Shown piece after piece: positions 1-64,000 of a stretch of 64,000 nt of DNA. The translations under genes were made by a program, and so were the position numbers. The stretch covers positions 9,650 to 73,649 of the forward strand of contig DATKWZ010000016.1 in assembly GCA_035529315.1 (NCBI GenBank), read 5' to 3'. A model generated the notes under the pieces. The model saw only the letters and a program-made list of their open reading frames with translations, did not search any database and was not told where the DNA came from. How positions within the stretch are numbered: the first letter of the stretch is position 1; the number at the start of each line of letters is the position of its first letter. This DNA comes from Anaerolineae bacterium (GTDB lineage Bacteria; Desulfobacterota; Desulfobacteria; Desulfobacterales; ETH-SRB1).

Positions 1-637
1 ACGCAACCTGCCTGCCCATTGCATCAACGATCAGTACCGGTTCAACCGTATTGAACTGCTCGATTGGGCAATGGCGAAACATCTGCCACTGGCTCCCGAT
101 ATCCTGGGAAAAGCGCACCCGGACGACCCGTGCGAATTTCCGGGAATAGCGGAAGCGCTGCGGACGGGCGGGGTCTTCTACCATGTTCCCGGCGGGGACA
201 AGGCAGCGGTATTGGCAAAAGTGGTCCGGATCATGTCGCTGCCCGCTGAAGTGGACCGGGATTTTCTACTGGAAGTGCTCCTGGCACGCGAGTCGCTGTG
301 TTCCACCGGAATCGGCGACGGGGTGGCCATCCCGCACGTCCGCAATCCGATCGTCATGCATGTTCCCCGACCGATCATGTCGCTGAGCTTCCTGGAACAG
401 CGGGTTGAATTCGACGCCCTCGACGGCCGGCCCGTACATACCCTTTTTACCATTGTCAGTTCCACAATTCACGGCCATCTGCAGTTGCTGTCCCGGCTCT
501 CCTTTGCCATGCGTCAGCCCGATTTCAAGGCGGCGATCGCCCGCAAGGCACCGCGTGAGGAACTTTTGCAACAAGCCGAAGCCATCGACAGAACGGTTGC
601 CGTCCAAAATTTGATGGATAGAGGAAACCTGTCATGA
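1..637 (+). CDS. HTH (excisionase/MerR-like) + PTS EIIA type-2 (PtsN-like) regulatory protein, 5'-partial
   Basis: The frame is open from the window edge. RNLPAHCINDQYRFNRIELLDWA looks like the tail of an HTH, so the ORF-track Met at 71 is internal. It continues into an EIIA-2 fold with the phospho-His signature GIGDGVAIPHVRNP. The stop overlaps the next start (ATGA at 634-637). Confidence 0.75.
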   Translation, partial: RNLPAHCINDQYRFNRIELLDWAMAKHLPLAPDILGKAHPDDPCEFPGIAEALRTGGVFYHVPGGDKAAVLAKVVRIMSLPAEVDRDFLLEVLLARESLCSTGIGDGVAIPHVRNPIVMHVPRPIMSLSFLEQRVEFDALDGRPVHTLFTIVSSTIHGHLQLLSRLSFAMRQPDFKAAIARKAPREELLQQAEAIDRTVAVQNLMDRGNLS

Positions 638-2589
638 CGCCCCTGCTGTTATCTTTTTTTATTTTGCTCGTCGGGGCGATAGCCGCGGCTGTTCTGCGCT
701 GCACCCGGACGCAGTGGATCGGGCCCTGGAGCGCAATAGCCGGTGCGGCTATTGCGGCTTTCGCCGGACTGCGCAGCCTGATCGCCGGAACGACGGTTGA
801 CATCGCGGCTCCTTGGCAGGTGCCAATGGGATCGCTGCACGTCGGCCTCGATCCCCTGTCGGCGCTTTTCGTGTCCTTAATTGCAGTAATCGGCGTGCTG
901 GCGGCAGCTTATGGCCGCGGTTATCTGGCAGATGATCCCGGCAATGGAAAGGTCGCGATGAGCTGGTGCTGGTACAATCTGCTCATAGCCGCCATGCTGC
1001 TGGTGGTGGTGGCCCGGGACGGCTTTCTGTTTCTGCTGGCCTGGGAGGCCATGTCCCTGTCCTCATTTTTTCTGGTCATGTTCGACCATGAAAAGGACGA
1101 GGTGATGCGGGCCGGCTGGACATATCTGGTGGCCGCCCATCTGGGAACGGCATTTTTACTGATCATGTTTCTGTTGCTGGGCGCCGACGACAGCCTGGAT
1201 TTTGCCGCCTTGTCTGCGTCGGGTTTGTTGGCATCGATAGTCTTTGCGATGGCCTTGATCGGTTTCGGAACCAAGGCCGGCTTCGTGCCCCTGCACTTCT
1301 GGCTACCCGAGGCACATCCGGCGGCTCCTTCGCACGTTTCGGCCCTGATGAGCGGCGTCATGATCAAAACCGGCATCTACGGTCTGCTGCGGGTAATGAC
1401 GTTTCTCAAGGCACCCGACGCCTGGTGGGGCTGGGCGCTGATCGTGATCGGAGCGGTGTCCGGTGTTGCCGGCATTCTTTTTGCGCTGGCGCAGCATGAC
1501 TTAAAACGGCTGCTGGCCTATTCCAGTGTCGAACATATGGGAATTATCACAGTGGGCCTGGGGATCGGCATCCTGGGGGACGTTTCCGGCAACCCTGTCG
1601 TGGCGGCGATGGGCTTTTGCGGCGCACTGCTGCATGTGATCAATCACGGCATTTTCAAAAGTCTGCTCTTTCTGGGTGCCGGGTCTGTCCTGCACGCCAC
1701 CGGGACCCGGGCGATTGATCGCCTGGGCGGTCTGATCAAACCCATGCCGGTGACCGGCGCCGCCTTTTTGGTGGGGGCAGCGGCGATTTGCGCCCTGCCA
1801 CCGCTTAGCGGGTTTGTCAGCGAGTTCCTCATTTATTCCGCCGCTTTCAGCAGCGTGGCCGCAGGTACCCAGGTCTGGGGCGGAATCGTTGTCATCGGCA
1901 GTTTGGCCCTTATCGGCGGTCTGGCGGCAGCCTGTTTCACCAAGGCATTAGGAGCAGTCTTTCTGGGAGAACCACGCACCAGCGACGCAGTCGGGGTCCA
2001 TGAAGCGCCGCTGTCCATGTGCTGGCCTATGGTTACGCTGGCGGCCCTGTGCGTCTTCATCGGCCTGACCGCAGCGGAAATGGTCCAGCTGGTGATGCCG
2101 GCGGTGGCCCAACTAACGCCTGCTGCGGTAAATACCGTCCTCCTGAAAAGGCTGCAGGACCTGATGACTCCAATCAGCATAGCAGCACTGGTTCTGATAG
2201 GTTTGACGGCGCTGCTTGCCGGACTGCGCTCGATGCTGCTGCGACGCCGCATGGTCCGCACAGCTGTTACCTGGGACTGCGGCTATGCGGCCCCGACACC
2301 ACGCATGCAATATACCGCCTCTTCATATGCCCAGCCCCTGATCGGAATGTTCCAGACGGTTTTGCGAACGCGCTGCGACCTTAAGAAGCCGCAGGGCCTC
2401 TTCCCCGCCGCTGCCGGCCTGCACAACCAAACACCGGATTTATTTGTCCAGAGGGTTTACGCGCCGGCAATCCGGACAATCGTCAGGCTGGCCGACATTT
2501 TTCGCCGGATCCAGCAGGGACAAACTCACCTGTATATTCTGTATATCCTTGTGACCGTCCTGCTGCTGCTGATCTGGAACCTGTGGTGA
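634..2589 (+). CDS. Hydrogenase-4 component B-like / NuoL-type antiporter-like membrane subunit
   Basis: 651-aa polytopic protein with NuoL/HyfB family motifs WLPEAHPAAPSHVSALMSGVMIKTG and LLAYSSVEHMG. First gene of a tightly packed operon. Confidence 0.85.
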   Translation: MTPLLLSFFILLVGAIAAAVLRCTRTQWIGPWSAIAGAAIAAFAGLRSLIAGTTVDIAAPWQVPMGSLHVGLDPLSALFVSLIAVIGVLAAAYGRGYLADDPGNGKVAMSWCWYNLLIAAMLLVVVARDGFLFLLAWEAMSLSSFFLVMFDHEKDEVMRAGWTYLVAAHLGTAFLLIMFLLLGADDSLDFAALSASGLLASIVFAMALIGFGTKAGFVPLHFWLPEAHPAAPSHVSALMSGVMIKTGIYGLLRVMTFLKAPDAWWGWALIVIGAVSGVAGILFALAQHDLKRLLAYSSVEHMGIITVGLGIGILGDVSGNPVVAAMGFCGALLHVINHGIFKSLLFLGAGSVLHATGTRAIDRLGGLIKPMPVTGAAFLVGAAAICALPPLSGFVSEFLIYSAAFSSVAAGTQVWGGIVVIGSLALIGGLAAACFTKALGAVFLGEPRTSDAVGVHEAPLSMCWPMVTLAALCVFIGLTAAEMVQLVMPAVAQLTPAAVNTVLLKRLQDLMTPISIAALVLIGLTALLAGLRSMLLRRRMVRTAVTWDCGYAAPTPRMQYTASSYAQPLIGMFQTVLRTRCDLKKPQGLFPAAAGLHNQTPDLFVQRVYAPAIRTIVRLADIFRRIQQGQTHLYILYILVTVLLLLIWNLW

Positions 2590-2599
2590 GGACCGAGCC

Positions 2600-3517
2600 A
2601 TGACACATGCCTATGCCCTATTTCATATTTTGCTGGCGTTAACGGCAAGCCCTCTGCTGCTGGCCCTGATCAATCGGGTCAAGGCCTTCTTCGGAGGTCG
2701 AAGCGGCCCGCCGCTGCTGCAGTCCTATTATGACCTGTTCAAGCTGCTTCGCAAGGGAGCGGTATACAGCCGTACCACATCGTGGGTTTTCCGCGCCGGT
2801 CCCGTGGTGGGACTGGCGGCCGCGTTAATAGCACTGCTGCTGGTACCCCTGGGTGATATTCCAGCCCTGGTGGCTTTTCCGGGCGATCTGCTGCTTATGG
2901 CATACACCTTGGGGTTGATGCGTTTTTTTACCGTTATAGCCGCCCTGGATACCGGCTCAGCCTTTGAAGGGATGGGGGCCAGTCGGGAAGTACAGTTTTC
3001 AGCTCTGACGGAAGTGGCGCTGCTGACTGGATTGGCCGCCATCTCCGCTAAAGTTCATGCCGTTTCACTGAGTACACTCAGCAGCCAGGTCTGGGCCGGA
3101 GTGCCGGCCTGGGAAGGCGGTGCCACCGTGCTGCTGGCATCGGGCGCACTGTTGGTGGTTTTGCTGGCTGAAAATGCCCGCATTCCCTTTGATGACCCCA
3201 ATACCCATCTGGAACTGACGATGATCCACGAGGTCATGATACTGGATAACGGCGGTGTGGACCTGGCGCTGATTGAGTATGCATCCGCTATCAAGTTCTG
3301 GGTGCTAAGCGCCCTCCTGGTTTCCATTGCACTGCCTCTGCGGACGACGGTTCCCGTCTTGAATCTGGCACTCGGTCTGGGAGCAATGCTGATTCTTGGG
3401 GTGGTTGTTGGGTGCATCGAATCGATGATGGCCCGCCTGCGACTGGTCCGCGTGCCCCAGTTGATCGTAGCCGCCGGCGTACTTTCCCTTTTGGCCGTCA
3501 TCATGGCGGTACGGTGA
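2600..3517 (+). CDS. HyfC/HycD/NuoH-like membrane subunit
   Basis: 305-aa hydrophobic protein with an acidic loop (AENARIPFDDPNTHLELTMIHE) typical of NuoH/HycD-type subunits. It sits in the expected position in a hyf-like gene order. Confidence 0.8.
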   Translation: MTHAYALFHILLALTASPLLLALINRVKAFFGGRSGPPLLQSYYDLFKLLRKGAVYSRTTSWVFRAGPVVGLAAALIALLLVPLGDIPALVAFPGDLLLMAYTLGLMRFFTVIAALDTGSAFEGMGASREVQFSALTEVALLTGLAAISAKVHAVSLSTLSSQVWAGVPAWEGGATVLLASGALLVVLLAENARIPFDDPNTHLELTMIHEVMILDNGGVDLALIEYASAIKFWVLSALLVSIALPLRTTVPVLNLALGLGAMLILGVVVGCIESMMARLRLVRVPQLIVAAGVLSLLAVIMAVR

Positions 3518-3519
3518 AT

Positions 3520-4167
3520 ATGATGCAAGCTTTAGATGAATTTCTGGTAATTGTGATGATCCTGTTGAATCTCAGGCTGATGGGCGTCAGCCGGCTCGGT
3601 GCCTGCGTGCAGACGGTGGCTATCCAGGCGCTGGTGATCGGCGCCTTGGCGCTCCTGTCGCAAACAGCACCAAGTTTCTGGACGGTGGCCCTTGTGACGT
3701 CAGCCACAGCCATTAAAGCCGGCGTCCTTCCCGCCATGGTCCGCAGGGCCATGCGCGAGACCGGCGTGGTGCGGGAAATCGATCCCTTGGTCGGCTACAC
3801 CCTTTCAGTTCTGATCGGTACCGGCATGTTCGTGCTCAGTCTCCTGGCGACACGGTCGCTGGAGGTGCCATTTGCCGCTGGGGGGGCGCATTGGCTGGTT
3901 TCGGGTACGTTGTTCACGATGCTGACCGGGCTGTTTCTCATCGTAACCCGCCGCAAGGCCATCAACCAGGTATTGGGCTTTGTCACTATGGAAAACGGCA
4001 TCTACCTGTTCGGCGTCGCCTTTGCGATACACGAGCCGTGGCTCGTCCAAGCCGGAGTGCTGCTGGACGTTTTTGCGGCCGTTTTCATCATGGGCATCAT
4101 GATTTGTCATATCAACCGGGAATTTGATCATATTGATACGAACCGGTTATCAAATTTGAAGGATTGA
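3520..4167 (+). CDS. Hydrogenase-4 component E-like (NuoK-like) membrane subunit
   Basis: I place the start at ATG 3520, 3 nt after the upstream stop. The ORF-track start at 3412 would overlap the previous gene. The protein is a small hydrophobic one with RRKAINQVLGFVTMENGIYLFG, which is HyfE-like. Confidence 0.8.
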   Translation: MMQALDEFLVIVMILLNLRLMGVSRLGACVQTVAIQALVIGALALLSQTAPSFWTVALVTSATAIKAGVLPAMVRRAMRETGVVREIDPLVGYTLSVLIGTGMFVLSLLATRSLEVPFAAGGAHWLVSGTLFTMLTGLFLIVTRRKAINQVLGFVTMENGIYLFGVAFAIHEPWLVQAGVLLDVFAAVFIMGIMICHINREFDHIDTNRLSNLKD

Positions 4168-4171
4168 AGTC

Positions 4172-5656
4172 ATGATCTGGGCATTAATTCTGATTCCGGC
4201 AGCCTGCGGCATATTGGCCTTCCCCCTGGCTTCCGACCGACTGAGCCGCACCCTGCTGGTCACGGCCGCACTGGCCCATTTCGCCCTTGTGCTGGCGGCA
4301 TGGCAAATGCCGCTGCCGTTTAACGCAGCAACCGGCTGGCTGACGGTAGACGCGGCATCTCTTTTATTTCTGAGCATCTGCAGCGGACTGTTTCTGGCAG
4401 CCTCCCTGTATGCGATCGACTACCTCGAGCGCTCGCCAAAGGCCCCGATTCGCGATTACCTGGAAGGCTTTCAATTCGGCAATCGCCCCGAACAGATTTT
4501 TATCGGCTGCCTGCTGCTGTTTCTGGCCGCCATGACCACGGTAATCGTTTCCAGCCACATGGGTATCCTCTGGGTGGCGGTGGAAGCCACTACGCTTGCC
4601 AGTGCACCGTTGATCTATTATCACCGGCACCATCGCAGCCTGGAAGCGGCCTGGAAATATCTGCTGATCTGTTCGGTAGGAATCGCGCTGGCACTGCTCG
4701 GCAATTTCTTTCTGGCCGTCGCAACCACCGCCAGACCCGGTCTGGAGCACAGTTTGCTGCTGCCGGAGCTCGTCAAAAACGCCGCCGGTTTTTCACCAAC
4801 CTGGCTCAAGGCCGCATTTATGCTGATGCTGGTGGGCTACGGCACCAAAATGGGCCTGGCCCCAATGCATACCTGGCTACCGGATGCCCACAGCGAATCG
4901 CCATCCTTAGTGTCGGCACTGTTGTCTGGGGCTCTTCTCAACTGCGCTTTTCTGGCGATTCTGCGCATGCATACCGTGCTGGTCGCCGCTGGCCTGGGCG
5001 ATTTCGGACGCGACATGTTGGTTCTCTTCGGCCTGTTTTCCATGGTATGGGCGGCTATACTACTGATTTCCCTGACCGATTATAAACGCATGCTGGCCTA
5101 TTCCAGTGTCGAACATATGGGAATTCTCGCGGTGGGCATCGGTTTGGGCGGAGCAGCCTCCGCCGGAGCCATGCTGCATGTGCTGAACCATTCTTTGACG
5201 AAAGCCGCGCTATTTTTTGTGGCCGGCAATATCCTGGCGGTTTACCGGAGCAAGAATGTCGGAGATGCCCGTGGGCTGCTCGGCATCCTGCCGGTCAGCG
5301 GCGTGCTGTGGCTGGCTGGAATTATAGCCATTACCGGATCGCCTCCCTTTGGATTGTTCACCAGCGAGCTGATGATCCTCAAAGGCGCGCTCGCCGGGAG
5401 CCGCTGGGCCGTAGCCGGCTGTTATCTGACAGCTTTATTTGTAGCCTTTGCCGCCATGGCATGGGCCGGAATGCGGATGGCCTATGGCCTCCCGGATACC
5501 CCACTCATTCATTCGAGGCCGGCTGCCGAATCCATGCTATCCGTGGCTGTTCCGGCGACACTGCTGGCTGTGGTTTTCGTACTGGGGTTGTGGGTGCCCC
5601 CGCCGTTGTGGAAGTTGATCAAGGCCTCTGCCGCGACCCTGGGAGGAGGTTTCTGA
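4172..5656 (+). CDS. Hydrogenase-4 component F-like / NuoN(M)-type antiporter-like subunit
   Basis: 494-aa polytopic protein with WLPDAHSESPSLVSALLSG and MLAYSSVEHMGI motifs. The stop overlaps the next start (ATGA at 5654-5658). Confidence 0.85.
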   Translation: MIWALILIPAACGILAFPLASDRLSRTLLVTAALAHFALVLAAWQMPLPFNAATGWLTVDAASLLFLSICSGLFLAASLYAIDYLERSPKAPIRDYLEGFQFGNRPEQIFIGCLLLFLAAMTTVIVSSHMGILWVAVEATTLASAPLIYYHRHHRSLEAAWKYLLICSVGIALALLGNFFLAVATTARPGLEHSLLLPELVKNAAGFSPTWLKAAFMLMLVGYGTKMGLAPMHTWLPDAHSESPSLVSALLSGALLNCAFLAILRMHTVLVAAGLGDFGRDMLVLFGLFSMVWAAILLISLTDYKRMLAYSSVEHMGILAVGIGLGGAASAGAMLHVLNHSLTKAALFFVAGNILAVYRSKNVGDARGLLGILPVSGVLWLAGIIAITGSPPFGLFTSELMILKGALAGSRWAVAGCYLTALFVAFAAMAWAGMRMAYGLPDTPLIHSRPAAESMLSVAVPATLLAVVFVLGLWVPPPLWKLIKASAATLGGGF

Positions 5657-7149
5657 TGTCCATGAACATGCCCTTTCTGTATAATGGTGAAACCGTCTTG
5701 ACTGCGGCAGTGCCGCTCATCGGCATTGATCGGTTTCGCTGTGAAGTGATCGAGCAAGTTGCCGGAGGCGGCCGCCTTTCGGCGCTCTTCGCAGTACAGC
5801 ATAACGGTCGTTTCAGGCTCTATGCGGTACTGTGCCTGCCGGCGCGCGAACAGGCAGGAATTGTAGCCACCAAAATCGATGCTATATACCCGTCACTGAC
5901 GCCGGACTGCCCATCGGCCCACTGGTTCGAGCGAGAAATCTTCGAGCAGTGGGGGATTCGGCCGCAAGGTCACCCCTGGCTCAAGCCGATCCGCTTCCAG
6001 CCGTCGGCCCGCGGCGCCGGTACGCCGGCGGTGGGCATTACCGATTTTTTCACCATGGCCGGCGAGGAGGTCCACGAGGTTGCGGTTGGGCCGGTACACG
6101 CGGGCATCATCGAACCGGGGCATTTTCGTTTTCAGTGCCACGGTGAAACCGTTTATCACCTGGAAATTTCACTCGGCTACCAGCACCGCGGGATCGAACG
6201 AGCCCTCGTCGGCGGACCCGGCCGGCGCACTATGCATTACATGGAGACCCTTGCCGGCGACAGCACAGTGGGCCATGCCGCAGCTTACTGCGCTATAATG
6301 GAGGCCCTCTGTGCAACAACGGTGCCGCTCGGCGCCGAGGCGATCCGAGCCATTGCCGCCGAATTAGAACGGATGGCTAACCATATCGGGGATATAGGAG
6401 CGATGGCCGGCGATGTTGGTTTCCTGCCCACGCTGAATTATTGCGGTCGAATCCGGGGAGATGTTCTGAATATGACCGCGCTGATCTGCGGCAATCGTTT
6501 CGGCCGGGGGCTGCTGACACCGGGCGGCGTCCGTTTCGGCCTCAGCGCGGACCGTCGCCGCCTTTTGGCAGAACGCCTCGATGCCGTGGAAAAAGATCTC
6601 AACTCTGCCGTGCCGCTGATGTTCAGCGCGCCTTCGGTTTTGTCGCGCATGGAAGGAACAGGGACGCTGACGGCGGATCTGGCACGGCAAATCGGGCTGG
6701 TGGGCGTGGCAGCCCGGGCGTGCGGGCTGCCCTGTGACGCTCGGACCCAGTTGCCCTATTCCCTTTACAGGTTCGACAGCCTGCCTACCGCCACGTACCA
6801 TACGGGTGACTGTTTTGCCAGAGCCTACATCCGCTGGCTGGAACTGAAGCATTCGATCGCGTTTGTCCGGCGGCAACTTGTAGCCCCAGCCGCTGAAAAC
6901 GGCCTGGTTGAGGCGTGCAACTCGCCGGGCCCCGACCGGATGGCTGTCGCGTTTAGCGAAGGTTGGCGGGGGGAAATCTGCCATGTGGCAGCCACGGACG
7001 CCCAGGGGCGTTTCGAGTTCTATAAAGTCATCGACCCCTCATTTCACAACTGGTTCGGCCTGGCCTATGCGCTGCGCGGGCAGGAAATTTCGGATTTTCC
7101 ACTATGCAACAAGAGCTTTAACCTGTCCTATTGCGGACACGATTTATAA
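5656..7149 (+). CDS. Group-4 [NiFe]-hydrogenase large-subunit homolog (NuoC+NuoD / HycE-HyfG-like) without NiFe Cys ligands
   Basis: Start at ATG 5656 (MSMNMPFLYNG); the ORF-track start at 5308 lies inside the upstream gene. GPVHAGIIEPGHFRF and LGYQHRGIE are HycE/HyfG hallmarks. There is no CxxC anywhere: LAGDSTVGH stands where RxCGxCxxxH is expected. Confidence 0.85.
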   Translation: MSMNMPFLYNGETVLTAAVPLIGIDRFRCEVIEQVAGGGRLSALFAVQHNGRFRLYAVLCLPAREQAGIVATKIDAIYPSLTPDCPSAHWFEREIFEQWGIRPQGHPWLKPIRFQPSARGAGTPAVGITDFFTMAGEEVHEVAVGPVHAGIIEPGHFRFQCHGETVYHLEISLGYQHRGIERALVGGPGRRTMHYMETLAGDSTVGHAAAYCAIMEALCATTVPLGAEAIRAIAAELERMANHIGDIGAMAGDVGFLPTLNYCGRIRGDVLNMTALICGNRFGRGLLTPGGVRFGLSADRRRLLAERLDAVEKDLNSAVPLMFSAPSVLSRMEGTGTLTADLARQIGLVGVAARACGLPCDARTQLPYSLYRFDSLPTATYHTGDCFARAYIRWLELKHSIAFVRRQLVAPAAENGLVEACNSPGPDRMAVAFSEGWRGEICHVAATDAQGRFEFYKVIDPSFHNWFGLAYALRGQEISDFPLCNKSFNLSYCGHDL

Positions 7150-7162
7150 AGAAGGCAGAACT

Positions 7163-7942
7163 ATGTTCCATATTTTAAAAGCCAGATGGCAACAGAAACA
7201 CCGGACGATGCGGTATCCCGCCGGCTCCTTGCCGGAAATGCCGGACCGGTTTGCCGGGCGACCGGTTTTCTGCGGTGAATGCCTAAAAGGATGCCGTTCC
7301 TGCCGGGATGCCTGCCCGGTCGAAGCCGTCCGGCTCGAAGGCGAGCGCTTAACGCTGGACCTGGGGCGCTGCATCTTCTGCCGAGCCTGCGCAGAGGCCT
7401 GCTCCTGCGGAGCGCTTTCGTTCAGCCCAAACCCTCAGTTGGCGGCCGCACAACGGGAGGACCTGATCCTTTCAGCGGATTCACAAGCCCGTATCGAGGC
7501 CATGTCCGAACGAGCCCGCAAATTTTTTGGCCGTTCCTTAAAGCTCAGGCAGGTTTCGGCCGGTGGGTGCAATGCCTGTGAAGCGGATATCAACGTGCTG
7601 GGAACACCGGCCTGGGACATGGGCCGTTTCGGTATCCAGTTTGTTGCCTCGCCTCGGCACGCGGACGGCCTGCTGATAACCGGCCCTGTGACGGACAACA
7701 TGCGTCTGGCCCTCGAAAAAACCTATGCGGCCGTGCCTGAGCCCCGTATCGTCATCGCCTGCGGTGCCTGCGCAATCAGTGGCGGAATATATGCCGGCCA
7801 TCCCGAAGCGTCCGACGGCGCAGCTTCGGTGCTGCCCGTCGATCTTTATATCCCCGGCTGCCCGCCGCATCCGCTGACAACCCTCGATGCACTGCTGCGT
7901 TTTATCGGCCGACCGGTACCCTGGTATCCAGACAGTTTATGA
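7163..7942 (+). CDS. Fused 2x[4Fe-4S] ferredoxin (HycF/NuoI-like) + hydrogenase small subunit (HycG/NuoB-like)
   Basis: Start at ATG 7163 (MFHILKARW). The N-terminal half carries CGECLKGCRSCRDACP and CIFCRACAEACSC. The C-terminal half carries the NuoB/HycG cluster motifs GGCNACE, GACAISGG and PGCPP. Confidence 0.8.
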   Translation: MFHILKARWQQKHRTMRYPAGSLPEMPDRFAGRPVFCGECLKGCRSCRDACPVEAVRLEGERLTLDLGRCIFCRACAEACSCGALSFSPNPQLAAAQREDLILSADSQARIEAMSERARKFFGRSLKLRQVSAGGCNACEADINVLGTPAWDMGRFGIQFVASPRHADGLLITGPVTDNMRLALEKTYAAVPEPRIVIACGACAISGGIYAGHPEASDGAASVLPVDLYIPGCPPHPLTTLDALLRFIGRPVPWYPDSL

Positions 7943-8297
7943 TGCGACACGTTTTGGCTAAGCCGGTTCATGAAGATCAAAATGCTACCTCTGAAATAAA
8001 GAATAAAGAGCACAGTTAAATGGAAAGTTTAATGGAATATGCCCGGCATAATGCCTCCGCTCTATATTCCTCCCAATTTCGATTCCTCCTGATTATGTTA
8101 AACATAATTTAAATAACATAAAAATATAAAAAACGATAATGTTTTTAGCCCTTTGAAAAAAATCCTGACAGGATAACAGGCCTGCCCTGGTGCAACCAGC
8201 AATAACACCGGACGCAAAGATTAAGGGGTTTTTTGTTTTAAAGAATAAATGAATAAAAAAGTTGACAAACTGTAGATTTAAGGTTGGAATAAATTAT

Positions 8298-9032
8298 ATG
8301 GATATTGGTGAAAATTATGTCCAGGAAGAAGCGGAATGGATTGAGGAGTCCGGGGAAATACCAGAGGTAGCCTTTTATGAAGCTGTTTCTTATCTTACTG
8401 AACAGGAAGATGGGCCAAAGCTGACGCTTGCTCCATTAGATATTAAACTCTTAGAAGACGCGGTAATATATCGATACAAAAACATTATATTGCGCGATCT
8501 TGATTACACCAACAGGAGTTCTCCTGTGTTTCGGGGAATGAAGAGAGCTATAATAAATTATGAAAGGTTAATAAAATATCAAACACTGAAGAATAGAGCG
8601 GTTTTCGGCTGGAAAGAAGAAATCTGCCGGTTTCTTATAGAATATATGGTTCGGGAATGCCAAGATATCTCGGAAGGAAGGCTCTACAGAACAATCAACT
8701 GTGGGCGGGAACAATTAGAGAAATTTGCAAAAAAACTTGGTGTTGATGTTGACCCGAAGTGTTTGGAGATCTGCTTTAAACCGGTTCCTTTAACGTTTGA
8801 TGAAGTGTGCAGGGCAACACTCTTTGCTGAAAGAGATGATTATCCGTACAAATCTCTACACGATAGAGGAGATTATTTTGAGATTGTGATATCTAATGAA
8901 GATAAACAACAGCTTCATATTTCGTTGAAGATATGCATGGATGAGAAAACAGACAAACAGGATATGAAGTTAAAGGCAGATGCGATTTATCGCTCTATCC
9001 CCAAATCAGAGGCGCCATGGAATATTTCATAA
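8298..9032 (+). CDS. Hypothetical acidic cytoplasmic protein (no recognisable domain)
   Basis: Single long ORF in an AT-rich region. ATG 8298 is preferred over the ORF-track TTG at 8262, which coincides with a TTGACA -35-like hexamer. The N-terminus is acidic and there is no TM segment. I recognise no family. Confidence 0.55.
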   Translation: MDIGENYVQEEAEWIEESGEIPEVAFYEAVSYLTEQEDGPKLTLAPLDIKLLEDAVIYRYKNIILRDLDYTNRSSPVFRGMKRAIINYERLIKYQTLKNRAVFGWKEEICRFLIEYMVRECQDISEGRLYRTINCGREQLEKFAKKLGVDVDPKCLEICFKPVPLTFDEVCRATLFAERDDYPYKSLHDRGDYFEIVISNEDKQQLHISLKICMDEKTDKQDMKLKADAIYRSIPKSEAPWNIS

Positions 9033-9063
9033 ACTTCGGAATCAGGGGAAGAGGTCAGGCTGC

Positions 9064-9090
9064 GGGGTTAGCGCTCGCTATTGCGGTTCA
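9064..9090 (+). repeat. Short dispersed repeat GGGGTTAGCGCTCGCTATTGCGGTTCA (copy 1 of 3)
   Basis: Near-identical core at 32165-32184 (+). A diverged copy lies on the opposite strand at 28201-28224. Confidence 0.7.
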
Positions 9091-9272
9091 AATTCAAGCG
9101 CTTTGGCGGACTTTCGCGAGACCATCAAAATTAAAAGTTGTTTTTTCAACTGATTCGTGAAAATCTATTTTTTTACTGAATATATCGGCACAGGCAAAAG
9201 AGTACAACGCCTTGTTTTTTAAGGTTTTTGTCAGGGAAAGGTTTTTGGAAAATAATTTTGAAATAGCAAGTC

Positions 9273-12200
9273 ATGAACAAAAGAAAATCTGAAATCAACT
9301 TCAAAGAGATGTTCCCCCTCCTGAATAGCAACGCCCCCCAAGATGAAAAAACAGCAGAAGAACTGAGTTCATCTTTTTTTCAGGCCTTTGAGGAGCAATG
9401 GAAAAGGGCAAACGCCAAACTAAAGCGGAAGATGATCCTTTTCGCGGGAGGCTTGCCGGTTGAAAACGGATTGCGTCCTGTCTTGCTCGGGCTAAAAGAC
9501 TTTGTTGGGGATGTAAGGAAAGAGGCGCAAACGGCCATTGAACGGCTTTTCAAACAAACGGTCTTTGGGGGGGATACAGGTTTGAGCCTTTTGCCTGATG
9601 TTGTAAAAAGGTCAGCGTACTTTGCGTTCATTATATACAAAGAGATGAAGGCCAGCACCATCAATCTCGAGTTGGTGGCTTTCTTGTTTCAAACGCTGTT
9701 GAAAATGGGCGGAAGGGGGTCTTTTCTCAGTTGGAAATTCTTCAACCAGGGCATGGTCCCTCACAATATGCTTGTTGGAACGATCAAGAAGTTCCCCGAA
9801 AAACTACGGTTGATTTTCGTCTTTCAATATACGCTGGATAATATTTCCGTTCGCCGAAATCATAAGGCGTTGCCAAGACTCCTTTTAAACAATATCAATG
9901 ATCGAAACACGGTTATTGATATTTTAGCAGATCTTTTCGACCAGGGAGTTTTCCTGGATGCTGCTTTTGAGGATTTGTGCCAAAGACTTAAAATCGGCAA
10001 AACCGTAACACAAACAGAATTACAGGCCGACAATCAGGAAACAAAGGTCAAAGGGTTGAAGGTAATAGGGTACCTGGAAGAACTGCCCGGTTATTATTCC
10101 TGCCTGCCGCTGCTTTCTTCGGACGAGCACAAAAGTGTTCGCGTTGAGTGCCTGAAAATGCTCGCCAGGGCGAACGCAAAGAAAGATCAGAAAATTATCC
10201 AGGCTGTTTATAAGTTGTTGGATGACAAGGATCAGGACGTGGCGCTCCATGCCCTTAAGTCCCTTGTTTCATTGAAAGCAATCGGCCTTTCGAAGGCTGC
10301 GCCCCTCCTCTTTGAAAAATATCCTTCCGAGAGGTCTTATCTTTGCGATTGCCTGAGCAAGTTGGAATTTCCTGAACTCAAAGCCGTTTTAGATGCCTTG
10401 CCACCTGATCAAAGCATTGAGTCAAAGGCGACTATTTCCCGCAAGATTGTTAAAAACAACCCTGACAAACTGATCTTCTTTTTGAATCAGTATACAAAAA
10501 ACTCGAATGATAAAATTCAAAACAAGGCATTAAAACTCCTTGCCACGATTGATTCAATAAAGAAAAAAGAGCTTGACGAAGCATCGGAAGACAACACTCG
10601 GGTCAGCTTCCCGTTAGGCAAGGTCAAGAAGGGGTTTTTTGAGAGGATAACAGGAGGATGGCAGCGAAAGGCTCTAAAACAGCTTTTAAATCGCGAGCCT
10701 GTCAAAGACGCTGACTTTCAAGGAGAGGTCTTTTCAAATGTCAATCTTAAAGGTGTTAATCTTCAAAACGTTAATTTTGACCGGGCCTCATTTTCCAATG
10801 TGAACCTTTCTTATGCGAATCTTCAGTCTGTAACGTTCAAAGGGGCTCATTTTGAAAACGTCAGCATAGAAAACTCCATGCTTGATTCTGTATCATTTGA
10901 AAGCGCTGTCTTAAAAGGGGTAAGCGCGGCAAGAACCCAGCTTAGGTCCTGCAATTTAGGCAATTCGTGGATATATGGCTCGTCTTTTGATTCTGCTGAC
11001 TTGACAGGTTCGTATTTTGGCAATGCAAAGATAACAAAAACCGATTTTTCCGGATCAAATCTTACCGAAACCTACTTTGTCGGCGCCAGTCTTTCACGGG
11101 TTGCTTTCAACTATGCCATTCTGGATCTGTCCGATTTTTCACTGGTCAATGCAAAGATGTGTGACTTTTTAGGTGTTGATTTTACGGCCGTAACCAGTGT
11201 CCTTGCTGATTTAAATGCTCGTTCAGTCTTGTTTGAGGATATAAAGATTCCTGCTTTGTTTTTTGAAGATGATCCTGACGGGTCTATCGGTTTTAATCTT
11301 CTCATCATTAGCCAGGAAATAGAAAGACTCCGCGAACGATTCCTTGAATTCAATCGCAGGAGAACAGAGCTCGCACTGGACACCTTTTCCCCTGAGGGCG
11401 GCGATCTGTTTGAACTGATACCCTTTGTGGTTGATTCAAGTTTGGCTTTGCTGCCTGTTGAGAATCCGACCCAAAAAGCGCCGGCAGGAATATTCGGATA
11501 CCACCCTAATCCCAGGACCCTGCGGCTCGCAAAGAAATACTTAATTGTAGATGATTCCAGAATAAGTCTTGATAAAAAGGCTAACATAGAGGGGCTGTTT
11601 ACTATCGGCAGCACAGGAACCATTGCCCAGTCCGTTGACTCTGATATAGACTATTGGGTCTGTGTAGAAAAAGACGAACTCGGAGATGAAGGCTGCGAAC
11701 TGCTCCAGGCAAAACTTCAGGCGATTGAAGAATGGGCATTCAAAGTATTTCACGTTGAAATCCATTTTTTTCTGGTCGACCTTCCCAGCGTACGCGAGAA
11801 TAGTTTCGGTGGAAGTGATCACGAGAGTTCCGGGTCAGCGCAAGGAAAGATCCTGAAAGAAGAGTTCTATAGAACCATGCTCTTTGTGGCAGGCAAGCTC
11901 CCCTTGTGGTGCGCTACCCCTCAATGGCTTAACGACAACCACCATGAGTACCTTGTTGAATTGGCGCCGCGGTTATATAAAGATTATGTTGACATGGGGA
12001 CCATCTCGTCCATTCCAAAAGGAGAGTACTTTGGAGCGTCAATATGGCAGATTTTTAAGAGCCTCAAAAGCCCCTACAAATCGGTTATAAAGATGTCACT
12101 TCTGGACAAATATATTCAGGAGGAAGGGCGTAGCGTACTGTTATGCGACCGGCTCAAGTCGGGCTGGTCACTTGGCAGGTCAGACTTGAGGTCTCTTGAT

Positions 12201-13217
12201 CCTTATGTGTTGCTCTTTGAAGAAGTCCTGGAATATTGTCAACGAACAGAGCAAAAGGATCCGGAGTCTTTGCTGAAAATTTGTTTTTTTCTGAAACTCG
12301 GTATCCAGTCTATCTCCGCCCTGGATAATTTAGTCATAAGGGTGCGGAAGAAAGTGGTCCAGGGCTACATTGACGCCTGGGGCTGGGATGAGAAGCGTGT
12401 TCAGGATTTAGGGCGATTTAAGGAATGGGACTTTGACAAGATATTTCAACTAAGCTCTAAAATCAATCATTACATGATAGAAACTTACAAGAGATCAAGT
12501 CGTATTCTGAAGGATACAGAAGATCGAAACACAATAATCACTCAGCGGGACCTGACGATTCTGGGGCGTAAGATGTTCGTTCAATTTTCCAGGCAGCCTC
12601 ACAAGGTGGAAAAGCTTCCCCTTGTAGCGAGCGGCAAGTCTTTATTTCAGCGGCTGAAACTGCAATACTCCCAACCACACGGGGAGAACGCAACCTGGAA
12701 CTTATACCACCCAAAGACAACAACGGAGAAAAAAGGAAATAATGACCAATTATTGAAAAAAACGGCACGGATAGAAGAGATTGCAATATGGCTGGTTCAT
12801 AATGGGCTTTATTCGTCCACTACTTCGATAGAACTTATGCCAAACCCAACTCCAATTTCGATCCAGGACTTTCTTGACCTTCTTAAAAACCTGCTCCGGG
12901 TTTTCCCGTCTGCGGAAGCCGACCCGATTGCTCCCGAAGCCCTTCTGAAAAATGCTCAACCACGCAAACTCCTTATAGCGGTTAATTTTAACTTAGATCG
13001 AAATTTGAAAAGAATCCATGAATATACAGTATTCTATATGACCAGTTGGGGAGAGGTGTTTTGCAGGTTTTTTCGTGACAAACAAGGGGATGCTTCCCTG
13101 AAAGACGTCCTGAAAAAGGTAGAGAAACAACTTGAGCTTAAAGTTTCTTCCAGTCGGGTATCCTTTTTCATACCGGAAGAAGCCCGCAAAAGCTTCAACC
13201 GTGGAATCATTCTTTAA
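9273..13217 (+). CDS. HEAT-repeat / pentapeptide-repeat / class-I (CyaA-type) adenylate cyclase fusion protein, 1314 aa
   Basis: N-terminal HEAT-like repeats (DEHKSVRVECLKMLA, LLDDKDQDVALHALKSL). Thirty in-phase pentapeptide repeats lie at nt 10737-11186. The C-terminal 625 aa aligns by eye with E. coli CyaA: GSTGTIAQSVDSDIDYWVC vs GSTSSVGQSCSSDLDIWVC, LKEEFYRTMLFVAGK vs LLDEFYRTAVRLAGK, and EYFGASIWQIFKSLKSPYKSV vs [21 protein letters not shown]. Confidence 0.85.
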   Translation: MNKRKSEINFKEMFPLLNSNAPQDEKTAEELSSSFFQAFEEQWKRANAKLKRKMILFAGGLPVENGLRPVLLGLKDFVGDVRKEAQTAIERLFKQTVFGGDTGLSLLPDVVKRSAYFAFIIYKEMKASTINLELVAFLFQTLLKMGGRGSFLSWKFFNQGMVPHNMLVGTIKKFPEKLRLIFVFQYTLDNISVRRNHKALPRLLLNNINDRNTVIDILADLFDQGVFLDAAFEDLCQRLKIGKTVTQTELQADNQETKVKGLKVIGYLEELPGYYSCLPLLSSDEHKSVRVECLKMLARANAKKDQKIIQAVYKLLDDKDQDVALHALKSLVSLKAIGLSKAAPLLFEKYPSERSYLCDCLSKLEFPELKAVLDALPPDQSIESKATISRKIVKNNPDKLIFFLNQYTKNSNDKIQNKALKLLATIDSIKKKELDEASEDNTRVSFPLGKVKKGFFERITGGWQRKALKQLLNREPVKDADFQGEVFSNVNLKGVNLQNVNFDRASFSNVNLSYANLQSVTFKGAHFENVSIENSMLDSVSFESAVLKGVSAARTQLRSCNLGNSWIYGSSFDSADLTGSYFGNAKITKTDFSGSNLTETYFVGASLSRVAFNYAILDLSDFSLVNAKMCDFLGVDFTAVTSVLADLNARSVLFEDIKIPALFFEDDPDGSIGFNLLIISQEIERLRERFLEFNRRRTELALDTFSPEGGDLFELIPFVVDSSLALLPVENPTQKAPAGIFGYHPNPRTLRLAKKYLIVDDSRISLDKKANIEGLFTIGSTGTIAQSVDSDIDYWVCVEKDELGDEGCELLQAKLQAIEEWAFKVFHVEIHFFLVDLPSVRENSFGGSDHESSGSAQGKILKEEFYRTMLFVAGKLPLWCATPQWLNDNHHEYLVELAPRLYKDYVDMGTISSIPKGEYFGASIWQIFKSLKSPYKSVIKMSLLDKYIQEEGRSVLLCDRLKSGWSLGRSDLRSLDPYVLLFEEVLEYCQRTEQKDPESLLKICFFLKLGIQSISALDNLVIRVRKKVVQGYIDAWGWDEKRVQDLGRFKEWDFDKIFQLSSKINHYMIETYKRSSRILKDTEDRNTIITQRDLTILGRKMFVQFSRQPHKVEKLPLVASGKSLFQRLKLQYSQPHGENATWNLYHPKTTTEKKGNNDQLLKKTARIEEIAIWLVHNGLYSSTTSIELMPNPTPISIQDFLDLLKNLLRVFPSAEADPIAPEALLKNAQPRKLLIAVNFNLDRNLKRIHEYTVFYMTSWGEVFCRFFRDKQGDASLKDVLKKVEKQLELKVSSSRVSFFIPEEARKSFNRGIIL

Positions 13218-13302
13218 TCCAATCATAACGGACAGGCCGGGCCCGCTGTCGATTCCCTACTTTTCTTCTTTATCTCCGGTTTCCTGCCAAACGGACAGAC
13301 TT

Positions 13303-13540
13303 TTATACAAATTCCACATATCGGTGATCAGGTATTTTTGCGAATTCATTTGTAAGCTTTCCTACGCATTTATGAAAATACAGGGTTTCAGCCCTGTTCT
13401 TGTAACGATCTTTTGTAGTTACGCCCTTTATCGCTCCGACCGGACATGCATCATGACACAACATACATTTTCCACAGCCCAAGTCCCTAATCCTCTCTGA
13501 ATAGAAAAAGTCGTCACTCCAAAAGACTGGATAGCGCTGA
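13303..13540 (-). pseudogene. Start-less fragment of a [4Fe-4S]-motif protein
   Basis: The minus-strand frame reads ...FYSERIRDLGCGKCMLCHDACPVGAIKG...HKCVGKLTNEF...VEFV*. It is bounded upstream by a stop and has no ATG before the Cys motif; only an in-frame TTG is present. It is absent from the ORF track. Confidence 0.3.
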
Positions 13541-13670
13541 TGGTTAGCGCTTCCGCTTTACTACATGTCACTTCGTGTCACTACGTGCCCGGCTTGTCTG
13601 CCACAGGCACGGCTGGAGTTTATCCCGCATTTGATGCGGGACCGGAATGATGAGAACCGGTATTTCCCGA

Positions 13671-13688
13671 CTTTTTACGAATCCATCA
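13671..13688 (+). repeat. Dispersed intergenic module CTTTTTACGA(A/G)YYYATCA (copy 1 of 3)
   Basis: The same 18-nt module, in the same orientation, occurs at 32316-32333 and 33620-33637. Each forms the 3' end of a longer intergenic repeat. Confidence 0.7.
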
Positions 13689-13725
13689 TAGACAACTCAT
13701 CGAAAAGATAATAAATTGACTTGGA

Positions 13726-13754
13726 AGTTTACATAATATATATTGCTTTAGATT
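13726..13754 (+). promoter_or_regulatory. Near-consensus sigma70-type promoter (TTGACT-17 nt-TATATT)
   Basis: -35 hexamer at 13726-13731, a 17-nt spacer, and -10 hexamer at 13749-13754. An A/T-rich upstream segment is conserved in all three cassette copies. Confidence 0.6.
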
Positions 13755-13760
13755 AATTTT

Positions 13761-13866
13761 GGTCTGTTTTTTGAACCTCAAGCAGGAGGATCACGTGACC
13801 AGCCATAATATTACAAAAAAATAAAGCCCCATTTCTTCAGTCATATGAAGGATGGGGCTTTTCGCT
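13761..13866 (+). ncRNA. Candidate ~105-nt small RNA or attenuating leader (copy 1)
   Basis: Runs from the predicted transcription start about 7 nt after the -10 to an intrinsic terminator (AAGCCCCAT...ATGGGGCTT stem at 13824-13860, then TTTT). It contains AGGAGGATCACGTGACC (a Shine-Dalgarno-like sequence, GTG, and the palindrome TCACGTGA). The ends are approximate. Confidence 0.4.
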
Positions 13867-13923
13867 TTACAGAGTAAATTTTATATTGACGGATGTAACT
13901 TCACGGGTTACATTTTTTATGTT

Positions 13924-14201
13924 ATGATAAAATCGTTTAAGCATAAAGGCTTGGAGGATTTTTTTTATACAGGTAGCAAGAGAGGAATTAAGACTGAATA
14001 TGCCAATAGGCTTGAACGAATCCTTGATCGGCTTAATTCCGCAAGTGAAATAAAAGATATGAATTACCCAGGTTCTTTCCTCCACCAGTTGAGCGGAAAT
14101 AAAAGGGCCTTCATTCAGTAAAAGTATCCGGCAATTGGCGTATATTCTTTAAATTTATGGATGGTGACGCCTATATTGTCGATTATGACGATTACCATTA
14201 G
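13924..14201 (+). pseudogene. higB: HigB-family (RelE/ParE superfamily) toxin, frameshifted
   Basis: MIKSFKHKGLEDFFYTGSKRGI is a HigB-family N-terminus. The frame stops at 14121, but the -1 frame continues VKVSGNWRIFFKFMDGDAYIVDYDDYH* to 14201. The shift maps to the A4 run at 14101-14104. Confidence 0.8.
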
Positions 14202-14213
14202 GAGATTAAAACA

Positions 14214-14534
14214 ATGCTAAAAATGATAAGACGCCCAACACATCCGGGCAATATAATAAAAGAAGACTATCTTTTACCCCTATCCATTACAATCAAGGAT
14301 ATGGCTGCAAATCTTGGTGTTTCAAGGAAAACATTATCAAAGATCATTAATGAAAGAGGGGCAATCACACCAGATATGGCTTTGCGCTTATCCCGTGCGT
14401 TCGATACTACTCCAGATTTATGGCTTAATTTGCAGAAAAACTATGATTTATGGGAAGCAGAAACGAAATCACAGGAATGGAAAAAGGTAAAACCATTCCC
14501 TCAGCATATGCTCTGTCATAATCCATCGTTTTAA
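14214..14534 (+). CDS. higA: HigA-family antitoxin (XRE-type HTH)
   Basis: THPGNIIKEDYLLPLSITIKDMAANLGVSRKTLSKIINERGAITPDMALRLSRAF is the canonical HigA HTH. The gene starts 13 nt after higB. Confidence 0.9.
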   Translation: MLKMIRRPTHPGNIIKEDYLLPLSITIKDMAANLGVSRKTLSKIINERGAITPDMALRLSRAFDTTPDLWLNLQKNYDLWEAETKSQEWKKVKPFPQHMLCHNPSF

Positions 14535-14604
14535 CAGCTAACACACATATATGAGCATTTCAGCGGACGTGGTGATCCGCGCCACTAATTGGTGATTAGT
14601 GATA

Positions 14605-14662
14605 ACTCATCGAAAAGATAACAAATCAACTTGGATGTTTACATAATATATATTGTTTTAGA
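14605..14662 (+). repeat. Promoter/leader cassette, promoter-only copy 2
   Basis: Shares ACTCATCGAAAAGATAA...TTGGATGTTTACATAATATATATTGTTTTAGA with copies 1 and 3. It then diverges straight into a GGAG ribosome-binding site and ATG 14678. Confidence 0.85.
14626..14654 (+). promoter_or_regulatory. Promoter of the SH3-anchor gene (TCAACT-17 nt-TATATT)
   Basis: Same geometry as the other two cassette promoters. The -35 hexamer is degenerate. Confidence 0.5.
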
Positions 14663-14677
14663 CGGCTTGGAGAAGAT

Positions 14678-15217
14678 ATGAAAAGATTCAAACTATTCAT
14701 TCCTGTGATTTTAACACTGTGTTTAATGGGGCAAACCGTTTGGGCCCAAAAGGCTTACGTTACAGATGAGTTTAGAATCAGCCTTCGTAGAGGACCAAGC
14801 ATTGAAAACAAAATCCTGAAATTTCTTCCCTCGGGTCAGGCAGTAGAAGTCTCAGAATCTCAAGAGGGTTGGTGTCGCATTACCGTCTCCGAAGGCGAGA
14901 ATAGCAACTTCCAGGGATGGGTCCTTAGCCGTTACCTTATTTCACGTCTACCATGGGAAATTCAGGCTAAGTCTTTGATAAAGGAAAATGCTCTGCTCAA
15001 GGAAAGACTGGTCAGTATTGAAAAAAAACAGGCGGTAACAACCCGTCTGGAACAGGATTTAACCAACGCTATTAATACCTTGACAAAGGAAAATAAGGAC
15101 TTGAGGTCTTCGAAAAGAACTAAATGGCTTACTATCGGCGCTTTGGTTCTACTCTGTGGCTTAATAATAGGCCTGATATTAGGGGGGCAACAGAAAAGAC
15201 GTCGTATATATAATTAG
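14678..15217 (+). CDS. SH3-domain protein with signal peptide, coiled coil and C-terminal membrane anchor (YgiM-like)
   Basis: N-terminal signal sequence (ILTLCLMGQTVWA). SH3_3-like core (YVTDEFRISLRRGPSIENKILKFLPSGQAVEV...WCRI). Heptad-rich middle. C-terminal TM segment followed by QQKRRRIYN. Confidence 0.8.
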   Translation: MKRFKLFIPVILTLCLMGQTVWAQKAYVTDEFRISLRRGPSIENKILKFLPSGQAVEVSESQEGWCRITVSEGENSNFQGWVLSRYLISRLPWEIQAKSLIKENALLKERLVSIEKKQAVTTRLEQDLTNAINTLTKENKDLRSSKRTKWLTIGALVLLCGLIIGLILGGQQKRRRIYN

Positions 15218-15517
15218 TTAATGTCCATCCAGAAATAGCATCTTTTGCCCCGAGGCAGCGTTCTCCGCGGGTTTCCGTCCTCGACGTAGCGCTGCTACGC
15301 CTGTGGCAAAAACCCTCTTGTAAAGGGGGACTAAAGGGTAACGATCTTAAGTTTATAAGTTTCTCATGCCTTCGTTGTTTTTTTGTGCTGTTGGGTGCGT
15401 GCAGGGGTTGTCAGCCATCCATCAGAATGGAATTTGGGTGGGTATAATGAAATTCAGGAGCCTCGTCAACGATATGCTTTAATAGATTATCAGCGCTTAA
15501 TGGATCTATTGCATATT

Positions 15518-15724
15518 TCAACTTCTTCTTCGTTCCCTTAAGCCACGCCGATCGTTCTTTACAGAGAGAAAAACAAAGATCCCTTCTCTTACGCTTTTCC
15601 GGCGATCATCCCTGTTTTTCCGCAGATCCTTGCGAAAACCATTTCTCTTTGCGACATAAGCATTAAGCCCTTTTTTAGAGGTATCCATTTTAACTGGTGC
15701 TGTATTTCCTATTATAATATCCAT
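15518..15724 (-). CDS. Small basic hypothetical protein (68 aa)
   Basis: A GGAG ribosome-binding site lies 7 nt upstream of the ATG. The C-terminus is Arg/Lys/Asp-rich. I recognise no family. Confidence 0.4.
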   Translation of the reverse strand: MDIIIGNTAPVKMDTSKKGLNAYVAKRNGFRKDLRKNRDDRRKSVREGIFVFLSVKNDRRGLRERRRS

Positions 15725-15914
15725 GAGTAATCTCCTTAAAATCCTTGCGCAGCCTTGTCCCTGAATAAAATTTACTAAAAAGGCTTTAATGTTTTAATCG
15801 GTATTAAGTATTAAATACTTTAATCACCAATTTTTGTCATCTTGTTTACCACAAAAGGGAAAAGGTGTTTTTGTGATGTAAAATACCTTTTTAAGGTAAA
15901 AAGTGTATAAGAGG

Positions 15915-15970
15915 ATGGCAAGAGCAAAAAGACATTACCTTCCAGGACACGTATGGCACATCACGCATTG
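15915..15970 (+). pseudogene. Short 5' stub resembling an IS200/Y1 (COG1943-type) transposase gene
   Basis: MARAKRHYLPGHVWHITH matches, from memory, the N-terminus of this transposase family. The similarity ends after about 18 codons, and the remaining reading frame runs into cassette copy 3. Confidence 0.35.
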
Positions 15971-16058
15971 TGGAATCGGGGGGTGCATATCATCAAACGC
16001 AGGCTGCTTATGGCAAAAAAGACAAAGGATAGAGTGGACTCATCGAAAAGATAATAAA

Positions 16059-16087
16059 TTGACTTGGATGTTTACATGATATATATT
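16059..16087 (+). promoter_or_regulatory. Near-consensus sigma70-type promoter (TTGACT-17 nt-TATATT)
   Basis: -35 hexamer at 16059-16064 and -10 hexamer at 16082-16087. Confidence 0.6.
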
Positions 16088-16093
16088 GTTTTA

Positions 16094-16207
16094 AATTAAT
16101 TTCGGTCTGTTTTTTGAACCTCAAACCGGAGGATCACGTGACCAGCCATGGTATTAAAAAAATGAAGCCCCATTTCTTCAGAAATATGAAGGATGGGGCT
16201 TTTTGCT
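16094..16207 (+). ncRNA. Candidate small RNA or attenuating leader (copy 2)
   Basis: Same architecture as 13761-13866. The terminator stem lies at 16165-16200 and is followed by TTTT. The next gene starts about 170 nt downstream. Confidence 0.4.
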
Positions 16208-16373
16208 TATGCAGGCCTGGATCTGGAACCATGAACTAAAAAAAAGATTTAGCTGTTCTATTTTTGATAATACAAACTTATAAACTGAAGAGCATCCCGT
16301 AAGTACACATAGAATATAAACTTAGTGCCTTTTGAGAGCAAACACCAACATCAATCTTAAGGAGGTAGAGATC

Positions 16374-17435
16374 ATGTCGGAAAGTCAGATGAAAGATCGT
16401 ATTGCAGAGGAGTTAAAGAAGGCTAAAGAGGCTGGACAGATCACTACGGAAAAGGTGCGTGAGATTGTCAGGGAAGCGGTATCTGATGCCGTGGCCGAAA
16501 CCAGGGGCAGTGTTGAGGCGCTTCGCCCTGTTGTTAAGGATGCTGTAGCTGCGGCCGTGGATAGTTTGAAGGATGCCGGAGAGGCAAAAGAGACCGTAGA
16601 AGGTGCTGTAGAAGGTGCCATTGCCGGCGTTCGCAGCCACGGAGATCATGCAGTGGAGGCTACCCGGAACGAACTCCGGAAACTCGAAAAACGGCTCGAA
16701 GATGAGAAGACGGAGCTGGCGCAAAGTCTCAGAAAAGGCATTGAAGGGGCAAAAGAGGCAGGGGCTGCATTGCCCAAAGATATCAGAGAGAGGGTTGAAT
16801 CTGCTGTATCCGACATTAAACTGAAAAGTACGGAACTGTTGGGTTTGACCAGACAGACTATTAAAGAAGCAGTCAAACACACCATTGAGTCCGGCAAAGA
16901 TGTCAAAGAAACTGTTGCTAAGATTACCAGAGATGCCGCGGAAAGAGCTCTGAAAGAAGGCCGGTTCAGTGCGGACAGAGTGAAGAGAATTGCCGAAAAA
17001 GTCATGTCCGGCGCGGTGGAAGCCGCCGAGGAGACCGGCAAAGAGATTAAGAATGTTGCTGTTGGCACTTTTGAAGGGGTTCAGAAAGGGATCGCAACAG
17101 GAATAGAATCTGTTGGAGATAAGACAAAGGCATTTGTCCGTGAGGACATTGCCCGGACAAAGGAAGATTTTGAGGCGATCGAGAGCCTTTTCATTGAGAC
17201 TACCCGCAAAGTAGCCCAACGTTCGGGAGATGTGGCAAAGGACGTATTGAATGATCTTGCCGATAAGACCAAAAAAACAACAAAATCAACCACGGAAGCT
17301 GTCGGCAAAGCAGCCCATATTATGGCCGAAGAAGCAAAGGAACTCGGGAAAAGGTCTGTAGCTGTGGCAAAGGGAGCTATCTCCGGCATGTGGAAGGGAG
17401 CAAAAGAGGCTATTAAAAAAGAGAAGGAGGAATAA
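16374..17435 (+). CDS. Ala/Glu/Lys-rich helical-repeat protein (LEA/apolipoprotein/phasin-like composition)
   Basis: An AAGGAGG ribosome-binding site precedes ATG 16374. Amphipathic segments recur (VREAVSDAVAE, VKDAVAAAVDS, VEGAVEGAIAG, IKEAVKHTIES). There is no TM segment and no Cys. Confidence 0.75.
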   Translation: MSESQMKDRIAEELKKAKEAGQITTEKVREIVREAVSDAVAETRGSVEALRPVVKDAVAAAVDSLKDAGEAKETVEGAVEGAIAGVRSHGDHAVEATRNELRKLEKRLEDEKTELAQSLRKGIEGAKEAGAALPKDIRERVESAVSDIKLKSTELLGLTRQTIKEAVKHTIESGKDVKETVAKITRDAAERALKEGRFSADRVKRIAEKVMSGAVEAAEETGKEIKNVAVGTFEGVQKGIATGIESVGDKTKAFVREDIARTKEDFEAIESLFIETTRKVAQRSGDVAKDVLNDLADKTKKTTKSTTEAVGKAAHIMAEEAKELGKRSVAVAKGAISGMWKGAKEAIKKEKEE

Positions 17436-17676
17436 ATGCTTAACCGCTGGAAAAAGCTCAGGTAAAGCCCTTATAATCGGCTCCACATTAATCGTTCTTT
17501 CCAAGACACCGCGTTTCCTGTTCCGCATCCCTCTCGTCGGCATCATCGGCTTCCTGGCAGCCGCACTTATGGAGGGAGTTTCGTTCCTTGATAAATTAAT
17601 ATATGTAACTGGTCGGGTATGCGACAAGGCTTGGTCTGATCGACGTGGGCCACTGGAAAGGCTAACCTGCTTATGA
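17436..17676 (+). pseudogene. Small two-TM membrane protein, apparently frameshifted in an A5 run
   Basis: ATG 17436 abuts the upstream stop. MLNRWKKLR* terminates early, but removing one A from 17451-17455 gives MLNRWKSSGKALIIGSTLIVLSKTPRFLFRIPLVGIIGFLAAALMEG...TCL*, which ends at 17676. Confidence 0.4.
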
Positions 17677-17803
17677 TAAATTCCTGCCTCCCGGTGAATT
17701 CCCTCATAAAAATGAGCCCCTCCCTCTATTTACAAATCAGATTCAGTCAAGTAGAAAGAGTTTCGGGACATCCTATATATACATGCAGGATAAAGGAGGC
17801 AAT

Positions 17804-18253
17804 ATGGCAACATTAGGGCACATCATGAAGCAAAAGATTGGTATCTGGATCGATCACAAGGAGGCAATTTTGGTTTCGATAGAAGGCGACCAAACAACGA
17901 TTGAGCGTATCGAGTCAGGCGCCGAAAGCCACTTTCGTCCATCAGGCGGATGGAAGGCGAGTGGCACTTACGTGGCTCAGTCAATATCAAAAGAGCAAAA
18001 AGCGGATGAGCGCCGCAAACACCAGTTTCATGACTTCTATCAGATGATAATTAAAAAGGTCGGCAAAGCCAACAATATCTTCATCTTTGGTCCTGGTAAA
18101 GCGAAACTTGAACTGGCAAAAGAAATTGAGAAAATAAAAAGCCGGCACGACAGGATTGCAGCAGTCGAAACCTCCGACAGGTTAACCGAAAACCAAATAG
18201 TTGCAAAGGTGAAATCCTTTTTTTTAGCGTCAGAGAATCAGAACTTACCATAG
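17804..18253 (+). CDS. Conserved-looking hypothetical protein
   Basis: An AAGGAGG ribosome-binding site precedes ATG 17804. IGIWIDHKEAILV and IFIFGPGKAKLELAKEI resemble a family of uncharacterised proteins I recall only loosely. Function is not assigned. Confidence 0.65.
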   Translation: MATLGHIMKQKIGIWIDHKEAILVSIEGDQTTIERIESGAESHFRPSGGWKASGTYVAQSISKEQKADERRKHQFHDFYQMIIKKVGKANNIFIFGPGKAKLELAKEIEKIKSRHDRIAAVETSDRLTENQIVAKVKSFFLASENQNLP

Positions 18254-18378
18254 GCTGAACGATAGCAATTTGAGACGAGAGGAAATTGACGCGGAACAAC
18301 GCCATGCACTCAGACAGGAAGACATAAAGATTAAAAGTTAAATTATCCAGCGTCGCTATAAATTATATTGATTTATAA

Positions 18379-18423
18379 GGTGGCCAAAATGGAGCGGAAT
18401 GGGTGGCCAAAATCAAGCGGAAT
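18379..18423 (+). promoter_or_regulatory. Tandem 22-nt direct repeat upstream of the dsrE2-like gene
   Basis: GGTGGCCAAAATGGAGCGGAAT (18379-18400) and GGTGGCCAAAATCAAGCGGAAT (18402-18423), 19 of 22 identical and 1 nt apart. They lie 27 nt upstream of ATG 18450. Confidence 0.5.
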
Positions 18424-18449
18424 ATCTATAGGACAAAAGGAGGAAAGAA

Positions 18450-18902
18450 ATGGATGAAATTCAGGGTCAAAAAAATGCTGCTGCTTTTATTACATCCAAA
18501 GACACTCTTGATGGAGTCTATCCGGGACTCATATTAGCAATAAACGCAAGACGGTTAGGTATGGAGTCTACAGTGTTTTATACTTTTATGGGAATAAACG
18601 TTATCCGAAAAGGCTGGATAGATAAAGCCAAATTCCAGCCTCCGGGATTCATGGGCGCTATCCCAGGGATGTCGGCCGTTGCCACATGGATGATGAAGGA
18701 AAAAATGGAAAAAGCGAATATTCCTCCTCTTTCCGACCTTCAGGAAGTAGCTCAAGTCGAAGGTGTGAAGTTTGTTGCTTGCAAGATGACTGTAGATATG
18801 ATGCAATTTTCAGAAAAAGACTTCATAGATGGAGTTATAATCCAAACAGCTGAAAAATTTTTGAAATATGCTAAGGATTGTAAAATATTACTATATACTT
18901 AG
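18450..18902 (+). CDS. DsrE/DsrF-like (DsrE2-type) sulfur-relay family protein
   Basis: 150 aa. DGVYPGLILAINARRLGMESTVFYTFMGINV and VKFVACKMTVDMM resemble the DsrE_2 family. A GGAGG ribosome-binding site is present. Confidence 0.75.
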   Translation: MDEIQGQKNAAAFITSKDTLDGVYPGLILAINARRLGMESTVFYTFMGINVIRKGWIDKAKFQPPGFMGAIPGMSAVATWMMKEKMEKANIPPLSDLQEVAQVEGVKFVACKMTVDMMQFSEKDFIDGVIIQTAEKFLKYAKDCKILLYT

Positions 18903-19120
18903 TCGCTGGTAAATTTTAAGTTGCAATTTCCAAATGATTGGAACGAAAAAGATATTCTTGAGGAAATTAAGGGCTAATTTCTTGACAATATATCTGCCAA
19001 AATATATGTGAAAAGTTTTAAATGTTATGCCTCTATAGGAGAGGATGTAAAGATCTGGTTCGAAAATTTTGGTCTGGCCTTATAAAGATTAAACATTTTT
19101 TTTAAAAAAAAGGGGGGAGA

Positions 19121-19999
19121 ATGAATCGTTTTATCAAACCAATTATTGCTGCTATTTTTATTTTTTCATTGATAATGTTTCCTGTAGCTTGTGGTGGGGA
19201 CGACGCAGAGAAAAATAAAGCTCCTGCTAAAAAGGCAGAGGCAAAGCCTGCTGTAAAACATGAGGCGGCAATGGAAAAAGCAAAACCAAGCCCTGACAAA
19301 GCCATTGAAATGCTCAAGGCAGGTAACTCCAGATTTATTGACGGAATCCCAAATCATCCTCACATCAATCGCGCCCGTCTAATTCAGGCTGGAAAAGAAA
19401 ATCAGGGGGATCATGCTTATGCTACGGTTATTACTTGCTCAGACTCACGTGTACCTGTTGAGTTAATTTTTGATGCAGGCGTAATGGATATATTTGTTAT
19501 CAGGGTCGCTGGTAATGTTTGTGATACAGACGAGGTCGGATCAATTGAATATGGTTTAGCACATGTTAATACTCCGGTTTTGGTTGTTCTTGGCCATACC
19601 CAGTGTGGAGCCGTTACCGCCGTTACTAATGCTGTCCATGGAACAGGACACGCCCTGGAAAGAAATATTCCGCCTCTTGTTGACAATATTCAGCCCGCAG
19701 TGAAAATTGCAATGTCTAAACACGCTGATGTAAAAGGGGATGCAATTATCCCATATGCTATTGAAGAAAATGTGTGGGTGGGAATTGAAGACCTCTTCAT
19801 GGCAAGCCCTGCAAGCAGAGATCTTGTAAAGAGTGGAAAAACAAAAGTAATTGGCGCTATTTATGATGTAGGCGCAGGTGTTATTAATTGGCTGCCGGAA
19901 AGTAAAACAATGGATATCCTGAAAAAGGTTGAGGCAAATCCTGATCGAGCTATGAACGCTATGGCCGGCAACGGTAAACAAGGTGGTGGTTCTCATTAA
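19121..19999 (+). CDS. Beta-class carbonic anhydrase with N-terminal signal peptide
   Basis: Zn-ligand motifs CSDSR and GHTQCGAV are present. The N-terminal hydrophobic leader ends in VACGG (a possible lipobox), followed by a Lys/Ala-rich linker. Confidence 0.9.
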   Translation: MNRFIKPIIAAIFIFSLIMFPVACGGDDAEKNKAPAKKAEAKPAVKHEAAMEKAKPSPDKAIEMLKAGNSRFIDGIPNHPHINRARLIQAGKENQGDHAYATVITCSDSRVPVELIFDAGVMDIFVIRVAGNVCDTDEVGSIEYGLAHVNTPVLVVLGHTQCGAVTAVTNAVHGTGHALERNIPPLVDNIQPAVKIAMSKHADVKGDAIIPYAIEENVWVGIEDLFMASPASRDLVKSGKTKVIGAIYDVGAGVINWLPESKTMDILKKVEANPDRAMNAMAGNGKQGGGSH

Positions 20000-20032
20000 A
20001 AACTGCGCTGCATCACTTAGATATAGAGCTGT

Positions 20033-20069
20033 AAGGCAGTGTCAGCAATGGCTCTGCCTTTTTTATTTT
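20033..20069 (+). terminator. Rho-independent terminator after the carbonic anhydrase gene
   Basis: An AAGGCAG...CTGCCTT stem is followed by TTTTTATTTT. Confidence 0.6.
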
Positions 20070-20114
20070 AGAATAACAGAACCACGACTTTCTTTTTTGG
20101 AGGACTAAAAAGCT

Positions 20115-20849
20115 ATGGAAAAAACCGAAAAGTTAGCAGTTCTTATAGACGCGGATAATGCTCAACCAAGTATTGTGGATAGCTTACTGTCAGAGATAGC
20201 AAATTACGGAATAGCCAGCGTCAAAAGAATCTATGGCGATTGGACCTCGGCCGGCCTGAAAGGATGGAAAGATGTTCTATTGCAATATTCTATTCAGCCG
20301 ATGCAGCAATTTGCGTATACAAAAGGAAAAAATGCAACTGATAGCGCAATGATTATTGATGCAATGGACTTATTGTACACCAACAACTTTAACGGATTCT
20401 GCATAGTATCGAGTGATAGTGATTTTACCAAGCTGGCGTCAAGAATTAGAGAATCAGGATTATTGGTGTATGGCTTTGGAGAGCAAAAGACCCCTTCTGC
20501 TTTTGTTTCAGCTTGTGACAAATTTATTTACACAGAGGTCCTTCGCGCGAAGACCGATGAAAGTAAAGCGATTGTCAAAAAATCCAGTGGGGAGTTAAAA
20601 CAGGATACAAAACTGGTAAGCCTGATACGTAATGCAGTGGAATCGTCCTCCGATGAAAGCGGGTGGGCTCATCTTGCATCTGTCGGCAGTAATATTGCGA
20701 AACAATCACCTGAGTTTGATCCACGTAATTACGGGTATGGAAAGTTGGGTGAGCTGGTTTCTGCAACAAAGCTTTTTGACATGGAAGAAAGACAAATAGG
20801 CAACACCAATTCAAAGGCCCTTTATGTTCGTGACAAGCGTAAAAAATAG
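20115..20849 (+). CDS. NYN-domain (LabA-like) nuclease fused to an OST-HTH/LOTUS domain
   Basis: LAVLIDADNA...IYGDW...FCIVSSDSDFTKLASRIRESG is the NYN part. The C-terminal GWAHLASVGSNIAKQSPEFDPRNYGYGKLGELV is OST-HTH-like. Confidence 0.85.
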   Translation: MEKTEKLAVLIDADNAQPSIVDSLLSEIANYGIASVKRIYGDWTSAGLKGWKDVLLQYSIQPMQQFAYTKGKNATDSAMIIDAMDLLYTNNFNGFCIVSSDSDFTKLASRIRESGLLVYGFGEQKTPSAFVSACDKFIYTEVLRAKTDESKAIVKKSSGELKQDTKLVSLIRNAVESSSDESGWAHLASVGSNIAKQSPEFDPRNYGYGKLGELVSATKLFDMEERQIGNTNSKALYVRDKRKK

Positions 20850-20876
20850 ATTTAAGGCTAAAATATTACTAAGATT

Positions 20877-23555
20877 CTAATAGCGTTGCACAACTTTTTT
20901 GCGAATAAAATCCAGTCCAAAAATCAGAGGAATGCCGAGCCAGGCAAGTAAGTAAATCTCTACAGGAACCGGTCCTGTAGCCATGACTTTTTGTGCCGGA
21001 GGAAAGTACAGGACTACCCAGGAAAATACAATCTGAATAATAATTCCGAAAAAAATAAGTTTATTCTTAAAGATACCCATGTCCAGTCCTGAACGATAGA
21101 TAAAACGGCGCCCTATAAGGTTTCCGATCTGCATGAGCAGAATGGTGGACAAGGCAATGCCTGTTGCTGAACGGTAAAGTGCGTTGTTTGAAGCAAGCTC
21201 CTGACCGTATTCCCATCCACCTTCTACAAGGACAAGGAAAAACAAAAAGATAGACCACAGAGCCTCGAGTAATCCAAGAAACAGATAGCTGTGCATGATT
21301 AGAGGACGTGTAAGAAGCCCCTCGCTTCGGTCCCGTGGAGGCCGACGCATATCCTCGGGATCGGGTGGTTCCTGCCCCAGCCCCATTGATGGAATGATAT
21401 CCGTTCCCAGATCAATAGACAGTATCTGAATCACCGTAAGGGCCAACGGAACCGGCAGCAAAATATAAATAAGATATGGCAGGATTTCAGGTCCATTGCT
21501 CACGAGCACATAATTGGTAAATTTCTTTATATTGCTGTAAATCGCTCGCCCTTCTTCAACTCCTGCTACAATAGAAGCAAAATTATCATCCAACAGGACG
21601 ATCTGCGCCGACTCCCTGGCCACATCAGTACCTTTTTTTCCCATAGCAACACCAACATCGGCTGCTTTGAGGGCCGGAGCATCGTTCACCCCGTCGCCGG
21701 TCATGGCCACTACTTTGTCCATAGCCTTAAGGGCGGCTACGATTTTCATTTTTTGCTCAGGAGTCGTTCGCGCAAAAACCGAAACCCCCTTGCCCAGCGC
21801 CTCTATAAGCTGTTCTTGTGTCAATTCCTCTAAAATATCTCCTGTCAGGACTCCCGCCATATTCCGGCCATCCACCACAATTCCGCTTTTCCGAGCAATG
21901 GCTAAGGCTGTATCAGGGTGGTCGCCGGTAATCATAATAACATCAATACCGGCATCCTGACACTTTTTAACCGCAGGGGGTACTTCCTTGCGAATGGGGT
22001 CCTCGATCCCCATAAAACCGGCAAGGATAAGATCATGCTCCAAGTCCTCCTGTTTGGCATCTGTATAATCCCCTTCCGCAAGTACGCGATAGGCTATGGC
22101 AATAACACGTAAACCTGTTGCAGCGACCTTTCTCATTGCCGCCTCAGCCTTTTCAAGAGCCTCTTCATCAACCTTGACCGGCTGTGCCGCCAAGTCCGCT
22201 TGCATCTGAGAAATAAACGGGCGAATGGCCACCGAGGCTCCTTTGACTACAAAGAACTTCTGAGAATCCTCCGAAAAGATACCGGCTGATCTTCTTTTAT
22301 CAACGTCAAAGGCAAAATGTTTTTCGATATTTTTTTCAAAACCAGCAAAATCCCCACCTTTTTTCACATAGGAATCAGCAACTGAGACATCAAGAGGATC
22401 TCCTGAAAACCCCTCTTCTGATTTGCGGACTTCGGATGCACTGAGGGCAAGCTTCAGTAGAAAATTCTCTGAGCCCTTATCTTTGAATTTTTCGCAGGCA
22501 AGGGCATCTCCCAGGTGTGTAATTGTCAGCTGGTTATGAGTTAGAGTTCCTGTTTTGTCCGTGCAGATCACATGAACCGCACCCAATGCCTCCACGGCTT
22601 TCAGTTCTTTTACCAGTACGTTCTTTTTAGCCATCCGCAAGCTGCCGATTGCCAGAGACAGGGTAAACGTGGGCAAAAGACCTTCAGGAACGTTGGCCAC
22701 GATAATGCCCATCATAAACACCAGGTTTACCCAGAGAGACCTTCCGCTAAAAACTCCATAGAGAAAGAACAAAAACCCCATGCTGACGGCAATAATAGTC
22801 AGAATCTTCACCATGCGGCCGGTCTCGTACTCCAGGGGGGATGGGCTTCTTCTGATAGCCTGAGAAAGCTGAGCCAGCTTACCAAACTCTGTTCTGATAC
22901 CTGTTGCAAAGATGACTGCCTCGCCACTGCCTTTGAAAACAGAGCATCCTGCAAAAACAAGATTTTCGCTTTCCGACATTCGTTTATCTACTGCTGATTC
23001 ATGGAGGCTCTGTGCCTTGGACTCCCCTGTGAGTGGAGCATTGTTTACCACCAGATCCCCGCTCTTGACCAACCGGCCATCAGCCGCGATACGGTCGCCT
23101 TCCGAGACAATAAGCACATCTCCGGGGACAAGATCCTCGGCAAGGATTTCGACATTATTTCCATTACGCCTGACCCAGACACGAGGAGGCAGAAATTTCT
23201 TGAGGGCTTCCATTGCTTTTTCTGCGCGATATTCCTGTACAAAACTAAACAATGCGTTTAGGAAAGAGACCCCAAGCAGAGCCCATCCGAGCACATTCAT
23301 ACTTTCGCCGGGCTGGATATTATCGGCGACAAAGCAGATAACAGCAGAAACATTCAAAAGGATGGTAAAAAAATTTGTAAACTGTTTTAAGAGGGAACGA
23401 ACCCATTTCCATTGATCGCGGACTTCCACAGAGTTCCTGCCGACCTCCAGCAAGCGTTCTTCGACCTCCTGGTCGTTCAAACCCTCTGGTCGGCTTGACA
23501 GGTAAGAATAAACTTCATCAGGATTAACATTTTGTATTTGTTTTGCTTTATTCAT
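20877..23555 (-). CDS. Cation-transporting P-type ATPase (P2-like)
   Basis: 892 aa with ICTDKTGTLT (phospho-Asp), MITGDHPDTA and GDGVNDAPALKAADVG. TM bundles are present at both ends. Confidence 0.95.
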   Translation of the reverse strand: MNKAKQIQNVNPDEVYSYLSSRPEGLNDQEVEERLLEVGRNSVEVRDQWKWVRSLLKQFTNFFTILLNVSAVICFVADNIQPGESMNVLGWALLGVSFLNALFSFVQEYRAEKAMEALKKFLPPRVWVRRNGNNVEILAEDLVPGDVLIVSEGDRIAADGRLVKSGDLVVNNAPLTGESKAQSLHESAVDKRMSESENLVFAGCSVFKGSGEAVIFATGIRTEFGKLAQLSQAIRRSPSPLEYETGRMVKILTIIAVSMGFLFFLYGVFSGRSLWVNLVFMMGIIVANVPEGLLPTFTLSLAIGSLRMAKKNVLVKELKAVEALGAVHVICTDKTGTLTHNQLTITHLGDALACEKFKDKGSENFLLKLALSASEVRKSEEGFSGDPLDVSVADSYVKKGGDFAGFEKNIEKHFAFDVDKRRSAGIFSEDSQKFFVVKGASVAIRPFISQMQADLAAQPVKVDEEALEKAEAAMRKVAATGLRVIAIAYRVLAEGDYTDAKQEDLEHDLILAGFMGIEDPIRKEVPPAVKKCQDAGIDVIMITGDHPDTALAIARKSGIVVDGRNMAGVLTGDILEELTQEQLIEALGKGVSVFARTTPEQKMKIVAALKAMDKVVAMTGDGVNDAPALKAADVGVAMGKKGTDVARESAQIVLLDDNFASIVAGVEEGRAIYSNIKKFTNYVLVSNGPEILPYLIYILLPVPLALTVIQILSIDLGTDIIPSMGLGQEPPDPEDMRRPPRDRSEGLLTRPLIMHSYLFLGLLEALWSIFLFFLVLVEGGWEYGQELASNNALYRSATGIALSTILLMQIGNLIGRRFIYRSGLDMGIFKNKLIFFGIIIQIVFSWVVLYFPPAQKVMATGPVPVEIYLLAWLGIPLIFGLDFIRKKVVQRY

Positions 23556-24388
23556 ATTCCACTGTAGATTCCCATATCACAAGGAGTTCCACAGAGAACT
23601 CTCTCCAGCGAATCGGCATAAACAGCTCGATTAAGACGTGTGCGCTCTGATGCACCCAGTAGAATCATGCGTGTCTTTAACTTGCTGCCGTGAACCAGGA
23701 TCTCTCTCGACCAGTCGTTACTTACTACCACACGATAGTCTATCCGAAAGCCGGCAGCTCCGCATCCCTGCTTAATGTCCTGCATAACAGCAGCAAGGTA
23801 TTTCAACCCTTTTTTGCGTAATTCCTGCATGCGATGCGGAGAGGAATGGAGAAGCTGAAAAGAACTGACATTCATGACCCGAAGGAGATAGATTTCTTCT
23901 ACTTCAGGCAGAAACAGCTTGAAAAATGGCCAGGCTGATTTAAAACCCCTCGGATGTCCTGCCAGTGGAATTAAGAACTTGCGTGGATTCGCAAGCAAAC
24001 CCGGCTGTACTACGCGCACAGCCAGTACATTGAATTTGTCGGACTCGATGAGTTTTTCAGAAATGGTTCCAGATAAAAAGGCTTGTCTCTTGGAGCGAAT
24101 CCGAGTTCCGCACACAACAAAACTCTCTTTGCCGTGAGGAATGGCATTAACAAGCGACTGGAAAACATTCTTCTTTAAAGGAAGGATTTTACTACTTAGC
24201 TCTATACCTTGAGCGCTGCATTCTTGCTCAATTTTACCAATCTTTTCGAGAACTTGTACAGGAGAAACACTACCGTCCTGAATGTGGACAAGTGTCAGCG
24301 TTTTTTCAGCGGTATGGGCCGCAAGACGGATACCGTAGCGTGATACCCAGTCACCATTAAGCGACCCGTCATAGGCAAGATATATCAT
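23552..24388 (-). CDS. Tandem universal-stress-protein (Usp) domain protein
   Basis: There are two Usp-like halves (MIYLAYDGSLNG... and FLIPLAGHPRG...). The stop overlaps the ATPase start (ATGA on the minus strand at 23552-23555). Confidence 0.6.
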   Translation of the reverse strand: MIYLAYDGSLNGDWVSRYGIRLAAHTAEKTLTLVHIQDGSVSPVQVLEKIGKIEQECSAQGIELSSKILPLKKNVFQSLVNAIPHGKESFVVCGTRIRSKRQAFLSGTISEKLIESDKFNVLAVRVVQPGLLANPRKFLIPLAGHPRGFKSAWPFFKLFLPEVEEIYLLRVMNVSSFQLLHSSPHRMQELRKKGLKYLAAVMQDIKQGCGAAGFRIDYRVVVSNDWSREILVHGSKLKTRMILLGASERTRLNRAVYADSLERVLCGTPCDMGIYSGI

Positions 24389-24467
24389 ATTCTGGTCTCT
24401 GTGGTGGGTGGAAAATTATATGTATACGATTTTTAACCCCTGAACAGTGAACGGTTACTTGGCAATC

Positions 24468-24734
24468 TTAATCCGCCAGAGACACTTTGTCCCCTTTTGC
24501 TATATCCTTGGGTTTAACCCATACAATATGCCGCTTATTAATAAAAAGTTCACTGGTGCTCCCTCCTTTTAACTTAACATCTACCAATACAATAAAAGAC
24601 TTGTCGCTAGCGGTAAAAAGCTCGGAAACCCTTTTTTTTCCTGCGATATTCACCTTGCCCTCCATGATTAAACCATCCACGGTTTTCACACAGATCAACT
24701 CGTATATGGGCTTGTATTGTGTTTTTCTCTCCAA
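24468..24734 (-). CDS. Small hypothetical protein (88 aa)
   Basis: An AGGAGG ribosome-binding site lies 8 nt upstream of an in-frame TTG at 24734, so the ORF-track start at 24881 is probably too long. I recognise no family. Confidence 0.45.
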   Translation of the reverse strand: MERKTQYKPIYELICVKTVDGLIMEGKVNIAGKKRVSELFTASDKSFIVLVDVKLKGGSTSELFINKRHIVWVKPKDIAKGDKVSLAD

Positions 24735-25039
24735 TTTATCTTCCTCCTTTTTTAATAAACTACCCCTCACCAATAACTCACGCCTGTCTGCGTAGCGAAC
24801 ACCCACAGGCAGGAAAATCTGCGTAATCTGTGGATTAAAATACGTGGATTGCAGCGTAAAACAAAGAGAGTCATAAGTCAAAAAAATCTTTGCACAAAAG
24901 ACGAACTACAGTTTAAGAAGGTTGGCAGCGTTATTACCGCAAATATTTTCTATTTCATCCTTCGGAAGACCGGGGGACGATTGGGGATGGGGCTTGCGTG
25001 GAGCAATCCGGTCAAGTCCGGCATGACGATTTTGGGACT

Positions 25040-26203
25040 TTATATCAGCAGGGAGGTAATGCTGTCAGCAAACAGCAGCCCCTTGCGTGTAAGCGAGCAT
25101 CGGTTTTCAGCGGCCCTGATCAACCCGTCTTCTTCAAGATACGCTATCGTTTCGGCAAATATTTTATTAAAGCTTACATCAAATTTTTTATCAAAAATAT
25201 CTGTTTTAATTCCATCCGTCATTCTCAACCCAAGCGAAATTGCCTCTATCATCTGTTGCTCTTTTGATAAAACCTCCTTTCCATCTATTGAAAGCCTGTT
25301 CCCATTGATATCTTTGATATATTTTGTCACGCTGCGGGTGTTCCAGTAACGCACGGGCTCAACAAATGAATGGGCTGAAGGGCCAAGCCCGATATATGGC
25401 GCAGACAACCAGTATTTTCTGTTATGCCTTGACATGTTGTCCCTTTTACCTGATTGAAGTAACACAAAATTTGATATCTCATATTGGACATAATTATTTA
25501 TATTTAAAAATTCTATTGTTGATTCAAACATATCGCCTGCAAGATTTTCAGGCAAAGGACAAAACCTTGCCTCCTGCCGGCCTTTATACATAGGGGTGCC
25601 TGATTCATAGGTAAGCATATAGCATGAAAGGTGTTCGGGTCTAAGGTCAACGGCCTTTTGCAAGTCAAAAAGCCATGATTTCATTGTCTGCCCTGGAATG
25701 CCGTAAATAAGATCAAGTCCAATATTATCAAAACCAGCCTTTCGAGCCCATTTTACAGCAGGATTTATATGCTTTCCTGAATGAATCCGCCCAAGAAATT
25801 TAAGATTTGTCTCCTGAAATGACTGCGCCCCGATATTAATGCGATTTACCCCTACCCTCTTATAACCGATAAAACGCTCTTTATCCACAGCGCCTGGATT
25901 TACTTCCATTGTTATCTCAGCATGTTCCAAAATCTTAAAGAAGTGGCAGGCATCCTCAATTATTTTACCAATATCCTCTGGTGTTAAGATCGAAGGGGTT
26001 CCTCCTCCAATATAGATCGTGTCAAACACAAAGGGAATATTACCAAGAATGCGCATTTCGAGCATCAGGGCTTTAAGAAATGCTTTCGTAAGGGACAGAT
26101 CGCTTATTGAATAAAAACCACAATAAGGACATTTCCTTAAGCAAAAAGGGACATGAATATATATGCCTGCAGGTTGGTTCTGATATTGATCATTTTCCGT
26201 CAT
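25040..26203 (-). CDS. hemW: Radical SAM heme chaperone HemW (HemN-like)
   Basis: GIYIHVPFCLRKCPYCGFYS carries the CxxxCxxC radical-SAM motif, followed by DTIYIGGGTPS. Length is 387 aa. Confidence 0.9.
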   Translation of the reverse strand: MTENDQYQNQPAGIYIHVPFCLRKCPYCGFYSISDLSLTKAFLKALMLEMRILGNIPFVFDTIYIGGGTPSILTPEDIGKIIEDACHFFKILEHAEITMEVNPGAVDKERFIGYKRVGVNRINIGAQSFQETNLKFLGRIHSGKHINPAVKWARKAGFDNIGLDLIYGIPGQTMKSWLFDLQKAVDLRPEHLSCYMLTYESGTPMYKGRQEARFCPLPENLAGDMFESTIEFLNINNYVQYEISNFVLLQSGKRDNMSRHNRKYWLSAPYIGLGPSAHSFVEPVRYWNTRSVTKYIKDINGNRLSIDGKEVLSKEQQMIEAISLGLRMTDGIKTDIFDKKFDVSFNKIFAETIAYLEEDGLIRAAENRCSLTRKGLLFADSITSLLI

Positions 26204-26481
26204 AACGACATATTCTCTCCGAGCTTAAACAACTTGCGGATGTTTAAAATATGGTTTATTGATAATTTGGCAATCGGTTTAAACCACTACCGCTGGAAGT
26301 GGTACCATAAGAAGGTTCTACCGTTATAGGAATTAGTCGGTTACAAGTGCCTAAAGTTAATGTATTCTGCCTATTTAAAAGCCTGCTTTGGCACTAACTA
26401 CCGGCACGTATAGTAGGCTTGGGCAAAGGTTTCAAGTGATCTATACTTGTTTTGTAGAAGTTAAAATTAGCAGCGCCAGAG

Positions 26482-26532
26482 GCGCATTCCTTAACTTTAG
26501 GCATTTTAGGCACTTTAGCTCACTTTAGGCAC
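26482..26532 (+). repeat. TTTAGGCAC / TTTAGCTCAC 9-10-nt periodic repeat (copy 1 of 2)
   Basis: GCGCATTCCTTAACTTTAGGCATTTTAGGCACTTTAGCTCACTTTAGGCAC. A second copy lies at 54435-54494. An inverted partner arm, GTGCCTAAAGTTAA, lies at 26347-26360. Confidence 0.8.
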
Positions 26533-26554
26533 TCAAAACAGGGAATATTGCGAA

Positions 26555-27559
26555 TTGGATAAAATAAAAACATTTTTTTTAATATCTGCATTTATCTCTT
26601 TTGCAGCCCTGGCATGCCTCTTTCTTGATCTTTTAGTTTATGCGGACAAAAGCGCAAATACCGATAATTCAGAAAAGGTTGTAGTAATATTGCCCGGCCA
26701 AAACCTTTCAACTATTGCCAACCATCTGAACAATACAGGTGTTATAAAAAATCCGGTTAAATTTAAGTTGTTGGCCCGTATTAAAGGCAGCGACAAAAAG
26801 ATAAAGGCCGGTGAATACCTCTTTTCTTCCTCTATGACTCCGATAAAAATACTGAAAATAATGGCAAGCGGAAAGGTCCGGCTCTATAAAATAACCATAC
26901 CGGAAGGTTATAATCTGGAACAGATTGCATCAATTATTTCCGAAGCAAAACTGGGCACCAGGGCAGACTTTTTAAGAGCAGCAACAGACTCATCCTTTGT
27001 GTATAAGCAGGGAATTAATGCTGAAACCTTTGAAGGATATCTCTTCCCGGATACCTATAACTTTCCAAAAGATATAACACAGGAAAAAATAATAGCTGCA
27101 ATGGTTGAGCAATTCAGATCAATCTTTAATCAAAAATGGAAAATGCGGGCAAAAGATCTTAATTTATCGATTCATCAGGTGGTGACACTTGCATCGATTA
27201 TTGAAAAGGAAACAGGCGTTTCTTTTGAGCGGCCTGTTATCTCATCTGTTTTTCACAATCGTTTAAAGAAAAGGATGCGTCTTCAAAGTGATCCAACAGT
27301 CATCTACGGTTTAAAGAACTTTGACGGCAACATAACACGAAAGCATCTTTCCGCCCAAACCCCTTATAATACATATACAATGAAAGGGCTCCCTCCCGGC
27401 CCTGTCGCAAACCCGGGAATTAAAGCAATAGAAGCCGCCCTCTACCCTGCTGATACGAATTTTCTTTATTTTGTTTCAAAAAAGGACCAGACACACAAGT
27501 TTTCAGCAAGCATAAACGAACACAACAAAGCCGTAAAAAAATATCAACTGCGAAAATAA
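26555..27559 (+). CDS. mltG: Endolytic murein transglycosylase MltG (YceG-like)
   Basis: N-terminal TM segment, EGYLFPDTY and ASIIEKE motifs, 334 aa. TTG start. Confidence 0.9.
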   Translation: MDKIKTFFLISAFISFAALACLFLDLLVYADKSANTDNSEKVVVILPGQNLSTIANHLNNTGVIKNPVKFKLLARIKGSDKKIKAGEYLFSSSMTPIKILKIMASGKVRLYKITIPEGYNLEQIASIISEAKLGTRADFLRAATDSSFVYKQGINAETFEGYLFPDTYNFPKDITQEKIIAAMVEQFRSIFNQKWKMRAKDLNLSIHQVVTLASIIEKETGVSFERPVISSVFHNRLKKRMRLQSDPTVIYGLKNFDGNITRKHLSAQTPYNTYTMKGLPPGPVANPGIKAIEAALYPADTNFLYFVSKKDQTHKFSASINEHNKAVKKYQLRK

Positions 27560-27603
27560 ATTCGGCACCTGTCTCACAGTGAGACCCTTGAAAAATACTC
27601 AAG

Positions 27604-27969
27604 CTATGCAAGCACCCCTGCAACCTTCTTTATCAATTCCAGAGGACTGAAGGGTTTGGTAAAATAGTCGTCCGCGCCTGCTGCAATGCCCTTCTCCCTG
27701 TCAACCTGCTGACCTTTTACACTCAGCATGATTATGATGCAGTCCTTGGTCTTCGGGTCATTTTTTAGAATCCGGGTTGCTTCCAGACCATCCATCCCCC
27801 TGGGCATCATGATATCCATAATTATCAAATCCGGCTTTTCAGCCTTCACAATCTCAATAGCCTTTTCCGCACTTTTAGCCTGAAGAATCTGGTAGTCTTC
27901 AGCCCTGAGAGTTGCCTCCACCAATTCCCTGATGTCTAACTCGTTATCCACTATAAGAATTTTTTTCAT
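27604..27969 (-). CDS. Single-domain response regulator (CheY-like receiver)
   Basis: KILIVDNE, PDLIIMDIMMP (phospho-Asp) and FTKPF motifs, 121 aa. Confidence 0.9.
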   Translation of the reverse strand: MKKILIVDNELDIRELVEATLRAEDYQILQAKSAEKAIEIVKAEKPDLIIMDIMMPRGMDGLEATRILKNDPKTKDCIIIMLSVKGQQVDREKGIAAGADDYFTKPFSPLELIKKVAGVLA

Positions 27970-28200
27970 CTTATCTTTCTCTTTTCTTCAGATCCAAACT
28001 CAGAAATCTAAATTCCTAAATCATTATGTTAACATTACAAGTGTCTCATGCTTGATGGCAACATTGATGAGCCGATCAATCACATCGCTGAAATAAACAC
28101 CCAGGAGATCTTCGGCAGCCATCTCTATTAAGACAATCCTGGCATGGGTGTCAATAACAATCAGGCCGTCAGCAACAGACTTACTGCAAGGCCCGCCTTT

Positions 28201-28224
28201 TGAACCGCAACAGCGACTAACCCC
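28201..28224 (-). repeat. Diverged copy of the GGGGTTAG...TTGCGGTTCA repeat
   Basis: The reverse complement reads GGGGTTAGTCGCTGTTGCGGTTCA (compare 9064-9090). Confidence 0.5.
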
Positions 28225-28237
28225 GTAGCTTGTCGGA

Positions 28238-29329
28238 TCAAATCGGAGATCCCGTACCAGTAACACCGGCTTCTCCAAAAGTAAGCATGTCTGTAAAAAT
28301 ACGCACAGCGCCTTCAATTATACACATGGCGAGCGCGCCGCCGGTACCTTCTCCAAGACGCATGCCAAGATCGAGAATCGGTTTAAGCCCGAGATGCTCC
28401 AGCATTAATCTGTGGCCAAGCTCTTCGGAGCAATGCCCGGCGAACAGATAATCCACAACCGCAGGACAAAGTGAGTGGGCGATAAGCGCGCCGGCAGTTG
28501 AAATAAACCCGTCAATTACTACAGGTCGTTTATAATATGCACCAGCCAGAACACACCCGGCAATTCCGCCAATCTCAAAACCTCCGACTTTTGAAAGAAC
28601 ATCAAGGCCGTCTTCCCTGTTTGGCTGGTTTATCTTGATTCCTTTGCGAATCGCTTCCTGCTTTCTGAAAAGACCTTTATCATCCACACCTGTCCCGCGG
28701 CCGACCATTTCCTCTAATGTCCTACCTGTAAGGACGGCCCCGATAGCCGCAGAAGGGGTGGTGTTGCCTATTCCCATATCACCTGTACCGAGAATCTGTA
28801 CCCCTTTATTAAAAAGGCCAGCCGCAAGTTGAAACCCTGTTAATATTGATTTTTCCGCGTCTTCACGTGTCATGGCAGGTCCCTGGGAAAAATTGGCCGT
28901 GCCTTTTGCCACCTTGTACATGAAAAAACGATCCCCTCCATTTAGTGTGACAGGGTCAAGGTTGGAAACAATACCCATATCAACCACAAAAACATCTGCA
29001 TTAACCTGCCTTGCAAGAACATTGATGCCTGCGCCGCCGTTTAAAAAGGTTTTTATCATCTCGCCTGTTACTTCCTGAGGAAAAGCACTTACCCCTTCCT
29101 TCACAACACCGTGGTCTCCGGCCATGACCATAAATGCTTTGCGCTCTATCGAAGGTTTAAGAGTTTTTTGGATGCCGCATAAACGTTCAGATATGTCATG
29201 CAGCCTTCCAAGGGCCCTGGCAGGCATCAGGAGTTGAGCTGTTCTTTCACGCCCCTTTTTTATCCATTTTTCGTCAACAGGTATAATCTGTTTTACAATC
29301 TCAACCAATCCAATATCTTCTGAAACCAT
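28238..29329 (-). CDS. cobT: Nicotinate-nucleotide--dimethylbenzimidazole phosphoribosyltransferase
   Basis: GDMGIGNTTPSAA and GEGTGGALA motifs, 363 aa. Confidence 0.95.
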   Translation of the reverse strand: MVSEDIGLVEIVKQIIPVDEKWIKKGRERTAQLLMPARALGRLHDISERLCGIQKTLKPSIERKAFMVMAGDHGVVKEGVSAFPQEVTGEMIKTFLNGGAGINVLARQVNADVFVVDMGIVSNLDPVTLNGGDRFFMYKVAKGTANFSQGPAMTREDAEKSILTGFQLAAGLFNKGVQILGTGDMGIGNTTPSAAIGAVLTGRTLEEMVGRGTGVDDKGLFRKQEAIRKGIKINQPNREDGLDVLSKVGGFEIGGIAGCVLAGAYYKRPVVIDGFISTAGALIAHSLCPAVVDYLFAGHCSEELGHRLMLEHLGLKPILDLGMRLGEGTGGALAMCIIEGAVRIFTDMLTFGEAGVTGTGSPI

Positions 29330-29486
29330 TTTCCCTCAACCTCCCGACTGTTTTAAAAGTAAAAATCGCAAAAAATCTTCTGTGAACCTATCTGAAAATC
29401 ATCTTAAAATCTCAATCAGTTTGTGTCAAATCATAACAGGCTGCTTTTAAACCCTTAAAGGCCAATTTATGGTCTTGCACAATAGA

Positions 29487-30311
29487 TTATTGGTTCCAGC
29501 ATTTTTCCAGATATTTTAGTGAGGCTTGCAGGTTGTTATATGAAAACACCTCTATTATCGCTATCCCGGCATATGTTTTTAATATTTTCATAATATCTGA
29601 TGTTTCATTATCTCTCAATTTATCAAGCGACAAGTGATCGAGGTTGTCTTTAACTCCGTGAAGATGTATTATTGATGTCCTGTCATGGTGTTTGTCGAAA
29701 ACCTTTTTTATATCTGCATTCATCCGTATAAGATGCCCTGTATCAATACACACGGATAGATTTAACGAAGATATAACCTCTTCTGCCCATTCAAAGGGAT
29801 ACATCAGGTTTTCAATTGCTATTGATCTGCTGTTTATTCCGGTTGCAAGCAACCTGTCCATGCTCTCATAAATACATTCCTGCCATTTGCTTATGTTATC
29901 TGTTTTACTCAAATCTTCATTAAATGAAAGATGAAGTATATAAACTGAAGGTATTAAAGGCAGGGTAAGGTCTATTACACGTTGAACCGACTCAATGGCG
30001 CGGCACCTGACTGATCGATCTTCATCCCCCAACAATATATCTATAGGCAAATGAATGTCATAAGTAATGTCGAATTCCTCTGCGAGCATGGAGAGCTCTT
30101 TTATCTCGTGCTTTGAAGGAAGACTGTCATAACTGCTTTCAAACAAAAGAAGTTCGATTTCATTTAGATAAGGGCCAAGCATTTTAACATTAGGTATATA
30201 ATGATCAGGGTATATAAATGACGTTGTTCCCAGCCTGAACGGATATAGTCCTTTGTATGATTTAGGAAGAGCTGAATACATATTGTTCAAAGTTGATTGG
30301 CTAAAATCCAA
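29487..30311 (-). CDS. Xylose-isomerase-like TIM-barrel (AP endonuclease 2 superfamily) protein, CbiR-like by context
   Basis: RLGTTSFIYPDHYIPNVKMLGPYLNEIELLLFES and IHLHG motifs. The gene is embedded between cobT and cobS. The functional call rests on context plus recollection of the CbiR family. Confidence 0.55.
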   Translation of the reverse strand: MDFSQSTLNNMYSALPKSYKGLYPFRLGTTSFIYPDHYIPNVKMLGPYLNEIELLLFESSYDSLPSKHEIKELSMLAEEFDITYDIHLPIDILLGDEDRSVRCRAIESVQRVIDLTLPLIPSVYILHLSFNEDLSKTDNISKWQECIYESMDRLLATGINSRSIAIENLMYPFEWAEEVISSLNLSVCIDTGHLIRMNADIKKVFDKHHDRTSIIHLHGVKDNLDHLSLDKLRDNETSDIMKILKTYAGIAIIEVFSYNNLQASLKYLEKCWNQ

Positions 30312-30470
30312 ATTTTATATCATTGCCCGCTTTGCTCGATTTTGCGGTTAAAAATTATAATATAATTCTTAATATTCCGTAATTTCTTTGTATTTAAATA
30401 TATCTGCGTTCATCTGTGCCTGCCCCGTAGGTCAGGATGATCGTACTGGGGTGAATCTGTGGCTGAATAG

Positions 30471-31202
30471 TTACAAAAAGGAGAGAGTTATCGAAACCAT
30501 CAAAAAAAGCATTGATTCAATAACTTCGGTCATTGCTCCTAACATGTCGCCTGTAATGCATCTGATCCGCTTTTTATAGTAAAGCAGGATTAGCGCTGTT
30601 ATAATGATAAAAATCAGGTTTAACAGGGCTCCTCTCCATCCTAAAAAAAAGGAAAGGGCAACAGGTATCAGCAATCCCCAAAAGGAGCTGATTTTTAATG
30701 GATCGCTAAAAAAAGCATGGCCGGTTCCGCCTTCAGTTCTGCCGTACTTAAGAAACCTTATGCCGAATAAAATACTTCCCCTTGCGTAGGCAGGTATAAT
30801 AACAAGCAGCAGGCTCCGGTGAACATCTAAACTTGCGATGCCAGCCCATTTAATCGCCAGCGCGCAGACAACGGCTACAAGCCCCATCACGCCGATTCTG
30901 CTGTCCTTCATTATGACAAGGGCATGTTCTCTGGTCCTGTGTCCCAGAAGACCGTCCGCTGTGTCTGCCAGACCATCCAGATGAAATGCGCCTGTAATGA
31001 GCGCAAGAAATATCACATCGAGCAGTGAGGCAACAGGCTTAGGCCATAATTGTAAAACAGCCATATCAAAGGCTGAAACCAGCAAGCCGATAATTATGCC
31101 CACAACCGGGAAAAGCTGTATCATGCTTTTGGGCTCAAACCCTCCCGGCTTTCCAACAGGCAAAATTGTTATAAACTGTATTGCTGCAATAAGGCTTTTC
31201 AT
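30471..31202 (-). CDS. cobS: Adenosylcobinamide-GDP ribazoletransferase (cobalamin synthase)
   Basis: 243-aa polytopic protein with AIQFITILPV and HLDGLADTADG motifs. Confidence 0.9.
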   Translation of the reverse strand: MKSLIAAIQFITILPVGKPGGFEPKSMIQLFPVVGIIIGLLVSAFDMAVLQLWPKPVASLLDVIFLALITGAFHLDGLADTADGLLGHRTREHALVIMKDSRIGVMGLVAVVCALAIKWAGIASLDVHRSLLLVIIPAYARGSILFGIRFLKYGRTEGGTGHAFFSDPLKISSFWGLLIPVALSFFLGWRGALLNLIFIIITALILLYYKKRIRCITGDMLGAMTEVIESMLFLMVSITLSFL

Positions 31203-31205
31203 TAT

Positions 31206-31727
31206 TTATTTTATCTTTACAGGTATGCCGGCAGCCATCCATATAACCTTATCAGAACATGCAGCCACATTCTGGTTGACATACCCGGCCACATCCCTGA
31301 ACCTTCTTGCAAGAACGTTATCCGGAACAATACCTGCCCCGACTTCGTTTGCAACCAGGATAACAGTGCATTGAGCTGTTTTAATAGACTGTATCAGGCT
31401 GTGCATATGCCTGAAAATTGTTTCCTGATCATCTGTCTCCAGAATAATGTTGCTTGTCCAGAACGTCAGGCAATCCACAACAATTACATCGGCTTTCAGG
31501 TGGTTTTCAATTATCGCTTCCGGCAGGCGGACCGGCGCCTCAATGGTTGTCCAGCCTTGGCCTCTTTCCTTCTGGTGGCACTCTACTCTTTGCTTTATCT
31601 CTTCATCAAGCGGCAAGCAGGTGGCAATAAAAATCCTGTTTTTTCCGCAAATGCTGCCCGACAATTCAAGAGCATGCCTGCTTTTGCCGCTCCTGCATCC
31701 TCCGAAAATAAATATTATCTCGCTCAT
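31206..31727 (-). CDS. cobU: Adenosylcobinamide kinase / adenosylcobinamide-phosphate guanylyltransferase
   Basis: P-loop GGCRSGKS. 173 aa. It ends 3 nt upstream of cobS. Confidence 0.9.
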   Translation of the reverse strand: MSEIIFIFGGCRSGKSRHALELSGSICGKNRIFIATCLPLDEEIKQRVECHQKERGQGWTTIEAPVRLPEAIIENHLKADVIVVDCLTFWTSNIILETDDQETIFRHMHSLIQSIKTAQCTVILVANEVGAGIVPDNVLARRFRDVAGYVNQNVAACSDKVIWMAAGIPVKIK

Positions 31728-31820
31728 AAATGCTAACTTAAAAATTAATTATTAACAACTAAACCAACCCTTGGAGGCTTTGCAGCTTCAGGACAATGAC
31801 CAGGTGTTTGTATCTCATAA

Positions 31821-32042
31821 TTATTTATCAGGATTTATGGGTATTTCTTTGCCCCACCAGCCTTGTTCATCTGTTTTCTTTGAGCTTTCTACTGAAGGAC
31901 ATTTGAACCCATATATGCTGAATTTCAGGTGATCCCAGTTTTTGTACATTGTGTCATGCTCAAAAAATTCAGACTCTTTTGCCAGTGTTCCACAAGCTGA
32001 AACAAACAAACTCAGGATAACGATCAAAGCAAATTTTTTCAT
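31821..32042 (-). CDS. Small putative lipoprotein (73 aa)
   Basis: An AGGAGG ribosome-binding site lies 9 nt upstream of ATG 32042. MKKFALIVILSLFVSAC carries a lipobox. The ORF-track start at 32135 runs through a palindrome. Confidence 0.55.
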   Translation of the reverse strand: MKKFALIVILSLFVSACGTLAKESEFFEHDTMYKNWDHLKFSIYGFKCPSVESSKKTDEQGWWGKEIPINPDK

Positions 32043-32099
32043 TAATCTTAACCTCCTGTTTTTTTTAAGCACTAAAATACAATAAATATTGTTTTTATT

Positions 32100-32133
32100 G
32101 AAGATTCCCTGTAGCAAGCTACAGGGAATCTTC
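32100..32133. repeat. Perfect 16-bp inverted repeat with a 2-nt loop
   Basis: GAAGATTCCCTGTAGC-AA-GCTACAGGGAATCTTC. Confidence 0.9.
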
Positions 32134-32164
32134 AACCGTAAGGAAGTTAGCCATTTTTTTAGAT

Positions 32165-32184
32165 TCGCTCGCTATTGCGGTTCA
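32165..32184 (+). repeat. TCGCTCGCTATTGCGGTTCA repeat (copy 3)
   Basis: Identical core to 9071-9090. Confidence 0.7.
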
Positions 32185-32315
32185 CAGGGCATCAATGTTG
32201 ATGGCATCGTAAAAAGTCATTTTGTATGTCATTCCCGCGAAAGCTGGAGTCTATAACTAATTGAGGTTGCTCGATTCCCGCTTTAACGGAAATGACAAAA
32301 AGGCTAGAAATTTGA

Positions 32316-32333
32316 CTTTTTACGAGTTCATCA
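32316..32333 (+). repeat. CTTTTTACGAGTTCATCA module (copy 2)
   Basis: Forms the 3' end of an intergenic repeat that translates as the spurious ORF 32192-32443. Confidence 0.7.
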
Positions 32334-32446
32334 ATATCTATCATGTCATTATTCTTCTGCTGTACAATAAATTTGCACCTGTTCACAGGACGAGGAGATC
32401 CCCTTGCAGACATAATCCTCGTACAACCTCCTTTAATCCTCATTTA

Positions 32447-33424
32447 TTAAGGAAGTTTAAATGATGGTTCATTACGTTCACTGACAATATTATATTTAAC
32501 AATCCCGTTATAGACTCCACATAACCAACCACTAAATCCGGATTTGGTTTTGATGAGATACCAGGAATAAACTGGAGTATTATCCGTCGCCTCCCTGATT
32601 ATTTGAAATTCTACATCTCTATCTAATTGACCGATAATTTCACTGCCGACAGAATGGTTCTTTCGAATATTCATTCCGGCGAGCAGAACATACCACCGAC
32701 TCTTTTTTTTGAAAGACAACGGAGTCGTTGGATCAGAAGCTTCTTTGTCCGGATAAAGTTTTATTAAAAAAACACCGGCGATTTCCTTGGAACACTGAAG
32801 AATATTTTTATAGGCGATTAATGCCTCTTCTCTATTATCTGCTTTCAAATAAAGAATACCTGCCTGATAATAATGATCGGCGCTCAAAATATTTTTGCCG
32901 ACTTCTTTATATGCCAGCCCAAGATTACGATGCGCTACAGGATTGTCAGGCGCGATCTCCAAAGCCTTTTTAAGCACCGCAATTGCTTCATCAAACATCT
33001 TTTTCTCAAGGTAAATAACTCCTAATGTATGATATGGAAGATCAAATTCAGAATCCAGAGCAATGGCTTTTTTAAATTCCGCAATTGCTTCATCAAGCAG
33101 TTCCTTTTTATACAATGAAACTCCAAGATCATGATGAATACTAACATCATTGGAATTTATGGTAAGGGCCTTTTTATATGTTTCGATTGCCTTATCCCAC
33201 ATTCCCATAATATTATAAATATAACCTAAATTGTTATAACTGGGCACATGGTTGGGATAAATATTTATAGTTTTTTTAAAACAGTTAATAGCCTGCTCAT
33301 AATTCTTTTCTTCAATGCTTTTAACCCCTTTACTGAACCACTCTTCTGCAGCCTCTTCTGTCCATCCTGTATCCGCAAAAAAAAATAAAGCAATCAAAAA
33401 TATTATTATACACCGTTTCAACAT
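32447..33424 (-). CDS. Secreted TPR-repeat protein with a C-terminal SH3-like domain
   Basis: Signal peptide, at least five TPR units (AINCFKKTINIYPNH, AIETYKKALTINSND, and others), and a C-terminal segment WYVLLAGMNIRKNHSVGSEIIGQL...GWLCG. Confidence 0.8.
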   Translation of the reverse strand: MLKRCIIIFLIALFFFADTGWTEEAAEEWFSKGVKSIEEKNYEQAINCFKKTINIYPNHVPSYNNLGYIYNIMGMWDKAIETYKKALTINSNDVSIHHDLGVSLYKKELLDEAIAEFKKAIALDSEFDLPYHTLGVIYLEKKMFDEAIAVLKKALEIAPDNPVAHRNLGLAYKEVGKNILSADHYYQAGILYLKADNREEALIAYKNILQCSKEIAGVFLIKLYPDKEASDPTTPLSFKKKSRWYVLLAGMNIRKNHSVGSEIIGQLDRDVEFQIIREATDNTPVYSWYLIKTKSGFSGWLCGVYNGIVKYNIVSERNEPSFKLP

Positions 33425-33619
33425 TTCCTCCTATACCCTTGTCAGCCAAAAGTTCTCAGGGGTTTTGCACAACCCCCATTTTGCTCAATTCCGGTCATTG
33501 CAAGGAGCAAGTGAGCCTTTAGCCGCGAGTAAAGCGGCCGGACGTGGCAATCTTGTGGGTTGTCAACATGTTTTGAGATTGCTTCATCATTGTACTCCTC
33601 ACAATGACCTGGTGTATTA

Positions 33620-33637
33620 CTTTTTACGAGCTTATCA
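33620..33637 (+). repeat. CTTTTTACGAGCTTATCA module (copy 3)
   Basis: Forms the 3' end of an intergenic repeat spanning about 33445-33640. Confidence 0.7.
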
Positions 33638-33880
33638 ATTTTGATTGATAACATAAAAAGCTGTTTATTTATACAATAAAATAGCTGTAATATTTTAGTC
33701 TTATGCAACAAACCATCTGCAAAGAGCTTCACGGCGACAGAGTACCCCTCGGAAAGCCGCCACAGGACTTTCATTAACGAGCAGCTTGCAGTTCACTTTA
33801 ATCAGGGTTTGAGTTTGTTGTCAATTTTTGATAATCATGTTATATATTAATCCAAATAAAACATAATACCGGGCAGGAAG

Positions 33881-34327
33881 ATGCGCGCTGTAATACAAAG
33901 AGTAAAAAAGAGTTCTGTATCTGTACACAATGAGATAATCAATGAAATAGGCTCCGGCCTTCTTGTGCTTCTCGGCATAGCTAAAGGGGATGATACTGGT
34001 GGCGCTGAATACCTCGCAGATAAAATAACTAATTTAAGGATCTTTGAAGATGAAAACAACAAGATGAACAGGTCGTTGATTGAAACAGGTGGCGAAATGC
34101 TTGTGGTATCGCAATTTACCCTGCTCGGTGACTGCCGGAAAGGCAGGCGCCCGTCATTTATTGATGCCGCCGAACCGGTGGCGGCTAACGAACTTTACGA
34201 ACAATTTGTAAAAAAGGTTGAGCAAAGGGGCATAACCGTCAAAACCGGCCGATTCCGCGCAATAATGGATATATCTTTAATTAATGACGGACCGATTACT
34301 CTGATTCTTGAAAGCATAAAAACCTAA
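33881..34327 (+). CDS. dtd: D-aminoacyl-tRNA deacylase
   Basis: MRAVIQRV...GLLVLLGI...SQFTL...GRRPSF motifs, 148 aa. Confidence 0.95.
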
Positions 34328-34513
34328 TATTTCATAAAACAGGCTCTTTTCTTTTATCAGTTATTATAATATCCTTTTTTATGAAGATAAGATGCTTCCG
34401 GCCCAAAAACCGCTTTACTAAATTATTAATTATAACTGCGCCGCCATTTTGTCAAATATTGAAATGCCATGCCCCGTTGAAACGGGGAAACAAAACCTAT
34501 TAAGGGGAATATA

Positions 34514-35812
34514 TTGAAACCTTCCTTATCATCTGCCTGGATCTTATTGTTTTTCTGTTTCTTGCATTTCGGGCAACCGGAAAATTTATGGGCAAAAAAT
34601 CAATATGCTCAAAACAATCATCCGGCAAAGCGCTCTATAAGCAAGGCGCTTCAAGCCCTGCAACATGACATAGGCAGTAATGATGCTGTGCTTGTCGCAA
34701 ACCAGCAAGGCAAAATTATTTTTTCCAAAAATGCCGAAAAGCCCCTGATTCCCGCTTCCACCCTGAAAATACTGACATCTCTTGTGGCGCTTCATTATTT
34801 AGGCCCTGATTACAGATTCACAACTGAATTCTACATGGATGCAAAGGCAAATCTGAAAATAAAGGGCTACGGCGATCCGCTTTTGATATCAGAAGTCTTA
34901 ACGGAAATATCAAAATCCTTAAGCACCGACCTTTCAATAAAGACTCAAAAAATCAACGATCTTGTTTTAGATGACTCATATTTTACAAAAAAGCTAATAA
35001 TCCCCGGGAAAACAGAATCATTAGAGCCGTATGATGCGCCAAACGGCGCCTTGTGCGTCAATTTTAACACTGTTTATTTTAAACAGCTTAAAGACGGCTC
35101 CTTTATCAGCGCTGAGCCTCAGACACCTCTTTTGCCGATCGCTTTTAAAAGGATTAAACAATCCGGCCTCAAAAAGGAAAGAATAGTGCTTACTCATGCT
35201 GAAAATGAAATTACACTCTATGCCGGACATCTTTTTCAATATTTCCTGAATAAGGAAGGAATCAAAATAAAGGGGAAGATAAGATTAGGAAAGGTTCGGA
35301 AAGACAAAGATAAACTAATTTATCAATATACTTCACAATTTACCTTAAAACAGATAATACCAAAACTACTTGAGCATTCAAACAACTTTATGGCAAACCA
35401 GATATTAATTGCGACAGGGGCAAAGGTTTTCGGTCCTCCTGGAACACTGGCCAAAGGGATACTCGCGGCATCAACTTATGTAAAAAACGTGCTTAATATA
35501 GACAACATTTGCCTTGTTGAAGGCTCTGGAATATCTAAAAAAAACAGGATTTCCGCAAAGAATCTGGCTGAAATTATCAAACAATTTGAACCATACTACA
35601 ATTTAATGCGCCGCTCAAACAGAGAGTATTATAAATCAGGAACATTAAAGGGCATAACAACAAGGATAGGCTATATTGAAAATAAAAAAGGGGAAGTGTA
35701 TCGCTTTGCAGTAATGCTGAACTCGCCCGGCAAATCAATGCAAAACATTATGGACAGTGTTCATCAGATAGTTGATTATGAGAGCTATGCCTTCGTTCCC
35801 CCGCTCCCTTAG
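34514..35812 (+). CDS. dacB: D-alanyl-D-alanine carboxypeptidase/endopeptidase (PBP4, S13 family)
   Basis: Signal peptide, the SxxK motif in PASTLKIL, and the KTG-like motif KSGTLKG. TTG start preceded by AAGGGGA. Confidence 0.8.
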   Translation: MKPSLSSAWILLFFCFLHFGQPENLWAKNQYAQNNHPAKRSISKALQALQHDIGSNDAVLVANQQGKIIFSKNAEKPLIPASTLKILTSLVALHYLGPDYRFTTEFYMDAKANLKIKGYGDPLLISEVLTEISKSLSTDLSIKTQKINDLVLDDSYFTKKLIIPGKTESLEPYDAPNGALCVNFNTVYFKQLKDGSFISAEPQTPLLPIAFKRIKQSGLKKERIVLTHAENEITLYAGHLFQYFLNKEGIKIKGKIRLGKVRKDKDKLIYQYTSQFTLKQIIPKLLEHSNNFMANQILIATGAKVFGPPGTLAKGILAASTYVKNVLNIDNICLVEGSGISKKNRISAKNLAEIIKQFEPYYNLMRRSNREYYKSGTLKGITTRIGYIENKKGEVYRFAVMLNSPGKSMQNIMDSVHQIVDYESYAFVPPLP

Positions 35813-37059
35813 TGCTTAAAACTCCTTTGTCCCGTATATACCATTGTAACATCTAACTCATTGCATGCCTCAATCGACTGATAGTCATTATTAGAACCGC
35901 CAGGCTGAATCACAGCGGAAATACCTTCATTCAGGCCGACTTCAACACCATCCCTGAACGGGAAAAATGCATCACTAACCATTGCAGAACCGATCAGCCC
36001 GCCCTTCTCGTCTGCGACTCTGCTGTCAATCTCTTCCTTTTTATCCTTGTCTTTTAATTCATTATAAGGAATTTGATACATCTCAAAACAGTAACGGTCG
36101 GCAAGCTTTCGATATGCTTTATCTCTGGCTATCTCGGCAACCCCTACCCTGTCCTGTTCTCCTGTGCCAACACCAACTGTTACCAGATCCTTTACAAAAA
36201 TAACCGAGTTAGATGTAACTCCTGACTCAACCAGCCATCCAAACAGCATATCATTATATTCCTTCTCTGTCGGCTCCCGGTTAACTTTGTAATTTTTCCC
36301 TTTGTATTCACACTCAGCTATCTTAAGATCATCTTTCGTCCGGGCAGCGGGTACAAAAGACCACTGGGCAACAATACCGCCATCAATAAGACTTTTGAAT
36401 TCTACAAATCTCTGCCCGACAAAATCTGTTAATCTGTCTATATTTCCTATTCTTACTACCCTGAGGTTTTTCTTCTTTGCAAAAATATCCATAACCCCGG
36501 CTTCAAAGTCAGGAGCTACCACAACTTCAGCATATTGCCTGTTAATCGCTTCTGCCGTTGCTTTATCAACAGCCCTGTTTACAGCGATACAACCACCAAA
36601 TGCAGCAACTCTGTCTGCCATATTAGCCTTAATATAGGCATCCTCAAGTGTATCAGACTGGGCGACCCCGCATGGATTGTTGTGCTTTACAATTACCACA
36701 GTGGGTTTGTCTTTAAAATATCTCAGGATATTAAGGGAATTATCGGCATCGGTTAAATTTGTCTTGCCGGGATGCTTGCCTGACTGCAAAAGCTCAATAT
36801 CCGACACCAGATACTGGCCGGGCTGTATAATTTCTGTTTCTGCAAGGATCAGATTCCCATTAACAAGTTTGTAAAGTGCGGCTTCCTGTCCTGGATTTTC
36901 ACCGTATCTTAAGCCTTTTTCAACATTATCTATAGTCCAGGTAACTTTTTCATAAAAAAGAGTCTGCCTTTTATCTTTGTCCACAAAGCTGATTTCCATA
37001 TTCGGCGTAAAATGGTCATCCATGATTGTTTTATATATTTTCTTTAGATCTTCAGCCAT
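35809..37059 (-). CDS. purH: AICAR formyltransferase domain protein (C-terminal half of PurH as a separate gene)
   Basis: YGENPGQEAALY, VKHNNPCG and QPGGS motifs, 416 aa. Confidence 0.85.
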   Translation of the reverse strand: MAEDLKKIYKTIMDDHFTPNMEISFVDKDKRQTLFYEKVTWTIDNVEKGLRYGENPGQEAALYKLVNGNLILAETEIIQPGQYLVSDIELLQSGKHPGKTNLTDADNSLNILRYFKDKPTVVIVKHNNPCGVAQSDTLEDAYIKANMADRVAAFGGCIAVNRAVDKATAEAINRQYAEVVVAPDFEAGVMDIFAKKKNLRVVRIGNIDRLTDFVGQRFVEFKSLIDGGIVAQWSFVPAARTKDDLKIAECEYKGKNYKVNREPTEKEYNDMLFGWLVESGVTSNSVIFVKDLVTVGVGTGEQDRVGVAEIARDKAYRKLADRYCFEMYQIPYNELKDKDKKEEIDSRVADEKGGLIGSAMVSDAFFPFRDGVEVGLNEGISAVIQPGGSNNDYQSIEACNELDVTMVYTGQRSFKH

Positions 37060-37070
37060 TTATATCTCCT

Positions 37071-37751
37071 TTAAAAACCCTTATAACAGCTTTTTGCATC
37101 GTTAGATGATTTAGAACCAAAAAAATCTGCAATAGTGCGATCATAAACTGCCGTGTGCGCAAAAGCCTTTTGCGCCAGATTAAAACGAAGTTCAAGAGAG
37201 GTCTTACCGTCATTTGCTTTTATTTCAGAAATAATCTTTTCATAATCCGATGGTTCAACAACAGATGCAACCCGCAAAAAATTCTTTGCTGACGCCCTTA
37301 TCATACAGGGACCGCCTATATCTATATTACCCCTGGCCTGCTCAACTGTTACTCCTTGTTTTGAAATAGTTTCTTTAAAAGGATACAGATTGCAAACAAC
37401 CATATCAATAGGCATTGAACCCGTCCTGTTCAAGTCATCTTTATGTGCATCATTATAAGTCTCGGTAAGAAGACCAAGATATATCTTAAAATCCAGTGTT
37501 TTAACAAGCCCCCCCTGAGTTTCAGGCTGCCCTGTGTAATCTGACACCTGTGTCAGGCAGGATGCGGCATCAGAGCCGAGTATCTCTTTTATACTGCTGT
37601 ATGTGCCTCCGGTTGAAAAAATTTTTAGCTCAGGATTTACTGAAAGCAGCTCCGGTATTAGCCTGTCGAGGCCATTTTTGTCTGAAACACTTACAAGTAT
37701 GTGCTTCACCGTAATTAAATCATCGATCCTTTCAACAACATTAATACTCAT
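37071..37751 (-). CDS. MGS-like IMP cyclohydrolase domain protein (N-terminal half of PurH as a separate gene)
   Basis: ILVSVSDKNGL...FSTGGT...NLYPF...NIDIGGPCMIRASAKN motifs, 226 aa. The gene ends 11 nt upstream of the AICARFT gene. Confidence 0.8.
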   Translation of the reverse strand: MSINVVERIDDLITVKHILVSVSDKNGLDRLIPELLSVNPELKIFSTGGTYSSIKEILGSDAASCLTQVSDYTGQPETQGGLVKTLDFKIYLGLLTETYNDAHKDDLNRTGSMPIDMVVCNLYPFKETISKQGVTVEQARGNIDIGGPCMIRASAKNFLRVASVVEPSDYEKIISEIKANDGKTSLELRFNLAQKAFAHTAVYDRTIADFFGSKSSNDAKSCYKGF

Positions 37752-38033
37752 CGTCCCTACCTTATTCTCTCATATTTTCTAAAAACCGTTTTATAAGTTC
37801 AGCCACAAAGTCACAAAGGAAGAATTCATTCCCCAAAAAAATTACAGATATTGCTTTTTGCCTGCATAAAAATAAGTAATAATTTTAGAATCTTAATGCC
37901 TTTGCGACCTTATGGTTGATCTATTACCATTTATGTAATTTTTATGTTATTATATAAATAGTGTCAAGAATTATGTGTAAAAGGGGAAACCGCTTTTTCT
38001 ATTGTCACGGCTACTTTTTCCCCAAAATTCCAT

Positions 38034-39683
38034 TTGCAATTCGATAAGTTTACGCATAGTTTATTCTCATTAATATTTCGGAGACCTTTATTATTGAAGA
38101 CGAATAAAAACAACACCGGCTGGATAAGACATGTTTCTATCACTCCCCCGACTCTGCAAAACAATACCGCAGATGCTGATCGGCTTATAGGAGAATTAAA
38201 AAGCAAACTTGATACCGATGCCGTTGATATAGACCTTTACTTATTAAAAAGGTTGCCGGATCTTTTAAGGAGATGCGAATACAATGTCGACTGCATCCTT
38301 TTCAAGGATCGGAAAAGGTGGCTTGTTACAGGTATTACGCATCCGCAGGATACAAGTCCCATATACGGCCTGGCCGTTGATCTCGGCACCACCAGAATTG
38401 TCTTGCGCCTTATAGATCTTTCAACAGGCCGGATTCCGGCAGAAACATCTTTTGACAATCCTCAAATATCAGCAGGACCCGACATACTGACAAGGATACA
38501 CTTTGCAGACCAGGATGGAGGGCTGAACAGGCTCAACAAAATGATTATCGACGGCCTTAACCGAATGATCATAAAATTGTGCGATTCCTGTAAAATAAAG
38601 CCACATAACATATACTCCCTTTCTGTGGCCGGCAATACAGCCATGACCCATCTCTTCATGGGTCTTAGTCCTCACTGGATAATACGTGAGCCATATATTC
38701 CGGTTATAAACAGACCCGGACTTGTAAAGGCTGAAGAGCTGGGAATCAAGGTTAATCCTGCGGCCAGAGTTCTGATCTTTCCAAATGTCGGCAGCTACTT
38801 TGGTGGAGACCTGATCGCAGGAATTCTGTTTTCCGGCTTAAACAAAACAGAGGATACGGCTATTCTGGTTGACGTTGGGACAAATGCAGAGGTTGTATTA
38901 GGAAATAGACACTGGCTTATTGCCTGTGCCGGAGCAGCCGGGCCTGCCCTGGAATGCGGAGTAACAGGGATTGGCATGATGGCGGGCCCAGGGGTGGTTG
39001 ATCGGGTTGCGATTGATCATGATACTTATAATATTCAATTGCATACCATTGACAATATGCCGCCTAAAGGGATTTGCGGTTCAGGTCTGATAGACCTTGC
39101 AGCCCACCTTTTTCTTTGTGGCATGATCGACATCAAGGGCAAGATACTGCCGTCGATATGCGGCAGCATATTAAAGGAGAAAGAAGGTATCAGGCATCTT
39201 GTGGTAGTACCTGCAATAGATTCCGCCACAGGGTCTGACCTTACTATAAGTCAGGCAGAGATTGACATCCTTATCAGATCCAAGGCTGCCATGTATACAA
39301 TACTTGAAACTGTTACATCTTCTGTTGGAATCTCTTTTAATGATCTTTCGACATTTTATGTGGCAGGCACCTTTGGATCTTTTATCAATCCCAGGTCTGC
39401 CATCTCTATTGGAATGCTTCCTGATTTGCCGATTGACCGTTATAAATCACTGGGCAACAGCTCTATTGGCGGAGCAACCATGGCGCTTACATCGAGTGAG
39501 TGTTTAGATGAGATCGATAAGATCAGAGACAGCGTTACCTATCTTGAATTAAATGTAAATCAGGAATTCATGAACAGATTCAGCGCTGCCGGATTTCTAC
39601 CCCATACTGATCCCTCGCTTTTTCGCTCGGTGAAGGTGTGTGCCCGCATCTCCCCTCCGCACAAGCCTTTAGCGGCAGGATAA
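38034..39683 (+). CDS. ASKHA-fold corrinoid reductive activase-like protein (RACo/DUF4445-like) lacking an N-terminal [2Fe-2S] domain
   Basis: YGLAVDLGTTRIV is the ASKHA phosphate-1 motif, with GICGSGLID and YVAGTFGSF also present. The start is uncertain: TTG 38034 or an in-frame TTG about 60 nt downstream. Confidence 0.75.
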   Translation: MQFDKFTHSLFSLIFRRPLLLKTNKNNTGWIRHVSITPPTLQNNTADADRLIGELKSKLDTDAVDIDLYLLKRLPDLLRRCEYNVDCILFKDRKRWLVTGITHPQDTSPIYGLAVDLGTTRIVLRLIDLSTGRIPAETSFDNPQISAGPDILTRIHFADQDGGLNRLNKMIIDGLNRMIIKLCDSCKIKPHNIYSLSVAGNTAMTHLFMGLSPHWIIREPYIPVINRPGLVKAEELGIKVNPAARVLIFPNVGSYFGGDLIAGILFSGLNKTEDTAILVDVGTNAEVVLGNRHWLIACAGAAGPALECGVTGIGMMAGPGVVDRVAIDHDTYNIQLHTIDNMPPKGICGSGLIDLAAHLFLCGMIDIKGKILPSICGSILKEKEGIRHLVVVPAIDSATGSDLTISQAEIDILIRSKAAMYTILETVTSSVGISFNDLSTFYVAGTFGSFINPRSAISIGMLPDLPIDRYKSLGNSSIGGATMALTSSECLDEIDKIRDSVTYLELNVNQEFMNRFSAAGFLPHTDPSLFRSVKVCARISPPHKPLAAG

Positions 39684-39718
39684 CCTTGAACTACAACATG
39701 TTGCGTCACTTTTTTTTC

Positions 39719-39747
39719 TTGACACACAATTTAATTATACCTATATT
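39719..39747 (+). promoter_or_regulatory. Consensus-like sigma70 promoter (TTGACA-17 nt-TATATT)
   Basis: -35 hexamer at 39719-39724 and -10 hexamer at 39742-39747, about 70 nt upstream of the CBS/ACT gene. Confidence 0.6.
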
Positions 39748-39818
39748 TTACTAAACCGGTTAAAAGCTAATGGCATAAAATAATAAAAATACAGGTTGCG
39801 AGCAATGGAGGAAATATT

Positions 39819-40511
39819 ATGTTAGTTAAGGGATGGATGTCAAGCGATGTAGTTTCGGTCGAAGAAGAGACTTCTATGATGAAGGCTTCCGTCCTTATGA
39901 AGGAGAACAATATTCGTCGTCTTCCTGTAGTCAGAAAAGGAAAATTGGTTGGGATTGTTACCGATACGGACTTAAAAGAGGCTTCTCCATCAAAGGCGAC
40001 CACTCTGGATATCTATGAAATAAGTTATCTGCTATCTGAGATTAAAGTCAAAAAATTGATGACAAAAGATGTAATTTATGTGAGACCTGATGAGACAATT
40101 GAACTCGCAGCGGTCTTGATGCTCGAAAACAAGATTTCAGGACTTCCGGTAGTAAATGATCAACACAATTTAATCGGCGTTATTACCCAAACAGATGTAT
40201 TTAAAGCTTTAATCCATATTACCGGAGTATACAGCGGCGATATCCAGTTTGCTCTCTGCCTGAAAGATAAACCCGGATCAGTGCATGAAACCGCAGATGT
40301 TATTCGCGGTATGGGCGGTCGTCTTGTGAGTATACTTACAAGCTATGACCTGGCGGATAAAGGGTACAGAAATGTCTATTTTCGCATTCAGCATATGGAA
40401 CAGGAACAGCTGGCAAAACTAGTCGATATTTTGGAAGAGAAATTTACAGTACTATATACAGTCAAAGAATCTTTGAAAAAACTTGCAGACAGGCGGATGC
40501 ATGAAGATTAA
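39819..40511 (+). CDS. CBS-pair + ACT domain protein (AcuB-like)
   Basis: Two CBS motifs (IRRLPVV..GKLVGIVTDTD and ISGLPVV...LIGVITQTD) are followed by an ACT-like C-terminus. Confidence 0.85.
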   Translation: MLVKGWMSSDVVSVEEETSMMKASVLMKENNIRRLPVVRKGKLVGIVTDTDLKEASPSKATTLDIYEISYLLSEIKVKKLMTKDVIYVRPDETIELAAVLMLENKISGLPVVNDQHNLIGVITQTDVFKALIHITGVYSGDIQFALCLKDKPGSVHETADVIRGMGGRLVSILTSYDLADKGYRNVYFRIQHMEQEQLAKLVDILEEKFTVLYTVKESLKKLADRRMHED

Positions 40512-40571
40512 GAATTATCAATTCATCCACTAACCACCCCAATCATCTATCCGTGCGTCAGCAATTCTCGG

Positions 40572-41327
40572 TTATGTCGACGCTATAATTGCATCCTTTA
40601 TTCTTTTGATCGCCGAAACTGCATCGCCACCAACATCAAACGGCGACTGCTCATTGATATCCGCCTGTATCAGATTATTATCATACGGAATTGCGCCGAT
40701 CACGGATATTCCGAGTCTGTCCAGATTCTCGCTGATTGCGCCGATATCGCGCTCGCTTGCTCTGTTGATTACGGCAGACAATCTTCCGATTCCGATCTTT
40801 TTACTTAATTTCCGTATCCGCGCCGCTGTCTCGATTGATCTGGTTCCAGGCTCGACCACCACGATCATCAGATCAACACCGCTGGCGGTTCCGCGTCCGA
40901 GATGCTCAATGCCGGCCTCCATATCAAGGATCACAATGCTCTGTTCCTTAAGCAGCACATGGCGCAGCAACGCACGCAGCAGCGAGGATGCGGGACACAT
41001 GCATCCCGACCCTCCCTTGTCGATAGTTCCCATGGTCAGCATTGAAACACCATGTTCGGTTACACCAAATCGACAAGCAATGTCATCTACCTTTGGGTTC
41101 AGCTTGAAGATACCCCCTATGCCTGTGCCTGCACGTTCTTCGATTAGTTTTTTATGTTCGGTGAGTGGAACCGGTGGGTTTTTAATGCCGATGGCAGATG
41201 CCAGGTTCATGTCAGGATCGGCATCGATTGCAAGAACTGCAAAGCCGTCCGCTGCGAAAAGGCGGGCAAGCGTGCCCGCGAGTGTGGTCTTGCCGACACC
41301 GCCTTTGCCTGTGATTGCGATTTTCAT
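40572..41327 (-). CDS. cooC: CODH/ACS nickel-insertion ATPase (CooC/AcsF family)
   Basis: MKIAITGKGGVGKTTLA is the deviant Walker A motif, and GSGCMCP is the CxC metal motif. ATG 41327 is preferred over the ORF-track TTG at 41366. Confidence 0.9.
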   Translation of the reverse strand: MKIAITGKGGVGKTTLAGTLARLFAADGFAVLAIDADPDMNLASAIGIKNPPVPLTEHKKLIEERAGTGIGGIFKLNPKVDDIACRFGVTEHGVSMLTMGTIDKGGSGCMCPASSLLRALLRHVLLKEQSIVILDMEAGIEHLGRGTASGVDLMIVVVEPGTRSIETAARIRKLSKKIGIGRLSAVINRASERDIGAISENLDRLGISVIGAIPYDNNLIQADINEQSPFDVGGDAVSAIKRIKDAIIAST

Positions 41328-41460
41328 TGTTATTCCTATAGATAAACTCTCTTTTGGGTAGGCCAAAAAGTAGGGGTAATTGAATTATGTGTCAAGAGAA
41401 AAAGCAACCAGCAACCAGCAATAAAATTTGTTGTTGCATAAAAAAATAGATATTTTATGC

Positions 41461-41489
41461 TTGACTAAATAAAGCGTGCTATTTATAAA
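41461..41489 (+). promoter_or_regulatory. Sigma70-type promoter candidate (TTGACT-17 nt-TATAAA) upstream of fhs
   Basis: -35 hexamer at 41461-41466 and -10 hexamer at 41484-41489, in an AT-rich divergent region between cooC and fhs. Confidence 0.5.
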
Positions 41490-41549
41490 GATTAAATAAA
41501 TAAATGTGATTCAGTAAATTATTTAAATACAGAAAAAGGGGGGGGAATC

Positions 41550-43313
41550 ATGGCTCTCGATCCAACCAGATATAAAGACTGGGAAGTTGCCGAACATGCT
41601 GAAAAGAGCATGAAAACAGTTTATCAATTAGGAGAGGAGCTCGGATTGGAGAAAGAGGAGCTCCTTCCGCATGGACATTATGTAGCAAAAATCGATTTCG
41701 CAAAGGTTTTAAAACGCTTAAAAGATAAACCAGACGGTAAATATATTGATGTTACCGCCATTACTCCCACCCCGCTTGGAGAAGGCAAAAGCACTTCTGC
41801 CATGGGATTGGTGTCCGGGCTTGGCAAGCGAGGAAAACGGGTTGTCGGCGCTATCCGTCAACCTTCCGGTGGCCCGACCATGAACATAAAAGGGAGTGCG
41901 GCAGGCGGCGGCCTGGCCCAGTGTATCCCTCTTGCTCCGTTTTCATTAGGGCTTACAGGTGATATTAACGCCATCATGAATGCGCATAATCTGGCCATGG
42001 TAGCTTTGACAGCCAGGATGCAGCATGAAAACAACTATTCTGACGAGATACTGGCGGAAAAAAATCTGAAACGGCTCGATATTAATCCCAAAAATGTGGA
42101 AATGGGATGGATTATCGATTTTTGCGCTCAATCGCTCAGGAATATTATTATAGGCCTTGGCGGAAAAATGGATGGTTTCCCCATGCAGTCTAAATTCGGT
42201 ATTGCCGTAAGCTCGGAAATAATGGCTATTCTGGCGGTTGCCACCGACCTGAAAGACATGCGTGAGAGGATGGGAAAAATCGTTGTTGCCTATAACAAAA
42301 AAGGGGAGCCTGTTACCACGGCAGACCTTGAGGTTGACGGCGCCATGACCGCATGGATGGTGGAAGCGCTCAATCCTAATCTTCTTCAGACCTTAGAAGG
42401 GCAGCCGGTATTTGTACACGCGGGACCCTTTGCAAATATTGCAATAGGCCAGTCATCCATTATAGCTGACAGGGTTGGGCTGAAACTTGCGGACTACAAT
42501 GTTACGGAAAGTGGTTTTGGGGCGGATATCGGATTTGAAAAATTCTGGAATTTAAAATGCCGTTTTAGTGGCTTGAAACCGCATTGCGCTGTGCTTGTAG
42601 CGACTATTCGCGCGTTGAAATGTCATGGCGGAGGACCTCCCCTGCCCCCAGGAAAATCAATGGATCCGGCCTACCTTGAGGAGCATGTGGACTGGGTGGA
42701 AAAGGGTTGTGAAAATCTGGTTCATCACATAAAAACGGTAAAGAAAGCAGGGATTAACCCAGTGGTCTGCATCAATTCCTTTTACACCGACACCAAGGAT
42801 GAGATAGCGGCTGTTCGCAGATCCGCAGAGGCCGCAGGCGCCCGCGTTGCCATTTCCGAACACTGGCTTAAAGGTGGTGACGGGGCTCTGGAATTTGCCG
42901 ATGCAGTTGTTGATGCGTGTGAGGAGGAAAACGATTTCCACTTTCTTTACGATATTGAAACTCCCCTGCGCGCGAAGATTGAATTGATTGCCAAAGAGGT
43001 ATATGGCGCGGACGGTGTAAGTTATACCCCGGAGGCTGAGTCTAAAGCAAAGAGGATAGAACAGGATCCTGAACTGGCAAATTTGGGAACATGTATGGTC
43101 AAAACTCATCTAAGTCTTTCTCATGATCCGGCTAAAAAAGGTGTGCCAACGGAATGGACTCTTCCTGTCCGGGATATCCTGACCTATAAAGGGGCGGGAT
43201 TCGTGGTGCCGGTAGCGGGGGCAATAAGTCTGATGCCTGGAACAGCTTCTGATCCTGCTTACAGGCGTGTTGATGTAGATGTGGAGACCGGAAAGGTAAA
43301 GGGGCTTTTTTAA
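41550..43313 (+). CDS. fhs: Formate--tetrahydrofolate ligase
   Basis: [11 protein letters not shown] and [13 protein letters not shown] motifs, 587 aa. Confidence 0.97.
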
Positions 43314-43324
43314 GGAGATTATAA

Positions 43325-44203
43325 ATGTCTGCAAAGATCATCAGCGGCACTGAGATTGCCAAACAGATACGGGAAGAACTGAAAAAAGAGATAAAGGAAT
43401 TAAAGGAAAAACATGGTGTAACTCCGGGGTTGGCTACAGTTCTTGTAGGCAACGATCCAGCCTCCAAGGTATATGTAGGGCAAAAGGAGAAGTCGTGCAG
43501 CAATTTGGGGATATATTCGGAAAGAATCGATTTGCCTGGAGATATCTCGGAGCAAGAGCTTCTCTCGCAAATTGAGAAATTGAACAAGGACCCGCGGATT
43601 CACGGGATATTGATTCAGCTCCCTCTTCCGAAACAGATCAATGAATCCCGTGTTATATATGCCATTGATCCTGCTAAAGACGTGGATGGTTTCCATCCTG
43701 TAAATGTTGGGAAGATGGTGGTCGGAGAAAAGTGTTTTCTCCCCTGCACCCCTCATGGAATACTGGAGCTTCTGGCCCGTTCCGGTGTGCAAACAGAAGG
43801 CGCCGAGGTCGTGGTTATCGGCAGGAGCAACATTGTTGGGAAACCTGTCCTTAATCTGATGCTCCAAAAACGACCTGCAGGCAATGCAACGGTAACGCTG
43901 TGCCATACAAGAACAAAAGACCTGGCCTTCCACACAAAGCGGGCAGACATCCTGATAGTAGCTACCGGTTATCCCAAGACAGTTACAGGGGACATGGTAA
44001 AAGAAGGGGTTGTGGTTATCGATGTGGGGGTAAACCGGATAGGAAAGACCCCGGAAGGAAAGGCGATTCTGGTTGGTGATGTGGACTTTGAAAGTGTAAA
44101 AGAAAAAGCCGCTGCTATTACACCTGTACCAGGTGGCGTAGGTCCCATGACGATAGTCATGCTGATGAAGAATACGGTTGAATCCGCAAAGAATACAATA
44201 TAA
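43325..44203 (+). CDS. folD: Bifunctional methylene-THF dehydrogenase / methenyl-THF cyclohydrolase
   Basis: GILIQLPLP, DVDGFHP, GRSNIVGKP and PVPGGVGPMT motifs, 292 aa. Confidence 0.97.
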   Translation: MSAKIISGTEIAKQIREELKKEIKELKEKHGVTPGLATVLVGNDPASKVYVGQKEKSCSNLGIYSERIDLPGDISEQELLSQIEKLNKDPRIHGILIQLPLPKQINESRVIYAIDPAKDVDGFHPVNVGKMVVGEKCFLPCTPHGILELLARSGVQTEGAEVVVIGRSNIVGKPVLNLMLQKRPAGNATVTLCHTRTKDLAFHTKRADILIVATGYPKTVTGDMVKEGVVVIDVGVNRIGKTPEGKAILVGDVDFESVKEKAAAITPVPGGVGPMTIVMLMKNTVESAKNTI

Positions 44204-44255
44204 GCTGGTAAACTTAATAACTCAACAGCTTACCAGCTAACTTGGAGGACTGATT

Positions 44256-46211
44256 ATGGGATCAAGAAGATCTCCTATAGGCACGGCGCCTCGCTGTCTA
44301 GGCATTGATTGTGAAGGAAGCACCTGTGTTGCAGAACAGGCCGAGGGCAAGGGTGTTGTTACTTACATGCAACGGGTGAACAATCGCACTATTGAGCCTT
44401 GCCTTTTCGGCAAGGGCGGGACGTGTTGTCGTATTTGTTCCTTTGGTCCGTGCATGATGATCGATGATGTTCCAACATCGATTGGAATCTGCGGGGCCAC
44501 TCCAGCTACTGTGGCGGCGCGTAATTTTTGCCGTATGGTTGCAGGAGGAGCTTCCGCTCACATGGACCACGCCCTTGAGACAACAATGGCATTTCTGGCC
44601 GCGGCCAGGGGAGAATCCGAGTATAAAATCAAGGATGAAAAGAAGCTTTGCGCGCTGGCAGAGGTCTTTGATATAAAGACCGAAAACCGGAGCACTAAAG
44701 ATATTGCTATCGAGCTTGGTGAAAAGGCATTGGCTGAATTCGGAAAGCAGGAAGGAGGCCTCTACTGCATACGTCGGGCCCCTGAAAAGCAGCAGCAAAT
44801 ATGGAAGAAAAATGGGGTTGTCCCGCGTGGCATACAGCGGGAAGTAGTAGAGATGATGCATCGGACCCATATGGGGACCGACCAGGATTATCGCAACCTG
44901 ATTCTTCAGGCCACCAGGTGCGCCCTGGCAGACGGCTGGGCCGGCTCCATGATATCTACCGAACTTCAGGACATCATGTTCGGAACCCCTACTCCGACTC
45001 GATCGCTGGTAAATCTCGGCGTCCTTTCCAAAGACGAGGTCAACGTGGTTGTACACGGTCACGAACCTATCCTGTCTGAGGCCATGGTATTGGTTGCCGA
45101 GGAACCGGAGATGATAGAGGCAGCCAAAAAGGCAGGGGCAAAGGGGATCAATCTGGTTGGTGTATGCTGTACCGGCAATGAGATTCTCATGCGTCACGGG
45201 ATTCCTGTTGCAGGGAGCTTTATCCAGCAGGAGATCGTACTTGCAACAGGCGCTGTAGAGGTAATGGTAGTAGATGTTCAGTGCGTCATGCAGTCTCTTC
45301 CTGCTGTGGCCAAGTGTTTCCACACCGAGGTTATTACCACGTCTGACCGGGCAAAAATCCCTGGCGCAAAACATATAGAAGTACATCATCACAATGCATT
45401 GAAGGCGGCAAGGCAGATAGTCCAACGCGCTATTGACCTGTATCCGAAGCGCGGGGAGATCAATATCCCCAGTCATAAGATGGATGTTGTGGCGGGATTC
45501 AGCCACGAAACCATAAATCACATGCTTGGCGGAACGTTTCGCGCCTCGTACAGGCCTTTAAATGACAATATAATTAACGGCCGCATAAGGGGTTTGGGAG
45601 CTGTTGTTGGTTGCGACAGCGCTCGTGTTCGCTCCGGTTACATGCATACTACAGTGGTCAAGGAGTTGATAGCCAACGATGTTCTGGTTCTTACGACGGG
45701 CTGCGCTGCCACAGCCTGTGGTCGTGAGGGGCTGCTTAGGCCGGAAGCTGCCAGTTTAGCGGGGCCGGGTCTCAGAGAGGTATGTGAAACAGTCGGTATG
45801 CCGCCGGTATTGCACATGGGCTCGTGCGTGGATAACAGCCGGATATTAATCGCTGCAACGCAGATTGTCCGTGAGGGGGGGCTTGGTGACGATATTTCAC
45901 AGATACCTGCGGCAGGTTGCGCACCAGAGTGGATGAGCGAAAAGGCCATAGCAATTGGACAATATTTTGTGGCAAGCGGCGTTTTTGTTGTATTCGGCAG
46001 AACCTTTCCAACGACCGGAAGCAAGGTTGTGACCGATTTTCTATTCAGGGAAATGGAAGAGCTGTACGGCGGAATGTGGGCGGTTGAATCCGATCCGATA
46101 AAGATGGCAAGAATGATGATTGAGCGTATAGAAAAAGGCAGAGATGCTCTCGGTATCCAGGAGAAAAAGAAAAGAGTCCTATTTGACATGGCTATGAGGC
46201 GTGAGCTGTAA
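44256..46211 (+). CDS. cooS: Anaerobic carbon-monoxide dehydrogenase catalytic subunit
   Basis: N-terminal B/D-cluster cysteines (PCLFGKGGTCCRICSFGPC), with HGHEP, VGVCCTGNE and MGSCVDNSR motifs. A GGAGGA ribosome-binding site is present. Confidence 0.95.
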   Translation: MGSRRSPIGTAPRCLGIDCEGSTCVAEQAEGKGVVTYMQRVNNRTIEPCLFGKGGTCCRICSFGPCMMIDDVPTSIGICGATPATVAARNFCRMVAGGASAHMDHALETTMAFLAAARGESEYKIKDEKKLCALAEVFDIKTENRSTKDIAIELGEKALAEFGKQEGGLYCIRRAPEKQQQIWKKNGVVPRGIQREVVEMMHRTHMGTDQDYRNLILQATRCALADGWAGSMISTELQDIMFGTPTPTRSLVNLGVLSKDEVNVVVHGHEPILSEAMVLVAEEPEMIEAAKKAGAKGINLVGVCCTGNEILMRHGIPVAGSFIQQEIVLATGAVEVMVVDVQCVMQSLPAVAKCFHTEVITTSDRAKIPGAKHIEVHHHNALKAARQIVQRAIDLYPKRGEINIPSHKMDVVAGFSHETINHMLGGTFRASYRPLNDNIINGRIRGLGAVVGCDSARVRSGYMHTTVVKELIANDVLVLTTGCAATACGREGLLRPEAASLAGPGLREVCETVGMPPVLHMGSCVDNSRILIAATQIVREGGLGDDISQIPAAGCAPEWMSEKAIAIGQYFVASGVFVVFGRTFPTTGSKVVTDFLFREMEELYGGMWAVESDPIKMARMMIERIEKGRDALGIQEKKKRVLFDMAMRREL

Positions 46212-46251
46212 TAAATATTTAAAAATCAAAAGTGGCTGAATACTTACAGAT

Positions 46252-49200
46252 ATGAAAGAAAGTAAAAAAACAAAAAAAGGGGCTGTCCTCGTCGTAGGCG
46301 GAGGGGTTGCCGGCGTTCAGGCGGCGCTCGACCTTGCTGATCTGGGTTTCTATGTATATCTTATCGAAAAGTCAACTTCAATTGGGGGGGCTATGGCCCG
46401 CCTCGACAAGACCTTCCCTACTAATGACTGTTCCATCTGTATCCTGGCGCCTAAACTGGTTGAGGCCGGCAGGTCACCGAATATAAAGATTATAACAAAA
46501 GCAACCCTGACATCCGTGGACGGAGAGGCAGGCGACTTCACTGCCACGGTTTGCTGTAAGCCACGATACATTAATGAAGAACTGTGCACTGCCTGCGGAA
46601 TGTGTACCATGTATTGCCCCATAGTCATTCCTGACGCTTACAATGAGGGTTTTACTGTAACAAAAAATCCTCATATGGACTATCCCCAGGCTGTTCCTGC
46701 CAGTTTCCATATTGATCCAAAGGAGTGCCTTTTTGTCAACAATCAGACCTGCCGTATATGTGCCTCTACCTGTCAGGCCCAGGCGATCGACCTTGATGCA
46801 AAGGAAGAGACGCTTGACTTGGCAGTAGGCGCTGTAATACTTGCCCCGGGTTATGGCTCGATCAGCGAAGATGTGCTGAGTCGTTTTGGTTACGGCGACT
46901 ACCCTGATGTGCTTACCGGCTTCGAGTTTGAAAGGATGATGTGCGCCTCGGGTCCATCCAATGGAGAAATACTTCGGCCGTCAGATGGAAAGCATCCAAA
47001 ACGTATCGCCATTTTACAGTGCGTGGGTTCAAGAGATGTAACATGCGGCAATGGATACTGTTCATCGGTTTGCTGCATGTATGCCATAAAAGAGGCCACG
47101 GTCGTAAAAGAGCATGCCCCTGATATTGAAATTGTTATTTTCTATATGGAGATGCGGACTCAGGGTAAGGGATTTGACGCTGCTCGCCAAAGGGCCGAAA
47201 AAGAGTATGGCCTCCGATTTGTCCGAGCAAGGGTTGCCGGTGTCCGGGAAGACGGCAAAAACTTAAGGATCCCCTATGTAAACGAAAAGGGGGAGCACAT
47301 AGCCGAAGAATTTGATATGGTGATCCTGGCCCAGGGCCTTGAGTCACCCTCTGATGCTGAATCACTGGCATCTGCCGCTGAAATAGATCTCAATCACTAT
47401 AATTTTTGCAAGACAGGCAACTTTTCACCGCTTGAAACAACCCGGCCGGGGGTTTTTGTGGCAGGCGCTTTCCAGGGGCCAAAGGATATCCCGGACAGCG
47501 TAACTCAGGCATGTGGCGCGGCCGCTCTTGCCTCGGAACTCCTGCGGGATGTTCGTGGAACCGGTGTGGTGAAAAAAGAATATCCGGTCGAAATAGAGAT
47601 AGAAGCAGAACCCCGAATCGGCGTGCTTGTCTGTCACTGCGGGATCAATATCGGTGGCGTGGTGGATGTGCCTGAAGTAATGAAATATGCCTCTACATTA
47701 GACAATGTAGTATATGCGGGCAGGAATCCTTATAGCTGTTCGCAGGATACTCAAACTACAATCAGAGAAAAAATTAAAGAACATGGGTTAAACAGGATAG
47801 TAGTCGCTGCCTGTACCCCTCGTACCCATGAACCATTATTCCAGGAGACACTGAGAGATGCGGGCCTGAACCGTTCTTTATTTGAAATGGTTAATATAAG
47901 AGATCAGTGTTCATGGGTGCATATGCATGAACCAAAAGAGGCAACAGACAAGGCGAAAGAGCTTGTAAGGATGGCTGTGGCAAAGGCAAATCTCCTTGAG
48001 CCCCTTGTTGAACAGACAGTTCCGGTTATCCCAAAGGCGCTTGTTATCGGTGGGGGTGTCTCCGGCATGACTGCGGCCTTAAGTATCGCAGACCAGGGGT
48101 TTGAGTGCTTTCTTGTAGAAAAAGCCGGTCAACTTGGCGGAAATATCGGTAATCTTGTTTTTACTCTTTCCGGAGACGATCCGCATACCCTTCTCAATCA
48201 ACTCAAAAACAGGATAGAACAGGAACCGCTTATACATGTTTATACCAATGCATTTGTTGAAAACGTGTCCGGTTATGTGGGGAATTTTACCACGTCAATT
48301 AACTCGGGTTCCAAGACCGAGGATGTGGAACATGGCGCCATCGTGGTAGCCACCGGCGGCAGACCATACCAGCCCACACAATATCTTTATGGAAAATCAA
48401 AGCAGGTAGTTACCCAGCTTGAACTGGAAAAGATAATCTCTTCTCCTGCCGAGGTTCAGAAGATTCAGGACATCGTTATGATTCAATGCGTGGGCTCACG
48501 TGGGCAAGACCTTGCCTATTGCAGCAAGATATGCTGCATGCAGGCGGTTAAAAACGCCTTGAAGATACTGGAATTAAATTCACGTGCCACTGTATATATT
48601 CTTTACCGGGACATGAGGACCTATGGATTTGCGGAAGACTACTACAGAAAGGCAAGAGAAAAAGGTGTAATCTTCATCCGCTATGAAAAGGATGCTCTCC
48701 CTGAAGTTATTGAAGAAGGCGGAAAGGTCAAGATTGAATTTTTGGACCCCCTGCTTGATGAAAAGATAGCCATTAAACCGGATTTACTGGCATTGAGCGT
48801 AGGGGTTGTGCCAAATGATGTGGAACACCTGGCAAAGGAACTCAAGGTTCCTCTTACCGGTGATAAGTTTTTCCTGGAAGCTCATGCCAAGCTTCGCCCT
48901 GTAGAATTCTCTGTAAGCGGTGTCTATTTGTGCGGGCTGGCGCATTCCCCTAAACCTATCGATGAATCGATTGCACAGGCAAAGGCTGCGGCATCAAAAG
49001 CCGGCGCCTCGCTGGCGAAGGGATTTGTATCGGTGGAACCGATTGTCTCGGCAGTTAACACCGATGCCTGTATCGGCTGCGGCATCTGTGAGAGTCTCTG
49101 CCCATATAGTGCGATCAGAATAATCAGGGTGGGAAAGGGTAAAAAAGCCGAGACGATTTCAGCTTCATGTAAGGGGTGCGGTATATGCGCCTCACATTGC

Positions 49201-49293
49201 CCAACATTTGCCATATCAATGGGGGGCTTCACTAATGAAGAGATAATAGCCCAGATAAGGGCGTTTGGTGGAAATCAGGCAATAAAATCATGA
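46252..49293 (+). CDS. Tandem HdrA-like flavoprotein (two heterodisulfide-reductase-A modules, 1013 aa)
   Basis: Two FAD dinucleotide folds ([16 protein letters not shown] and [16 protein letters not shown]), two QCVGSRD motifs, and a C-terminal 2x[4Fe-4S] region ([24 protein letters not shown]). Confidence 0.9.
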
Positions 49294-50078
49294 AAACACA
49301 AGTTACCCTTACCACTCTTTACAAGATGAAGAAAAAAGGCGAAAAAATTGTTGCCCTTACCGCCTATGATTATCCGTTTGCAAAGATAGTTAATGATTCA
49401 GGGGTCCATATGATCCTTGTAGGGGATTCAGTAGGAATGGTGGTTCAGGGAAAATCAAGCACCCTGCCGGTTACAATGGATGAAATGATATACCATACCC
49501 GCATTGTGTCAAAAGCCGCCGGAAACGCGATGATTGTCGGTGATATGCCGTTTATGTCTTACCAGACAAGCATAAAAGATGCGATTACCAATGCAGGACG
49601 TTTTCTTAAAGAAGCAGGCGCTGCTGCAATCAAGCTGGAGGGAGGAAGAGCGGTCAGTGAAACAATAAAAGCAATTTCAGGAGCTGGAATTCCGGTACAG
49701 GCCCATATAGGCATTACACCGCAATCTGTTCACCAGATGGGAGGCTACAGAGTTCAGCGCAATGAAGAACAGCTCATGGTAGATGCCCTTGAGATAGAAT
49801 CCGCCGGAGCCTTTTCCGTTGTTTTAGAAGGTATCCCATCCGAAATTTCAGAAAAGATAACTAAAGCGCTTGCAATACCGACAATAGGAATAGGAGCGGG
49901 TCCACATTGCGACGGGCAGATACTTGTGCTGCACGACCTCCTGGGGTTAAATGACAGGCATGTGCCAAAGTTCGTAAAACAATACGCTAATCTGCTTGAT
50001 GATGCGAAAGCCGGAATAAAACAGTATATAGAGGAAGTGCAGGCAGGTAAATTTCCTGCCAAAAAACATTGTTATTGA
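49290..50078 (+). CDS. panB: 3-methyl-2-oxobutanoate hydroxymethyltransferase
   Basis: [26 protein letters not shown] and [14 protein letters not shown] motifs. The start overlaps the hdrA-like stop (ATGA). Confidence 0.95.
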
Positions 50079-50081
50079 AAT

Positions 50082-50960
50082 ATGAAACCATCTTTTGCCA
50101 TTATAGGATGCGGAAAGGTCGGCACCACGCTGGGGAAATTTCTTGCAAAGGCCGGCTATAAACCAGCCGGGTTTGCCAGTAAAAGCCTTTCATCTGCCAA
50201 GAGGGCTGCTGAAATTATCGGTTCTGATAATTTCAGCCGGATCCCCTGGGAAATAACAAAAAAGGCCGATATTGTTTTTATAACAACACCTGACAGCGCT
50301 ATAGCCGACACGTGCAACAGCATCTCCCTTCATTCAGGTTTCTGTAAAAATGTTGCGGTACTGCACTGCAGTGGTGCGCTCCCTTCAACTATTTTATCGT
50401 CTGTAAAAGAGTGTGGCGCTTTTGCAGGGTCAATGCATCCTCTCCAGAGCTTTGCTTCAGTTGAAATTGAAAAAAATCCTTTTCAGGATATAATAATTTC
50501 CCTGGAAGGTGAAAAAGAAGCTGTCGGTGAGGCAAAGAAAATTGCAACCGACCTTGGCGCAACCTGCTTTACAATACAAACAAAGGCCAAAACACTTTAC
50601 CATGCTTCGGCAGTGGCTGCATCAAACTACCTTGTAACAGTGATCGGCCTTTCATTAAAGCTTATTGAAGCAGCGGGAATATCAGGCGCATATGCTTTAA
50701 AGGCGCTAAAACCACTAATTGAAGGAACGCTTTCCAATATAGAAAAAGTCGGGATTACCAGGGCGCTCACCGGCCCAATTGCCAGGGGAGATATTGAAAC
50801 CGTAAAAAAGCATTTAGTACAGATAGGTTTAAAGACGCCCGACCTTCTCGGCCTTTACAAGACACTGGGCTTTTATACGGTCGATATTGCGATGGCCGGG
50901 GGCGGTCTTTCAGAATCATCAGCTCAAATGTTGAAAAACATTACAGCGTCTGATTCTTGA
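50082..50960 (+). CDS. Rossmann-fold + DUF2520 domain oxidoreductase (possible PanG-type ketopantoate reductase)
   Basis: IIGCGKVG, HPLQSF, YHASAVAASNYLV and LTGPIARGD motifs. The gene starts 4 nt after panB. Confidence 0.75.
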   Translation: MKPSFAIIGCGKVGTTLGKFLAKAGYKPAGFASKSLSSAKRAAEIIGSDNFSRIPWEITKKADIVFITTPDSAIADTCNSISLHSGFCKNVAVLHCSGALPSTILSSVKECGAFAGSMHPLQSFASVEIEKNPFQDIIISLEGEKEAVGEAKKIATDLGATCFTIQTKAKTLYHASAVAASNYLVTVIGLSLKLIEAAGISGAYALKALKPLIEGTLSNIEKVGITRALTGPIARGDIETVKKHLVQIGLKTPDLLGLYKTLGFYTVDIAMAGGGLSESSAQMLKNITASDS

Positions 50961-51024
50961 TGGACTTAACAGGGAATACGGAATTCTTAATTAAAAATTG
51001 TTTTGATATAACAAGGACGATAAA

Positions 51025-51795
51025 ATGTCTCAGGATTTATTTAAGCCGAAGATACTCGGTTTTTTATGTAACTGGTGCTGTTATACAGCGGCAGATTCAG
51101 CAGGGGTAGCAAGATACCAGTATCCGCCGAATATAAGGGTCATCAGGGTGATGTGTTCAGGAAGGATTGATCCTGTCTTTATCCTTGAGGCTTTTTCCTG
51201 TGGAGCAGATGGAGTCTTTATTGGTGGATGCCACCTCGGGGAATGTCATTACCAGACCGGAAACTATGAGGCACTGGTGGTTGCTGCCCTAACGCGCAAG
51301 TTATTGGAAGAGGCCGGACTCTCAGCAGAAAGATTTCTTCTTGAATGGGCCTCCGCTGCAGAGGGACCTCGCTTTGTGGAGATTATAACGAATTTCACAA
51401 ACAAGATCAAAAGCTTAGGCCCCTTAGGCAAGGCGGAAGGGAAAGACAAGGATGAATTAAGGTTAAAGATATCAGCAGCAAAGTCAGCGGTAAAGCAGAT
51501 GAAGTTGCGAACCATGTTTGGAAATCTTGCAAAGGATCTGCACAAGAAAGGTGATTATTCCGAACAGATTATTCATGATAAGTTGGATCAGAAAGTAGCC
51601 GGTGTCATAAATACTGAAATTGCAAAACAGGAAACATTTCTTCGGATCCAAAAAGATGGTCCGGTCTCTTTTAATGACCTGGAAAAAAAGATCGGCGCAA
51701 CTCTTTCAGAGATCGAGAAATATGTCTCCACCTTCAGCAAAAAAGGGCTGATAACGGAAACTGACGGGTACCTGTCGGTAACGAGTAACGAGTAA
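51025..51795 (+). CDS. MvhD/FlpD-like (methyl-viologen-reducing hydrogenase delta) protein with a C-terminal winged-helix-like extension
   Basis: ILGFLCNWCCYTAADSAG...MCSGRID...GADGVFIGGCHLGECHY is the MvhD part. The extra ~110-aa tail contains GPVSFNDLEKKIGATLSEIEKYVSTFSKKGLI. Confidence 0.85.
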   Translation: MSQDLFKPKILGFLCNWCCYTAADSAGVARYQYPPNIRVIRVMCSGRIDPVFILEAFSCGADGVFIGGCHLGECHYQTGNYEALVVAALTRKLLEEAGLSAERFLLEWASAAEGPRFVEIITNFTNKIKSLGPLGKAEGKDKDELRLKISAAKSAVKQMKLRTMFGNLAKDLHKKGDYSEQIIHDKLDQKVAGVINTEIAKQETFLRIQKDGPVSFNDLEKKIGATLSEIEKYVSTFSKKGLITETDGYLSVTSNE

Positions 51796-51808
51796 CCAGA
51801 AGGAAATT

Positions 51809-52390
51809 ATGGCAATAGACAGAGATGATTTAGAACCTCGGTTCAAATTTGAAGTAGCGGAACTTCCGGAAGGTAAACATGTCAAGGGATGCTATGCGTG
51901 CGGCAGTTGTACGGGCACTTGTCCTGTCAGCCAGGTAATCCCTGAATTCGATCCGCGAAAGATCCTTCATATGATCATGCTTGGTTTGAAAAATCGTCTC
52001 CTTTCATCCGATTTGATCTGGTATTGCACAGGATGCCAAACCTGTGAGTTTGTGTGTCCGCAGGATGTGAACTTCAGCAATGCGATCAAGGCGCTGAGGA
52101 GCATGGCTTTGCGTGACGGCTATGTGGATACGGCCACCCTGAGTAAAATGGGAAAGCTGGCCGTTGTAAACGAGAAATACTGTGCAGGTTGCCTGACTTG
52201 TGTGAGAGTATGCCCGTTCAAAGCGCCTTATATGGAAAAAGGAAGCGGGCTTGCTCATATTGAGCCGGTAAAATGTGTGGCGTGCGGAATATGTGTGGCC
52301 GAATGTCCTGCCGGGGCTATTGAACTGAAAACATCTGAAGACGTAAGGCAGTTTGCCTCATGTGAATTTTTGCTCTCAAGGGAACTATGA
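51809..52390 (+). CDS. HdrC-like iron-sulfur protein fused to a 2x[4Fe-4S] ferredoxin
   Basis: CYACGSCTGTCP...DPRKI...CTGCQTCEFVCP is the HdrC-like part. It is followed by CAGCLTCVRVCP and CVACGICVAECP. Confidence 0.75.
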   Translation: MAIDRDDLEPRFKFEVAELPEGKHVKGCYACGSCTGTCPVSQVIPEFDPRKILHMIMLGLKNRLLSSDLIWYCTGCQTCEFVCPQDVNFSNAIKALRSMALRDGYVDTATLSKMGKLAVVNEKYCAGCLTCVRVCPFKAPYMEKGSGLAHIEPVKCVACGICVAECPAGAIELKTSEDVRQFASCEFLLSREL

Positions 52391-52394
52391 TAAT

Positions 52395-52814
52395 ATGACT
52401 AATTCAAATGAACCGGATATTGTGGCTTTTTGTTGCCATTATACCGCCTATGCATGCTCACAGGATTTGCGGAACTTACCTCGATTGGGGTTTCCGGAGA
52501 ACGTGAGGCTGGAAATTCTGCCCTGCAGCGGCAGGATCAGCATAATCCGTTTGTTAAAAGCATTTGAACAAGGCGCGGACGGAATTTACGTTGCCGGATG
52601 CAAGGATGATACCTGTCACAATATAAGAGGAAGCCGGGTTGCAAAAAAAAGGGTTGATTACGCAAAAGATGTTTTTGACCAACTTAATATAGAACCTGAA
52701 CGGATAGAGATGTTTATGATTTCTCGCGAGCCGAATCGCGGATTTATTGAAGTAGCCAAAGAAATGACCATGCGTATCAAAAAGTTGGGACCAAGTCCTT
52801 TAAAGGGGAAATAG
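52395..52814 (+). CDS. Second MvhD/FlpD-like protein
   Basis: IVAFCCHYTAYA...PCSGRIS...GADGIYVAGCKDDTCHN. ATG 52395 is preferred because the ORF-track start at 52353 overlaps the upstream gene. Confidence 0.85.
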   Translation: MTNSNEPDIVAFCCHYTAYACSQDLRNLPRLGFPENVRLEILPCSGRISIIRLLKAFEQGADGIYVAGCKDDTCHNIRGSRVAKKRVDYAKDVFDQLNIEPERIEMFMISREPNRGFIEVAKEMTMRIKKLGPSPLKGK

Positions 52815-52817
52815 AAT

Positions 52818-53486
52818 ATGATTGTCGGACAGAGAAAACCGATTCAGGAAATTTTCGAAATGTTGAAAGGAATTAAAAAGATCCTGATCCTTGGATGCGG
52901 TGGATGCGTTACGGTCTGTTCTGCCGGAGGAGAAAAGGAGGTTGAAATTCTTGCTTCAATCCTTCGGATCAATAGCAAAAAAACGGGGGAACCGGTTGAA
53001 ACAAAAGAAAAGACTCTTGCCCGGCAGTGCGATATGGAATATCTGGAAGAATTAAAAGATGAGGTTGACAAATATGACGCTGTCCTTTCCATGGCCTGCG
53101 GTGTGGGGGTGAACTTTATGGCTGACATCTATCCAAAAACCATTATTCTTCCGGCTTTAAACACCAGCTTTATGGGTGTTTCAGATGAGCAGGGGGTATG
53201 GTCGGAACGGTGTGCGGGCTGCGGAAACTGTGTTCTTGATAAGACCGGCGGTTTGTGTCCTGTTGCACGCTGTTCAAAGCGTTTGTTTAACGGCCCATGC
53301 GGAGGATCGCAGAACGGGAAGTGTGAAATTAATGCTGATATTGCCTGTGTCTGGCAATTAATATATGATCGCTTAAAGGGGTTGAATCAATTGGAGAAGC
53401 TGCAAGAGATATTTCCCATGAAGGATTGGTCGAGCAGCCTGCACGGAGGTCCCAGAAAAATCGTCCGGGAGGATCTAAAACTATGA
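52818..53486 (+). CDS. metV: Methylene-THF reductase C-terminal-domain (zinc-ribbon) protein MetV
   Basis: GCGGCVTVC and CPVARCSKRLFNGPCGGSQNGKCEI motifs. The gene lies directly upstream of metF and overlaps it (ATGA). Confidence 0.85.
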   Translation: MIVGQRKPIQEIFEMLKGIKKILILGCGGCVTVCSAGGEKEVEILASILRINSKKTGEPVETKEKTLARQCDMEYLEELKDEVDKYDAVLSMACGVGVNFMADIYPKTIILPALNTSFMGVSDEQGVWSERCAGCGNCVLDKTGGLCPVARCSKRLFNGPCGGSQNGKCEINADIACVWQLIYDRLKGLNQLEKLQEIFPMKDWSSSLHGGPRKIVREDLKL

Positions 53487-54412
53487 GTTCAGCAAGCAAT
53501 TTGAAAAAGGTGTTGACATCCGGACAGTTTGCCGTAACAGCGGAACTGGGTCCCCCAAAAAATGCAGATGCAGAAGTTATTCGCGCAAAGGCAAAGTTGC
53601 TTTCAGGCTGCGCTGACGCGGTAAATATTACCGACTGTCAAACCGCCATTGTCCGGATGTCGAGTATAGCGGCATCTGTTGTCTTGATGCAGGAAGGTCT
53701 GGAGCCGATAACCCAGATGACGTGCAGAGACAGGAATCGTATCGCCATTCAGAGCGATCTCCTGGGCGCTGCAGCACTGGGTCTGAAAAATTTACTCTGT
53801 CTTACAGGGGATCATCAAAAATTCGGAAATCATCCTAATTCTACCGGCGTCTTTGATATGGATTCGATCCAGCTTTTGCAGATGGTAAGGATGATGCGCG
53901 ACGAAAAGGTCTTTCAGTGTGGAGAGGAAATCAAAGGGAAAGAACCGAACTTTCTCCTGGGAGCTGCAGCCAATCCCTTTGCAGATCCGTTTGAGTTTCG
54001 AGCCCTTCGTCTGGCAAAAAAAATTGCGGCAGGCGCTCAGTTTATTCAGACGCAGATTGTTTATAACATCGATAAATTTGCCGCGTGGATGAAAGCGGTC
54101 AGAGATCTTGGACTCCATAAAAAATGTTACATTTTGGCCGGGGTTACACCTCCAAAGTCGATTGGAATGGCCAGATACATGAAAGACAATGTACCTGGCC
54201 TGGATATTCCCGACAATGTGATAGCTCGCCTCCAGGGGGCTAAAGATGCCAAAAAGGACGTGCAGGAAGAAGGGATCAATATTTGTGTAGATATTATTAA
54301 CAAGGTAAAAGAGATAGAAGGTGTGGCCGGTGTACATATCATGGCAATAGAATGGGAGAGCGCCATACCAGAGATCACGAAGCGAGCCGGCCTGCTTCCG
54401 AGACCAAGATGA
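53483..54412 (+). CDS. metF: Methylenetetrahydrofolate reductase
   Basis: FAVTAELGPPK, LCLTGDH and FIQTQIVYN motifs. Start at ATG 53483. Confidence 0.9.
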   Translation: MSSASNLKKVLTSGQFAVTAELGPPKNADAEVIRAKAKLLSGCADAVNITDCQTAIVRMSSIAASVVLMQEGLEPITQMTCRDRNRIAIQSDLLGAAALGLKNLLCLTGDHQKFGNHPNSTGVFDMDSIQLLQMVRMMRDEKVFQCGEEIKGKEPNFLLGAAANPFADPFEFRALRLAKKIAAGAQFIQTQIVYNIDKFAAWMKAVRDLGLHKKCYILAGVTPPKSIGMARYMKDNVPGLDIPDNVIARLQGAKDAKKDVQEEGINICVDIINKVKEIEGVAGVHIMAIEWESAIPEITKRAGLLPRPR

Positions 54413-54434
54413 TAAAGCGTGGGGTGCCTGACAA

Positions 54435-54494
54435 GCGCGTTCCTTAACTTTAGGCACTTTAGCTCACTTTAGGCACCTTAGCTCACTTAACTTA
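54435..54494 (+). repeat. TTTAGGCAC / TTTAGCTCAC periodic repeat (copy 2 of 2)
   Basis: GCGCGTTCCTTAACTTTAGGCACTTTAGCTCACTTTAGGCACCTTAGCTCACTTAACTTAG, ending 20 nt before the TTG start of acsD. Confidence 0.8.
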
Positions 54495-54514
54495 GATATA
54501 AGGGGGTATATAAA

Positions 54515-55471
54515 TTGTCCATAGAAATACCAAGGGTTGCTTATGCCGGAAAGATAAAAGAGATCCCGTTGGGATGTGAAGGGAATACCATAACAGTAGG
54601 TGGCGAGTCATGCTATCCGTTTCATCTGTTCGAAGGGGCTATGACGCATGCTCCTAAAATAGCGATGGAGGTGTATGACAGGGCGCCTGTGGATTGGCCC
54701 GATATAGTGCTGGAACCGTTTGCCGATGTTGCAGATGATCCTGTGGCATGGGCTCGAAAATGTGTCGATACTTATGGGGCTGAAATGATAGCGCTGCAAC
54801 TGGCAAGCACTGATCCGAATGCTGAGGACATACCGGCTGACGAGGCCGCCGCGATTACAAAAAAAGTCGCTGATGCGGTGGATGTTCCTTTGATTGTTTT
54901 TGGAAGTTCAAATGTGGATAAAGATACCGAGGTATTAAGGGCGGTTTGCGAGGCGTGTGAGGGGAAAAACCTGATTATAGGCCCTCTATCGGAAGGAAAC
55001 TATCGGGCGATCGGAGCCACGGCAATCGGTTATAAACATACTGTTATGGCTTCAACACCAATCGACATAAACCTGGCAAAGCAGCTCAATATCCTTTTGG
55101 GAAACTTGAACGTTCCTGACGATAAGATCATTATTGATCCGACGACCGGCGCTCTTGGATACGGGCTTGAGTATTGTTACAGCGTAATGGAACGAATCCG
55201 AATGGCCGCGCTTGTTCAGAACGACGAAAGACTCCAGTTCCCCATCATTGCCAATTTTGCAAAAGAGGTATGGAAGACAAAAGAGGTAAAAATGAGTGAA
55301 ATGGAAGCTCCGCTTTTAGGAGATCAAAAAAAGAGAGGTATATTGATGGAGGCCTTAACGGCTCAGTGCGTACTCCTTGCCGGTGCTGATATTCTGGTAA
55401 TGAGGCACCCTGAAGCTGTTAATTTAGTAAAAGAATCGATTAGAGATTTGATGATCAGAGGAGAGGGCTAA
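54515..55471 (+). CDS. acsD: Corrinoid iron-sulfur protein small subunit (CFeSP delta)
   Basis: 318-aa TIM-barrel-type protein located between metF and acsB. TTG start preceded by AAGGGGG. The call rests on family resemblance and position. Confidence 0.85.
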   Translation: MSIEIPRVAYAGKIKEIPLGCEGNTITVGGESCYPFHLFEGAMTHAPKIAMEVYDRAPVDWPDIVLEPFADVADDPVAWARKCVDTYGAEMIALQLASTDPNAEDIPADEAAAITKKVADAVDVPLIVFGSSNVDKDTEVLRAVCEACEGKNLIIGPLSEGNYRAIGATAIGYKHTVMASTPIDINLAKQLNILLGNLNVPDDKIIIDPTTGALGYGLEYCYSVMERIRMAALVQNDERLQFPIIANFAKEVWKTKEVKMSEMEAPLLGDQKKRGILMEALTAQCVLLAGADILVMRHPEAVNLVKESIRDLMIRGEG

Positions 55472-55473
55472 TA

Positions 55474-57678
55474 GTGTCTAAGATAATTTGTTCCGCAGCT
55501 ATTCGAGGCGCTCACAAGATCGTGGGTACGGCAGAGGCAAAGTGCGAGGTGGCATTAAAAAAGTGGGGGCCTGATCAAGAGATCGGATTTCCGAATACCA
55601 CCTATTATCTTCCGATTATCTACGGGATACTCGGTATTCCAGTAAAGACACTGGGGGATGCAAAGCAGGTGCTTGACAAGTGCAAGGAACTTCTTCCAGC
55701 ACAGGTAAGCGATAATGTATGGCTCCCCTATCTGGCGCCTGCATTGGAAGCCGGCATGGCTACGTTTTTCGCGGAAGAGATCATTGAGGCGATAAGATAT
55801 TTGGAAGAACCAGATTATTATACACAGGGAGAGGACCCGCTTTCTGATAATATATGGCTGGGGGCTGCCGATGACGTTATCATGCGAAAACGTGGTGTGG
55901 AATTTGTTGACGGGACAGCTCCGGGGTTTGCCGCTATATTGGGCGCTGCGCCTACCCCTGAGATTGCGGCAAAAATAGCAATAGAGCTTCAAGAAAAGAA
56001 TCTGTATGTCTTTATGTGTTCGGATCACGAAGGAAAGACCATGTCCGAGCAACTGGTAGAGGCCGGCGTTCAGATAGGCTGGCCTACCCGTCTGGTCTCT
56101 TTTGGACCGAGCTATACCGCGGCCGTGTTTGCAATGGGGTTTGCGACACGCGCCGCCATGTCATTCGGCGGGGTCAAGCCCGGAGATTTTGCAGCAAACT
56201 TACGTTATAATAAAGACAGGATTTTTGCCTTTGCAATGCCGCTTGGAACCGTGACGGATGAATGGTATGCCAATGCAGCCGGAGCCATCAACTGGGGCTT
56301 CCCCACCATAGCCGACACACCTATTCCTGAGATCCTGCCGACCGGGATATGCACCTATGAACATGTGGTCAGCAACGTGCCGCATGATCAGATAGTCGCC
56401 AGGGCAATTGAAGTTCGGGGGTTAAAGGTAGCTATAACCAAGGTGGATATCCCCATGTCCTATGGGCCTGCTTTTGAGGGAGAACGTATCAGAAAGGACG
56501 ATCTCTACTTTGAATGCGGCGGGGGGAGAACACTTGGAGTAGAGCTGACTATCTCTAAGAATATGTCGGAAGTTGAGGACGGAAAAATTGAAATGATCGG
56601 TCCTGACCTGGATCAGATTAAAGAGGGGGACAAACTCCCCTTTGCGGCACTGATCGAAGTAGCGGGTCGGCAGATGAAGCCGGAATTTGAGCCGATCTTA
56701 GAACGCCAGCTCCATCACCTGATTAACTATGTCCAGGGTATAATGCATATCGGACAGAGAAATATTATGTGGATACGGGTAGGAAAGGCGGCTGTTGAAA
56801 AAGGATTTTTACTCAAACATTTAGGCAAGGTAATACATGCTAAATACCATCAGGACTTTGGGAATATTATCGATAAGGTGCAGATAAAGATTTACACGGA
56901 TGAAGAAAGAGTCAAAGAAGTCCTGGAAATGGCAAACAGGCTGTATAAAGAAAGAGATAGTCGGGTTGAGAATATGACCGACGAAACAGAAGAGACCTTC
57001 TATTCATGTACCCTGTGTCAGTCATTTGCCCCGAGCCATGTCTGCGTAATTACGCCGGAACGAACAGGGATGTGCGGCGCTTACAACTGGCTCGACTGCA
57101 AGGTCTCTTATGAAATCAACCCTACAGGCCCAAATCAACCGATCAAAAAGGGAGAATGTACCAATCCGATAACTGGCCAGTGGAAAGGAATCAACGATTT
57201 TGTATTCAATGCCTCGCGCCAACAAATTGAGCAGGTAAGCGCTTACAGCTTGATGGAGTCACCGATGACTGCGTGTGGGTGCTTTGAGTGCGTGGCGACA
57301 ATCCTTCCCCTGTGCAATGGCATTATGATAGTAAACAGGAATTTTATGGGCATGACACCCTGCGGCATGAAATTTACTACCCTGGCCGGAATGGTGGGCG
57401 GCGGAAACCAGACACCCGGTTTTTTAGGAGTAAGCAAACATTACATTTGCAGCAGAAAATTTCTCAAGGCCGAAGGAGGCTTAAAGCGTGTGGTATGGTT
57501 GCCTAAAATGTTAAAAGAGGAGATCGCCGAACGGATAAAACCGATATGCGAAGAAATGGGGATTCCAAATTTCCCTGAGATGATAGCCGATGAAACAATC
57601 GGAACCACGGAAGAGGAGATCCTTCCGTTTCTCGAAGAAAAAGGGCATCCGGCTCTTACCATGGATCCGTTGATGTAG
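55474..57678 (+). CDS. acsB: CO-methylating acetyl-CoA synthase (ACS, A-cluster subunit)
   Basis: 734 aa. A-cluster cysteines are present (CTLCQSFAPSHVC and SPMTACGCFEC). GTG start 2 nt after the acsD stop. Confidence 0.95.
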   Translation: MSKIICSAAIRGAHKIVGTAEAKCEVALKKWGPDQEIGFPNTTYYLPIIYGILGIPVKTLGDAKQVLDKCKELLPAQVSDNVWLPYLAPALEAGMATFFAEEIIEAIRYLEEPDYYTQGEDPLSDNIWLGAADDVIMRKRGVEFVDGTAPGFAAILGAAPTPEIAAKIAIELQEKNLYVFMCSDHEGKTMSEQLVEAGVQIGWPTRLVSFGPSYTAAVFAMGFATRAAMSFGGVKPGDFAANLRYNKDRIFAFAMPLGTVTDEWYANAAGAINWGFPTIADTPIPEILPTGICTYEHVVSNVPHDQIVARAIEVRGLKVAITKVDIPMSYGPAFEGERIRKDDLYFECGGGRTLGVELTISKNMSEVEDGKIEMIGPDLDQIKEGDKLPFAALIEVAGRQMKPEFEPILERQLHHLINYVQGIMHIGQRNIMWIRVGKAAVEKGFLLKHLGKVIHAKYHQDFGNIIDKVQIKIYTDEERVKEVLEMANRLYKERDSRVENMTDETEETFYSCTLCQSFAPSHVCVITPERTGMCGAYNWLDCKVSYEINPTGPNQPIKKGECTNPITGQWKGINDFVFNASRQQIEQVSAYSLMESPMTACGCFECVATILPLCNGIMIVNRNFMGMTPCGMKFTTLAGMVGGGNQTPGFLGVSKHYICSRKFLKAEGGLKRVVWLPKMLKEEIAERIKPICEEMGIPNFPEMIADETIGTTEEEILPFLEEKGHPALTMDPLM

Positions 57679-57764
57679 AGGGATTGAGGGATTGTTGTTT
57701 AATAATCTGTGGAAATATGCGAAATCTATGGATGAATTCAGGAATTTAGGGGGAAAGAATAATT

Positions 57765-59111
57765 ATGGGACTTTCGGGAATAGAGATATTTAAAAAACTA
57801 CCAAAGACAAATTGCGGCAAGTGTGGGGTTCCTACCTGCCTGGCTTTTGCCATGAAATTGGCTACGGGTAAGGCTGAACTTGACGCGTGCCCGGATTTGT
57901 CTGAAGATATGAAAGAAGAACTCGGGGAGGCCTCGGCTCCTCCTGTAAGAACAGTGGTTATCGGTATTGGTGAACGCGCGGTAAAACTGGGCGGGGAAAC
58001 AGTTCTGTTCCGTCACGAGAAGCGGTTTGAAAATCCCCCTGCATTTACCCTTCTCCTTTCGGACAAGATGGATAAGGCTGAAATTTCGGCTAAACTAACC
58101 AAGTTTAAAGAAACCACCTATGAACGCGTCGGCATTGTGCTGCGGCCTGCAATGGTTGCCGTTAAAGGAGAATCCAAAGATACCGCCTTATTTATGGCAT
58201 TGGTTGAAAAGGTCTGTAATGATACAGATGCGGCGCTTGTGCTGATGAACGAAGATACAGATGCGCTTTCACAGGCTGCCAAAACCTGTTCAAACAGAAA
58301 GCCGCTCCTTTATGCCGCTACCAGGGAAAATGTGGAAACACTGGGAAACCTTGCCAGGGAACTTTCATGTCCGTTAGCGGTTAAAGGAAATAGCCTGGAG
58401 GAGCTGGCAGAACTCTCTGAAAAACTGATCAAAATGGGGCTTAAGGATCTGATTCTTGATTCAGGGGCAAGAACCGCGGGAAAGTCCCTGGAAGATCAGA
58501 TTATTATCCGAAGATCAGCATTGATGAAAAAATTTAAGCCCTTTGGATTTCCTACAATTGTCTTCCCGTGTGAAATGACCGACAACCCGATGAAAGAAGC
58601 GATGATCGCCTGTCAGATGGTTGTAAAATACGGCAGCATCATTATTCTCTCTGAAATAGAAGGCCACAGCATCTTCCCGCTTCTCCTTGCGAGTATGAAT
58701 ATCTTTACGGATCCGCAAAGGCCTATGGCCGTCGAACAAAAGATTTATGAGATCGGCGCTACAAATGAAAATTCACCTGTTCTTATTACAGGAAATTTTT
58801 CTCTTACCTATTTTATTGTTTCAGGTGAGATAGATGCAAGCCGTGTGCCGTCATATCTATTGATTAAGGACACAGAGGGCCTTTCGGTCTTAACCGCATG
58901 GGCTGCCGGCAAATTCGGAGCAGACACCATTGCGCCCTTTGTAAAGAAATGCGGTATTGAGGAGAAGGTCAAACATCGCAAATTGGTGATTCCGGGTTAT
59001 CTTGCATCCATCAGCGGAGAGCTGGAAGAAGAGCTTCCGGGTTGGGAAATTCTCATCGGGCCGAGAGAGGCAAGCCATCTGCCTGCCTATTTGAAACAAT
59101 GGAGCGCGTGA
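57765..59111 (+). CDS. acsC: Corrinoid iron-sulfur protein large subunit (CFeSP gamma)
   Basis: N-terminal [4Fe-4S] motif LPKTNCGKCGVPTCLAFAMKL...ACP. 448 aa. Confidence 0.95.
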   Translation: MGLSGIEIFKKLPKTNCGKCGVPTCLAFAMKLATGKAELDACPDLSEDMKEELGEASAPPVRTVVIGIGERAVKLGGETVLFRHEKRFENPPAFTLLLSDKMDKAEISAKLTKFKETTYERVGIVLRPAMVAVKGESKDTALFMALVEKVCNDTDAALVLMNEDTDALSQAAKTCSNRKPLLYAATRENVETLGNLARELSCPLAVKGNSLEELAELSEKLIKMGLKDLILDSGARTAGKSLEDQIIIRRSALMKKFKPFGFPTIVFPCEMTDNPMKEAMIACQMVVKYGSIIILSEIEGHSIFPLLLASMNIFTDPQRPMAVEQKIYEIGATNENSPVLITGNFSLTYFIVSGEIDASRVPSYLLIKDTEGLSVLTAWAAGKFGADTIAPFVKKCGIEEKVKHRKLVIPGYLASISGELEEELPGWEILIGPREASHLPAYLKQWSA

Positions 59112-59186
59112 AAACAATTTTGAGTTTTTAATTCTTAATTTTAAATTAATTCAACATTCAACATTTAACATTGGAGCAAAGCGACT

Positions 59187-60071
59187 ATGGTAATATGTGT
59201 TGCGGAAAATATTAATATTATGTCAAAGACGCTCGGGCCTGCAATGAAGGAGAAAAATGCCGGTCCGATTCAGGATATGGCAAGGGCTCTGACTAAAAAC
59301 AGCGCTGACTATCTTGATCTGAATATCGGACCTGCCAGAAAGGGCGGCGATGAGCTGATGGATTGGCTGGTTAAGACGGTTAAGGAAGTAACCGATCTTC
59401 CTCTTTCACTTGATACAACTAATCCGGTTGCCATGGAAGCAGGATTAAAGGCGAACATAAAAGGGAAATCATTGATAAACTCTGTTTCGCTTCAGCCTGA
59501 GCGATTGGAAAAAGGGCTTCCCATGATAATTAAGTATAATGCGGACGCGATAGGACTTCTGTGGGGAAAAGATGGAATGCCGCGGGATGCCGATGAGCGG
59601 GCTGCTATGGCAGTCGATTTTATTTACCAGGCAAATGAGGCGGAAATTTCCACCTCAAACATCTGGATCGATCCGATTGCAACGCCGATATGCGTTGATG
59701 TAAATCAGGTTTTGTCTGGTCTGGAATTCATGAGCATGTTGGGTGAAATAGCGCCTGAAGCCAAATCGATTGTAGGGCTTTCAAATGTTTCCAACGGCGC
59801 TCCGGAAAATCTCCGTCCATATCTGAATCGCGCCTATTTAATGATGCTTATGAAATATGATATTTATTCCGCAATTGTCGATGGATTTGACAATGAACTG
59901 CTCGCGATTGCCGGAGGTAAAAGGCCTGAACATGTTAAATTAGTGCATGACATAATGGACGGAAACGAACCTGACCCTGCATCCCTGGGACAAACCGAAT
60001 TGGAATATTACAAAACCACACGTGTTCTCATGGGTAAGGTTCTGTATTCACATTCGTGGTTAACCACTTAG
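59187..60071 (+). CDS. acsE: Methyl-THF:corrinoid/iron-sulfur protein methyltransferase (pterin-binding)
   Basis: Pterin-binding barrel motifs (DYLDLNIGPA, LSLDTTN, INSVS, GLSNVSNG). 294 aa. Confidence 0.9.
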   Translation: MVICVAENINIMSKTLGPAMKEKNAGPIQDMARALTKNSADYLDLNIGPARKGGDELMDWLVKTVKEVTDLPLSLDTTNPVAMEAGLKANIKGKSLINSVSLQPERLEKGLPMIIKYNADAIGLLWGKDGMPRDADERAAMAVDFIYQANEAEISTSNIWIDPIATPICVDVNQVLSGLEFMSMLGEIAPEAKSIVGLSNVSNGAPENLRPYLNRAYLMMLMKYDIYSAIVDGFDNELLAIAGGKRPEHVKLVHDIMDGNEPDPASLGQTELEYYKTTRVLMGKVLYSHSWLTT

Positions 60072-60101
60072 GATTGATGATTGTCAATCAACAATCACAA
60101 A

Positions 60102-63100
60102 ATGGCTAAGTTAGAAATAAAAATTGATGGCCGGACGTTATGGGTTGATCTTGGCACAATAATATTGGATGCCGCACTCAAGGCTGGAATTTTTATCCCA
60201 ACGCTGTGTTATATGCCCGGCAAAGACAACGAGCACCCTTGCGGAATATGTGTTGTCGAAGTCGATGGAAGAGAAGAATTGGTTCATGCCTGTTCCACCC
60301 TTGTGGAAGGCGGCATGGTGGTAACTTCTCAAAGCGATCGGGTTATAAAAGCAAGACAAGATGTTTTAGAACGGATGCTGTCGCGACATTATGGCGATTG
60401 TATTGCACCCTGTTCTCTGACATGTCCAGCCGGTATTAACATTCAGGGTTATCTCAATAGAATTGCAAAGGGTGAGTTTACAGAAGCCCTGAAACTTATC
60501 AAAGAGAAGAATCCCCTTCCTCTTTCCGTTGGAAGGGTCTGCCCACATTTTTGTGAAACTCGATGCCGCCGTATCCTGGTGGACGAATGCCTCTCTATTA
60601 ATCATCTAAAGCGATTTGTGGCGGATTTTTCTATCTATCACAAAGAAACGCGTGCTTTGCCTCCTCTCCCATCTTCCGGACACAGTGTTGCGGTGATCGG
60701 TGGTGGGCCTGCCGGGCTCTCCGCTGCTTATTATACGGCCCATATGGGGCATGAGGTAACTATATTCGAGGCAATGCCTCAATTAGGCGGAATGCTTCGT
60801 TATGGGATTCCGGAATTTCGTCTTCCCAGAAAGATCGTTAACAAAGAGATAGAGGATATACTCAGAGCAGGTGTTCGCCCACAAACCGGAAAGAGGCTGG
60901 GAGTTGACTTTACCATTAAGAGCCTTAAGGAGGATGGTTTTAAGGCTATTTTTATCGGTATCGGCGCCTGGCAGAATGAACAGTTGGGTATCGATGGAGA
61001 GAACATTGAAGGGGTTATTTCAGGTATTGATTTTCTCAAGAGTATAAGCCTTGGACAGATGCCGTCCATAGGCCAGAGGGTAGCCGTGATCGGAGGGGTT
61101 GACATAGCCGTAGATACGGCCAGGACATGTGTAAGGATGGACCTGGATGAAGTTGTCGTCATATATCAACGTTCGATGATGGAAATGCCGGCAAGCCATC
61201 GAGAAGTCATTGAAGCCGAAAAAGAGGGTGTCAAGTTTATATTTATGACAGGGGTTACAAAGATAAAGAAAGAGAAAGATTTTCTCAGGCTTGAAACAGT
61301 CCGTATGAAGTTGAGTCAGCCGGATAAGAGTGGAAAGCGCTGGCCGATTCCTGATCCGGGATCCGAAGAGACCTGTGAAGTAGATAATGTGATTGTAGCG
61401 ACCGGACAGACCCCTGATCTTTCCTGGATGGAGATGTTGGATGAAGGGGTGAAACCGCATGTCCTTCCCGGGGGAACTATTGTTGCCGTTCCTCAAACGC
61501 TTCAGACTTCGGAGAAGGGAGTCTTTGCAGGAGGTGACGTGGTACGCGGCCCAAGAACGGTTATCCAGGCAATCAATGGGGGAAGAAAGGCGGCCAGATC
61601 AATCGATATATATCTTAGAAAAAAACCCTTATACCATCCCAAACGGCAGATCAATTTCACAAAAGGTAAAAAGTTCGAAGATATTGATCTGCATAACTTT
61701 GAAGGTATTCCGATCGGCCTGGGAGAAAAGATGCCTGTAAGGGCGCCGGAAAGACGCGTCCGGGATTTTGATGAGATCGAATTGGGATTTACTGAGGAGA
61801 CCGCGTTTCGGGAATCGAAACGATGCTTGCAGTGTGGATGCGCAGCTCTTTCTAAATGTAAATTGCGTGAATTATCCATAGAATATGGGGTGAGGTTTCC
61901 TGTGTCCGAAATGCTGCGTAGGCGCCAGTACGGAATCGACAGCCATCATCCTTTTATTATTATTGATCCGAACAAGTGTATATTCTGCCAGCGTTGCAAG
62001 AATAGCTGTGAATATGGTGCATTGGAATTAGAGGGGACCGGGTTTGACGAAAACGGATTCCCCGAACGCATTGCCATTATAATTAACGACAGGTGCGTTT
62101 CTTGCGGCGCTTGCGTGGATAACTGTCCAGCCGGCGCTCTGACAAAAAAATCGGTCGACTTTCCTGTTGTCCCCGGTGAAATCAAAAAAGTCAAAACAGT
62201 CTGCCCGTTCTGCGGTTGCGGATGTACCATTGACTTGAACATGAAAGGAAACTCAATTGTTGAAGTAACCGCTGATCCTGAAGATGGCCCCAATTTTGGG
62301 AATCTCTGTGTAAAGGGGAGATTTGGAAATGAATTTGTTCGTCATCCGGATCGGTTAAAAAAACCGCTTATCCGAAAAAGGGGATATTTTTGGGAGGCAA
62401 GCTGGGAAGATGTGATCTCTCATGTCGCCCAAAAGTTTTTGGAAATAAGGGATAATGATCCTGACAGCTTGGCTGGTTTGAGTTCGGCGAAGTGCACCAA
62501 TGAGGAAAATTATCTTATGCAGAAATTTATGCGCGCAGTGGTTGGCACCAACAATGTGGACCACTGTGCGCGGCTCTGTCACGCGTCTACAGTGGCCGGT
62601 TTAGCCCAGTCTTTTGGGAGCGGGGCAATGACCAACCCGATAGCCGATTTTAAAAAGGCTGATGTAATCCTCCTTACAGGGAGCAATCCCACTGAAAATC
62701 ACCCCGTCATAGCCCTTGGGATGATAAAGGCCATACAGGAAAACGGAACAAAACTGATTGTGGTCGATCCCCGGGAGATAGAAATGGTGCAGTATGCTGA
62801 AATCTGGCTCCGTCCAAAGCCTGGTACGGATGTGGTCTGGTTAAACGGAATGATGCATGTAATTATAGATGAAGAACTGTATGATATCTCTTATGTGGCA
62901 GACAAAACAGAAAACTTTATGGCCTTGAAAGAGACGGTAATGCGATACAACCCGGAATTTGTTGAATTGATCACCGGTATACCGTCTGAAGATTTGAGAA
63001 AGGCCGCACGTCTTTATGCCAAAGCCGGAAGAGGGTCTATTGCATATGCCATGGGCATCACCCAGCACGCATTTGGCACTGACAATGTTAAATCGATTGC

Positions 63101-64000
63101 CAATCTCGCCATGTTGTGTGGAAACGTTGGAATCGAAGGGGGCGGGGTTAACCCGCTGCGAGGTCAAAACAATGTGCAGGGGGCCTGCGATATGGGCGCC
63201 CTTCCAGATGTACTCCCTGGTTACCAGTCTGTTTCCGACCAGGAGATCGTCGGAAAATTCGAAGATGCCTGGGGCAAGAAACTTCCGCCAAAACCAGGCA
63301 TGGCTGTAACAGACATGTGGTCTGCCATTCTGGAAGGAAAGATAAAAGGGATGTACATCATGGGAGAAAATCCCGTTGTGAGCGATCCCAACTCAAAAGA
63401 TGTAGAAGCGGCTCTGAAAAAATTAGATTTTCTGGTGGTTCAGGATATCTTTATGACAGAAACGGCAAAACTGGCCAATGTGGTCCTTCCTGCTACCAGT
63501 TTTGCTGAAAAAGAGGGTACTTTTACCAATACGGAAAGGCGAGTCCAACGGGTGAGGCAGGGATTAGCCCCCTTGGGGGATTCCAGACCTGATTGGAAGA
63601 TAATCTGCAGCCTGTCTGAAAAGATGGGAATGCCTATGAATTACAATGATCCTGAAGAGATCATGGAGGAAATCGCCTGTCTTGTGCCGATTTACGGTGG
63701 AATTCACTATGAACGTCTCAACAAGAATAGTCTCCAGTGGCCATGCCCGAACCGGGAACATCCGGGCACTCCGTATCTGCATAAAGGTAGTTTTACCCGT
63801 GGAAAAGGATTGTTTCAATCCGTGGAATTCATCCTCTCGGATGAACTTCCAAATGAAGAATATCCTTTTCTTCTTTCAACAGGAAGAGTCCTTTACCATT
63901 ACAACAGCGGCACCATGACCCGCAAGGTCGAGGGGCTTAACTCGATTTCTCCCGAAGCAATCACGGAGATTAATCCGTTAGATGCGGAAAAAAAGGGGAT
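60102..64000 (+). CDS. [2Fe-2S] + GltD-like NAD(P)H flavoprotein + 4Fe-4S + formate dehydrogenase alpha (molybdopterin) fusion, 3'-partial
   Basis: Not in the ORF track because it runs off the window; the frame from ATG 60102 stays open for 1299 codons. CGICVVEVDG is the 2Fe-2S part. VAVIGGGPAGLSAAYY...GGMLRYGIPEFRLP is GltD-like. KTVCPFCGCGCTI and VDHCARLCHAST belong to FdhA, with Cys codon TGT at 62577-62579 where selenoproteins have TGA. Confidence 0.9.
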   Translation, partial: MAKLEIKIDGRTLWVDLGTIILDAALKAGIFIPTLCYMPGKDNEHPCGICVVEVDGREELVHACSTLVEGGMVVTSQSDRVIKARQDVLERMLSRHYGDCIAPCSLTCPAGINIQGYLNRIAKGEFTEALKLIKEKNPLPLSVGRVCPHFCETRCRRILVDECLSINHLKRFVADFSIYHKETRALPPLPSSGHSVAVIGGGPAGLSAAYYTAHMGHEVTIFEAMPQLGGMLRYGIPEFRLPRKIVNKEIEDILRAGVRPQTGKRLGVDFTIKSLKEDGFKAIFIGIGAWQNEQLGIDGENIEGVISGIDFLKSISLGQMPSIGQRVAVIGGVDIAVDTARTCVRMDLDEVVVIYQRSMMEMPASHREVIEAEKEGVKFIFMTGVTKIKKEKDFLRLETVRMKLSQPDKSGKRWPIPDPGSEETCEVDNVIVATGQTPDLSWMEMLDEGVKPHVLPGGTIVAVPQTLQTSEKGVFAGGDVVRGPRTVIQAINGGRKAARSIDIYLRKKPLYHPKRQINFTKGKKFEDIDLHNFEGIPIGLGEKMPVRAPERRVRDFDEIELGFTEETAFRESKRCLQCGCAALSKCKLRELSIEYGVRFPVSEMLRRRQYGIDSHHPFIIIDPNKCIFCQRCKNSCEYGALELEGTGFDENGFPERIAIIINDRCVSCGACVDNCPAGALTKKSVDFPVVPGEIKKVKTVCPFCGCGCTIDLNMKGNSIVEVTADPEDGPNFGNLCVKGRFGNEFVRHPDRLKKPLIRKRGYFWEASWEDVISHVAQKFLEIRDNDPDSLAGLSSAKCTNEENYLMQKFMRAVVGTNNVDHCARLCHASTVAGLAQSFGSGAMTNPIADFKKADVILLTGSNPTENHPVIALGMIKAIQENGTKLIVVDPREIEMVQYAEIWLRPKPGTDVVWLNGMMHVIIDEELYDISYVADKTENFMALKETVMRYNPEFVELITGIPSEDLRKAARLYAKAGRGSIAYAMGITQHAFGTDNVKSIANLAMLCGNVGIEGGGVNPLRGQNNVQGACDMGALPDVLPGYQSVSDQEIVGKFEDAWGKKLPPKPGMAVTDMWSAILEGKIKGMYIMGENPVVSDPNSKDVEAALKKLDFLVVQDIFMTETAKLANVVLPATSFAEKEGTFTNTERRVQRVRQGLAPLGDSRPDWKIICSLSEKMGMPMNYNDPEEIMEEIACLVPIYGGIHYERLNKNSLQWPCPNREHPGTPYLHKGSFTRGKGLFQSVEFILSDELPNEEYPFLLSTGRVLYHYNSGTMTRKVEGLNSISPEAITEINPLDAEKKG

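What the first reader, a model, noticed from the sequence alone, without database searches (positions are those of the whole stretch)
5656..7149. Hydrogenase large-subunit homolog with no NiFe-binding cysteine pairs (Ehr-type)
- **Expectation:** Group-4 [NiFe] hydrogenase large subunits bind the metal centre through an N-terminal RxCGxCxxxH motif and a C-terminal DPCxxC motif.
- **Family membership:** The family scaffold is obvious here (GPVHAGIIEPGHFRF, LGYQHRGIE).
- **N-terminal site:** The expected site reads LAGDSTVGH (nt 6250-6276; Cys replaced by Ala and by Ser).
- **C-terminus:** It ends FPLCNKSFNLSYCGHDL (nt 7105-7146), and there is no CxxC anywhere in the protein.
- **Small subunit:** It keeps its NuoB-type cluster ligands.
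- **Interpretation:** This matches the poorly understood Ehr (energy-converting hydrogenase-related) complexes, proposed as intermediates between membrane hydrogenases and complex I. Their substrate is unknown.
- **Missing partners:** No hyp maturation genes or endopeptidase gene are adjacent.
Basis: partly seen in the sequence, partly recalled or inferred. Interest (0 to 1): 0.62.

Follow-up and report, generated by a model that had tools for sequence, protein, structure and literature searches.

The report
Nickel-free hydrogenase-like membrane complex (Ehr)
This gene encodes the "large subunit" of a membrane complex that is built like an energy-converting hydrogenase but has lost the nickel-iron site; it belongs to the widespread, already described Ehr family, whose substrate is still unknown.

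Summary
Window 5656-7149 (+) encodes a 497-aa fused NuoC/NuoD-type protein. All four [NiFe]-ligand cysteines of group-4 hydrogenases are replaced (Ala200, Ser203, Ser491, Gly494), and there is no CxxC anywhere.

This is not decay. The replacement residues are nearly invariant in 120 homologues of 59-97% identity: T-L-A-G-D-[TS]-T-[IV]-G-H and the C-terminus FPLCNKSFNLSYCGHDL. dN/dS is 0.13.

The gene sits in a tight operon:
- an HTH_17/PTS-EIIA regulator;
- ehrA (NuoL/HyfB-like), ehrB (NuoH-like), ehrC (HyfE-like) and ehrD (HyfF-like);
- ehrL, the gene in question;
- ehrS, a HyfH-like 2x[4Fe-4S] domain fused to a NuoB-like domain.

This is the published ehrABCDLS layout (Geobacter, Methylacidiphilum). 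The same gene order recurs in the 80 genome loci kept from 596 confirmed matches. No conserved partner enzyme and no hyp or endopeptidase genes are present.

All Fe-S ligands and the ion-channel residues of both antiporter-like subunits are kept. The best reading is therefore a redox-driven ion pump fed by ferredoxin, with a non-proton acceptor, possibly menaquinone. That last part is inferred.

Here the 8.1-kb cassette is a recent horizontal acquisition: 59% GC in a ~42% GC genome that carries Wood-Ljungdahl pathway genes.

Verdict: a new member of a known but functionally unsolved family.

The parts
1..637 (+). 3' part (about 212 of 236 codons) of the operon's first gene, an HTH_17 + PTS_EIIA_2 regulator-like protein. 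Its start lies 73 nt before the window. It overlaps ehrA by 4 nt.
   Evidence: Pfam PTS_EIIA_2 at 7.9e-21. Full-length gene call with HTH_17 + EIIA on the source contig. Present in 25 of 36 related loci with enough upstream sequence. The AIPH histidine is conserved in 33 of 34. dN/dS 0.17.
634..2589 (+). ehrA: NuoL/HyfB-like antiporter-type membrane subunit (651 aa).
   Evidence: NCBIfam hydrogenase-4 subunit B, 631 bits. Keeps TM5 Glu138, TM7 Lys214, TM8 His334/His338/Lys342 and TM12 Glu397.
2600..3517 (+). ehrB: NuoH/HyfC-like membrane subunit (305 aa).
   Evidence: Pfam NADHdh at 2.2e-29. Conserved position in all related loci.
3520..4167 (+). ehrC: HyfE-like membrane subunit (215 aa).
   Evidence: NCBIfam hydrogenase-4 membrane subunit (HyfE) at 1.7e-25. 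Pfam Oxidored_q2.
4172..5656 (+). ehrD: HyfF/NuoM-N-like antiporter-type membrane subunit (494 aa).
   Evidence: NCBIfam hydrogenase-4 subunit F at 5.6e-100. Keeps Glu138, Lys226, His336/His340/Lys344 and Glu399.
5656..7149 (+). ehrL: fused NuoC + NuoD/[NiFe]-large-subunit homologue without the metal-binding cysteines (497 aa).
   Evidence: Pfam Complex1_30kDa + Complex1_49kDa. Best solved relative is HycE 7z0s_E at 2.7e-40. Foldseek TM 0.76 to 7z0s_E. Ligand columns read A/S/S/G.
6250..6276 (+). Remodelled N-terminal metal-site motif L-A-G-D-S-T-V-G-H. It corresponds to VCGICGFAH of HycE.
   Evidence: Alignments. Gly201-Asp202 and His207 are invariant in 121 sequences.
7096..7146 (+). Family-specific C-terminus FPLCNKSFNLSYCGHDL. 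It replaces ...DPCxxCxxR and ends at the position of the mature hydrogenase C-terminus.
   Evidence: Each residue is 94-100% conserved in 120 homologues. Shared in variant form with Rhizobium HyqG, FPLCNKSFNCSYSGHDL.
7163..7942 (+). ehrS: fusion of a HyfH/NuoI-like 2x[4Fe-4S] domain (residues ~1-110) with a NuoB/HyfI-like small subunit (259 aa).
   Evidence: Pfam Oxidored_q6 + Fer4. Cx3Cx2Cx3CP and Cx2Cx2Cx3C motifs, plus the CxxC / C / PGCPP-Cys ligands aligned with HycG, HyfI and NuoB.
1..7948 (.). Horizontally acquired 8.1-kb cassette, 57-63% GC. Its left edge lies about 170 nt before the window.
   Evidence: GC profile. GC3 is 0.65-0.71 against 0.37-0.52 in host genes. 83% DNA identity over 8122 nt to a contig with different flanks. 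The same junctions are seen in 7 contigs.

Best explanation
The gene encodes EhrL, the catalytic-position subunit of a six-subunit Ehr complex (EhrA-B-C-D-L-S). This is a Hyf-type energy-converting hydrogenase scaffold that has lost the [NiFe] centre but kept everything else.

**Proposed mechanism**
1. A low-potential soluble carrier docks on the HyfH-like domain of EhrS. Ferredoxin is the likely carrier. In this host it could come from the CODH/acetyl-CoA synthase encoded 30 kb away.
2. Electrons pass along three [4Fe-4S] clusters to the remodelled pocket at the EhrL/EhrS/EhrB interface.
3. There a non-proton acceptor is reduced. My first choice is membrane menaquinone.
4. That step drives H+ or Na+ translocation through EhrA and EhrD. 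The reverse reaction, gradient-driven ferredoxin reduction, is equally possible.
5. An operon-encoded HTH/PTS-EIIA protein with a conserved phosphorylatable His probably ties expression to PTS (PEP/pyruvate) status.

**What is shown:** family identity, loss of the Ni-Fe ligands, intact cluster ligands, intact ion-channel residues, purifying selection, and the self-contained operon.

**What is inferred:** the donor (about 0.5), the acceptor (quinone about 0.3), the direction, and the regulator's role.

The overall confidence of 0.6 applies to the general statement: an Ehr-type, Ni-free, redox-driven ion-translocating complex. The individual inferred steps carry the lower figures given above.
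For: **Loss of the metal site**
- The four ligand cysteines are replaced, and the replacement is conserved.
- No Hyp or HycI homologues are found within 68 kb.

**Electron path intact**
- The proximal-cluster ligands and two ferredoxin-type motifs are present in EhrS.
- The hydrogenase-type EPGHFRF loop with Glu153 is retained.

**Ion-translocation residues intact**
- Both antiporter-like subunits keep the TM5 Glu, TM7 Lys, TM8 HxxxHxxxK and TM12 Glu, as HyfB and HyfF do.

**Selection and operon structure**
- dN/dS is 0.13-0.22 for the six genes that could be compared; ehrD was not, because it is split in the relative.
- The gene order is fixed in 80 loci from many phyla.
- No flanking gene family is shared by more than 10 of 80 loci. 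The donor and acceptor must therefore be generic cell components.

**Context and literature**
- The host carries a complete Wood-Ljungdahl/CODH cluster, so it makes reduced ferredoxin.
- Ehr subunits are detected as proteins in Geobacter sulfurreducens (PMC7894505).
- The regulator is conserved, often overlaps ehrA by 4 nt, and keeps its His in 33 of 34 sequences.
Against: - No biochemical datum exists for any Ehr complex in the literature I could search. No relative closer than HycE has a solved structure.
- Quinone as acceptor: the complex I quinone-binding Tyr (Nqo4 Tyr87) and His (His38) align with Gly201 and Ile152.
- Ehr complexes are also reported in Margulisbacteria that lack quinone biosynthesis (PMC6349859).
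- Ferredoxin as donor rests only on analogy with Ech, Mbh and FHL-type modules and on host context.
- The cassette is foreign to this host and lies 30 kb from the CODH genes.
- The AlphaFold monomer is unreliable exactly at the pocket segments, residues 110-175 and 475-497.
Confidence: 0.6

Rival explanations
1. It is still a hydrogenase. H2 is made or consumed at a non-canonical, cysteine-poor site. This has been claimed from genetics for the related Hyq 'endo-hydrogenase' of Azorhizobium caulinodans.
For: - Deleting hyqRBCEFGI changes H2 evolution 10-15-fold in vivo. HyqG also lacks both CxxC motifs (PMC3357923).
- Rhizobium HyqG shares the GDSTV and FPLCNKSF..SY.GHDL signatures with the window protein.
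- The hydrogenase-type Glu in EPGHFRF is kept.
Against: - All four metal ligands are gone, and no Hyp or endopeptidase genes are nearby.
- The Hyq papers state that no cell-free assay exists, and that a Ni-Fe site is 'uncertain, if not unlikely' (PMC3357923).
- The H2 phenotypes could arise indirectly, through nitrogenase or the redox balance.
- Hyq is only 38% identical and has a different small subunit.
Confidence: 0.07
2. The pocket has been rebuilt into a new centre. In this clade Asp202, Cys484, Cys493 and His495 are invariant or nearly so. They may bind another metal, or Cys484/Cys493 may form a redox-active dithiol next to the proximal cluster. That dithiol would reduce a disulfide, polysulfide or similar soluble acceptor, in the manner of Mbs or ferredoxin:thioredoxin reductase.
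For: - Compared with the nearest true [NiFe] relatives (RVCGACSFSH / FPLVNKSFNLCYSCTDR), the clade lost four Cys and gained Asp202, Cys484, Cys493 and His495.
- Asp202 is invariant in 121 aligned sequences, and Cys484 and Cys493 in all 120 that cover the C-terminus. His495 is in 119 of 120.
- Seven Cys are invariant in EhrL overall.
Against: - Other cysteine-less subclades read FPL[IV]NKSFNLSYSGNDL, with neither Cys nor His. Hyq places its second Cys elsewhere.
- The set is therefore not a property of the whole superfamily.
- The spatial proximity of the four residues could not be tested, because model confidence there is below 50.
- The family also occurs in aerobes such as Methylacidiphilum and Nitrospira (PMC6688271, PMC10284858).
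Confidence: 0.18
3. It is a decaying or non-functional hydrogenase remnant, or the product of a sequencing or assembly artefact.
For: The catalytic cysteines are lost. The operon has a composition foreign to its contig.
Against: - All seven reading frames are intact.
- dN/dS is 0.13-0.22.
- The substituted motifs are near-invariant across phyla.
- The same junctions occur in 7 contigs.
- Ehr proteins are detected by proteomics in Geobacter (PMC7894505).
Confidence: 0.02
4. The redox module is only regulatory or structural, and the complex works mainly as an Mrp-like cation/proton antiporter for pH or salt homeostasis.
For: - A role in pH homeostasis was suggested for Methylacidiphilum ehrABCDLS (PMC6688271).
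- Both antiporter-like subunits are intact.
- PTS-EIIA(Ntr)-type proteins regulate cation transport in E. coli. This rests on my own knowledge and was not tested here.
Against: - All 12 cluster-ligand cysteines of EhrS are kept in the window protein, and also in Variovorax EhrS at 42% large-subunit identity.
- The EhrL pocket residues are the most conserved part of the protein.
- A structural relic would not be held this tightly.
Confidence: 0.08

Closest known systems
Ehr complex, ehrABCDLS (Geobacter sulfurreducens GSU0739-0745; Methylacidiphilum; 'energy-converting hydrogenase-related' complexes of Marreiros et al. 2013)
   Same: - Same six structural genes in the same order.
- The large subunit lacks the CxxC pairs, and the small subunit keeps a proximal cluster.
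- No maturation genes.
- Geobacteraceae relatives are 50-54% identical (PMC7894505, PMC6688271, PMC10284858).
   Different: - Geobacteraceae carry two ehrA copies, this operon one.
- The window's cassette is a foreign high-GC block in a low-GC genome.
- The upstream HTH/EIIA gene is not mentioned in the passages on Ehr that I read.
Hyq 'endo-hydrogenase', hyqRBCEFGI (Azorhizobium caulinodans; Rhizobium johnstonii pRL11)
   Same: - Same B-C-E-F-G-I order.
- HyqG is a roughly 504-aa NuoC::NuoD fusion without CxxC.
- It shares GDSTV and the FPLCNKSF..SY.GHDL C-terminus (PMC3357923).
   Different: - Only 38% identity, in a separate clade.
- HyqI is a 177-aa NuoB-only protein without the two-cluster domain.
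- The second C-terminal Cys sits at a different position.
- The regulator is a 98-aa HTH protein without EIIA.
E. coli hydrogenase-4 / formate hydrogenlyase (HyfBCEFGHI; HycE, PDB 7z0s)
   Same: - Best sequence and fold match: HycE at 2.7e-40, TM 0.76.
- Same subunit types and order, the same ion-channel residues, and the same EPGHFR loop.
   Different: - HycE and HyfG have RVCGICGFAH and DPCYSCTDR plus a 32-residue C-terminal extension. They also need HycI and Hyp.
- Here the ligands are absent and there is no extension, no HyfD, and no HyfA or FDH partner.
- HyfH and HyfI are fused into one protein.
Cysteine-bearing environmental relatives (P0215, P0255, P0260). They probably correspond to [NiFe] group 4f, which published trees place next to Ehr (PMC10284858).
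   Same: About 36-38% identity. NuoC-fused large subunit. Shared FPLxNKSFNL C-terminal context with no extension.
   Different: They keep RxCGxCxxxH and three or four ligand cysteines, and form a clade with HycE and HyfG in the distance tree.
Respiratory complex I / NDH-1 (NuoCD, NuoB, NuoH, NuoL/M/N)
   Same: Homologous core module. Fused NuoCD as in E. coli. No Ni-Fe site. Antiporter-like subunits with the same charged residues.
   Different: - The quinone-binding Tyr and His are missing; they align with Gly201 and Ile152.
- The proximal cluster has the hydrogenase-type CxxC, not the NuoB tandem CC.
- No NuoA, NuoEFG or third antiporter-like subunit.
Mbs/Mbx sulfane-sulfur reductase of Pyrococcus furiosus (PDB 6u8y)
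   Same: A group-4-derived complex that no longer makes H2 and reduces another acceptor with ferredoxin.
   Different: A much weaker match: 6u8y_L at 2.3e-13 against HycE at 2.7e-40. No Mrp-type multi-subunit module is present in this operon.

Membership tests
Ehr (ehrABCDLS) | Large subunit homologous to group-4 [NiFe] large subunit / NuoD | tested here: met
   Pfam Complex1_49kDa + Complex1_30kDa. HycE at 2.7e-40. Foldseek TM 0.76.
Ehr (ehrABCDLS) | Both CxxC metal-binding pairs absent | tested here: met
   The ligand columns read A, S, S, G. There is no CxxC in the protein.
Ehr (ehrABCDLS) | Operon of NuoL-like, NuoH-like, HyfE-like and NuoM/N-like subunits, then large and small subunit, in that order | tested here: met
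   Names as given in PMC7894505 and PMC6688271.
Ehr (ehrABCDLS) | Small subunit retains the proximal [4Fe-4S] ligands | tested here: met
   Alignment with HycG, HyfI and NuoB.
Ehr (ehrABCDLS) | Groups with the founding Geobacter sulfurreducens EhrL (within GSU0739-0745) | tested here: inconclusive
   Geobacteraceae loci (Geomonas limicola L037, Geobacter sp. L043) are 53-54% identical and have the seven-gene layout. The G. sulfurreducens sequence itself could not be fetched.
[NiFe] hydrogenase group 4 (4a/4f) | N-terminal RxCGxCxxxH motif | tested here: not met
   The motif reads TLAGDSTVGH.
[NiFe] hydrogenase group 4 (4a/4f) | C-terminal DPCxxCxx[RH] motif | tested here: not met
   The motif reads NLSYCGHDL followed by the stop codon.
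[NiFe] hydrogenase group 4 (4a/4f) | Hyp maturation proteins and endopeptidase available | tested here: inconclusive
   None found in the 64-kb window plus 4.3 kb upstream. The rest of the genome is not available.
Complex I / NDH-1 (NuoD) | Quinone head-group ligands (T. thermophilus Nqo4 Tyr87 and His38) | tested here: not met
   They align with Gly201 and Ile152 (alignment to 2fug_4; for E. coli NuoCD).
Complex I / NDH-1 (NuoD) | Full membrane set, including NuoA and three antiporter-like subunits | tested here: not met
   Only EhrA and EhrD are antiporter-like. There is no NuoA homologue in the operon.
Hyq endo-hydrogenase | NuoB-only small subunit (HyqI, about 177 aa) and short HTH regulator HyqR | tested here: not met
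   EhrS is 259 aa with an added 2x[4Fe-4S] domain. The regulator is HTH_17 + EIIA.
Hyq endo-hydrogenase | Cysteine-less NuoC::D large subunit with a FPLCNKSF...GHDL end | tested here: met
   Three-way alignment. Identity is only 38%, however.
Mbs/Mbx | Mrp-type multi-subunit membrane module and MbsL-like large subunit | tested here: not met
   6u8y_L scores only 2.3e-13. No Mrp small subunits are in the operon.

The most novel reading that the evidence does not exclude
In this Ehr clade the emptied Ni-Fe pocket may have been refitted as a new active centre, rather than left as a passive cavity. The centre would use Asp202, Cys484, Cys493 and His495, helped by Lys486 and Tyr492. It would sit next to the proximal [4Fe-4S] cluster and either bind a different metal or act as a cluster-coupled dithiol. 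This would be a previously undescribed chemistry on the complex I/hydrogenase scaffold. It might also underlie the H2-related phenotypes reported for Hyq.
Probability: 0.15. Interest if true: 0.85.

Novelty: new member of a known kind. Interest (0 to 1): 0.36.

Why it matters
**Why the family matters**
- Ehr complexes are found in hundreds of species from more than a dozen phyla.
- They sit on the evolutionary line between membrane hydrogenases and complex I.
- They have had no assigned substrate since Geobacter genome analyses first described them (cited in the papers I read as Coppi et al. 2004 and Coppi 2005).

**What this example adds**
- It shows that the whole unit, regulator plus six structural genes in 8.1 kb, moves between genomes as one cassette.
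- It carries no partner enzyme.
- It has landed in a ferredoxin-centred Wood-Ljungdahl organism.

**Consequences**
- The family looks suitable for heterologous expression.
- The donor is probably a generic one such as ferredoxin.
- The sharply conserved replacement residues give concrete targets for mutagenesis.

The finding does not itself answer what Ehr does.

Tried and rejected
**Explanations rejected**
- Shifted ligand cysteines. HMMER and MAFFT alignments to HycE and HyfG are gap-free at both sites, and the C-termini coincide. Cys493 is one residue off and has no partner.
- Pseudogene or sequencing error. Rejected by conservation and by dN/dS.
- Assembly chimera as the cause of the GC jump. 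The same junctions occur in 7 contigs. The block aligns end to end, from about 100 nt upstream of the regulator to 6 nt past the ehrS stop, with a relative that has different flanks.
- A conserved partner such as formate dehydrogenase, as proposed for Margulisbacteria (PMC6349859). A census of 80 loci found no flanking family in more than 10 of them.

**Approaches that did not help**
- AlphaFold monomer, to inspect the pocket. The overall fold is good (pTM 0.81), but residues 110-175 and 475-497 have pLDDT below 50. The tool also returns no coordinates, so proximity of the candidate residues could not be assessed.
- Literature searches for a functional study of Ehr. Nothing beyond proteomics and genome annotation was found. 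One search was swamped by 'electronic health records'. Marreiros et al. 2013 is not held.
- Direct comparison with G. sulfurreducens EhrL.

Full report
**1. The observation**

Window 5656-7149 (+) is an uninterrupted 497-codon reading frame. Its start overlaps the stop of the preceding gene by one base.
- The gene call on the source contig gives the same limits.
- Homologues are 492-524 aa, apart from one 383-aa partial sequence and one 480-aa sequence.
- The longer GTG ORF from 5308 listed is therefore not the gene.

- LAGDSTVGH is residues 199-207 (nt 6250-6276).
- The C-terminal FPLCNKSFNLSYCGHDL is residues 481-497 (nt 7096-7146, not 7105-7146).
- The protein has 15 cysteines and no CxxC.

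Pfam sees a NuoC-like domain (Complex1_30kDa) followed by a NuoD/[NiFe]-large-subunit domain (Complex1_49kDa). The best solved relative by sequence is HycE of the E. coli formate hydrogenlyase (7z0s_E, E = 2.7e-40). It is ahead of MbhL (3.4e-30), Thermus Nqo4 (5.9e-29) and MbsL (2.3e-13).

In that alignment, and in a MAFFT alignment with E. coli HycE, HyfG and NuoCD:
- HycE RVCGICGFAH lies over TLAGDSTVGH.
- HycE LDPCYSCTDR lies over FNLSYCGHDL.
- The four metal ligands are therefore Ala200, Ser203, Ser491 and Gly494.
- The chain stops exactly where the mature, processed HycE stops. HycE and HyfG carry a further 32 residues.

**2. It is not chance or decay**

A search of the 5.8-billion-protein collection returned 8000 hits at the cap. 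The best 120 are 59-97% identical. Among them:
- every one has [TL]-[LA]-[AS]-G-D-[TS]-[TS]-x-G-H;
- every residue of the C-terminal 17-mer is 94-100% conserved;
- none extends past the final Leu.

In a 24-sequence alignment spanning several phyla, seven cysteines are invariant: 161, 263, 278, 386, 442, 484 and 493. Mean column identity is 70%. Against an 83%-identical relative, dN/dS is 0.13 for ehrL and 0.17-0.22 for five of the other six genes; ehrD could not be compared because it is split in that contig.

**3. The operon**

Seven genes are packed with gaps of -4 to +13 nt.

| Gene | Window coordinates | What it is |
|---|---|---|
| regulator | ..-637 | HTH_17 + PTS_EIIA_2 protein, 236 aa; the window cuts off its first 24 codons |
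| ehrA | 634-2589 | HyfB/NuoL-like |
| ehrB | 2600-3517 | NuoH-like |
| ehrC | 3520-4167 | HyfE-like |
| ehrD | 4172-5656 | HyfF-like |
| ehrL | 5656-7149 | the gene in question |
| ehrS | 7163-7942 | two-domain small subunit |

EhrS is a fusion.
- Residues ~1-110 align with HycF, HyfH and NuoI. They carry Cx3Cx2Cx3CP and Cx2Cx2Cx3C motifs.
- The rest aligns with HycG, HyfI and NuoB. It keeps the CxxC, the GAC-Cys and the PGCPP-Cys of the proximal cluster.

Both antiporter-like subunits keep the residues that define the ion path in complex I and Hyf. These are the TM5 Glu, TM7 Lys, TM8 HxxxHxxxK and TM12 Glu.

tblastn with E. coli HypA-F, HycI, HycH and HyfJ finds nothing in the window or the 4.3 kb upstream.

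**4. Relatives and context elsewhere**

The best 80 loci come from:
- Planctomycetota and Verrucomicrobiota;
- Geobacteraceae and other Desulfuromonadales;
- Geothrix and Thermoanaerobaculia;
- Spirochaetota, Elusimicrobiota, Cloacimonadota, Hydrogenedentota and Lentisphaerota;
- Chlamydiota, Gemmatimonadota, Myxococcales and a few Alphaproteobacteria.

In every locus with enough sequence the order A(-A)-B-C-D-L-S is the same. Geobacteraceae and some others have two ehrA copies.

The HTH/EIIA gene lies directly upstream in 25 of 36 loci that have at least 900 nt of upstream sequence. It often overlaps ehrA by 4 nt. Its AIPH histidine is conserved in 33 of 34 sequences.

Beyond that, no gene family is shared by the flanks of more than 10 of 80 loci. 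The unit is self-contained. It has no dedicated dehydrogenase, no formate dehydrogenase and no maturation genes.

**5. Where it sits among known families**

I ran an exhaustive HMMER search of 1.84 billion cluster representatives (5852 hits). I then read the ligand columns of the best full-length ones.

| Type | N-terminal site | C-terminal site | Notes |
|---|---|---|---|
| Window type | A[ST]SG at the ligand columns | Cys484 and Cys493 present | the window protein's own clade |
| Hyq type | RTSGDSTVAY | FPLCNKSFNCSYSGHDL | alphaproteobacterial diazotrophs |
| Third type | RISGDSSFAH | FPL[IV]NKSFNLSYSGNDL | neither C-terminal Cys |
| True [NiFe] (P0215, P0255, P0260) | RVCGACSFSH | FPLVNKSFNLCYSCTDR | three proteins at ~36-38% identity |

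- Nearly all of the sequences read are cysteine-less. The three true [NiFe] proteins group with HycE and HyfG in a neighbour-joining tree rooted on NuoCD.
- The window protein lies deep in the cysteine-less clade.
- The shared FPLxNKSFNL context says that the family derives from Hyf/4f-like hydrogenases by replacement of the ligands.
- The complex I quinone ligands, Nqo4 Tyr87 and His38, align with Gly201 and Ile152. The protein therefore does not look like a half-way stage to complex I.
- The tree is a distance sketch and should not be over-read.

**6. What the literature says**

- The layout is the published ehrABCDLS. Geobacter sulfurreducens GSU0739-0745 has EhrA-1 (NuoL-like), EhrC (HyfE-like), EhrL and EhrS.
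- All its subunits are detected by proteomics and are more abundant on formate than in the hydrogen-containing conditions. Its 'physiological role ... has never been investigated' (PMC7894505, PMC8691401).
- Methylacidiphilum carries ehrABCDLS (PMC6688271).
- Metagenomic papers define Ehr as group-4-like, close to 4f, lacking the CxxC motifs, and of unknown function (PMC10284858, PMC6349859, PMC7304191).
- Ehr and Hyq have been proposed as intermediates towards complex I (PMC4758237, citing Marreiros et al. 2013, which I could not read).

The related hyqRBCEFGI of Azorhizobium has been studied genetically.
- Deletion changes in-vivo H2 evolution. The authors call it an endo-hydrogenase and infer an H2:quinone oxidoreductase.
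- They also note the missing CxxC pairs, that a Ni-Fe site is 'uncertain, if not unlikely', and that no cell-free assay exists (PMC3357923).

I fetched the Rhizobium johnstonii pRL11 copy.
- HyqG is 38% identical to the window protein and shares the GDSTV and FPLCNKSF...GHDL signatures.
- HyqI is a 177-aa NuoB-only protein, and HyqR is a 98-aa HTH protein.
- Hyq is therefore a sister subfamily, not the same thing.

No relative closer than HycE has a solved structure.

**7. Mechanism**

*Shown:*
- a complete three-cluster electron path;
- a retained hydrogenase-type EPGHFRF loop with Glu153;
- intact ion-translocation residues;
- strong purifying selection;
- no Ni-Fe ligands;
- no dedicated partner.

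*Inferred:*
- The donor or acceptor at the distal end is a generic soluble low-potential carrier, most simply ferredoxin, as for Ech, Mbh, Mbs and FHL-type modules.
- The other substrate binds the remodelled pocket at the EhrL/EhrS/EhrB junction.
- Electron transfer is coupled to H+/Na+ movement and may run in either direction.

Menaquinone is my first guess for the pocket substrate (about 0.3). In its favour are the NuoH-like subunit, an N2-like cluster, and many quinone-containing hosts. Against it are the missing Tyr/His pair and the report of Ehr in quinone-less Margulisbacteria (PMC6349859).

One alternative deserves attention. This clade gained Asp202, Cys484, Cys493 and His495 exactly where it lost the four thiolates. 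That could mean a new metal site or a cluster-adjacent dithiol. The other cysteine-less subclades lack these residues, which argues against a universal role.

The AlphaFold monomer could not help. It has pTM 0.81, but its two low-confidence stretches, 110-175 and 475-497, are just the pocket-forming ones.

**8. Local peculiarity: a transferred cassette**

- The operon is 57-63% GC with GC3 of 0.65-0.71. The surrounding genes are 37-48% GC with GC3 of 0.37-0.52.
- In 55 other genomes the operon differs from its flanks by -0.01 to +0.07 in all but three, so the +0.17 here is exceptional.
- The block aligns at 83% DNA identity over 8122 nt with a contig from another sample that has ~57% GC and different flanks. 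The alignment runs from about 100 nt upstream of the regulator to 6 nt after the ehrS stop.
- The same junctions are seen in seven contigs. This is a recent horizontal acquisition, not a chimera.
- Relatives of the superfamily also sit on 207 plasmid records, 75 of them conjugative.
- Two good sigma-70-like sites lie in the AT-rich DNA upstream, at L001 3989-4017 and 4050-4078. The second lies about 95 nt before the start of the aligned block.

**9. The host**

The rest of the window shows a complete Wood-Ljungdahl cluster at 38-60 kb. It contains RACo, Fhs, FolD, CooS-type CODH, a 1013-aa HdrA-like protein, MvhD, a ferredoxin-like protein, MetV, MetF, AcsD, AcsB, AcsC and AcsE. The recipient is thus an anaerobe whose central metabolism produces or needs reduced ferredoxin. 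That fits a ferredoxin-linked role for the acquired complex, but it is only circumstantial.

**10. Verdict**

- The protein is a new member of a known, widespread and functionally unsolved family.
- A specialist would not be surprised by it.
- The useful additions are the sharply defined replacement motifs, the fused small subunit, the conserved PTS-EIIA regulator, and the evidence that the unit travels as a self-sufficient cassette.

Noticed in passing
window 38034-60071 (+): A complete Wood-Ljungdahl gene cluster: RACo, formate-THF ligase, FolD, CooS-type CODH, a 1013-aa HdrA-like protein, MvhD, a 2x[4Fe-4S] protein, MetV, MetF, AcsD, AcsB, AcsC and AcsE. It marks the host as an anaerobe with ferredoxin-centred metabolism.
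   Followed up: partly
window 49290-50960 (+): Ketopantoate hydroxymethyltransferase (PanB) and a DUF2520/Rossmann protein sit between the HdrA-like gene and mvhD, inside the Wood-Ljungdahl cluster. This is an odd insertion into an otherwise coherent Hdr-MvhD-MetVF set.
   Followed up: no
window 9273-13217 (+): A 1314-aa protein that combines HEAT and pentapeptide repeats with a class-I adenylate cyclase domain. It lies directly downstream of the foreign cassette.
   Followed up: no
window 1-7948; L001 4173-12293: There is a sharp GC step at both ends of the ehr cassette, 0.59 against about 0.40. The left edge lies about 100 nt upstream of the regulator gene and the right edge 6 nt after the ehrS stop. 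I did not look for repeats, integrase or tRNA at the edges.
   Followed up: partly
L090 8518-10001: In the closest long relative (83% identity) ehrD is called as two ORFs of 217 and 276 aa. This is a possible frameshift or sequencing error in that contig.
   Followed up: no
L038 13257-19929; L058 2-9081; L083 14625-19452: Some genomes and a Variovorax plasmid carry a second, divergent Ehr-type cluster in tandem with the first. In L038 and L058 the second large subunits are also cysteine-less but belong to other subclades (FPVCNKSFNASYSGHDL and FPVVNKSFNLSYSGTDR). In L083 the second cluster is cut off before its large subunit.
   Followed up: partly
L001 1272-3002: A YcaO-domain protein fused to TPR repeats lies upstream of the cassette, in host DNA.
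   Followed up: no
window 5986-6180 and 7078-7149 (EhrL residues 110-175 and 475-497): The two most conserved segments of EhrL are the ones AlphaFold predicts with the least confidence as a monomer. This is consistent with their being ordered only against EhrS and EhrB.
   Followed up: no

Follow-up and report, generated by a model that had tools for sequence, protein, structure and literature searches.

Three copies of a promoter-to-terminator cassette in a Desulfobacterales contig as probable fragments of a dispersed, modular repeat family

Three copies of a promoter-bearing cassette lie close together in the window (the whole 64-kb stretch of DNA analysed here), raising the question of whether they are regulators dedicated to the genes behind them or members of something more widely distributed. 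An earlier note on this DNA described copies A and C as collinear over about 170 bp and copy B as a segment of about 58 bp, a description borne out by a repeat finder and a shuffle test. Copies A and C are 92% identical between 13695-13819 and 16038-16162 and again 92% identical between 13815-13867 and 16156-16208, with one 2-nt indel parting both segments, and a three-copy family is recovered at 13691-13752, 14601-14662 and 16034-16095 with 89-90% identity. Copy B (14605-14662) comprises the promoter part only. The sequence ACTCATCGAAAAGATAA occurs exactly three times in the window, a count reached in none of 100 shuffles, and GGAGGATCACGTGACCAGCCAT occurs exactly twice where none is expected.

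All three copies share a promoter module on the forward strand (13695-13750, 14605-14662 and 16038-16093 in A, B and C respectively). In copy A, an A/T-rich tract (13695-13715) precedes a -35 hexamer TTGACT (13716-13721), a 17-nt spacer and a -10 hexamer TATATT (13739-13744). The same TTGACT-17-TATATT arrangement recurs in copy C (16059-16064 and 16082-16087), and a promoter scan finds 10 of 12 consensus matches at both sites (13716-13744 and 16059-16087). Copy B carries TCAACT-17-TATATT (14626-14631 and 14649-14654), as noted earlier. Across 18 distinct copies from the wider family described below, the hexamers and their spacing are conserved and the spacer sequence varies, with majority fractions per column of 0.95 for the -35 box, 0.96 for the -10 box and 0.85 for the spacer; the hexamers are 17 nt apart, within the 17 ± 1 nt expected of a sigma-70 promoter, and better conserved than their surroundings. 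One locus (L017), whose upstream sequence is different, retains the RNA together with a -10 box that stands 17 nt from GTCTG.

The RNA predicted to follow this promoter, about 112 nt in length (13751-13868 in copy A; 16094-16209 in copy C), comprises a weak 5' hairpin, an A-rich linker and a terminator. The copy A transcript folds with a predicted energy of -37.3 kcal/mol (z = -4.4), and its terminator hairpin alone with -22.3 kcal/mol (z = -5.9). The intrinsic terminator proposed earlier for the full copies folds as stated in both: in A it spans 13823-13868 (hairpin 13823-13861; a 16-pair bulged stem, 6-nt loop and U-run), in C the hairpin spans 16164-16202 with a U-run at 16200-16204, and UUUU(C/U)GCUU follows in each. 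A one-base bulge causes a simple terminator scan to miss the hairpin. Terminator A has an A-run on its 5' side and is therefore potentially bidirectional. Compensatory hairpin changes, suggested earlier as a check, are present: among 14 terminator pairs in the aligned copies, two show compensatory and four one-sided consistent changes, and 99.6% of cells are paired compared with 35-54% when the partners are slid. In the 5' hairpin, CCUC pairs with GGAGG of the Shine-Dalgarno sequence; this helix is weak and statistically ordinary (-10.3 kcal/mol, z = -0.8), and the diverged L011 copy has a different predicted fold. Its pairs are invariant across copies and the search pattern itself fixed part of that region, so covariation supports no RNA structure beyond the terminator. 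Majority fractions per column are 0.95 in the 5' domain, 0.94-0.96 in the terminator stems, 0.87 in the linker, 0.83 in the loop and approximately 0.8 in the 3' region.

The RNA core also carries AGGAGGA-N5-GUG and a short ORF. In copy A, the Shine-Dalgarno sequence (13784-13790) is followed 5 nt later by the GTG of a 9-codon frame (13795-13824; GTG ACC AGC CAT AAT ATT ACA AAA AAA TAA, encoding MTSHNITKK), whereas in copy C a 2-nt deletion relative to A lengthens the frame that begins with the GTG at 16138 to 33 codons (16138-16239); both lengths agree with those first reported. Most distinct copies, including the diverged one at L011:1593-1853, have an ORF of 8-10 codons ending at the same TAA. 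No Rfam 15 family matches at its gathering threshold in the window or at 18 loci, and nothing relevant appears at E ≤ 10 in 13400-16500. The cassette RNA is put forward, from its sequence features, as a candidate small-RNA or micro-ORF unit absent from Rfam.

Far from being unique to this contig, a possibility raised in the earlier note, the cassette is present in two Desulfobacterales MAGs and 18 metagenome contigs, and the promoter with its hairpin-terminated unit is conserved at about 20 further loci. These were recovered by pattern scans, which for metagenome matches used the Shine-Dalgarno sequence, the GTG and codon 2; the comparison loci are labelled L006, L007, L009-L011, L013, L016-L020, L022 and L026. 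Several samples each hold at least two distinct loci, and no match was found in plasmids, phages or viral contigs. Most family copies, including C, extend about 100 nt past the core to a terminal motif. The core of copy C is as first described, but its end had been placed too early: homology with the family continues through a 3' module (16209-16307, forward strand) closing in the terminal motif AAACTTATAAACTGAAGAGCATCCCGTAAGTA (16274-16307), which serves as the right inverted repeat. The identity between copies A and C (91%) is no higher than that of either to copies in other genomes (89-93%), which argues against one being a recent local duplication of the other, and that origin is rejected. 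As direct repeats they had also been thought to make the intervening 2.3 kb prone to excision or duplication; no deletion variant lacking it is seen in the genome comparisons examined.

Parts of the cassette also occur separately. The promoter module stands alone in copy B, L007:959 and L006:4011; the RNA occurs without the promoter in L019 and in a second L006 copy (L006-2); the 3' motif occurs alone at L007:1850, L013:223, L010:2066 and L017:6763; and copies are truncated at varied points. A 961-bp module consisting of the cassette, higBA and a promoter is common to the window and L006, which belongs to another MAG, with 92.6% identity in a different context, and both contain arrays in which repeats alternate with a toxin-antitoxin pair. 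The copies are dispersed with sharp ends and are linked to no gene family. Taken together, these alignments make it somewhat more probable than otherwise that the three window copies are fragments of a repeat family, modular in build and scattered through Desulfobacterales genomes, rather than gene-dedicated leaders.

The fullest form of this family is a unit of about 445 bp, present at 95-99% identity in five unrelated contexts (L010, L011, L016, L020 and L022), where it is the sole sequence shared within ±1500 nt by any pair. At this length, and with an ORF of 8-10 codons as its only reading frame, it falls within the size range of MITEs, the miniature inverted-repeat transposable elements (under approximately 500 bp, with no transposase gene). 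Its ends are imperfect inverted repeats of 26-29 nt that are 86-92% complementary (L016, L011 and L022). They sit in CTTA|GGGAC...GTCCC|TTAA, in which a TTA/TAA duplication is indistinguishable from conserved element sequence; no 5-bp target-site duplication flanks the unit. A search of plasmids, phages, viral contigs and intact Y1 transposase loci found no autonomous insertion sequence with matching ends, and the sequences scanned yielded no empty site. With no target-site duplication definable and no parent insertion sequence found, mobility is inferred from distribution alone. The unit interior is better conserved than the ends, which is unusual for a MITE, and other subfamilies (the L009 group and L018) have a different left arm or none. 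On its sequence, the unit is best described as MITE-like.

In the window, an 18-nt core at 15345-15362 pairs with 16274-16291 at 94% complementarity, and pairing extends imperfectly to about 33 nt (15331-15365 with 16274-16307). The left arm (15331-15394, minus strand) comprises this inverted terminal motif and about 30 nt shared with the left arms of the five ~445-bp units; copies A and B lack terminal inverted repeats, both being fragments. Between the left arm and copy C, the earlier note had seen a transposase-like stub. It is indeed transposase-derived, but belongs to a set of three scrambled pieces into which a split Y1 (IS200-like) transposase gene has been broken (15394-15522, 15860-15968 and 15968-16011, in the forward-strand interval 15394-16011), the others having been missed. 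The fragments themselves have no Pfam or NCBIfam match, and a 68-aa minus-strand ORF between them is unsupported. Copy A may represent promoter, RNA and terminator that move together with higBA in the 961-bp module, copy B the promoter only, and copy C a nearly full unit whose left arm was separated by transposase debris; all three would have arisen as family members inserted and recombined with one another in a stretch where mobile DNA is abundant.

A mechanism consistent with this anatomy can be proposed. The A/T-rich tract and sigma-70 promoter would start the ~112-nt RNA, whose strong Shine-Dalgarno sequence and GUG would be partly tucked into the weak 5' hairpin and whose 8-10-codon ORF would end at the foot of the strong terminator. 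Most likely, the core makes a short self-terminating RNA, either an sRNA or a micro-mRNA, while the terminator may also halt read-through from a co-oriented upstream gene. In a unit interrupted at the transcription start, the remaining promoter module could by itself drive a downstream gene. Copy B is a plausible case, as the earlier note proposed: its homology gives out close to the predicted start site, 16 nt ahead of the ATG of an SH3 gene (14678). The orientation of the cassette, which matches that of the next gene at essentially all loci, fits a role in cis better than a purely autonomous sRNA and is compatible with a possible portable promoter or boundary role.

One alternative, unlikely on present evidence, is that the cassette is a portable attenuator, combining a mobile promoter and leader in which a ribosome on the 9-codon ORF blocks the 5' arm of the hairpin and permits read-through into the downstream gene, with opening of the hairpin that sequesters the Shine-Dalgarno sequence as the regulated step. 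The stop codon of the ORF and the base of the terminator stem overlap, and most distinct copies keep a strong Shine-Dalgarno sequence, a GUG and a short ORF running to a TAA 1 nt before GCCCC; the diverged L011 copy preserves nine codons with a TTG start and an AGT-to-TCC change (Ser to Ser), and in L026 AAA AAA has become AGA AGA. A crude measure gives the cassette and the gene next downstream the same orientation at 14 of 16 loci, and inspection does so at essentially all; in copy B and L007 the promoter module is placed ahead of genes. However, no alternative antiterminator is evident in the folds, the terminator is strong (-22 kcal/mol), and the frame is broken in about one-third of distinct copies by an A7/A8 run, a -2 indel or a lost stop codon. 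Only one of approximately four indel events is in frame, and substitutions lack third-position bias. The downstream genes are 140-600 nt away and unrelated, and higB at the least is served by a promoter of its own. Past the terminator come about 100 nt of conserved sequence that is not leader and that contains the inverted-repeat end. Slightly less probable again is a broader proposal, in which a portable ribosome-sensing switch (promoter, Shine-Dalgarno-masked micro-ORF and terminator) on a MITE-like vehicle inserts ahead of accessory genes in toxin-antitoxin-rich Desulfobacterales islands, insulating them from upstream transcription and imposing shared translation-dependent read-through control, such that the copies form a mobile attenuator regulon.

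It is comparably improbable that the unit is a functionless relic, namely an insertion sequence that underwent internal deletion, fusing the transposase promoter, ribosome-binding site and first codons to the last codons and terminator, and that now spreads as a non-autonomous element. Such an origin would account for the inverted-repeat ends and dispersal, for the full set of expression signals around almost no coding sequence, and for the weakly constrained peptide. Yet a long ORF is absent from all 18 metagenome matches to the pattern of Shine-Dalgarno sequence, GTG and codon 2, plasmid, phage and viral sequences gave no match, and conservation is higher in the core than at the ends; moreover, promoter hexamers, spacing and terminator pairing are retained while neighbouring positions drift, across subfamilies with different arms.

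The reading of the full copies in the earlier note, a duplicated small RNA or a leader in front of higB and the helical-repeat (DUF6781) gene, survives in so far as the promoter and the predicted RNA are conserved. A gene-specific leader or riboregulator for these two genes is contradicted by the comparative data and very improbable, even though the cassette is upstream of and co-oriented with both and is co-inherited with higBA in L006. As a leader of higB it is unsupported: this gene has its own promoter-like site, TTGACG-17-TACATT (13886-13914, forward strand), which spans an inverted-repeat operator (GTAACTTCACGGGTTAC), lies past terminator A and is conserved with the higBA module of L006. 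As a leader of the DUF6781 gene it is likewise unsupported: four orthologue loci (66-86% identity) have upstream gaps of 47-211 nt with no cassette, and homology of the window to these loci resumes at 16315, just beyond the repeat. Genes downstream of the cassette at 16 other loci are mutually unrelated; what follows other copies ranges over GrpB, a binding protein of NMT1 type, a Kef-like transporter, toxins and orphan genes. With unrelated downstream genes, a separate higB promoter and cassette-free DUF6781 orthologues, a gene-specific leader is unsupported, and the copies appear not to have arisen as regulators built for either gene.

Two further possibilities are more doubtful still. The first, a type I toxin-antitoxin-like multicopy locus with a small toxic ORF and a convergent antisense RNA sharing a bidirectional terminator, would suit the copy number, the Shine-Dalgarno sequence in a hairpin, the predicted bidirectional terminator, the toxin-antitoxin-rich islands and the TTTATA-18-TAGAAT site that some copies have on the minus strand of their 3' module; against it, the ORF encodes nine hydrophilic residues, longer frames differ between copies, and about half of the copies have TAGAAC or TAAAAC as their antisense -10 box, with no such site detected in the window. 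The second, that the repeats are attC-type recombination sites separating toxin-antitoxin cassettes, recalls the repeat arrays of L006 and the window and the frequency of such cassettes in chromosomal integrons (PMC8618304), but aligned copies read by eye contain no GTTRRRY core or R''/L''-L'/R' architecture at either boundary, the unit holds a promoter and terminator, copies are truncated at varied points, and no integrase was seen among genes called around inspected loci.

If the copies are members of a repeat family, what looks like local regulatory design becomes a property of that family. The region from 13.2 to 16.3 kb is best annotated as a mobile-DNA mosaic in which a higBA module and pieces of promoter are mixed with transposase debris and a MITE-like unit, and from which no dedicated leaders should be inferred. 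The family provides about 20 aligned examples of a candidate unit from uncultured sediment Desulfobacterales, in which, to our knowledge, almost no riboregulators have been characterised. It also offers a case of portable promoters and terminators shuffled among accessory genes, as the unit breaks at about the predicted transcription start to give promoter-only and RNA-only fragments. The RNA, if expressed, would be an easy target for metatranscriptome mapping.

Several known systems resemble parts of this cassette. The QUAD/Sib-Ibs and LDR loci of Escherichia coli are few-hundred-bp units, present in several copies per genome, each of which has a promoter of its own as well as a small RNA and a terminator. 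The cassette is a comparable multicopy unit, but has neither a hydrophobic toxin ORF nor a consistently conserved antisense promoter. Leader-peptide attenuators likewise combine a Shine-Dalgarno sequence with a short ORF whose end coincides with the foot of an intrinsic terminator, whereas the cassette lacks an alternative antiterminator, a conserved regulated gene and reading-frame constraint. SPRITE is likewise a dispersed repeat, and its structure consists mainly of a terminator-like hairpin (PMC3184786); it differs in being about 105 bp with no promoter or ORF module, in belonging to another phylum and in having no sequence relationship. The REP2 repeats of Neisseria and the IR repeats of Borrelia contain a promoter, ribosome-binding site, start codon and internal stem-loops, and are co-oriented upstream of diverse genes (PMC3184786), in all of which they parallel the present unit. 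REP2, however, is found immediately upstream of ORFs and its ATG is described as an initiation codon, whereas the GTG of the cassette opens 8-10 codons that run into a strong terminator, and copy B alone is directly before a gene; some family members also have inverted-repeat ends, which REP2 lacks. Correia elements are approximately 100-155 bp in length, duplicate a TA target and have promoters near their ends that read outward. Promoter-bearing bacterial MITEs, including these Correia elements (CREE/NEMIS) of Neisseria, have terminal inverted repeats and functional promoters and can alter the expression of neighbouring genes (PMC3184786). As small, non-coding, dispersed units with terminal inverted repeats and functional promoter elements, they are close counterparts of the family described here, which differs from Correia elements in its length of about 445 bp, its lack of a detectable target duplication and its enclosure of a whole promoter-to-terminator unit, with an interior more conserved than its ends and modules that also occur separately.

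The three cassette copies in the window, A (13695-13867), B (14605-14662) and C (16038-16208), are most likely pieces of a repeat family that is dispersed and recombining, and whose selected core is most likely a self-contained unit of promoter, short RNA and terminator. The anatomy set out in the earlier note was largely borne out. Copies A and C are collinear (~92% identity, a single 2-nt indel), with perfect identity over 31 nt (13695-13725 and 16038-16068), and the short third copy B has only the first 58-62 nt in common with them, at 89-90% identity. A promoter scan recovered the shared promoter as TTGACT-17-TATATT in A and C, B reads TCAACT-17-TATATT, and folding of the predicted transcripts yielded the described hairpin terminator, a bulged 16-pair stem followed by a U-run (-22.3 kcal/mol when folded alone; z = -5.9). 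In A the GTG-initiated ORF (13795-13824) has 9 codons and in C it has 33, as had been read. Within the 64 kb, the 17-mer ACTCATCGAAAAGATAA has exactly three matches, a count reached in 0 of 100 shuffles, and a 22-mer spanning the Shine-Dalgarno (SD) sequence occurs exactly twice in the window. The cassette structure thus stood as described, but the unit is longer than had been delimited, with copy C continuing through a 3' module to ~16307. The window sits within a 161-kb metagenome contig, and its arrangement from 14463 onward is also present in a second, independent assembly.

The cassette also occurs beyond this contig, with pattern scans locating it in two MAGs and 18 metagenome contigs. 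The promoter 22-mer matched two Desulfobacterales/Desulfobacteraceae MAGs in an exact-pattern scan of species-representative genomes, a pattern for the SD/GTG region matched 18 JGI metagenome contigs, and several samples each hold at least two distinct cassette loci. Two pattern scans gave no match to the cassette in viral contigs, a BLAST search with 15325-16310 found none among plasmids and phages, and Rfam 15 returned nothing relevant for the window and 18 loci at the gathering threshold or at E <= 10. No tRNA or tmRNA was found as an island-anchoring gene, and a literature search for MITEs in Desulfobacter* yielded only an integron review.

The family unit consists of an A/T-rich tract, the -35 box, a 17-nt spacer, the -10 box and ~20 variable nt at the predicted start, followed by the near-invariant segment GGTCTGTTTTTTGAACCTCAA-NNNN-GGAGGATCACGTGACC, a variable A-rich linker and the terminator. 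Most copies extend ~100 nt further, closing with the motif AAACTTATAAACTGAGGAACGTCCC(W)TAAATA; copy A, L006-1 (a copy in MAG L006) and L008 end directly after the terminator. Conservation was expressed as the majority fraction per region across 18 distinct copies, with the 5' segment scored outside the search pattern. It is higher in the hexamers (0.95-0.96), 5' segment (0.95) and terminator stems (0.94-0.96) than in the spacer (0.85), linker (0.87), loop (0.83) and 3' module (~0.8). Even the most divergent copy, L017, with unrelated upstream sequence, keeps the -10 box 17 nt from GTCTG together with the RNA segment. Two terminator pairs carry compensatory double changes and four carry one-sided consistent changes, whereas the 5' hairpin, in which CCUC pairs with the SD sequence, is invariant but partly fixed by the search pattern, and is not unusual when folded alone (z = -0.8). 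These data therefore support a conserved promoter-to-terminator unit and do not establish a structured RNA domain. An RNA would be made from this core and end at the hairpin, which may also insulate downstream genes from co-directional read-through; copy B would drive the SH3 gene. A convergent antisense promoter in the 3' module was rejected as a family feature, being present in only some copies.

The full form of the repeat is a ~445-bp unit (-256 to +194 relative to pattern start), found at 95-99% identity in L010, L011 (= L014), L016 (= L023), L020 and L022, and is the only sequence common to these five contexts within +/-1500 nt. It is bounded by inverted repeats of 26-29 nt (AGGGACGTTCTTCAGATTATAAGTTT and its complement; 86-92% complementarity), the end sequence against which IS ends would be matched being GGGACRTTCYTCAGWTTATAAGTTT. 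Its left arm recurs in the window (15331-15394; inverted motif, 15331-15365), ~700 nt upstream of copy C instead of ~170 nt. The left arm differs in other subfamilies (the L009 group) or is missing (L018), and the terminal motif of ~45 nt occurs alone or tandemly duplicated (L013:223, L010:2066, L017:6763, L018). Modules are likewise found apart: the promoter alone in window copy B, L007:959 and L006:4011, the RNA segment without promoter in L019 and L006-2, and the 3' module alone in L007:1850, with break points clustering at the predicted transcription start. Since a target-site duplication of 2-5 bp is not definable at the unit ends, no autonomous relative was found, the arms vary and the modules are separable, the family is termed MITE-like and modular, not a proven MITE. 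The ends presumably resemble Tn3-family inverted repeats (GGG...CTCAG); this assignment was set aside, the 5-bp duplication being absent.

Several repeat ends are reiterated: a 34-nt duplication in L018 (821-879), two occurrences of CTTAAATA in L022 (oriented; ~5206-5250), and reiterated TTAAGGGACATC/TTATGGGACATC at the left end in L011 (9325-9350). In L017 (6724-6812) the terminal motif is found a second time, 40 nt further downstream. This suggests repeated events at the termini. A second repeat-like stretch, noted also for L006, L007 and L019, occupies 13560-13694 in the window, its end, ACTTTTTACGAATCCATCA, abutting copy A on the 5' side. The same end motif (ACTTTTTACAAAACCATCAAA) borders the promoterless RNA modules of L006-2 and L019, and in L006 it is part of a ~160-nt insertion splitting a cassette between the -35 box and the start site. 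In L016 (= L023; 6950-7035), the ~445-bp repeat adjoins a CRISPR array (repeat CTTTTAATCAGACCAGAATGGAATTGAAAC) at the array's truncated final repeat; tracrRNA-like complementarity to the CRISPR repeat was discarded, just 6 nt being in common by eye.

One of the two main rivals holds that the cassette is a portable, ribosome-dependent attenuator. In most distinct copies the micro-ORF has 8-10 codons (consensus M-T-[S/N/C/I]-[H/N/Y]-x-[I/V]-[T/I]-[K/R/N]-[K/R/N]) and its TAA stop overlaps the terminator foot, while in about one-third the frame is broken by an A7/A8 run, a 2-nt deletion (window C) or loss of the stop codon. By a crude longest-frame measure, 14 of 16 loci have the cassette and the next gene in one orientation (p = 0.004), and inspection shows this for all loci; the counts are not fully independent, some loci being related, and upstream genes usually share the orientation as well. 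This bias is compatible with action in cis, whether the cassette serves as a boundary or as a portable promoter/attenuator.

The other main rival is a functionless relic of an IS gene. What the earlier note called a transposase-like stub does belong to the Y1 (IS200-like, PF01797) transposase family, but is one of three fragments whose order is scrambled (15394-15522, 15860-15968 and 15968-16011); their identification required a chimeric protein query. Pfam and NCBIfam gave no match for the fragments or for the 68-aa basic ORF between the arms, for which there is no support. In intact Y1 loci (L027-L029) the gene is consistently split into a 120-aa PF01797 ORF and a 138-aa ORF starting MVRAGVV. 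Since intact loci (L027-L031) carry neither cassette nor terminal motif, no functional link between transposase and cassette is drawn, and a RAYT/REP arrangement, in which the inverted motif would flank a Y1 transposase, was rejected. A truncated 59-aa 4Fe-4S ferredoxin-like ORF (13303-13482, minus strand) probably represents a further gene remnant; it is flanked by copy A and by a 1314-aa pentapeptide/adenylate-cyclase-like gene.

A gene-specific leader, as proposed for higB (13924) and the helical-repeat (DUF6781) gene (16374), is not supported: higB has its own TTGACG-17-TACATT site across an inverted repeat downstream of terminator A, neither nhmmer nor BLAST detects the cassette in four DUF6781 orthologue loci (66-86% identity; upstream gaps 47-211 nt), with homology to the window starting at 16315, immediately past the repeat end, and the next genes elsewhere are varied (GrpB, an NMT1-type binding protein, a Kef-like transporter, toxins and orphan genes, at 140-600 nt). 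The window and MAG L006 have in common a 961-bp module made up of cassette, higBA and promoter (92.6% identity; coding parts 96% vs cassette 84-91%), which in L006 follows vapBC and selB, in other surroundings. PADLOC returned only weak coiled-coil-type matches for the downstream orphan genes and window neighbours. The micro-ORF peptide is unlikely to be the functional product: protein-level constraint was rejected, as substitutions affect each of the three positions within codons and frame breaks are frequent, and a retained 9-codon frame with TTG start and AGT-to-TCC Ser codon change (diverged copy L011:1593-1853) and AAA AAA to AGA AGA (Lys-to-Arg) in L026 are suggestive of coding, not decisive.

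The neighbouring genes show further features. The higB frame (13924-14203) is interrupted near 14100 by a 1-nt deletion within a run of A, a point across which the 92-aa HigB of L006 (96% nt identity) is intact; either higB is a pseudogene beside intact higA or the deletion is a homopolymer assembly error. The native DUF6781 upstream region (16315-16373; TATAAACTTAGTGYCTTTTGAGAGCAAAYACCAACATCAA...AGGAGG) is kept in orthologues without cassette (L032, L035), and the orthologues have phasin-like, ABC1/UbiB or patatin genes as neighbours, a hint of a function connected with lipid or storage granules. In the relatives L006, L008 and L026, selB precedes the cassette by a few hundred nt to ~1 kb, and type II TA pairs intervene or follow. 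No selB is present close by in the window, although its NYN and HemN genes are 87-95% identical to those of L008 at the nt level, and the cassette-to-NYN/HemN/selB region is extensively rearranged among close relatives.

Among the closest kinds to this dispersed promoter-RNA-terminator family are promoter-bearing MITEs, such as the Correia elements of Neisseria, repeats that bear a promoter, RBS and start codon (REP2 of Neisseria and IR of Borrelia), and terminator-like repeats such as SPRITE (all covered in PMC3184786). The cassette family joins features of all three in one unit, in an unstudied lineage.

Follow-up and report, generated by a model that had tools for sequence, protein, structure and literature searches.

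The end of the window (the whole 64,000-nt stretch of DNA analysed here) raised the question of whether one very long ORF encodes a working formate dehydrogenase (FDH) on a single chain and, if so, with which electron carrier its flavin would communicate. The answer we reached, which we hold as probable when taken as a whole, is a cytoplasmic FDH/CO2 reductase of the Wood-Ljungdahl pathway (WLP), a derived Cys-ligand form of the 'fused FdhAB' whose flavin partner is most likely NAD(P)H.

The ORF listing placed an ATG at 60102 on the forward strand, with an in-frame TTG upstream at 60081, and the frame stayed open for 1299 codons to the window end as the sequence-only reading had described. That reading had also found the ORF missing from the supplied ORF track, which is explained by the frame being listed only when open-ended frames are admitted. 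Extension into the source genome, as had been proposed, placed the stop 211 nt past the window end and gave a full-length protein of 1369 aa. Contigs from the source runs (depth about 90) were identical to the window across the whole stretch, and those assembled from an independent estuary metagenome (95-99% identity) spanned almost all of it with substitutions only. Insertions or deletions in this stretch were absent from the contigs of all four runs, and no frameshift or stop splitting the ORF was seen. Contigs from two metatranscriptome libraries matched parts of the gene at 99-100%, matches that are not proof of transcription. The fused FDH is a real, complete gene.

The encoded domains follow the order [2Fe-2S], GltD/NfnB-like FAD module, three [4Fe-4S] clusters and a full FdhF-type Mo/W-bisPGD domain (Table 1), and the Pfam scan recovered all four modules where they had been placed from the sequence. 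The GltD-like module carries the FAD GxGxxG loop (VAVIGGGPAG, residues 196-205), its cluster ligands are conserved with NfnA (9bov), and the molybdoenzyme [4Fe-4S] domain was matched by PF04879 at 2e-16. Together with TIGR01591 these matches support a Cys-type FDH fused to a 2Fe-2S and GltD-like flavoprotein module.

Table 1. Features of the fused FDH gene and its operon, in window coordinates with protein residues where applicable.
Feature	Position	Strand	Remarks
fhs, folD, cooS (start of the Wood-Ljungdahl operon)	41550..46211	+	
HdrL, double HdrA-like, 1013 aa	46252..49293	+	57% identical to the HdrA-like gene adjoining the fused FDH in Desulfobulbales
MvhD-like, HdrC-like/ferredoxin, MvhD, MetV, MetF	51025..54412	+	
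acsD, acsB, acsC, acsE	54515..60071	+	directly upstream of the fused FDH
Fused formate dehydrogenase gene	60102..64000	+	residues 1-1299 of 1369 inside the window
N-terminal [2Fe-2S] domain, Fer2_4	60108..60335	+	residues 3-78; Cys36, 47, 50, 64
GltD/NfnB-type domain for two [4Fe-4S], Fer4_20	60399..60635	+	residues 100-178; H96, C100, C104, C108, C147, C151, C155
FAD and dinucleotide fold, Pyr_redox_2	60684..61583	+	residues 195-494; FAD loop GGGPAG, residues 200-205
Second Rossmann glycine loop VAVIGGVDIA	61080..61109	+	residues 327-336; Val332 replaces the second Gly of GxGxxA
Y355-Q-R in place of YRR (binds 2'-phosphate)	61164..61172	+	Tyr and second Arg kept
Junction cluster motif CxxCxCx5C	61824..61859	+	Cys575, 578, 580, 586
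2 x [4Fe-4S] ferredoxin domain, Fer4_7	61974..62138	+	residues 625-679; Pfam
Molybdoenzyme [4Fe-4S] domain, Molybdop_Fe4S4	62184..62342	+	residues 695-747, starts KTVCPFCGCGC; Cys701, 704, 708, 736 (CxxCxxxC...C)
Molybdopterin (Mo/W-bisPGD) catalytic domain	62352..63623	+	residues 751-1174; Pfam, TIGR01591
Cys826 (TGT) at the Sec position, then His827	62577..62582	+	TGT at 62577-62579
Decayed SECIS hairpin remnant	62591..62609	+	stem reduced to 3 of 7 pairs; Leu codon UUA instead of CUG
Arg1020 in PLRGQNNVQG	63159..63161	+	identical in both aligned solved FDHs
Start of Molydop_binding domain	63867..64000	+	from residue 1256; split by window end, complete in genome

Judged from its sequence, the gene product is a genuine Cys-type formate dehydrogenase. 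TIGR01591 (FdhF-type FDH alpha) scored 877.3 bits against a cut-off of 666.25 over model positions 1-672 of 672, and the window-limited copy already reached 797 bits. The best solved matches of the catalytic domain were all FDHs (F420-FDH 9t1s, HDCR FdhF 7qv7, FdsA and FdhH, with E values from 1e-171 to 1e-212) while nitrate reductases reached only 1e-93. The metal-ligand pair Cys826-His827 lies within HCARLCH (residues 821-827), aligned to ..ARL-X-H.. of 9t1s and ..ARLCH.. of 7qv7, and the four FS0 cysteines are present. Arg1020 is what we take to be the equivalent of FdhH Arg333, the conserved active-site arginine. StnC and NfnA are matched by the first 690 residues (E values of 1e-153 to 1e-160) and proteins of that kind are often annotated as formate dehydrogenase, which would fit a subunit of a Bfu-type transhydrogenase that transfers electrons but is catalytically dead. 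We regard such a subunit as extremely improbable, as the FDH domain is full length and above the TIGR01591 cut-off and the active-site Cys-His pair and Arg are present; across homologues the active-site motif was found in 103 of 104 full-length proteins and in 0 of 104 degenerate ones. A Complex1_51K (PF01512; NuoF/BfuB) gene was also not found in the 97.8%-complete genome, and the degenerate form is present there as a separate 1118-aa paralogue.

The active site reads HCARLCHAST, confirming the Cys rather than Sec type that had been read from the sequence. Among 81 related loci, 73 have TGA at the equivalent codon, within ..HCAR[LY]-TGA-H.., which places Cys826 at the Sec position; a large number of database homologues, 822-830 aa long, end exactly there. 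Among 77 fused relatives, 69 use Sec (TGA with a covarying SECIS hairpin) and 8 use Cys, and the Cys forms are scattered on the tree, forcing at least 6 changes. Of the 7 base pairs in the SECIS stem, each of the 69 fused Sec genes retains 6-7, with compensatory changes, and the hairpin of the window gene is the most decayed among the fused relatives. The source genome retains selA, selB, tRNA-Sec and a TGA-containing FdnG-like (Sec-type FDH) gene. TGA forms occur among the closest relatives (84-86% identity) and the source assembly consists of 57 contigs, so the window gene might in truth be a Sec (TGA) gene or two genes, its Cys codon or long frame being an assembly or sequencing artefact. 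This is very unlikely given the identical source-run contigs and the lack of indels in four runs; moreover, three substitutions have degraded the hairpin, a decay for which a single-base error cannot account, and TGT also occurs in two sister genomes (L012, L013). Cys826 is thus a derived replacement of Sec in a lineage that still makes selenoproteins, and the window gene offers a natural, recent Sec-to-Cys replacement with Sec orthologues at 84-86% identity for comparison.

The fused FDH closes a complete Wood-Ljungdahl operon, in which it follows fhs, folD, cooS, metVF and acsDBCE. The upstream gene was AcsC-type in 39 and AcsE-type in 13 of the 60 related genome loci sampled for context, all with complete genes (52/60 together). 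Downstream lie FapA, CheX and a response regulator; fdhD and Moco genes, which had been suggested as neighbours, were looked for there and not found, and the gene for FdhD lies in another part of the genome. The host, a dsrA-positive member of the Desulfobacterales, comes from a group of sulfate-reducing bacteria of marine and sediment habitats that is related to syntrophic Seep-SRB1a, and its genome holds the degenerate paralogue alongside the fused FDH gene. It had been proposed that the enzyme is a CO2 reductase feeding the adjacent methyl branch. The adjacency to methyl-branch and other WLP genes, from fhs to acsE, stood; the direction could be either, as the dsrA-positive host could run the pathway oxidatively. 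In the reductive direction the enzyme determines which electron carrier pays for the first and thermodynamically hardest WLP step, and in reverse the same enzyme gathers electrons from the last.

The identity of that carrier is the least secure step of our reading; by homology, NAD(P)H is the most likely external redox partner of the flavin, with the split, biochemically NADPH-dependent FDH of Moorella in its favour. The NAD(P)H-oxidising function that had been assigned is a fold-based inference, and the two motifs that touch NADPH in solved homologues are non-canonical here. The glycine loop reads GGVDIA, against G[GA]GNTA in each of the five solved homologues that bind NADPH, and YQR replaces YRR, the motif that grips the 2'-phosphate of NADPH (Y310-R311-R312 in T. 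maritima NfnB; PMC7596348). The window group has GG[VI]D.A with YQR and 44 Desulfobulbales loci have GGNN[IV]A with YPR; the same-genome paralogue retains GGGNTA, and basal or distant relatives and split forms retain GGGN[ST]A with YRR. Split homologues of 675-735 aa span 99% of the N-terminal module, which favours the NADPH link by homology. Between clades, identity in the NADPH subdomain falls to 0.37, lower than in any other part of the protein, although the subdomain is conserved within the clade (0.80), a pattern that suggests a changed partner. With the glycine loop and YRR altered in a domain that remains under selection, the GltD-like module may have lost its free NAD(P)H site.

Such a change would be explained if the GltD-like module used no free NAD(P)H and the FDH instead worked in complex with the HdrL (double HdrA) and MvhD of the operon, a complex that might act as a flavin-based CO2 reductase/FDH, bifurcating or confurcating, linked to ferredoxin and/or DsrC. 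The motifs are non-canonical in exactly this Desulfobacterota clade and canonical in basal and distant relatives and in split forms. An HdrA-like gene lies directly downstream of the fused FDH in 32 of 57 loci (identity to the window HdrL in Table 1), both Desulfobacterota clades have an orthologous HdrL alongside the fused FDH, and none of three canonical-motif homologues checked had an HdrA neighbour, although that context sample is three only. The [2Fe-2S] arm is also kept in a genome without a NuoF-like gene, and in D. dismutans a proposal has been published that HdrL donates electrons to the fused FDH (PMC12142623). However, HdrA, MvhD and HdrC-like genes next to metVF usually mark a MetFV-Hdr-Mvh methylene-THF reductase, the window HdrL lies 11 kb upstream of the FDH gene, the Tyr and second Arg of YRR remain, and the impact of the loop Gly to Val/Asn change is only presumed. 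We therefore consider the HdrL/MvhD-linked enzyme a serious but rather unlikely candidate. Slightly less likely still is a broader proposal, that the module of the Desulfobacterota branch perhaps lacks a free NAD(P)H site and is wired through HdrL/MvhD as a NuoF-independent, flavin-based bifurcating CO2 reductase/FDH of the WLP, and that this family is the still-active source, more than once, of the 'remnant' domain of StnC/NfnA. NAD(P)H dependence is thus plausible, and made insecure by the non-canonical motifs, the lack of a NuoF-like partner and the conserved HdrL in the operon. The earlier suggestion that one polypeptide suffices as an NAD(P)H-dependent CO2 reductase was not supported, as the clade keeps the HdrL/MvhD set in the operon, and the label 'NAD(P)H-dependent' should not be transferred to this clade without an assay.

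In the NAD(P)H-linked reading that we prefer, one chain would hold FAD, one [2Fe-2S], six [4Fe-4S] clusters and a Mo- or W-bisPGD site. By analogy with the solved StnC and NfnA structures, electrons would pass between flavin and metal site by way of the GltD pair of clusters, then the junction cluster, the ferredoxin pair and last the molybdoenzyme-domain cluster. StnC/NfnA have this branch as a dead end, and here it would lead to an active site that is complete. In those proteins the [2Fe-2S] arm points toward a NuoF-like bifurcating core; in this host it would have no such partner, as no NuoF-like (PF01512) gene was matched anywhere in the source genome.

The fusion itself is not unusual; it is already known and is common in sulfate- and sulfur-cycling bacteria. 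More than 100 full-length protein clusters of 1340-1400 aa share the Pfam order at 46-95% identity and 99-100% coverage, and the name 'fused FdhAB' has been published with a tie to the WLP in Desulfurivibrio dismutans (RS08735; PMC12142623). What sets the window copy apart is mainly Cys where most relatives have Sec. The D. dismutans protein and its orthologues, annotated 'formate dehydrogenase subunit alpha', have the same single-chain order at about 1370 aa, about 50% identity to the window protein, and likewise sit at the end of the acs/WLP set with an HdrL/MvhD set nearby. The Desulfobulbales forms sampled have Sec (TGA), the SECIS hairpin and HdrL directly downstream, unlike the window gene with its Cys, decayed hairpin and upstream HdrL. 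Closer are the Sec-type Desulfobacterales orthologues (L010, L011, L014-L016, L019-L025; including Seep-SRB1a), which share the position behind acsE and are 79-86% identical over the junction and active-site region, but have TGA and a 7-bp SECIS stem where the window gene has TGT. The Seep-SRB1a subgroup also keeps the third Gly of the dinucleotide loop, which the window protein does not.

Residues 1-687 of the window protein align along their whole length with StnC from the Sporomusa ovata StnABC (8OH5) and with NfnA from the Caldicellulosiruptor saccharolyticus and Thermococcus NfnABC (9BOV, 9N5U). The N-terminal half matched NfnA 9bov at 6e-160 and StnC 8oh5 at 4e-153, with NfnA 9n5u also matched, and all cluster cysteines are conserved; the FAD fold and the full ligand sets of one [2Fe-2S] and six [4Fe-4S] clusters are shared. 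StnC/NfnA have a truncated, pterin-free and inactive Fdh-like domain and a docked NuoF/NuoE-like bifurcating core, with published electron paths; the FDH domain of the window protein is complete with its active-site residues, and its genome has no NuoF-like gene. This fused FDH and its degenerate paralogue in the same genome tie active fused FDHs to the 'evolutionary remnant' domain of StnC/NfnA. The FDH of Moorella thermoacetica, biochemically NADPH-dependent, is a split form (sfrB2/sfrA2/fdhF3) with separate subunits and Sec, whereas the window protein has one chain and Cys and does not keep the canonical NADPH motifs expected for Moorella-like modules. The catalytic domain also resembles Cys-type HDCR FdhF of Thermoanaerobacter kivui (7QV7; E 1e-211, identical HCARLCH string) and Sec-type E. 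coli FdhH (1AA6; E 6e-171), both of which lack the flavoprotein module and pass electrons through hydrogenase-linked Fe-S subunits.

The start of the fused formate dehydrogenase (FDH) gene was placed at ATG 60102 by alignment with residues 1-4 of StnC and NfnA, the solved transhydrogenase subunits, and no clear Shine-Dalgarno sequence was found 5' of this ATG. The frame ran from there to the window end without a stop and was reported only when open-ended ORFs were allowed, which explains its omission from the ORF track. In the source genome it continued without a break to a stop 211 nt past the window end, giving a product of 1369 aa and supplying the C-terminus that the sequence-only reading had sought by extending the contig. 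The Pfam domains agreed in order with the four modules of that reading, and the cysteine it had placed at the selenocysteine (Sec) position was confirmed. Contigs of the source runs were identical to the window, and contigs from an independent estuary metagenome, 95-99% identical, gave near-complete cover of the stretch and differed by substitutions only. Contigs 99-100% identical to parts of the gene also occurred in two metatranscriptome libraries, a weak indication that it is transcribed. Scanning of the downstream sequence revealed no terminator 3' of the stop codon.

Positions of the fused FDH domains and of other genes discussed in the text
Feature	Position	Strand	Remark
Fer2_4	residues 3-78		Pfam
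Fer4_20	residues 100-178		Pfam
Pyr_redox_2	residues 195-494		Pfam
Fer4_7	residues 625-679		Pfam
Molybdop_Fe4S4	residues 695-747		Pfam
Molybdopterin	residues 751-1174		Pfam
Molydop_binding	from residue 1256		Pfam
HCARLCH	residues 821-827		Cys826 = TGT 62577-62579
HdrL	window 46252-49293	+	double HdrA-like gene
panB and DUF2520/Rossmann-like gene	window 49290-50960		
FolE2-type GTP cyclohydrolase I	L009:7061-7837	-	source genome
Second cytoplasmic FdhA	G000:C53:51123-55268 (L099:4124-8269)	-	source genome
FdnG-like FDH	G000:C30 ~104600-107800 (L003)	-	source genome
StnC/NfnA-like paralogue	G000:C30:28047-31403 (L098:6048-9404)	+	source genome
Separate Sec-type FdhA	L078:1262-4069; L079:1299-4112		related MAGs

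The TIGR01591 model was spanned in full by residues 690-1369 with a score of 877 bits (cut-off 666). The top solved relatives of the catalytic domain were all FDHs (F420-dependent FdhA 9t1s, HDCR FdhF 7qv7, FdsA and FdhH; E values 1e-171 to 1e-212) with nitrate reductases next at 1e-93, and the FS0 cysteines, the Cys-His pair and Arg1020 in PLRGQNNVQG were all kept. Judged by its sequence, the fused gene is a true formate dehydrogenase, as had been proposed for its catalytic domain. The fdhD and Moco genes expected downstream were not there; the downstream genes were FapA, CheX and a response regulator (motility/chemotaxis), and the FdhD gene was located on another contig of the source genome. 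In the source genome (L009) a FolE2-type GTP cyclohydrolase I gene lies 3 kb beyond the fused FDH, and in 3 related loci it is the direct downstream neighbour, a placement that may reflect a link to pterin/folate supply. The source genome also carries a second cytoplasmic FdhA of the Cys type (673 aa, HCARLCHS), followed by a Fer4_22 protein and then a NAD_binding_1/DHODB_Fe-S_bind protein (sulfhydrogenase HydB/HydG-like), with selB at a distance of about 7 kb on this contig. This gene arrangement is that of the second cytoplasmic FDH described in Desulfurivibrio dismutans.

Among 77 fused genes, the window gene included, the ligand codon was TGA in 69 and TGT or TGC in 8. All fused Sec genes had a hairpin 14-32 nt past the ligand codon (stem GUGGCC/GGCCGC, loop usually GGUCU) with 6-7 of 7 stem pairs formed, and because pairing was kept through compensatory variants (GUGACC/GGUCAC and GUUGCA/UGCAAC) it is a real SECIS. 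The window hairpin had 3/7 stem pairs, the lowest among all genes compared, pairing having been lost in part through a synonymous CUG-to-UUA substitution in a Leu codon. Sec and Cys genes were separated only by this register-fixed 7-bp stem count; whole-segment MFE z-scores for the 64 nt after the codon gave no separation. Cys forms were scattered on the tree of the region, with at least 6 changes forced by starred branches, and the window gene fell in a starred group of 3 Sec and 3 Cys genes. The source genome keeps selA, selB and tRNA-Sec together with an FdnG-like FDH whose 223 and 832 codons flank an in-frame TGA (IEHQARI-U-HSAT), and therefore has Sec in one FDH and Cys in its two FdhF-type FDHs. 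Because these selenium genes and the TGA-containing gene are retained, the selenium trait has not been lost, and the cysteine is a fairly recent, local replacement. Two related Desulfobacterales MAGs carry a separate Sec-type FdhA, called as two ORFs owing to its TGA, as the immediate upstream neighbour of the fused FDH, and in one of these MAGs (L078) the fused gene is of the Cys type, making a Sec/Cys tandem pair. On a contig of low coverage (L010) this MAG has, in addition, a fused copy of the Sec type, which strain mixture may explain.

Residues 1-690 aligned end to end with NfnA of Caldicellulosiruptor (9bov, 6e-160), an archaeal NfnA (9n5u) and StnC of Sporomusa ovata (8oh5, 4e-153). The N-terminal half has all cysteines for one [2Fe-2S] and five of six [4Fe-4S] clusters, conserved with respect to StnC/NfnA; the sixth, FS0, belongs to the FDH domain. 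In the StnC/NfnA enzymes electrons move from NADPH through FAD, two GltD clusters, a junction cluster and the [2Fe-2S] cluster to a NuoF-like bifurcating core, while two or three clusters form a side branch to an Fdh-like domain that is truncated, lacks pterin and is described in both structure papers as an "evolutionary remnant". In contrast to this dead end, the side branch of the fused FDH leads to a complete active site, and the shared scaffold should therefore link the flavin to the Mo/W site. A Bfu-type complex with a NuoF/NuoE-like partner was rejected because a profile search of the 97.8% complete source genome gave zero matches to Complex1_51K (NuoF, PF01512) and the downstream genes are of the motility/chemotaxis type. 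The [2Fe-2S] arm is without a known partner. On the contig of one homologue (P0030), a canonical-motif fused FDH facing an acs/metF cluster is immediately preceded by a flavodoxin gene and a 78-aa gene of the 2Fe-2S_thioredx (NuoE-like) type; these two may be small electron-carrier partners of the arm in other lineages.

A StnC/NfnA-like paralogue of 1118 aa was found in the source genome between an enolase and an ABC-F gene. It has the 2Fe-2S, GltD and ferredoxin modules of the fused FDH and a canonical VIGGGNTAID loop; its molybdopterin domain is truncated, the FDH active-site motif is absent, and neither a partner gene nor, anywhere in the genome, a NuoF-like gene was found. The family of this paralogue is large. 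A FastTree tree of the N-terminal modules interleaved degenerate forms with intact fused FDHs and forced at least 4 changes, and the active-site motif was present in 103/104 intact versus 0/104 degenerate forms. The 'split' label in this tree was noisy, as some of the short proteins come from fused genes truncated at the TGA or at a contig end. The pattern is consistent with active fused FDHs having degenerated repeatedly into StnC/NfnA-like proteins, a reading we treat as a lead only because the tree is quick and unrooted.

The prediction of a self-sufficient, NAD(P)H-dependent single polypeptide went too far on both counts. The second dinucleotide loop reads G[GA]GNTAMD in 5/5 solved homologues versus GGVDIAVD in the window, and the YRR motif, which in T. 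maritima NfnB binds the 2'-phosphate and in DsrL correlates with the use of NADP(H) (PMC7596348), reads YQR. The nearest relatives of the window have GG[VI][DNE][IT]A with YQR/YKR, a Seep-SRB1a subgroup keeps the third Gly of the loop with YQR, and 44 Desulfobulbales genes (L032-L086; residues aligned to window 329-337 and 354-358) have GGNN[IV]A, in which Asn replaces the second Gly of GxGxxA, together with YPR. GGGN[ST]A and YRR occur in basal and distant fused forms and in almost all split forms. Identity in the NADPH subdomain was 0.80 within the window clade, on par with other domains, and this was the most divergent domain between clades (0.37), a combination that points to changed function and not decay. 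As to self-sufficiency, HdrL and MvhD are encoded in the same operon, and window HdrL was 57% identical to an HdrA-like gene found directly downstream of the fused FDH at 32/57 loci, all in the Desulfobulbales clade (~900-980 aa in most of the 44 Desulfobulbales loci). None of three canonical-motif homologues checked had an HdrA neighbour. Together with the motif changes, these neighbourhoods keep alive the alternative that the fused FDH of the window clade would work with HdrL/MvhD, although Hdr/Mvh genes adjoining metVF are the usual methylene-THF reductase set.

The fused FDH is the last gene of a Wood-Ljungdahl operon (fhs, folD, cooS, the 1013-aa HdrL, panB, DUF2520 protein, MvhD-like, HdrC-like, MvhD, metV, metF, acsD, acsB, acsC, acsE), in keeping with the proposed context beside the methyl branch. 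The panB (ketopantoate hydroxymethyltransferase) and DUF2520 genes lie between HdrL and the MvhD/HdrC-like genes. Among related loci holding a complete gene, the gene upstream of the fused FDH was AcsC-type in 39/60 and AcsE-type in 13/60. The source genome has dsrA, and the closest relatives of the fused FDH are from Desulfobacterales MAGs, Candidatus Desulfaltia bathyphila (86%) and Seep-SRB1a genomes (~80%). Since organisms of this kind could operate the Wood-Ljungdahl pathway in either direction, the earlier label of CO2 reductase is not established.

The fusion is also less novel than had been supposed. More than 100 protein clusters of 1340-1400 aa, most named 'formate dehydrogenase subunit alpha', share the identical architecture in Thermodesulfobacteriota, Anaerolineae, Fibrobacteria and one Thermoplasmata archaeon, and split homologues of the N-terminal module (675-735 aa) are common. 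The window gene is a further member of this known family, whose copy in D. dismutans was named fused FdhAB and tied to the Wood-Ljungdahl pathway with the adjacent HdrL as proposed electron donor (PMC12142623), and whose split counterpart is the NADPH-dependent FDH of Moorella (sfrB2/sfrA2/fdhF3).
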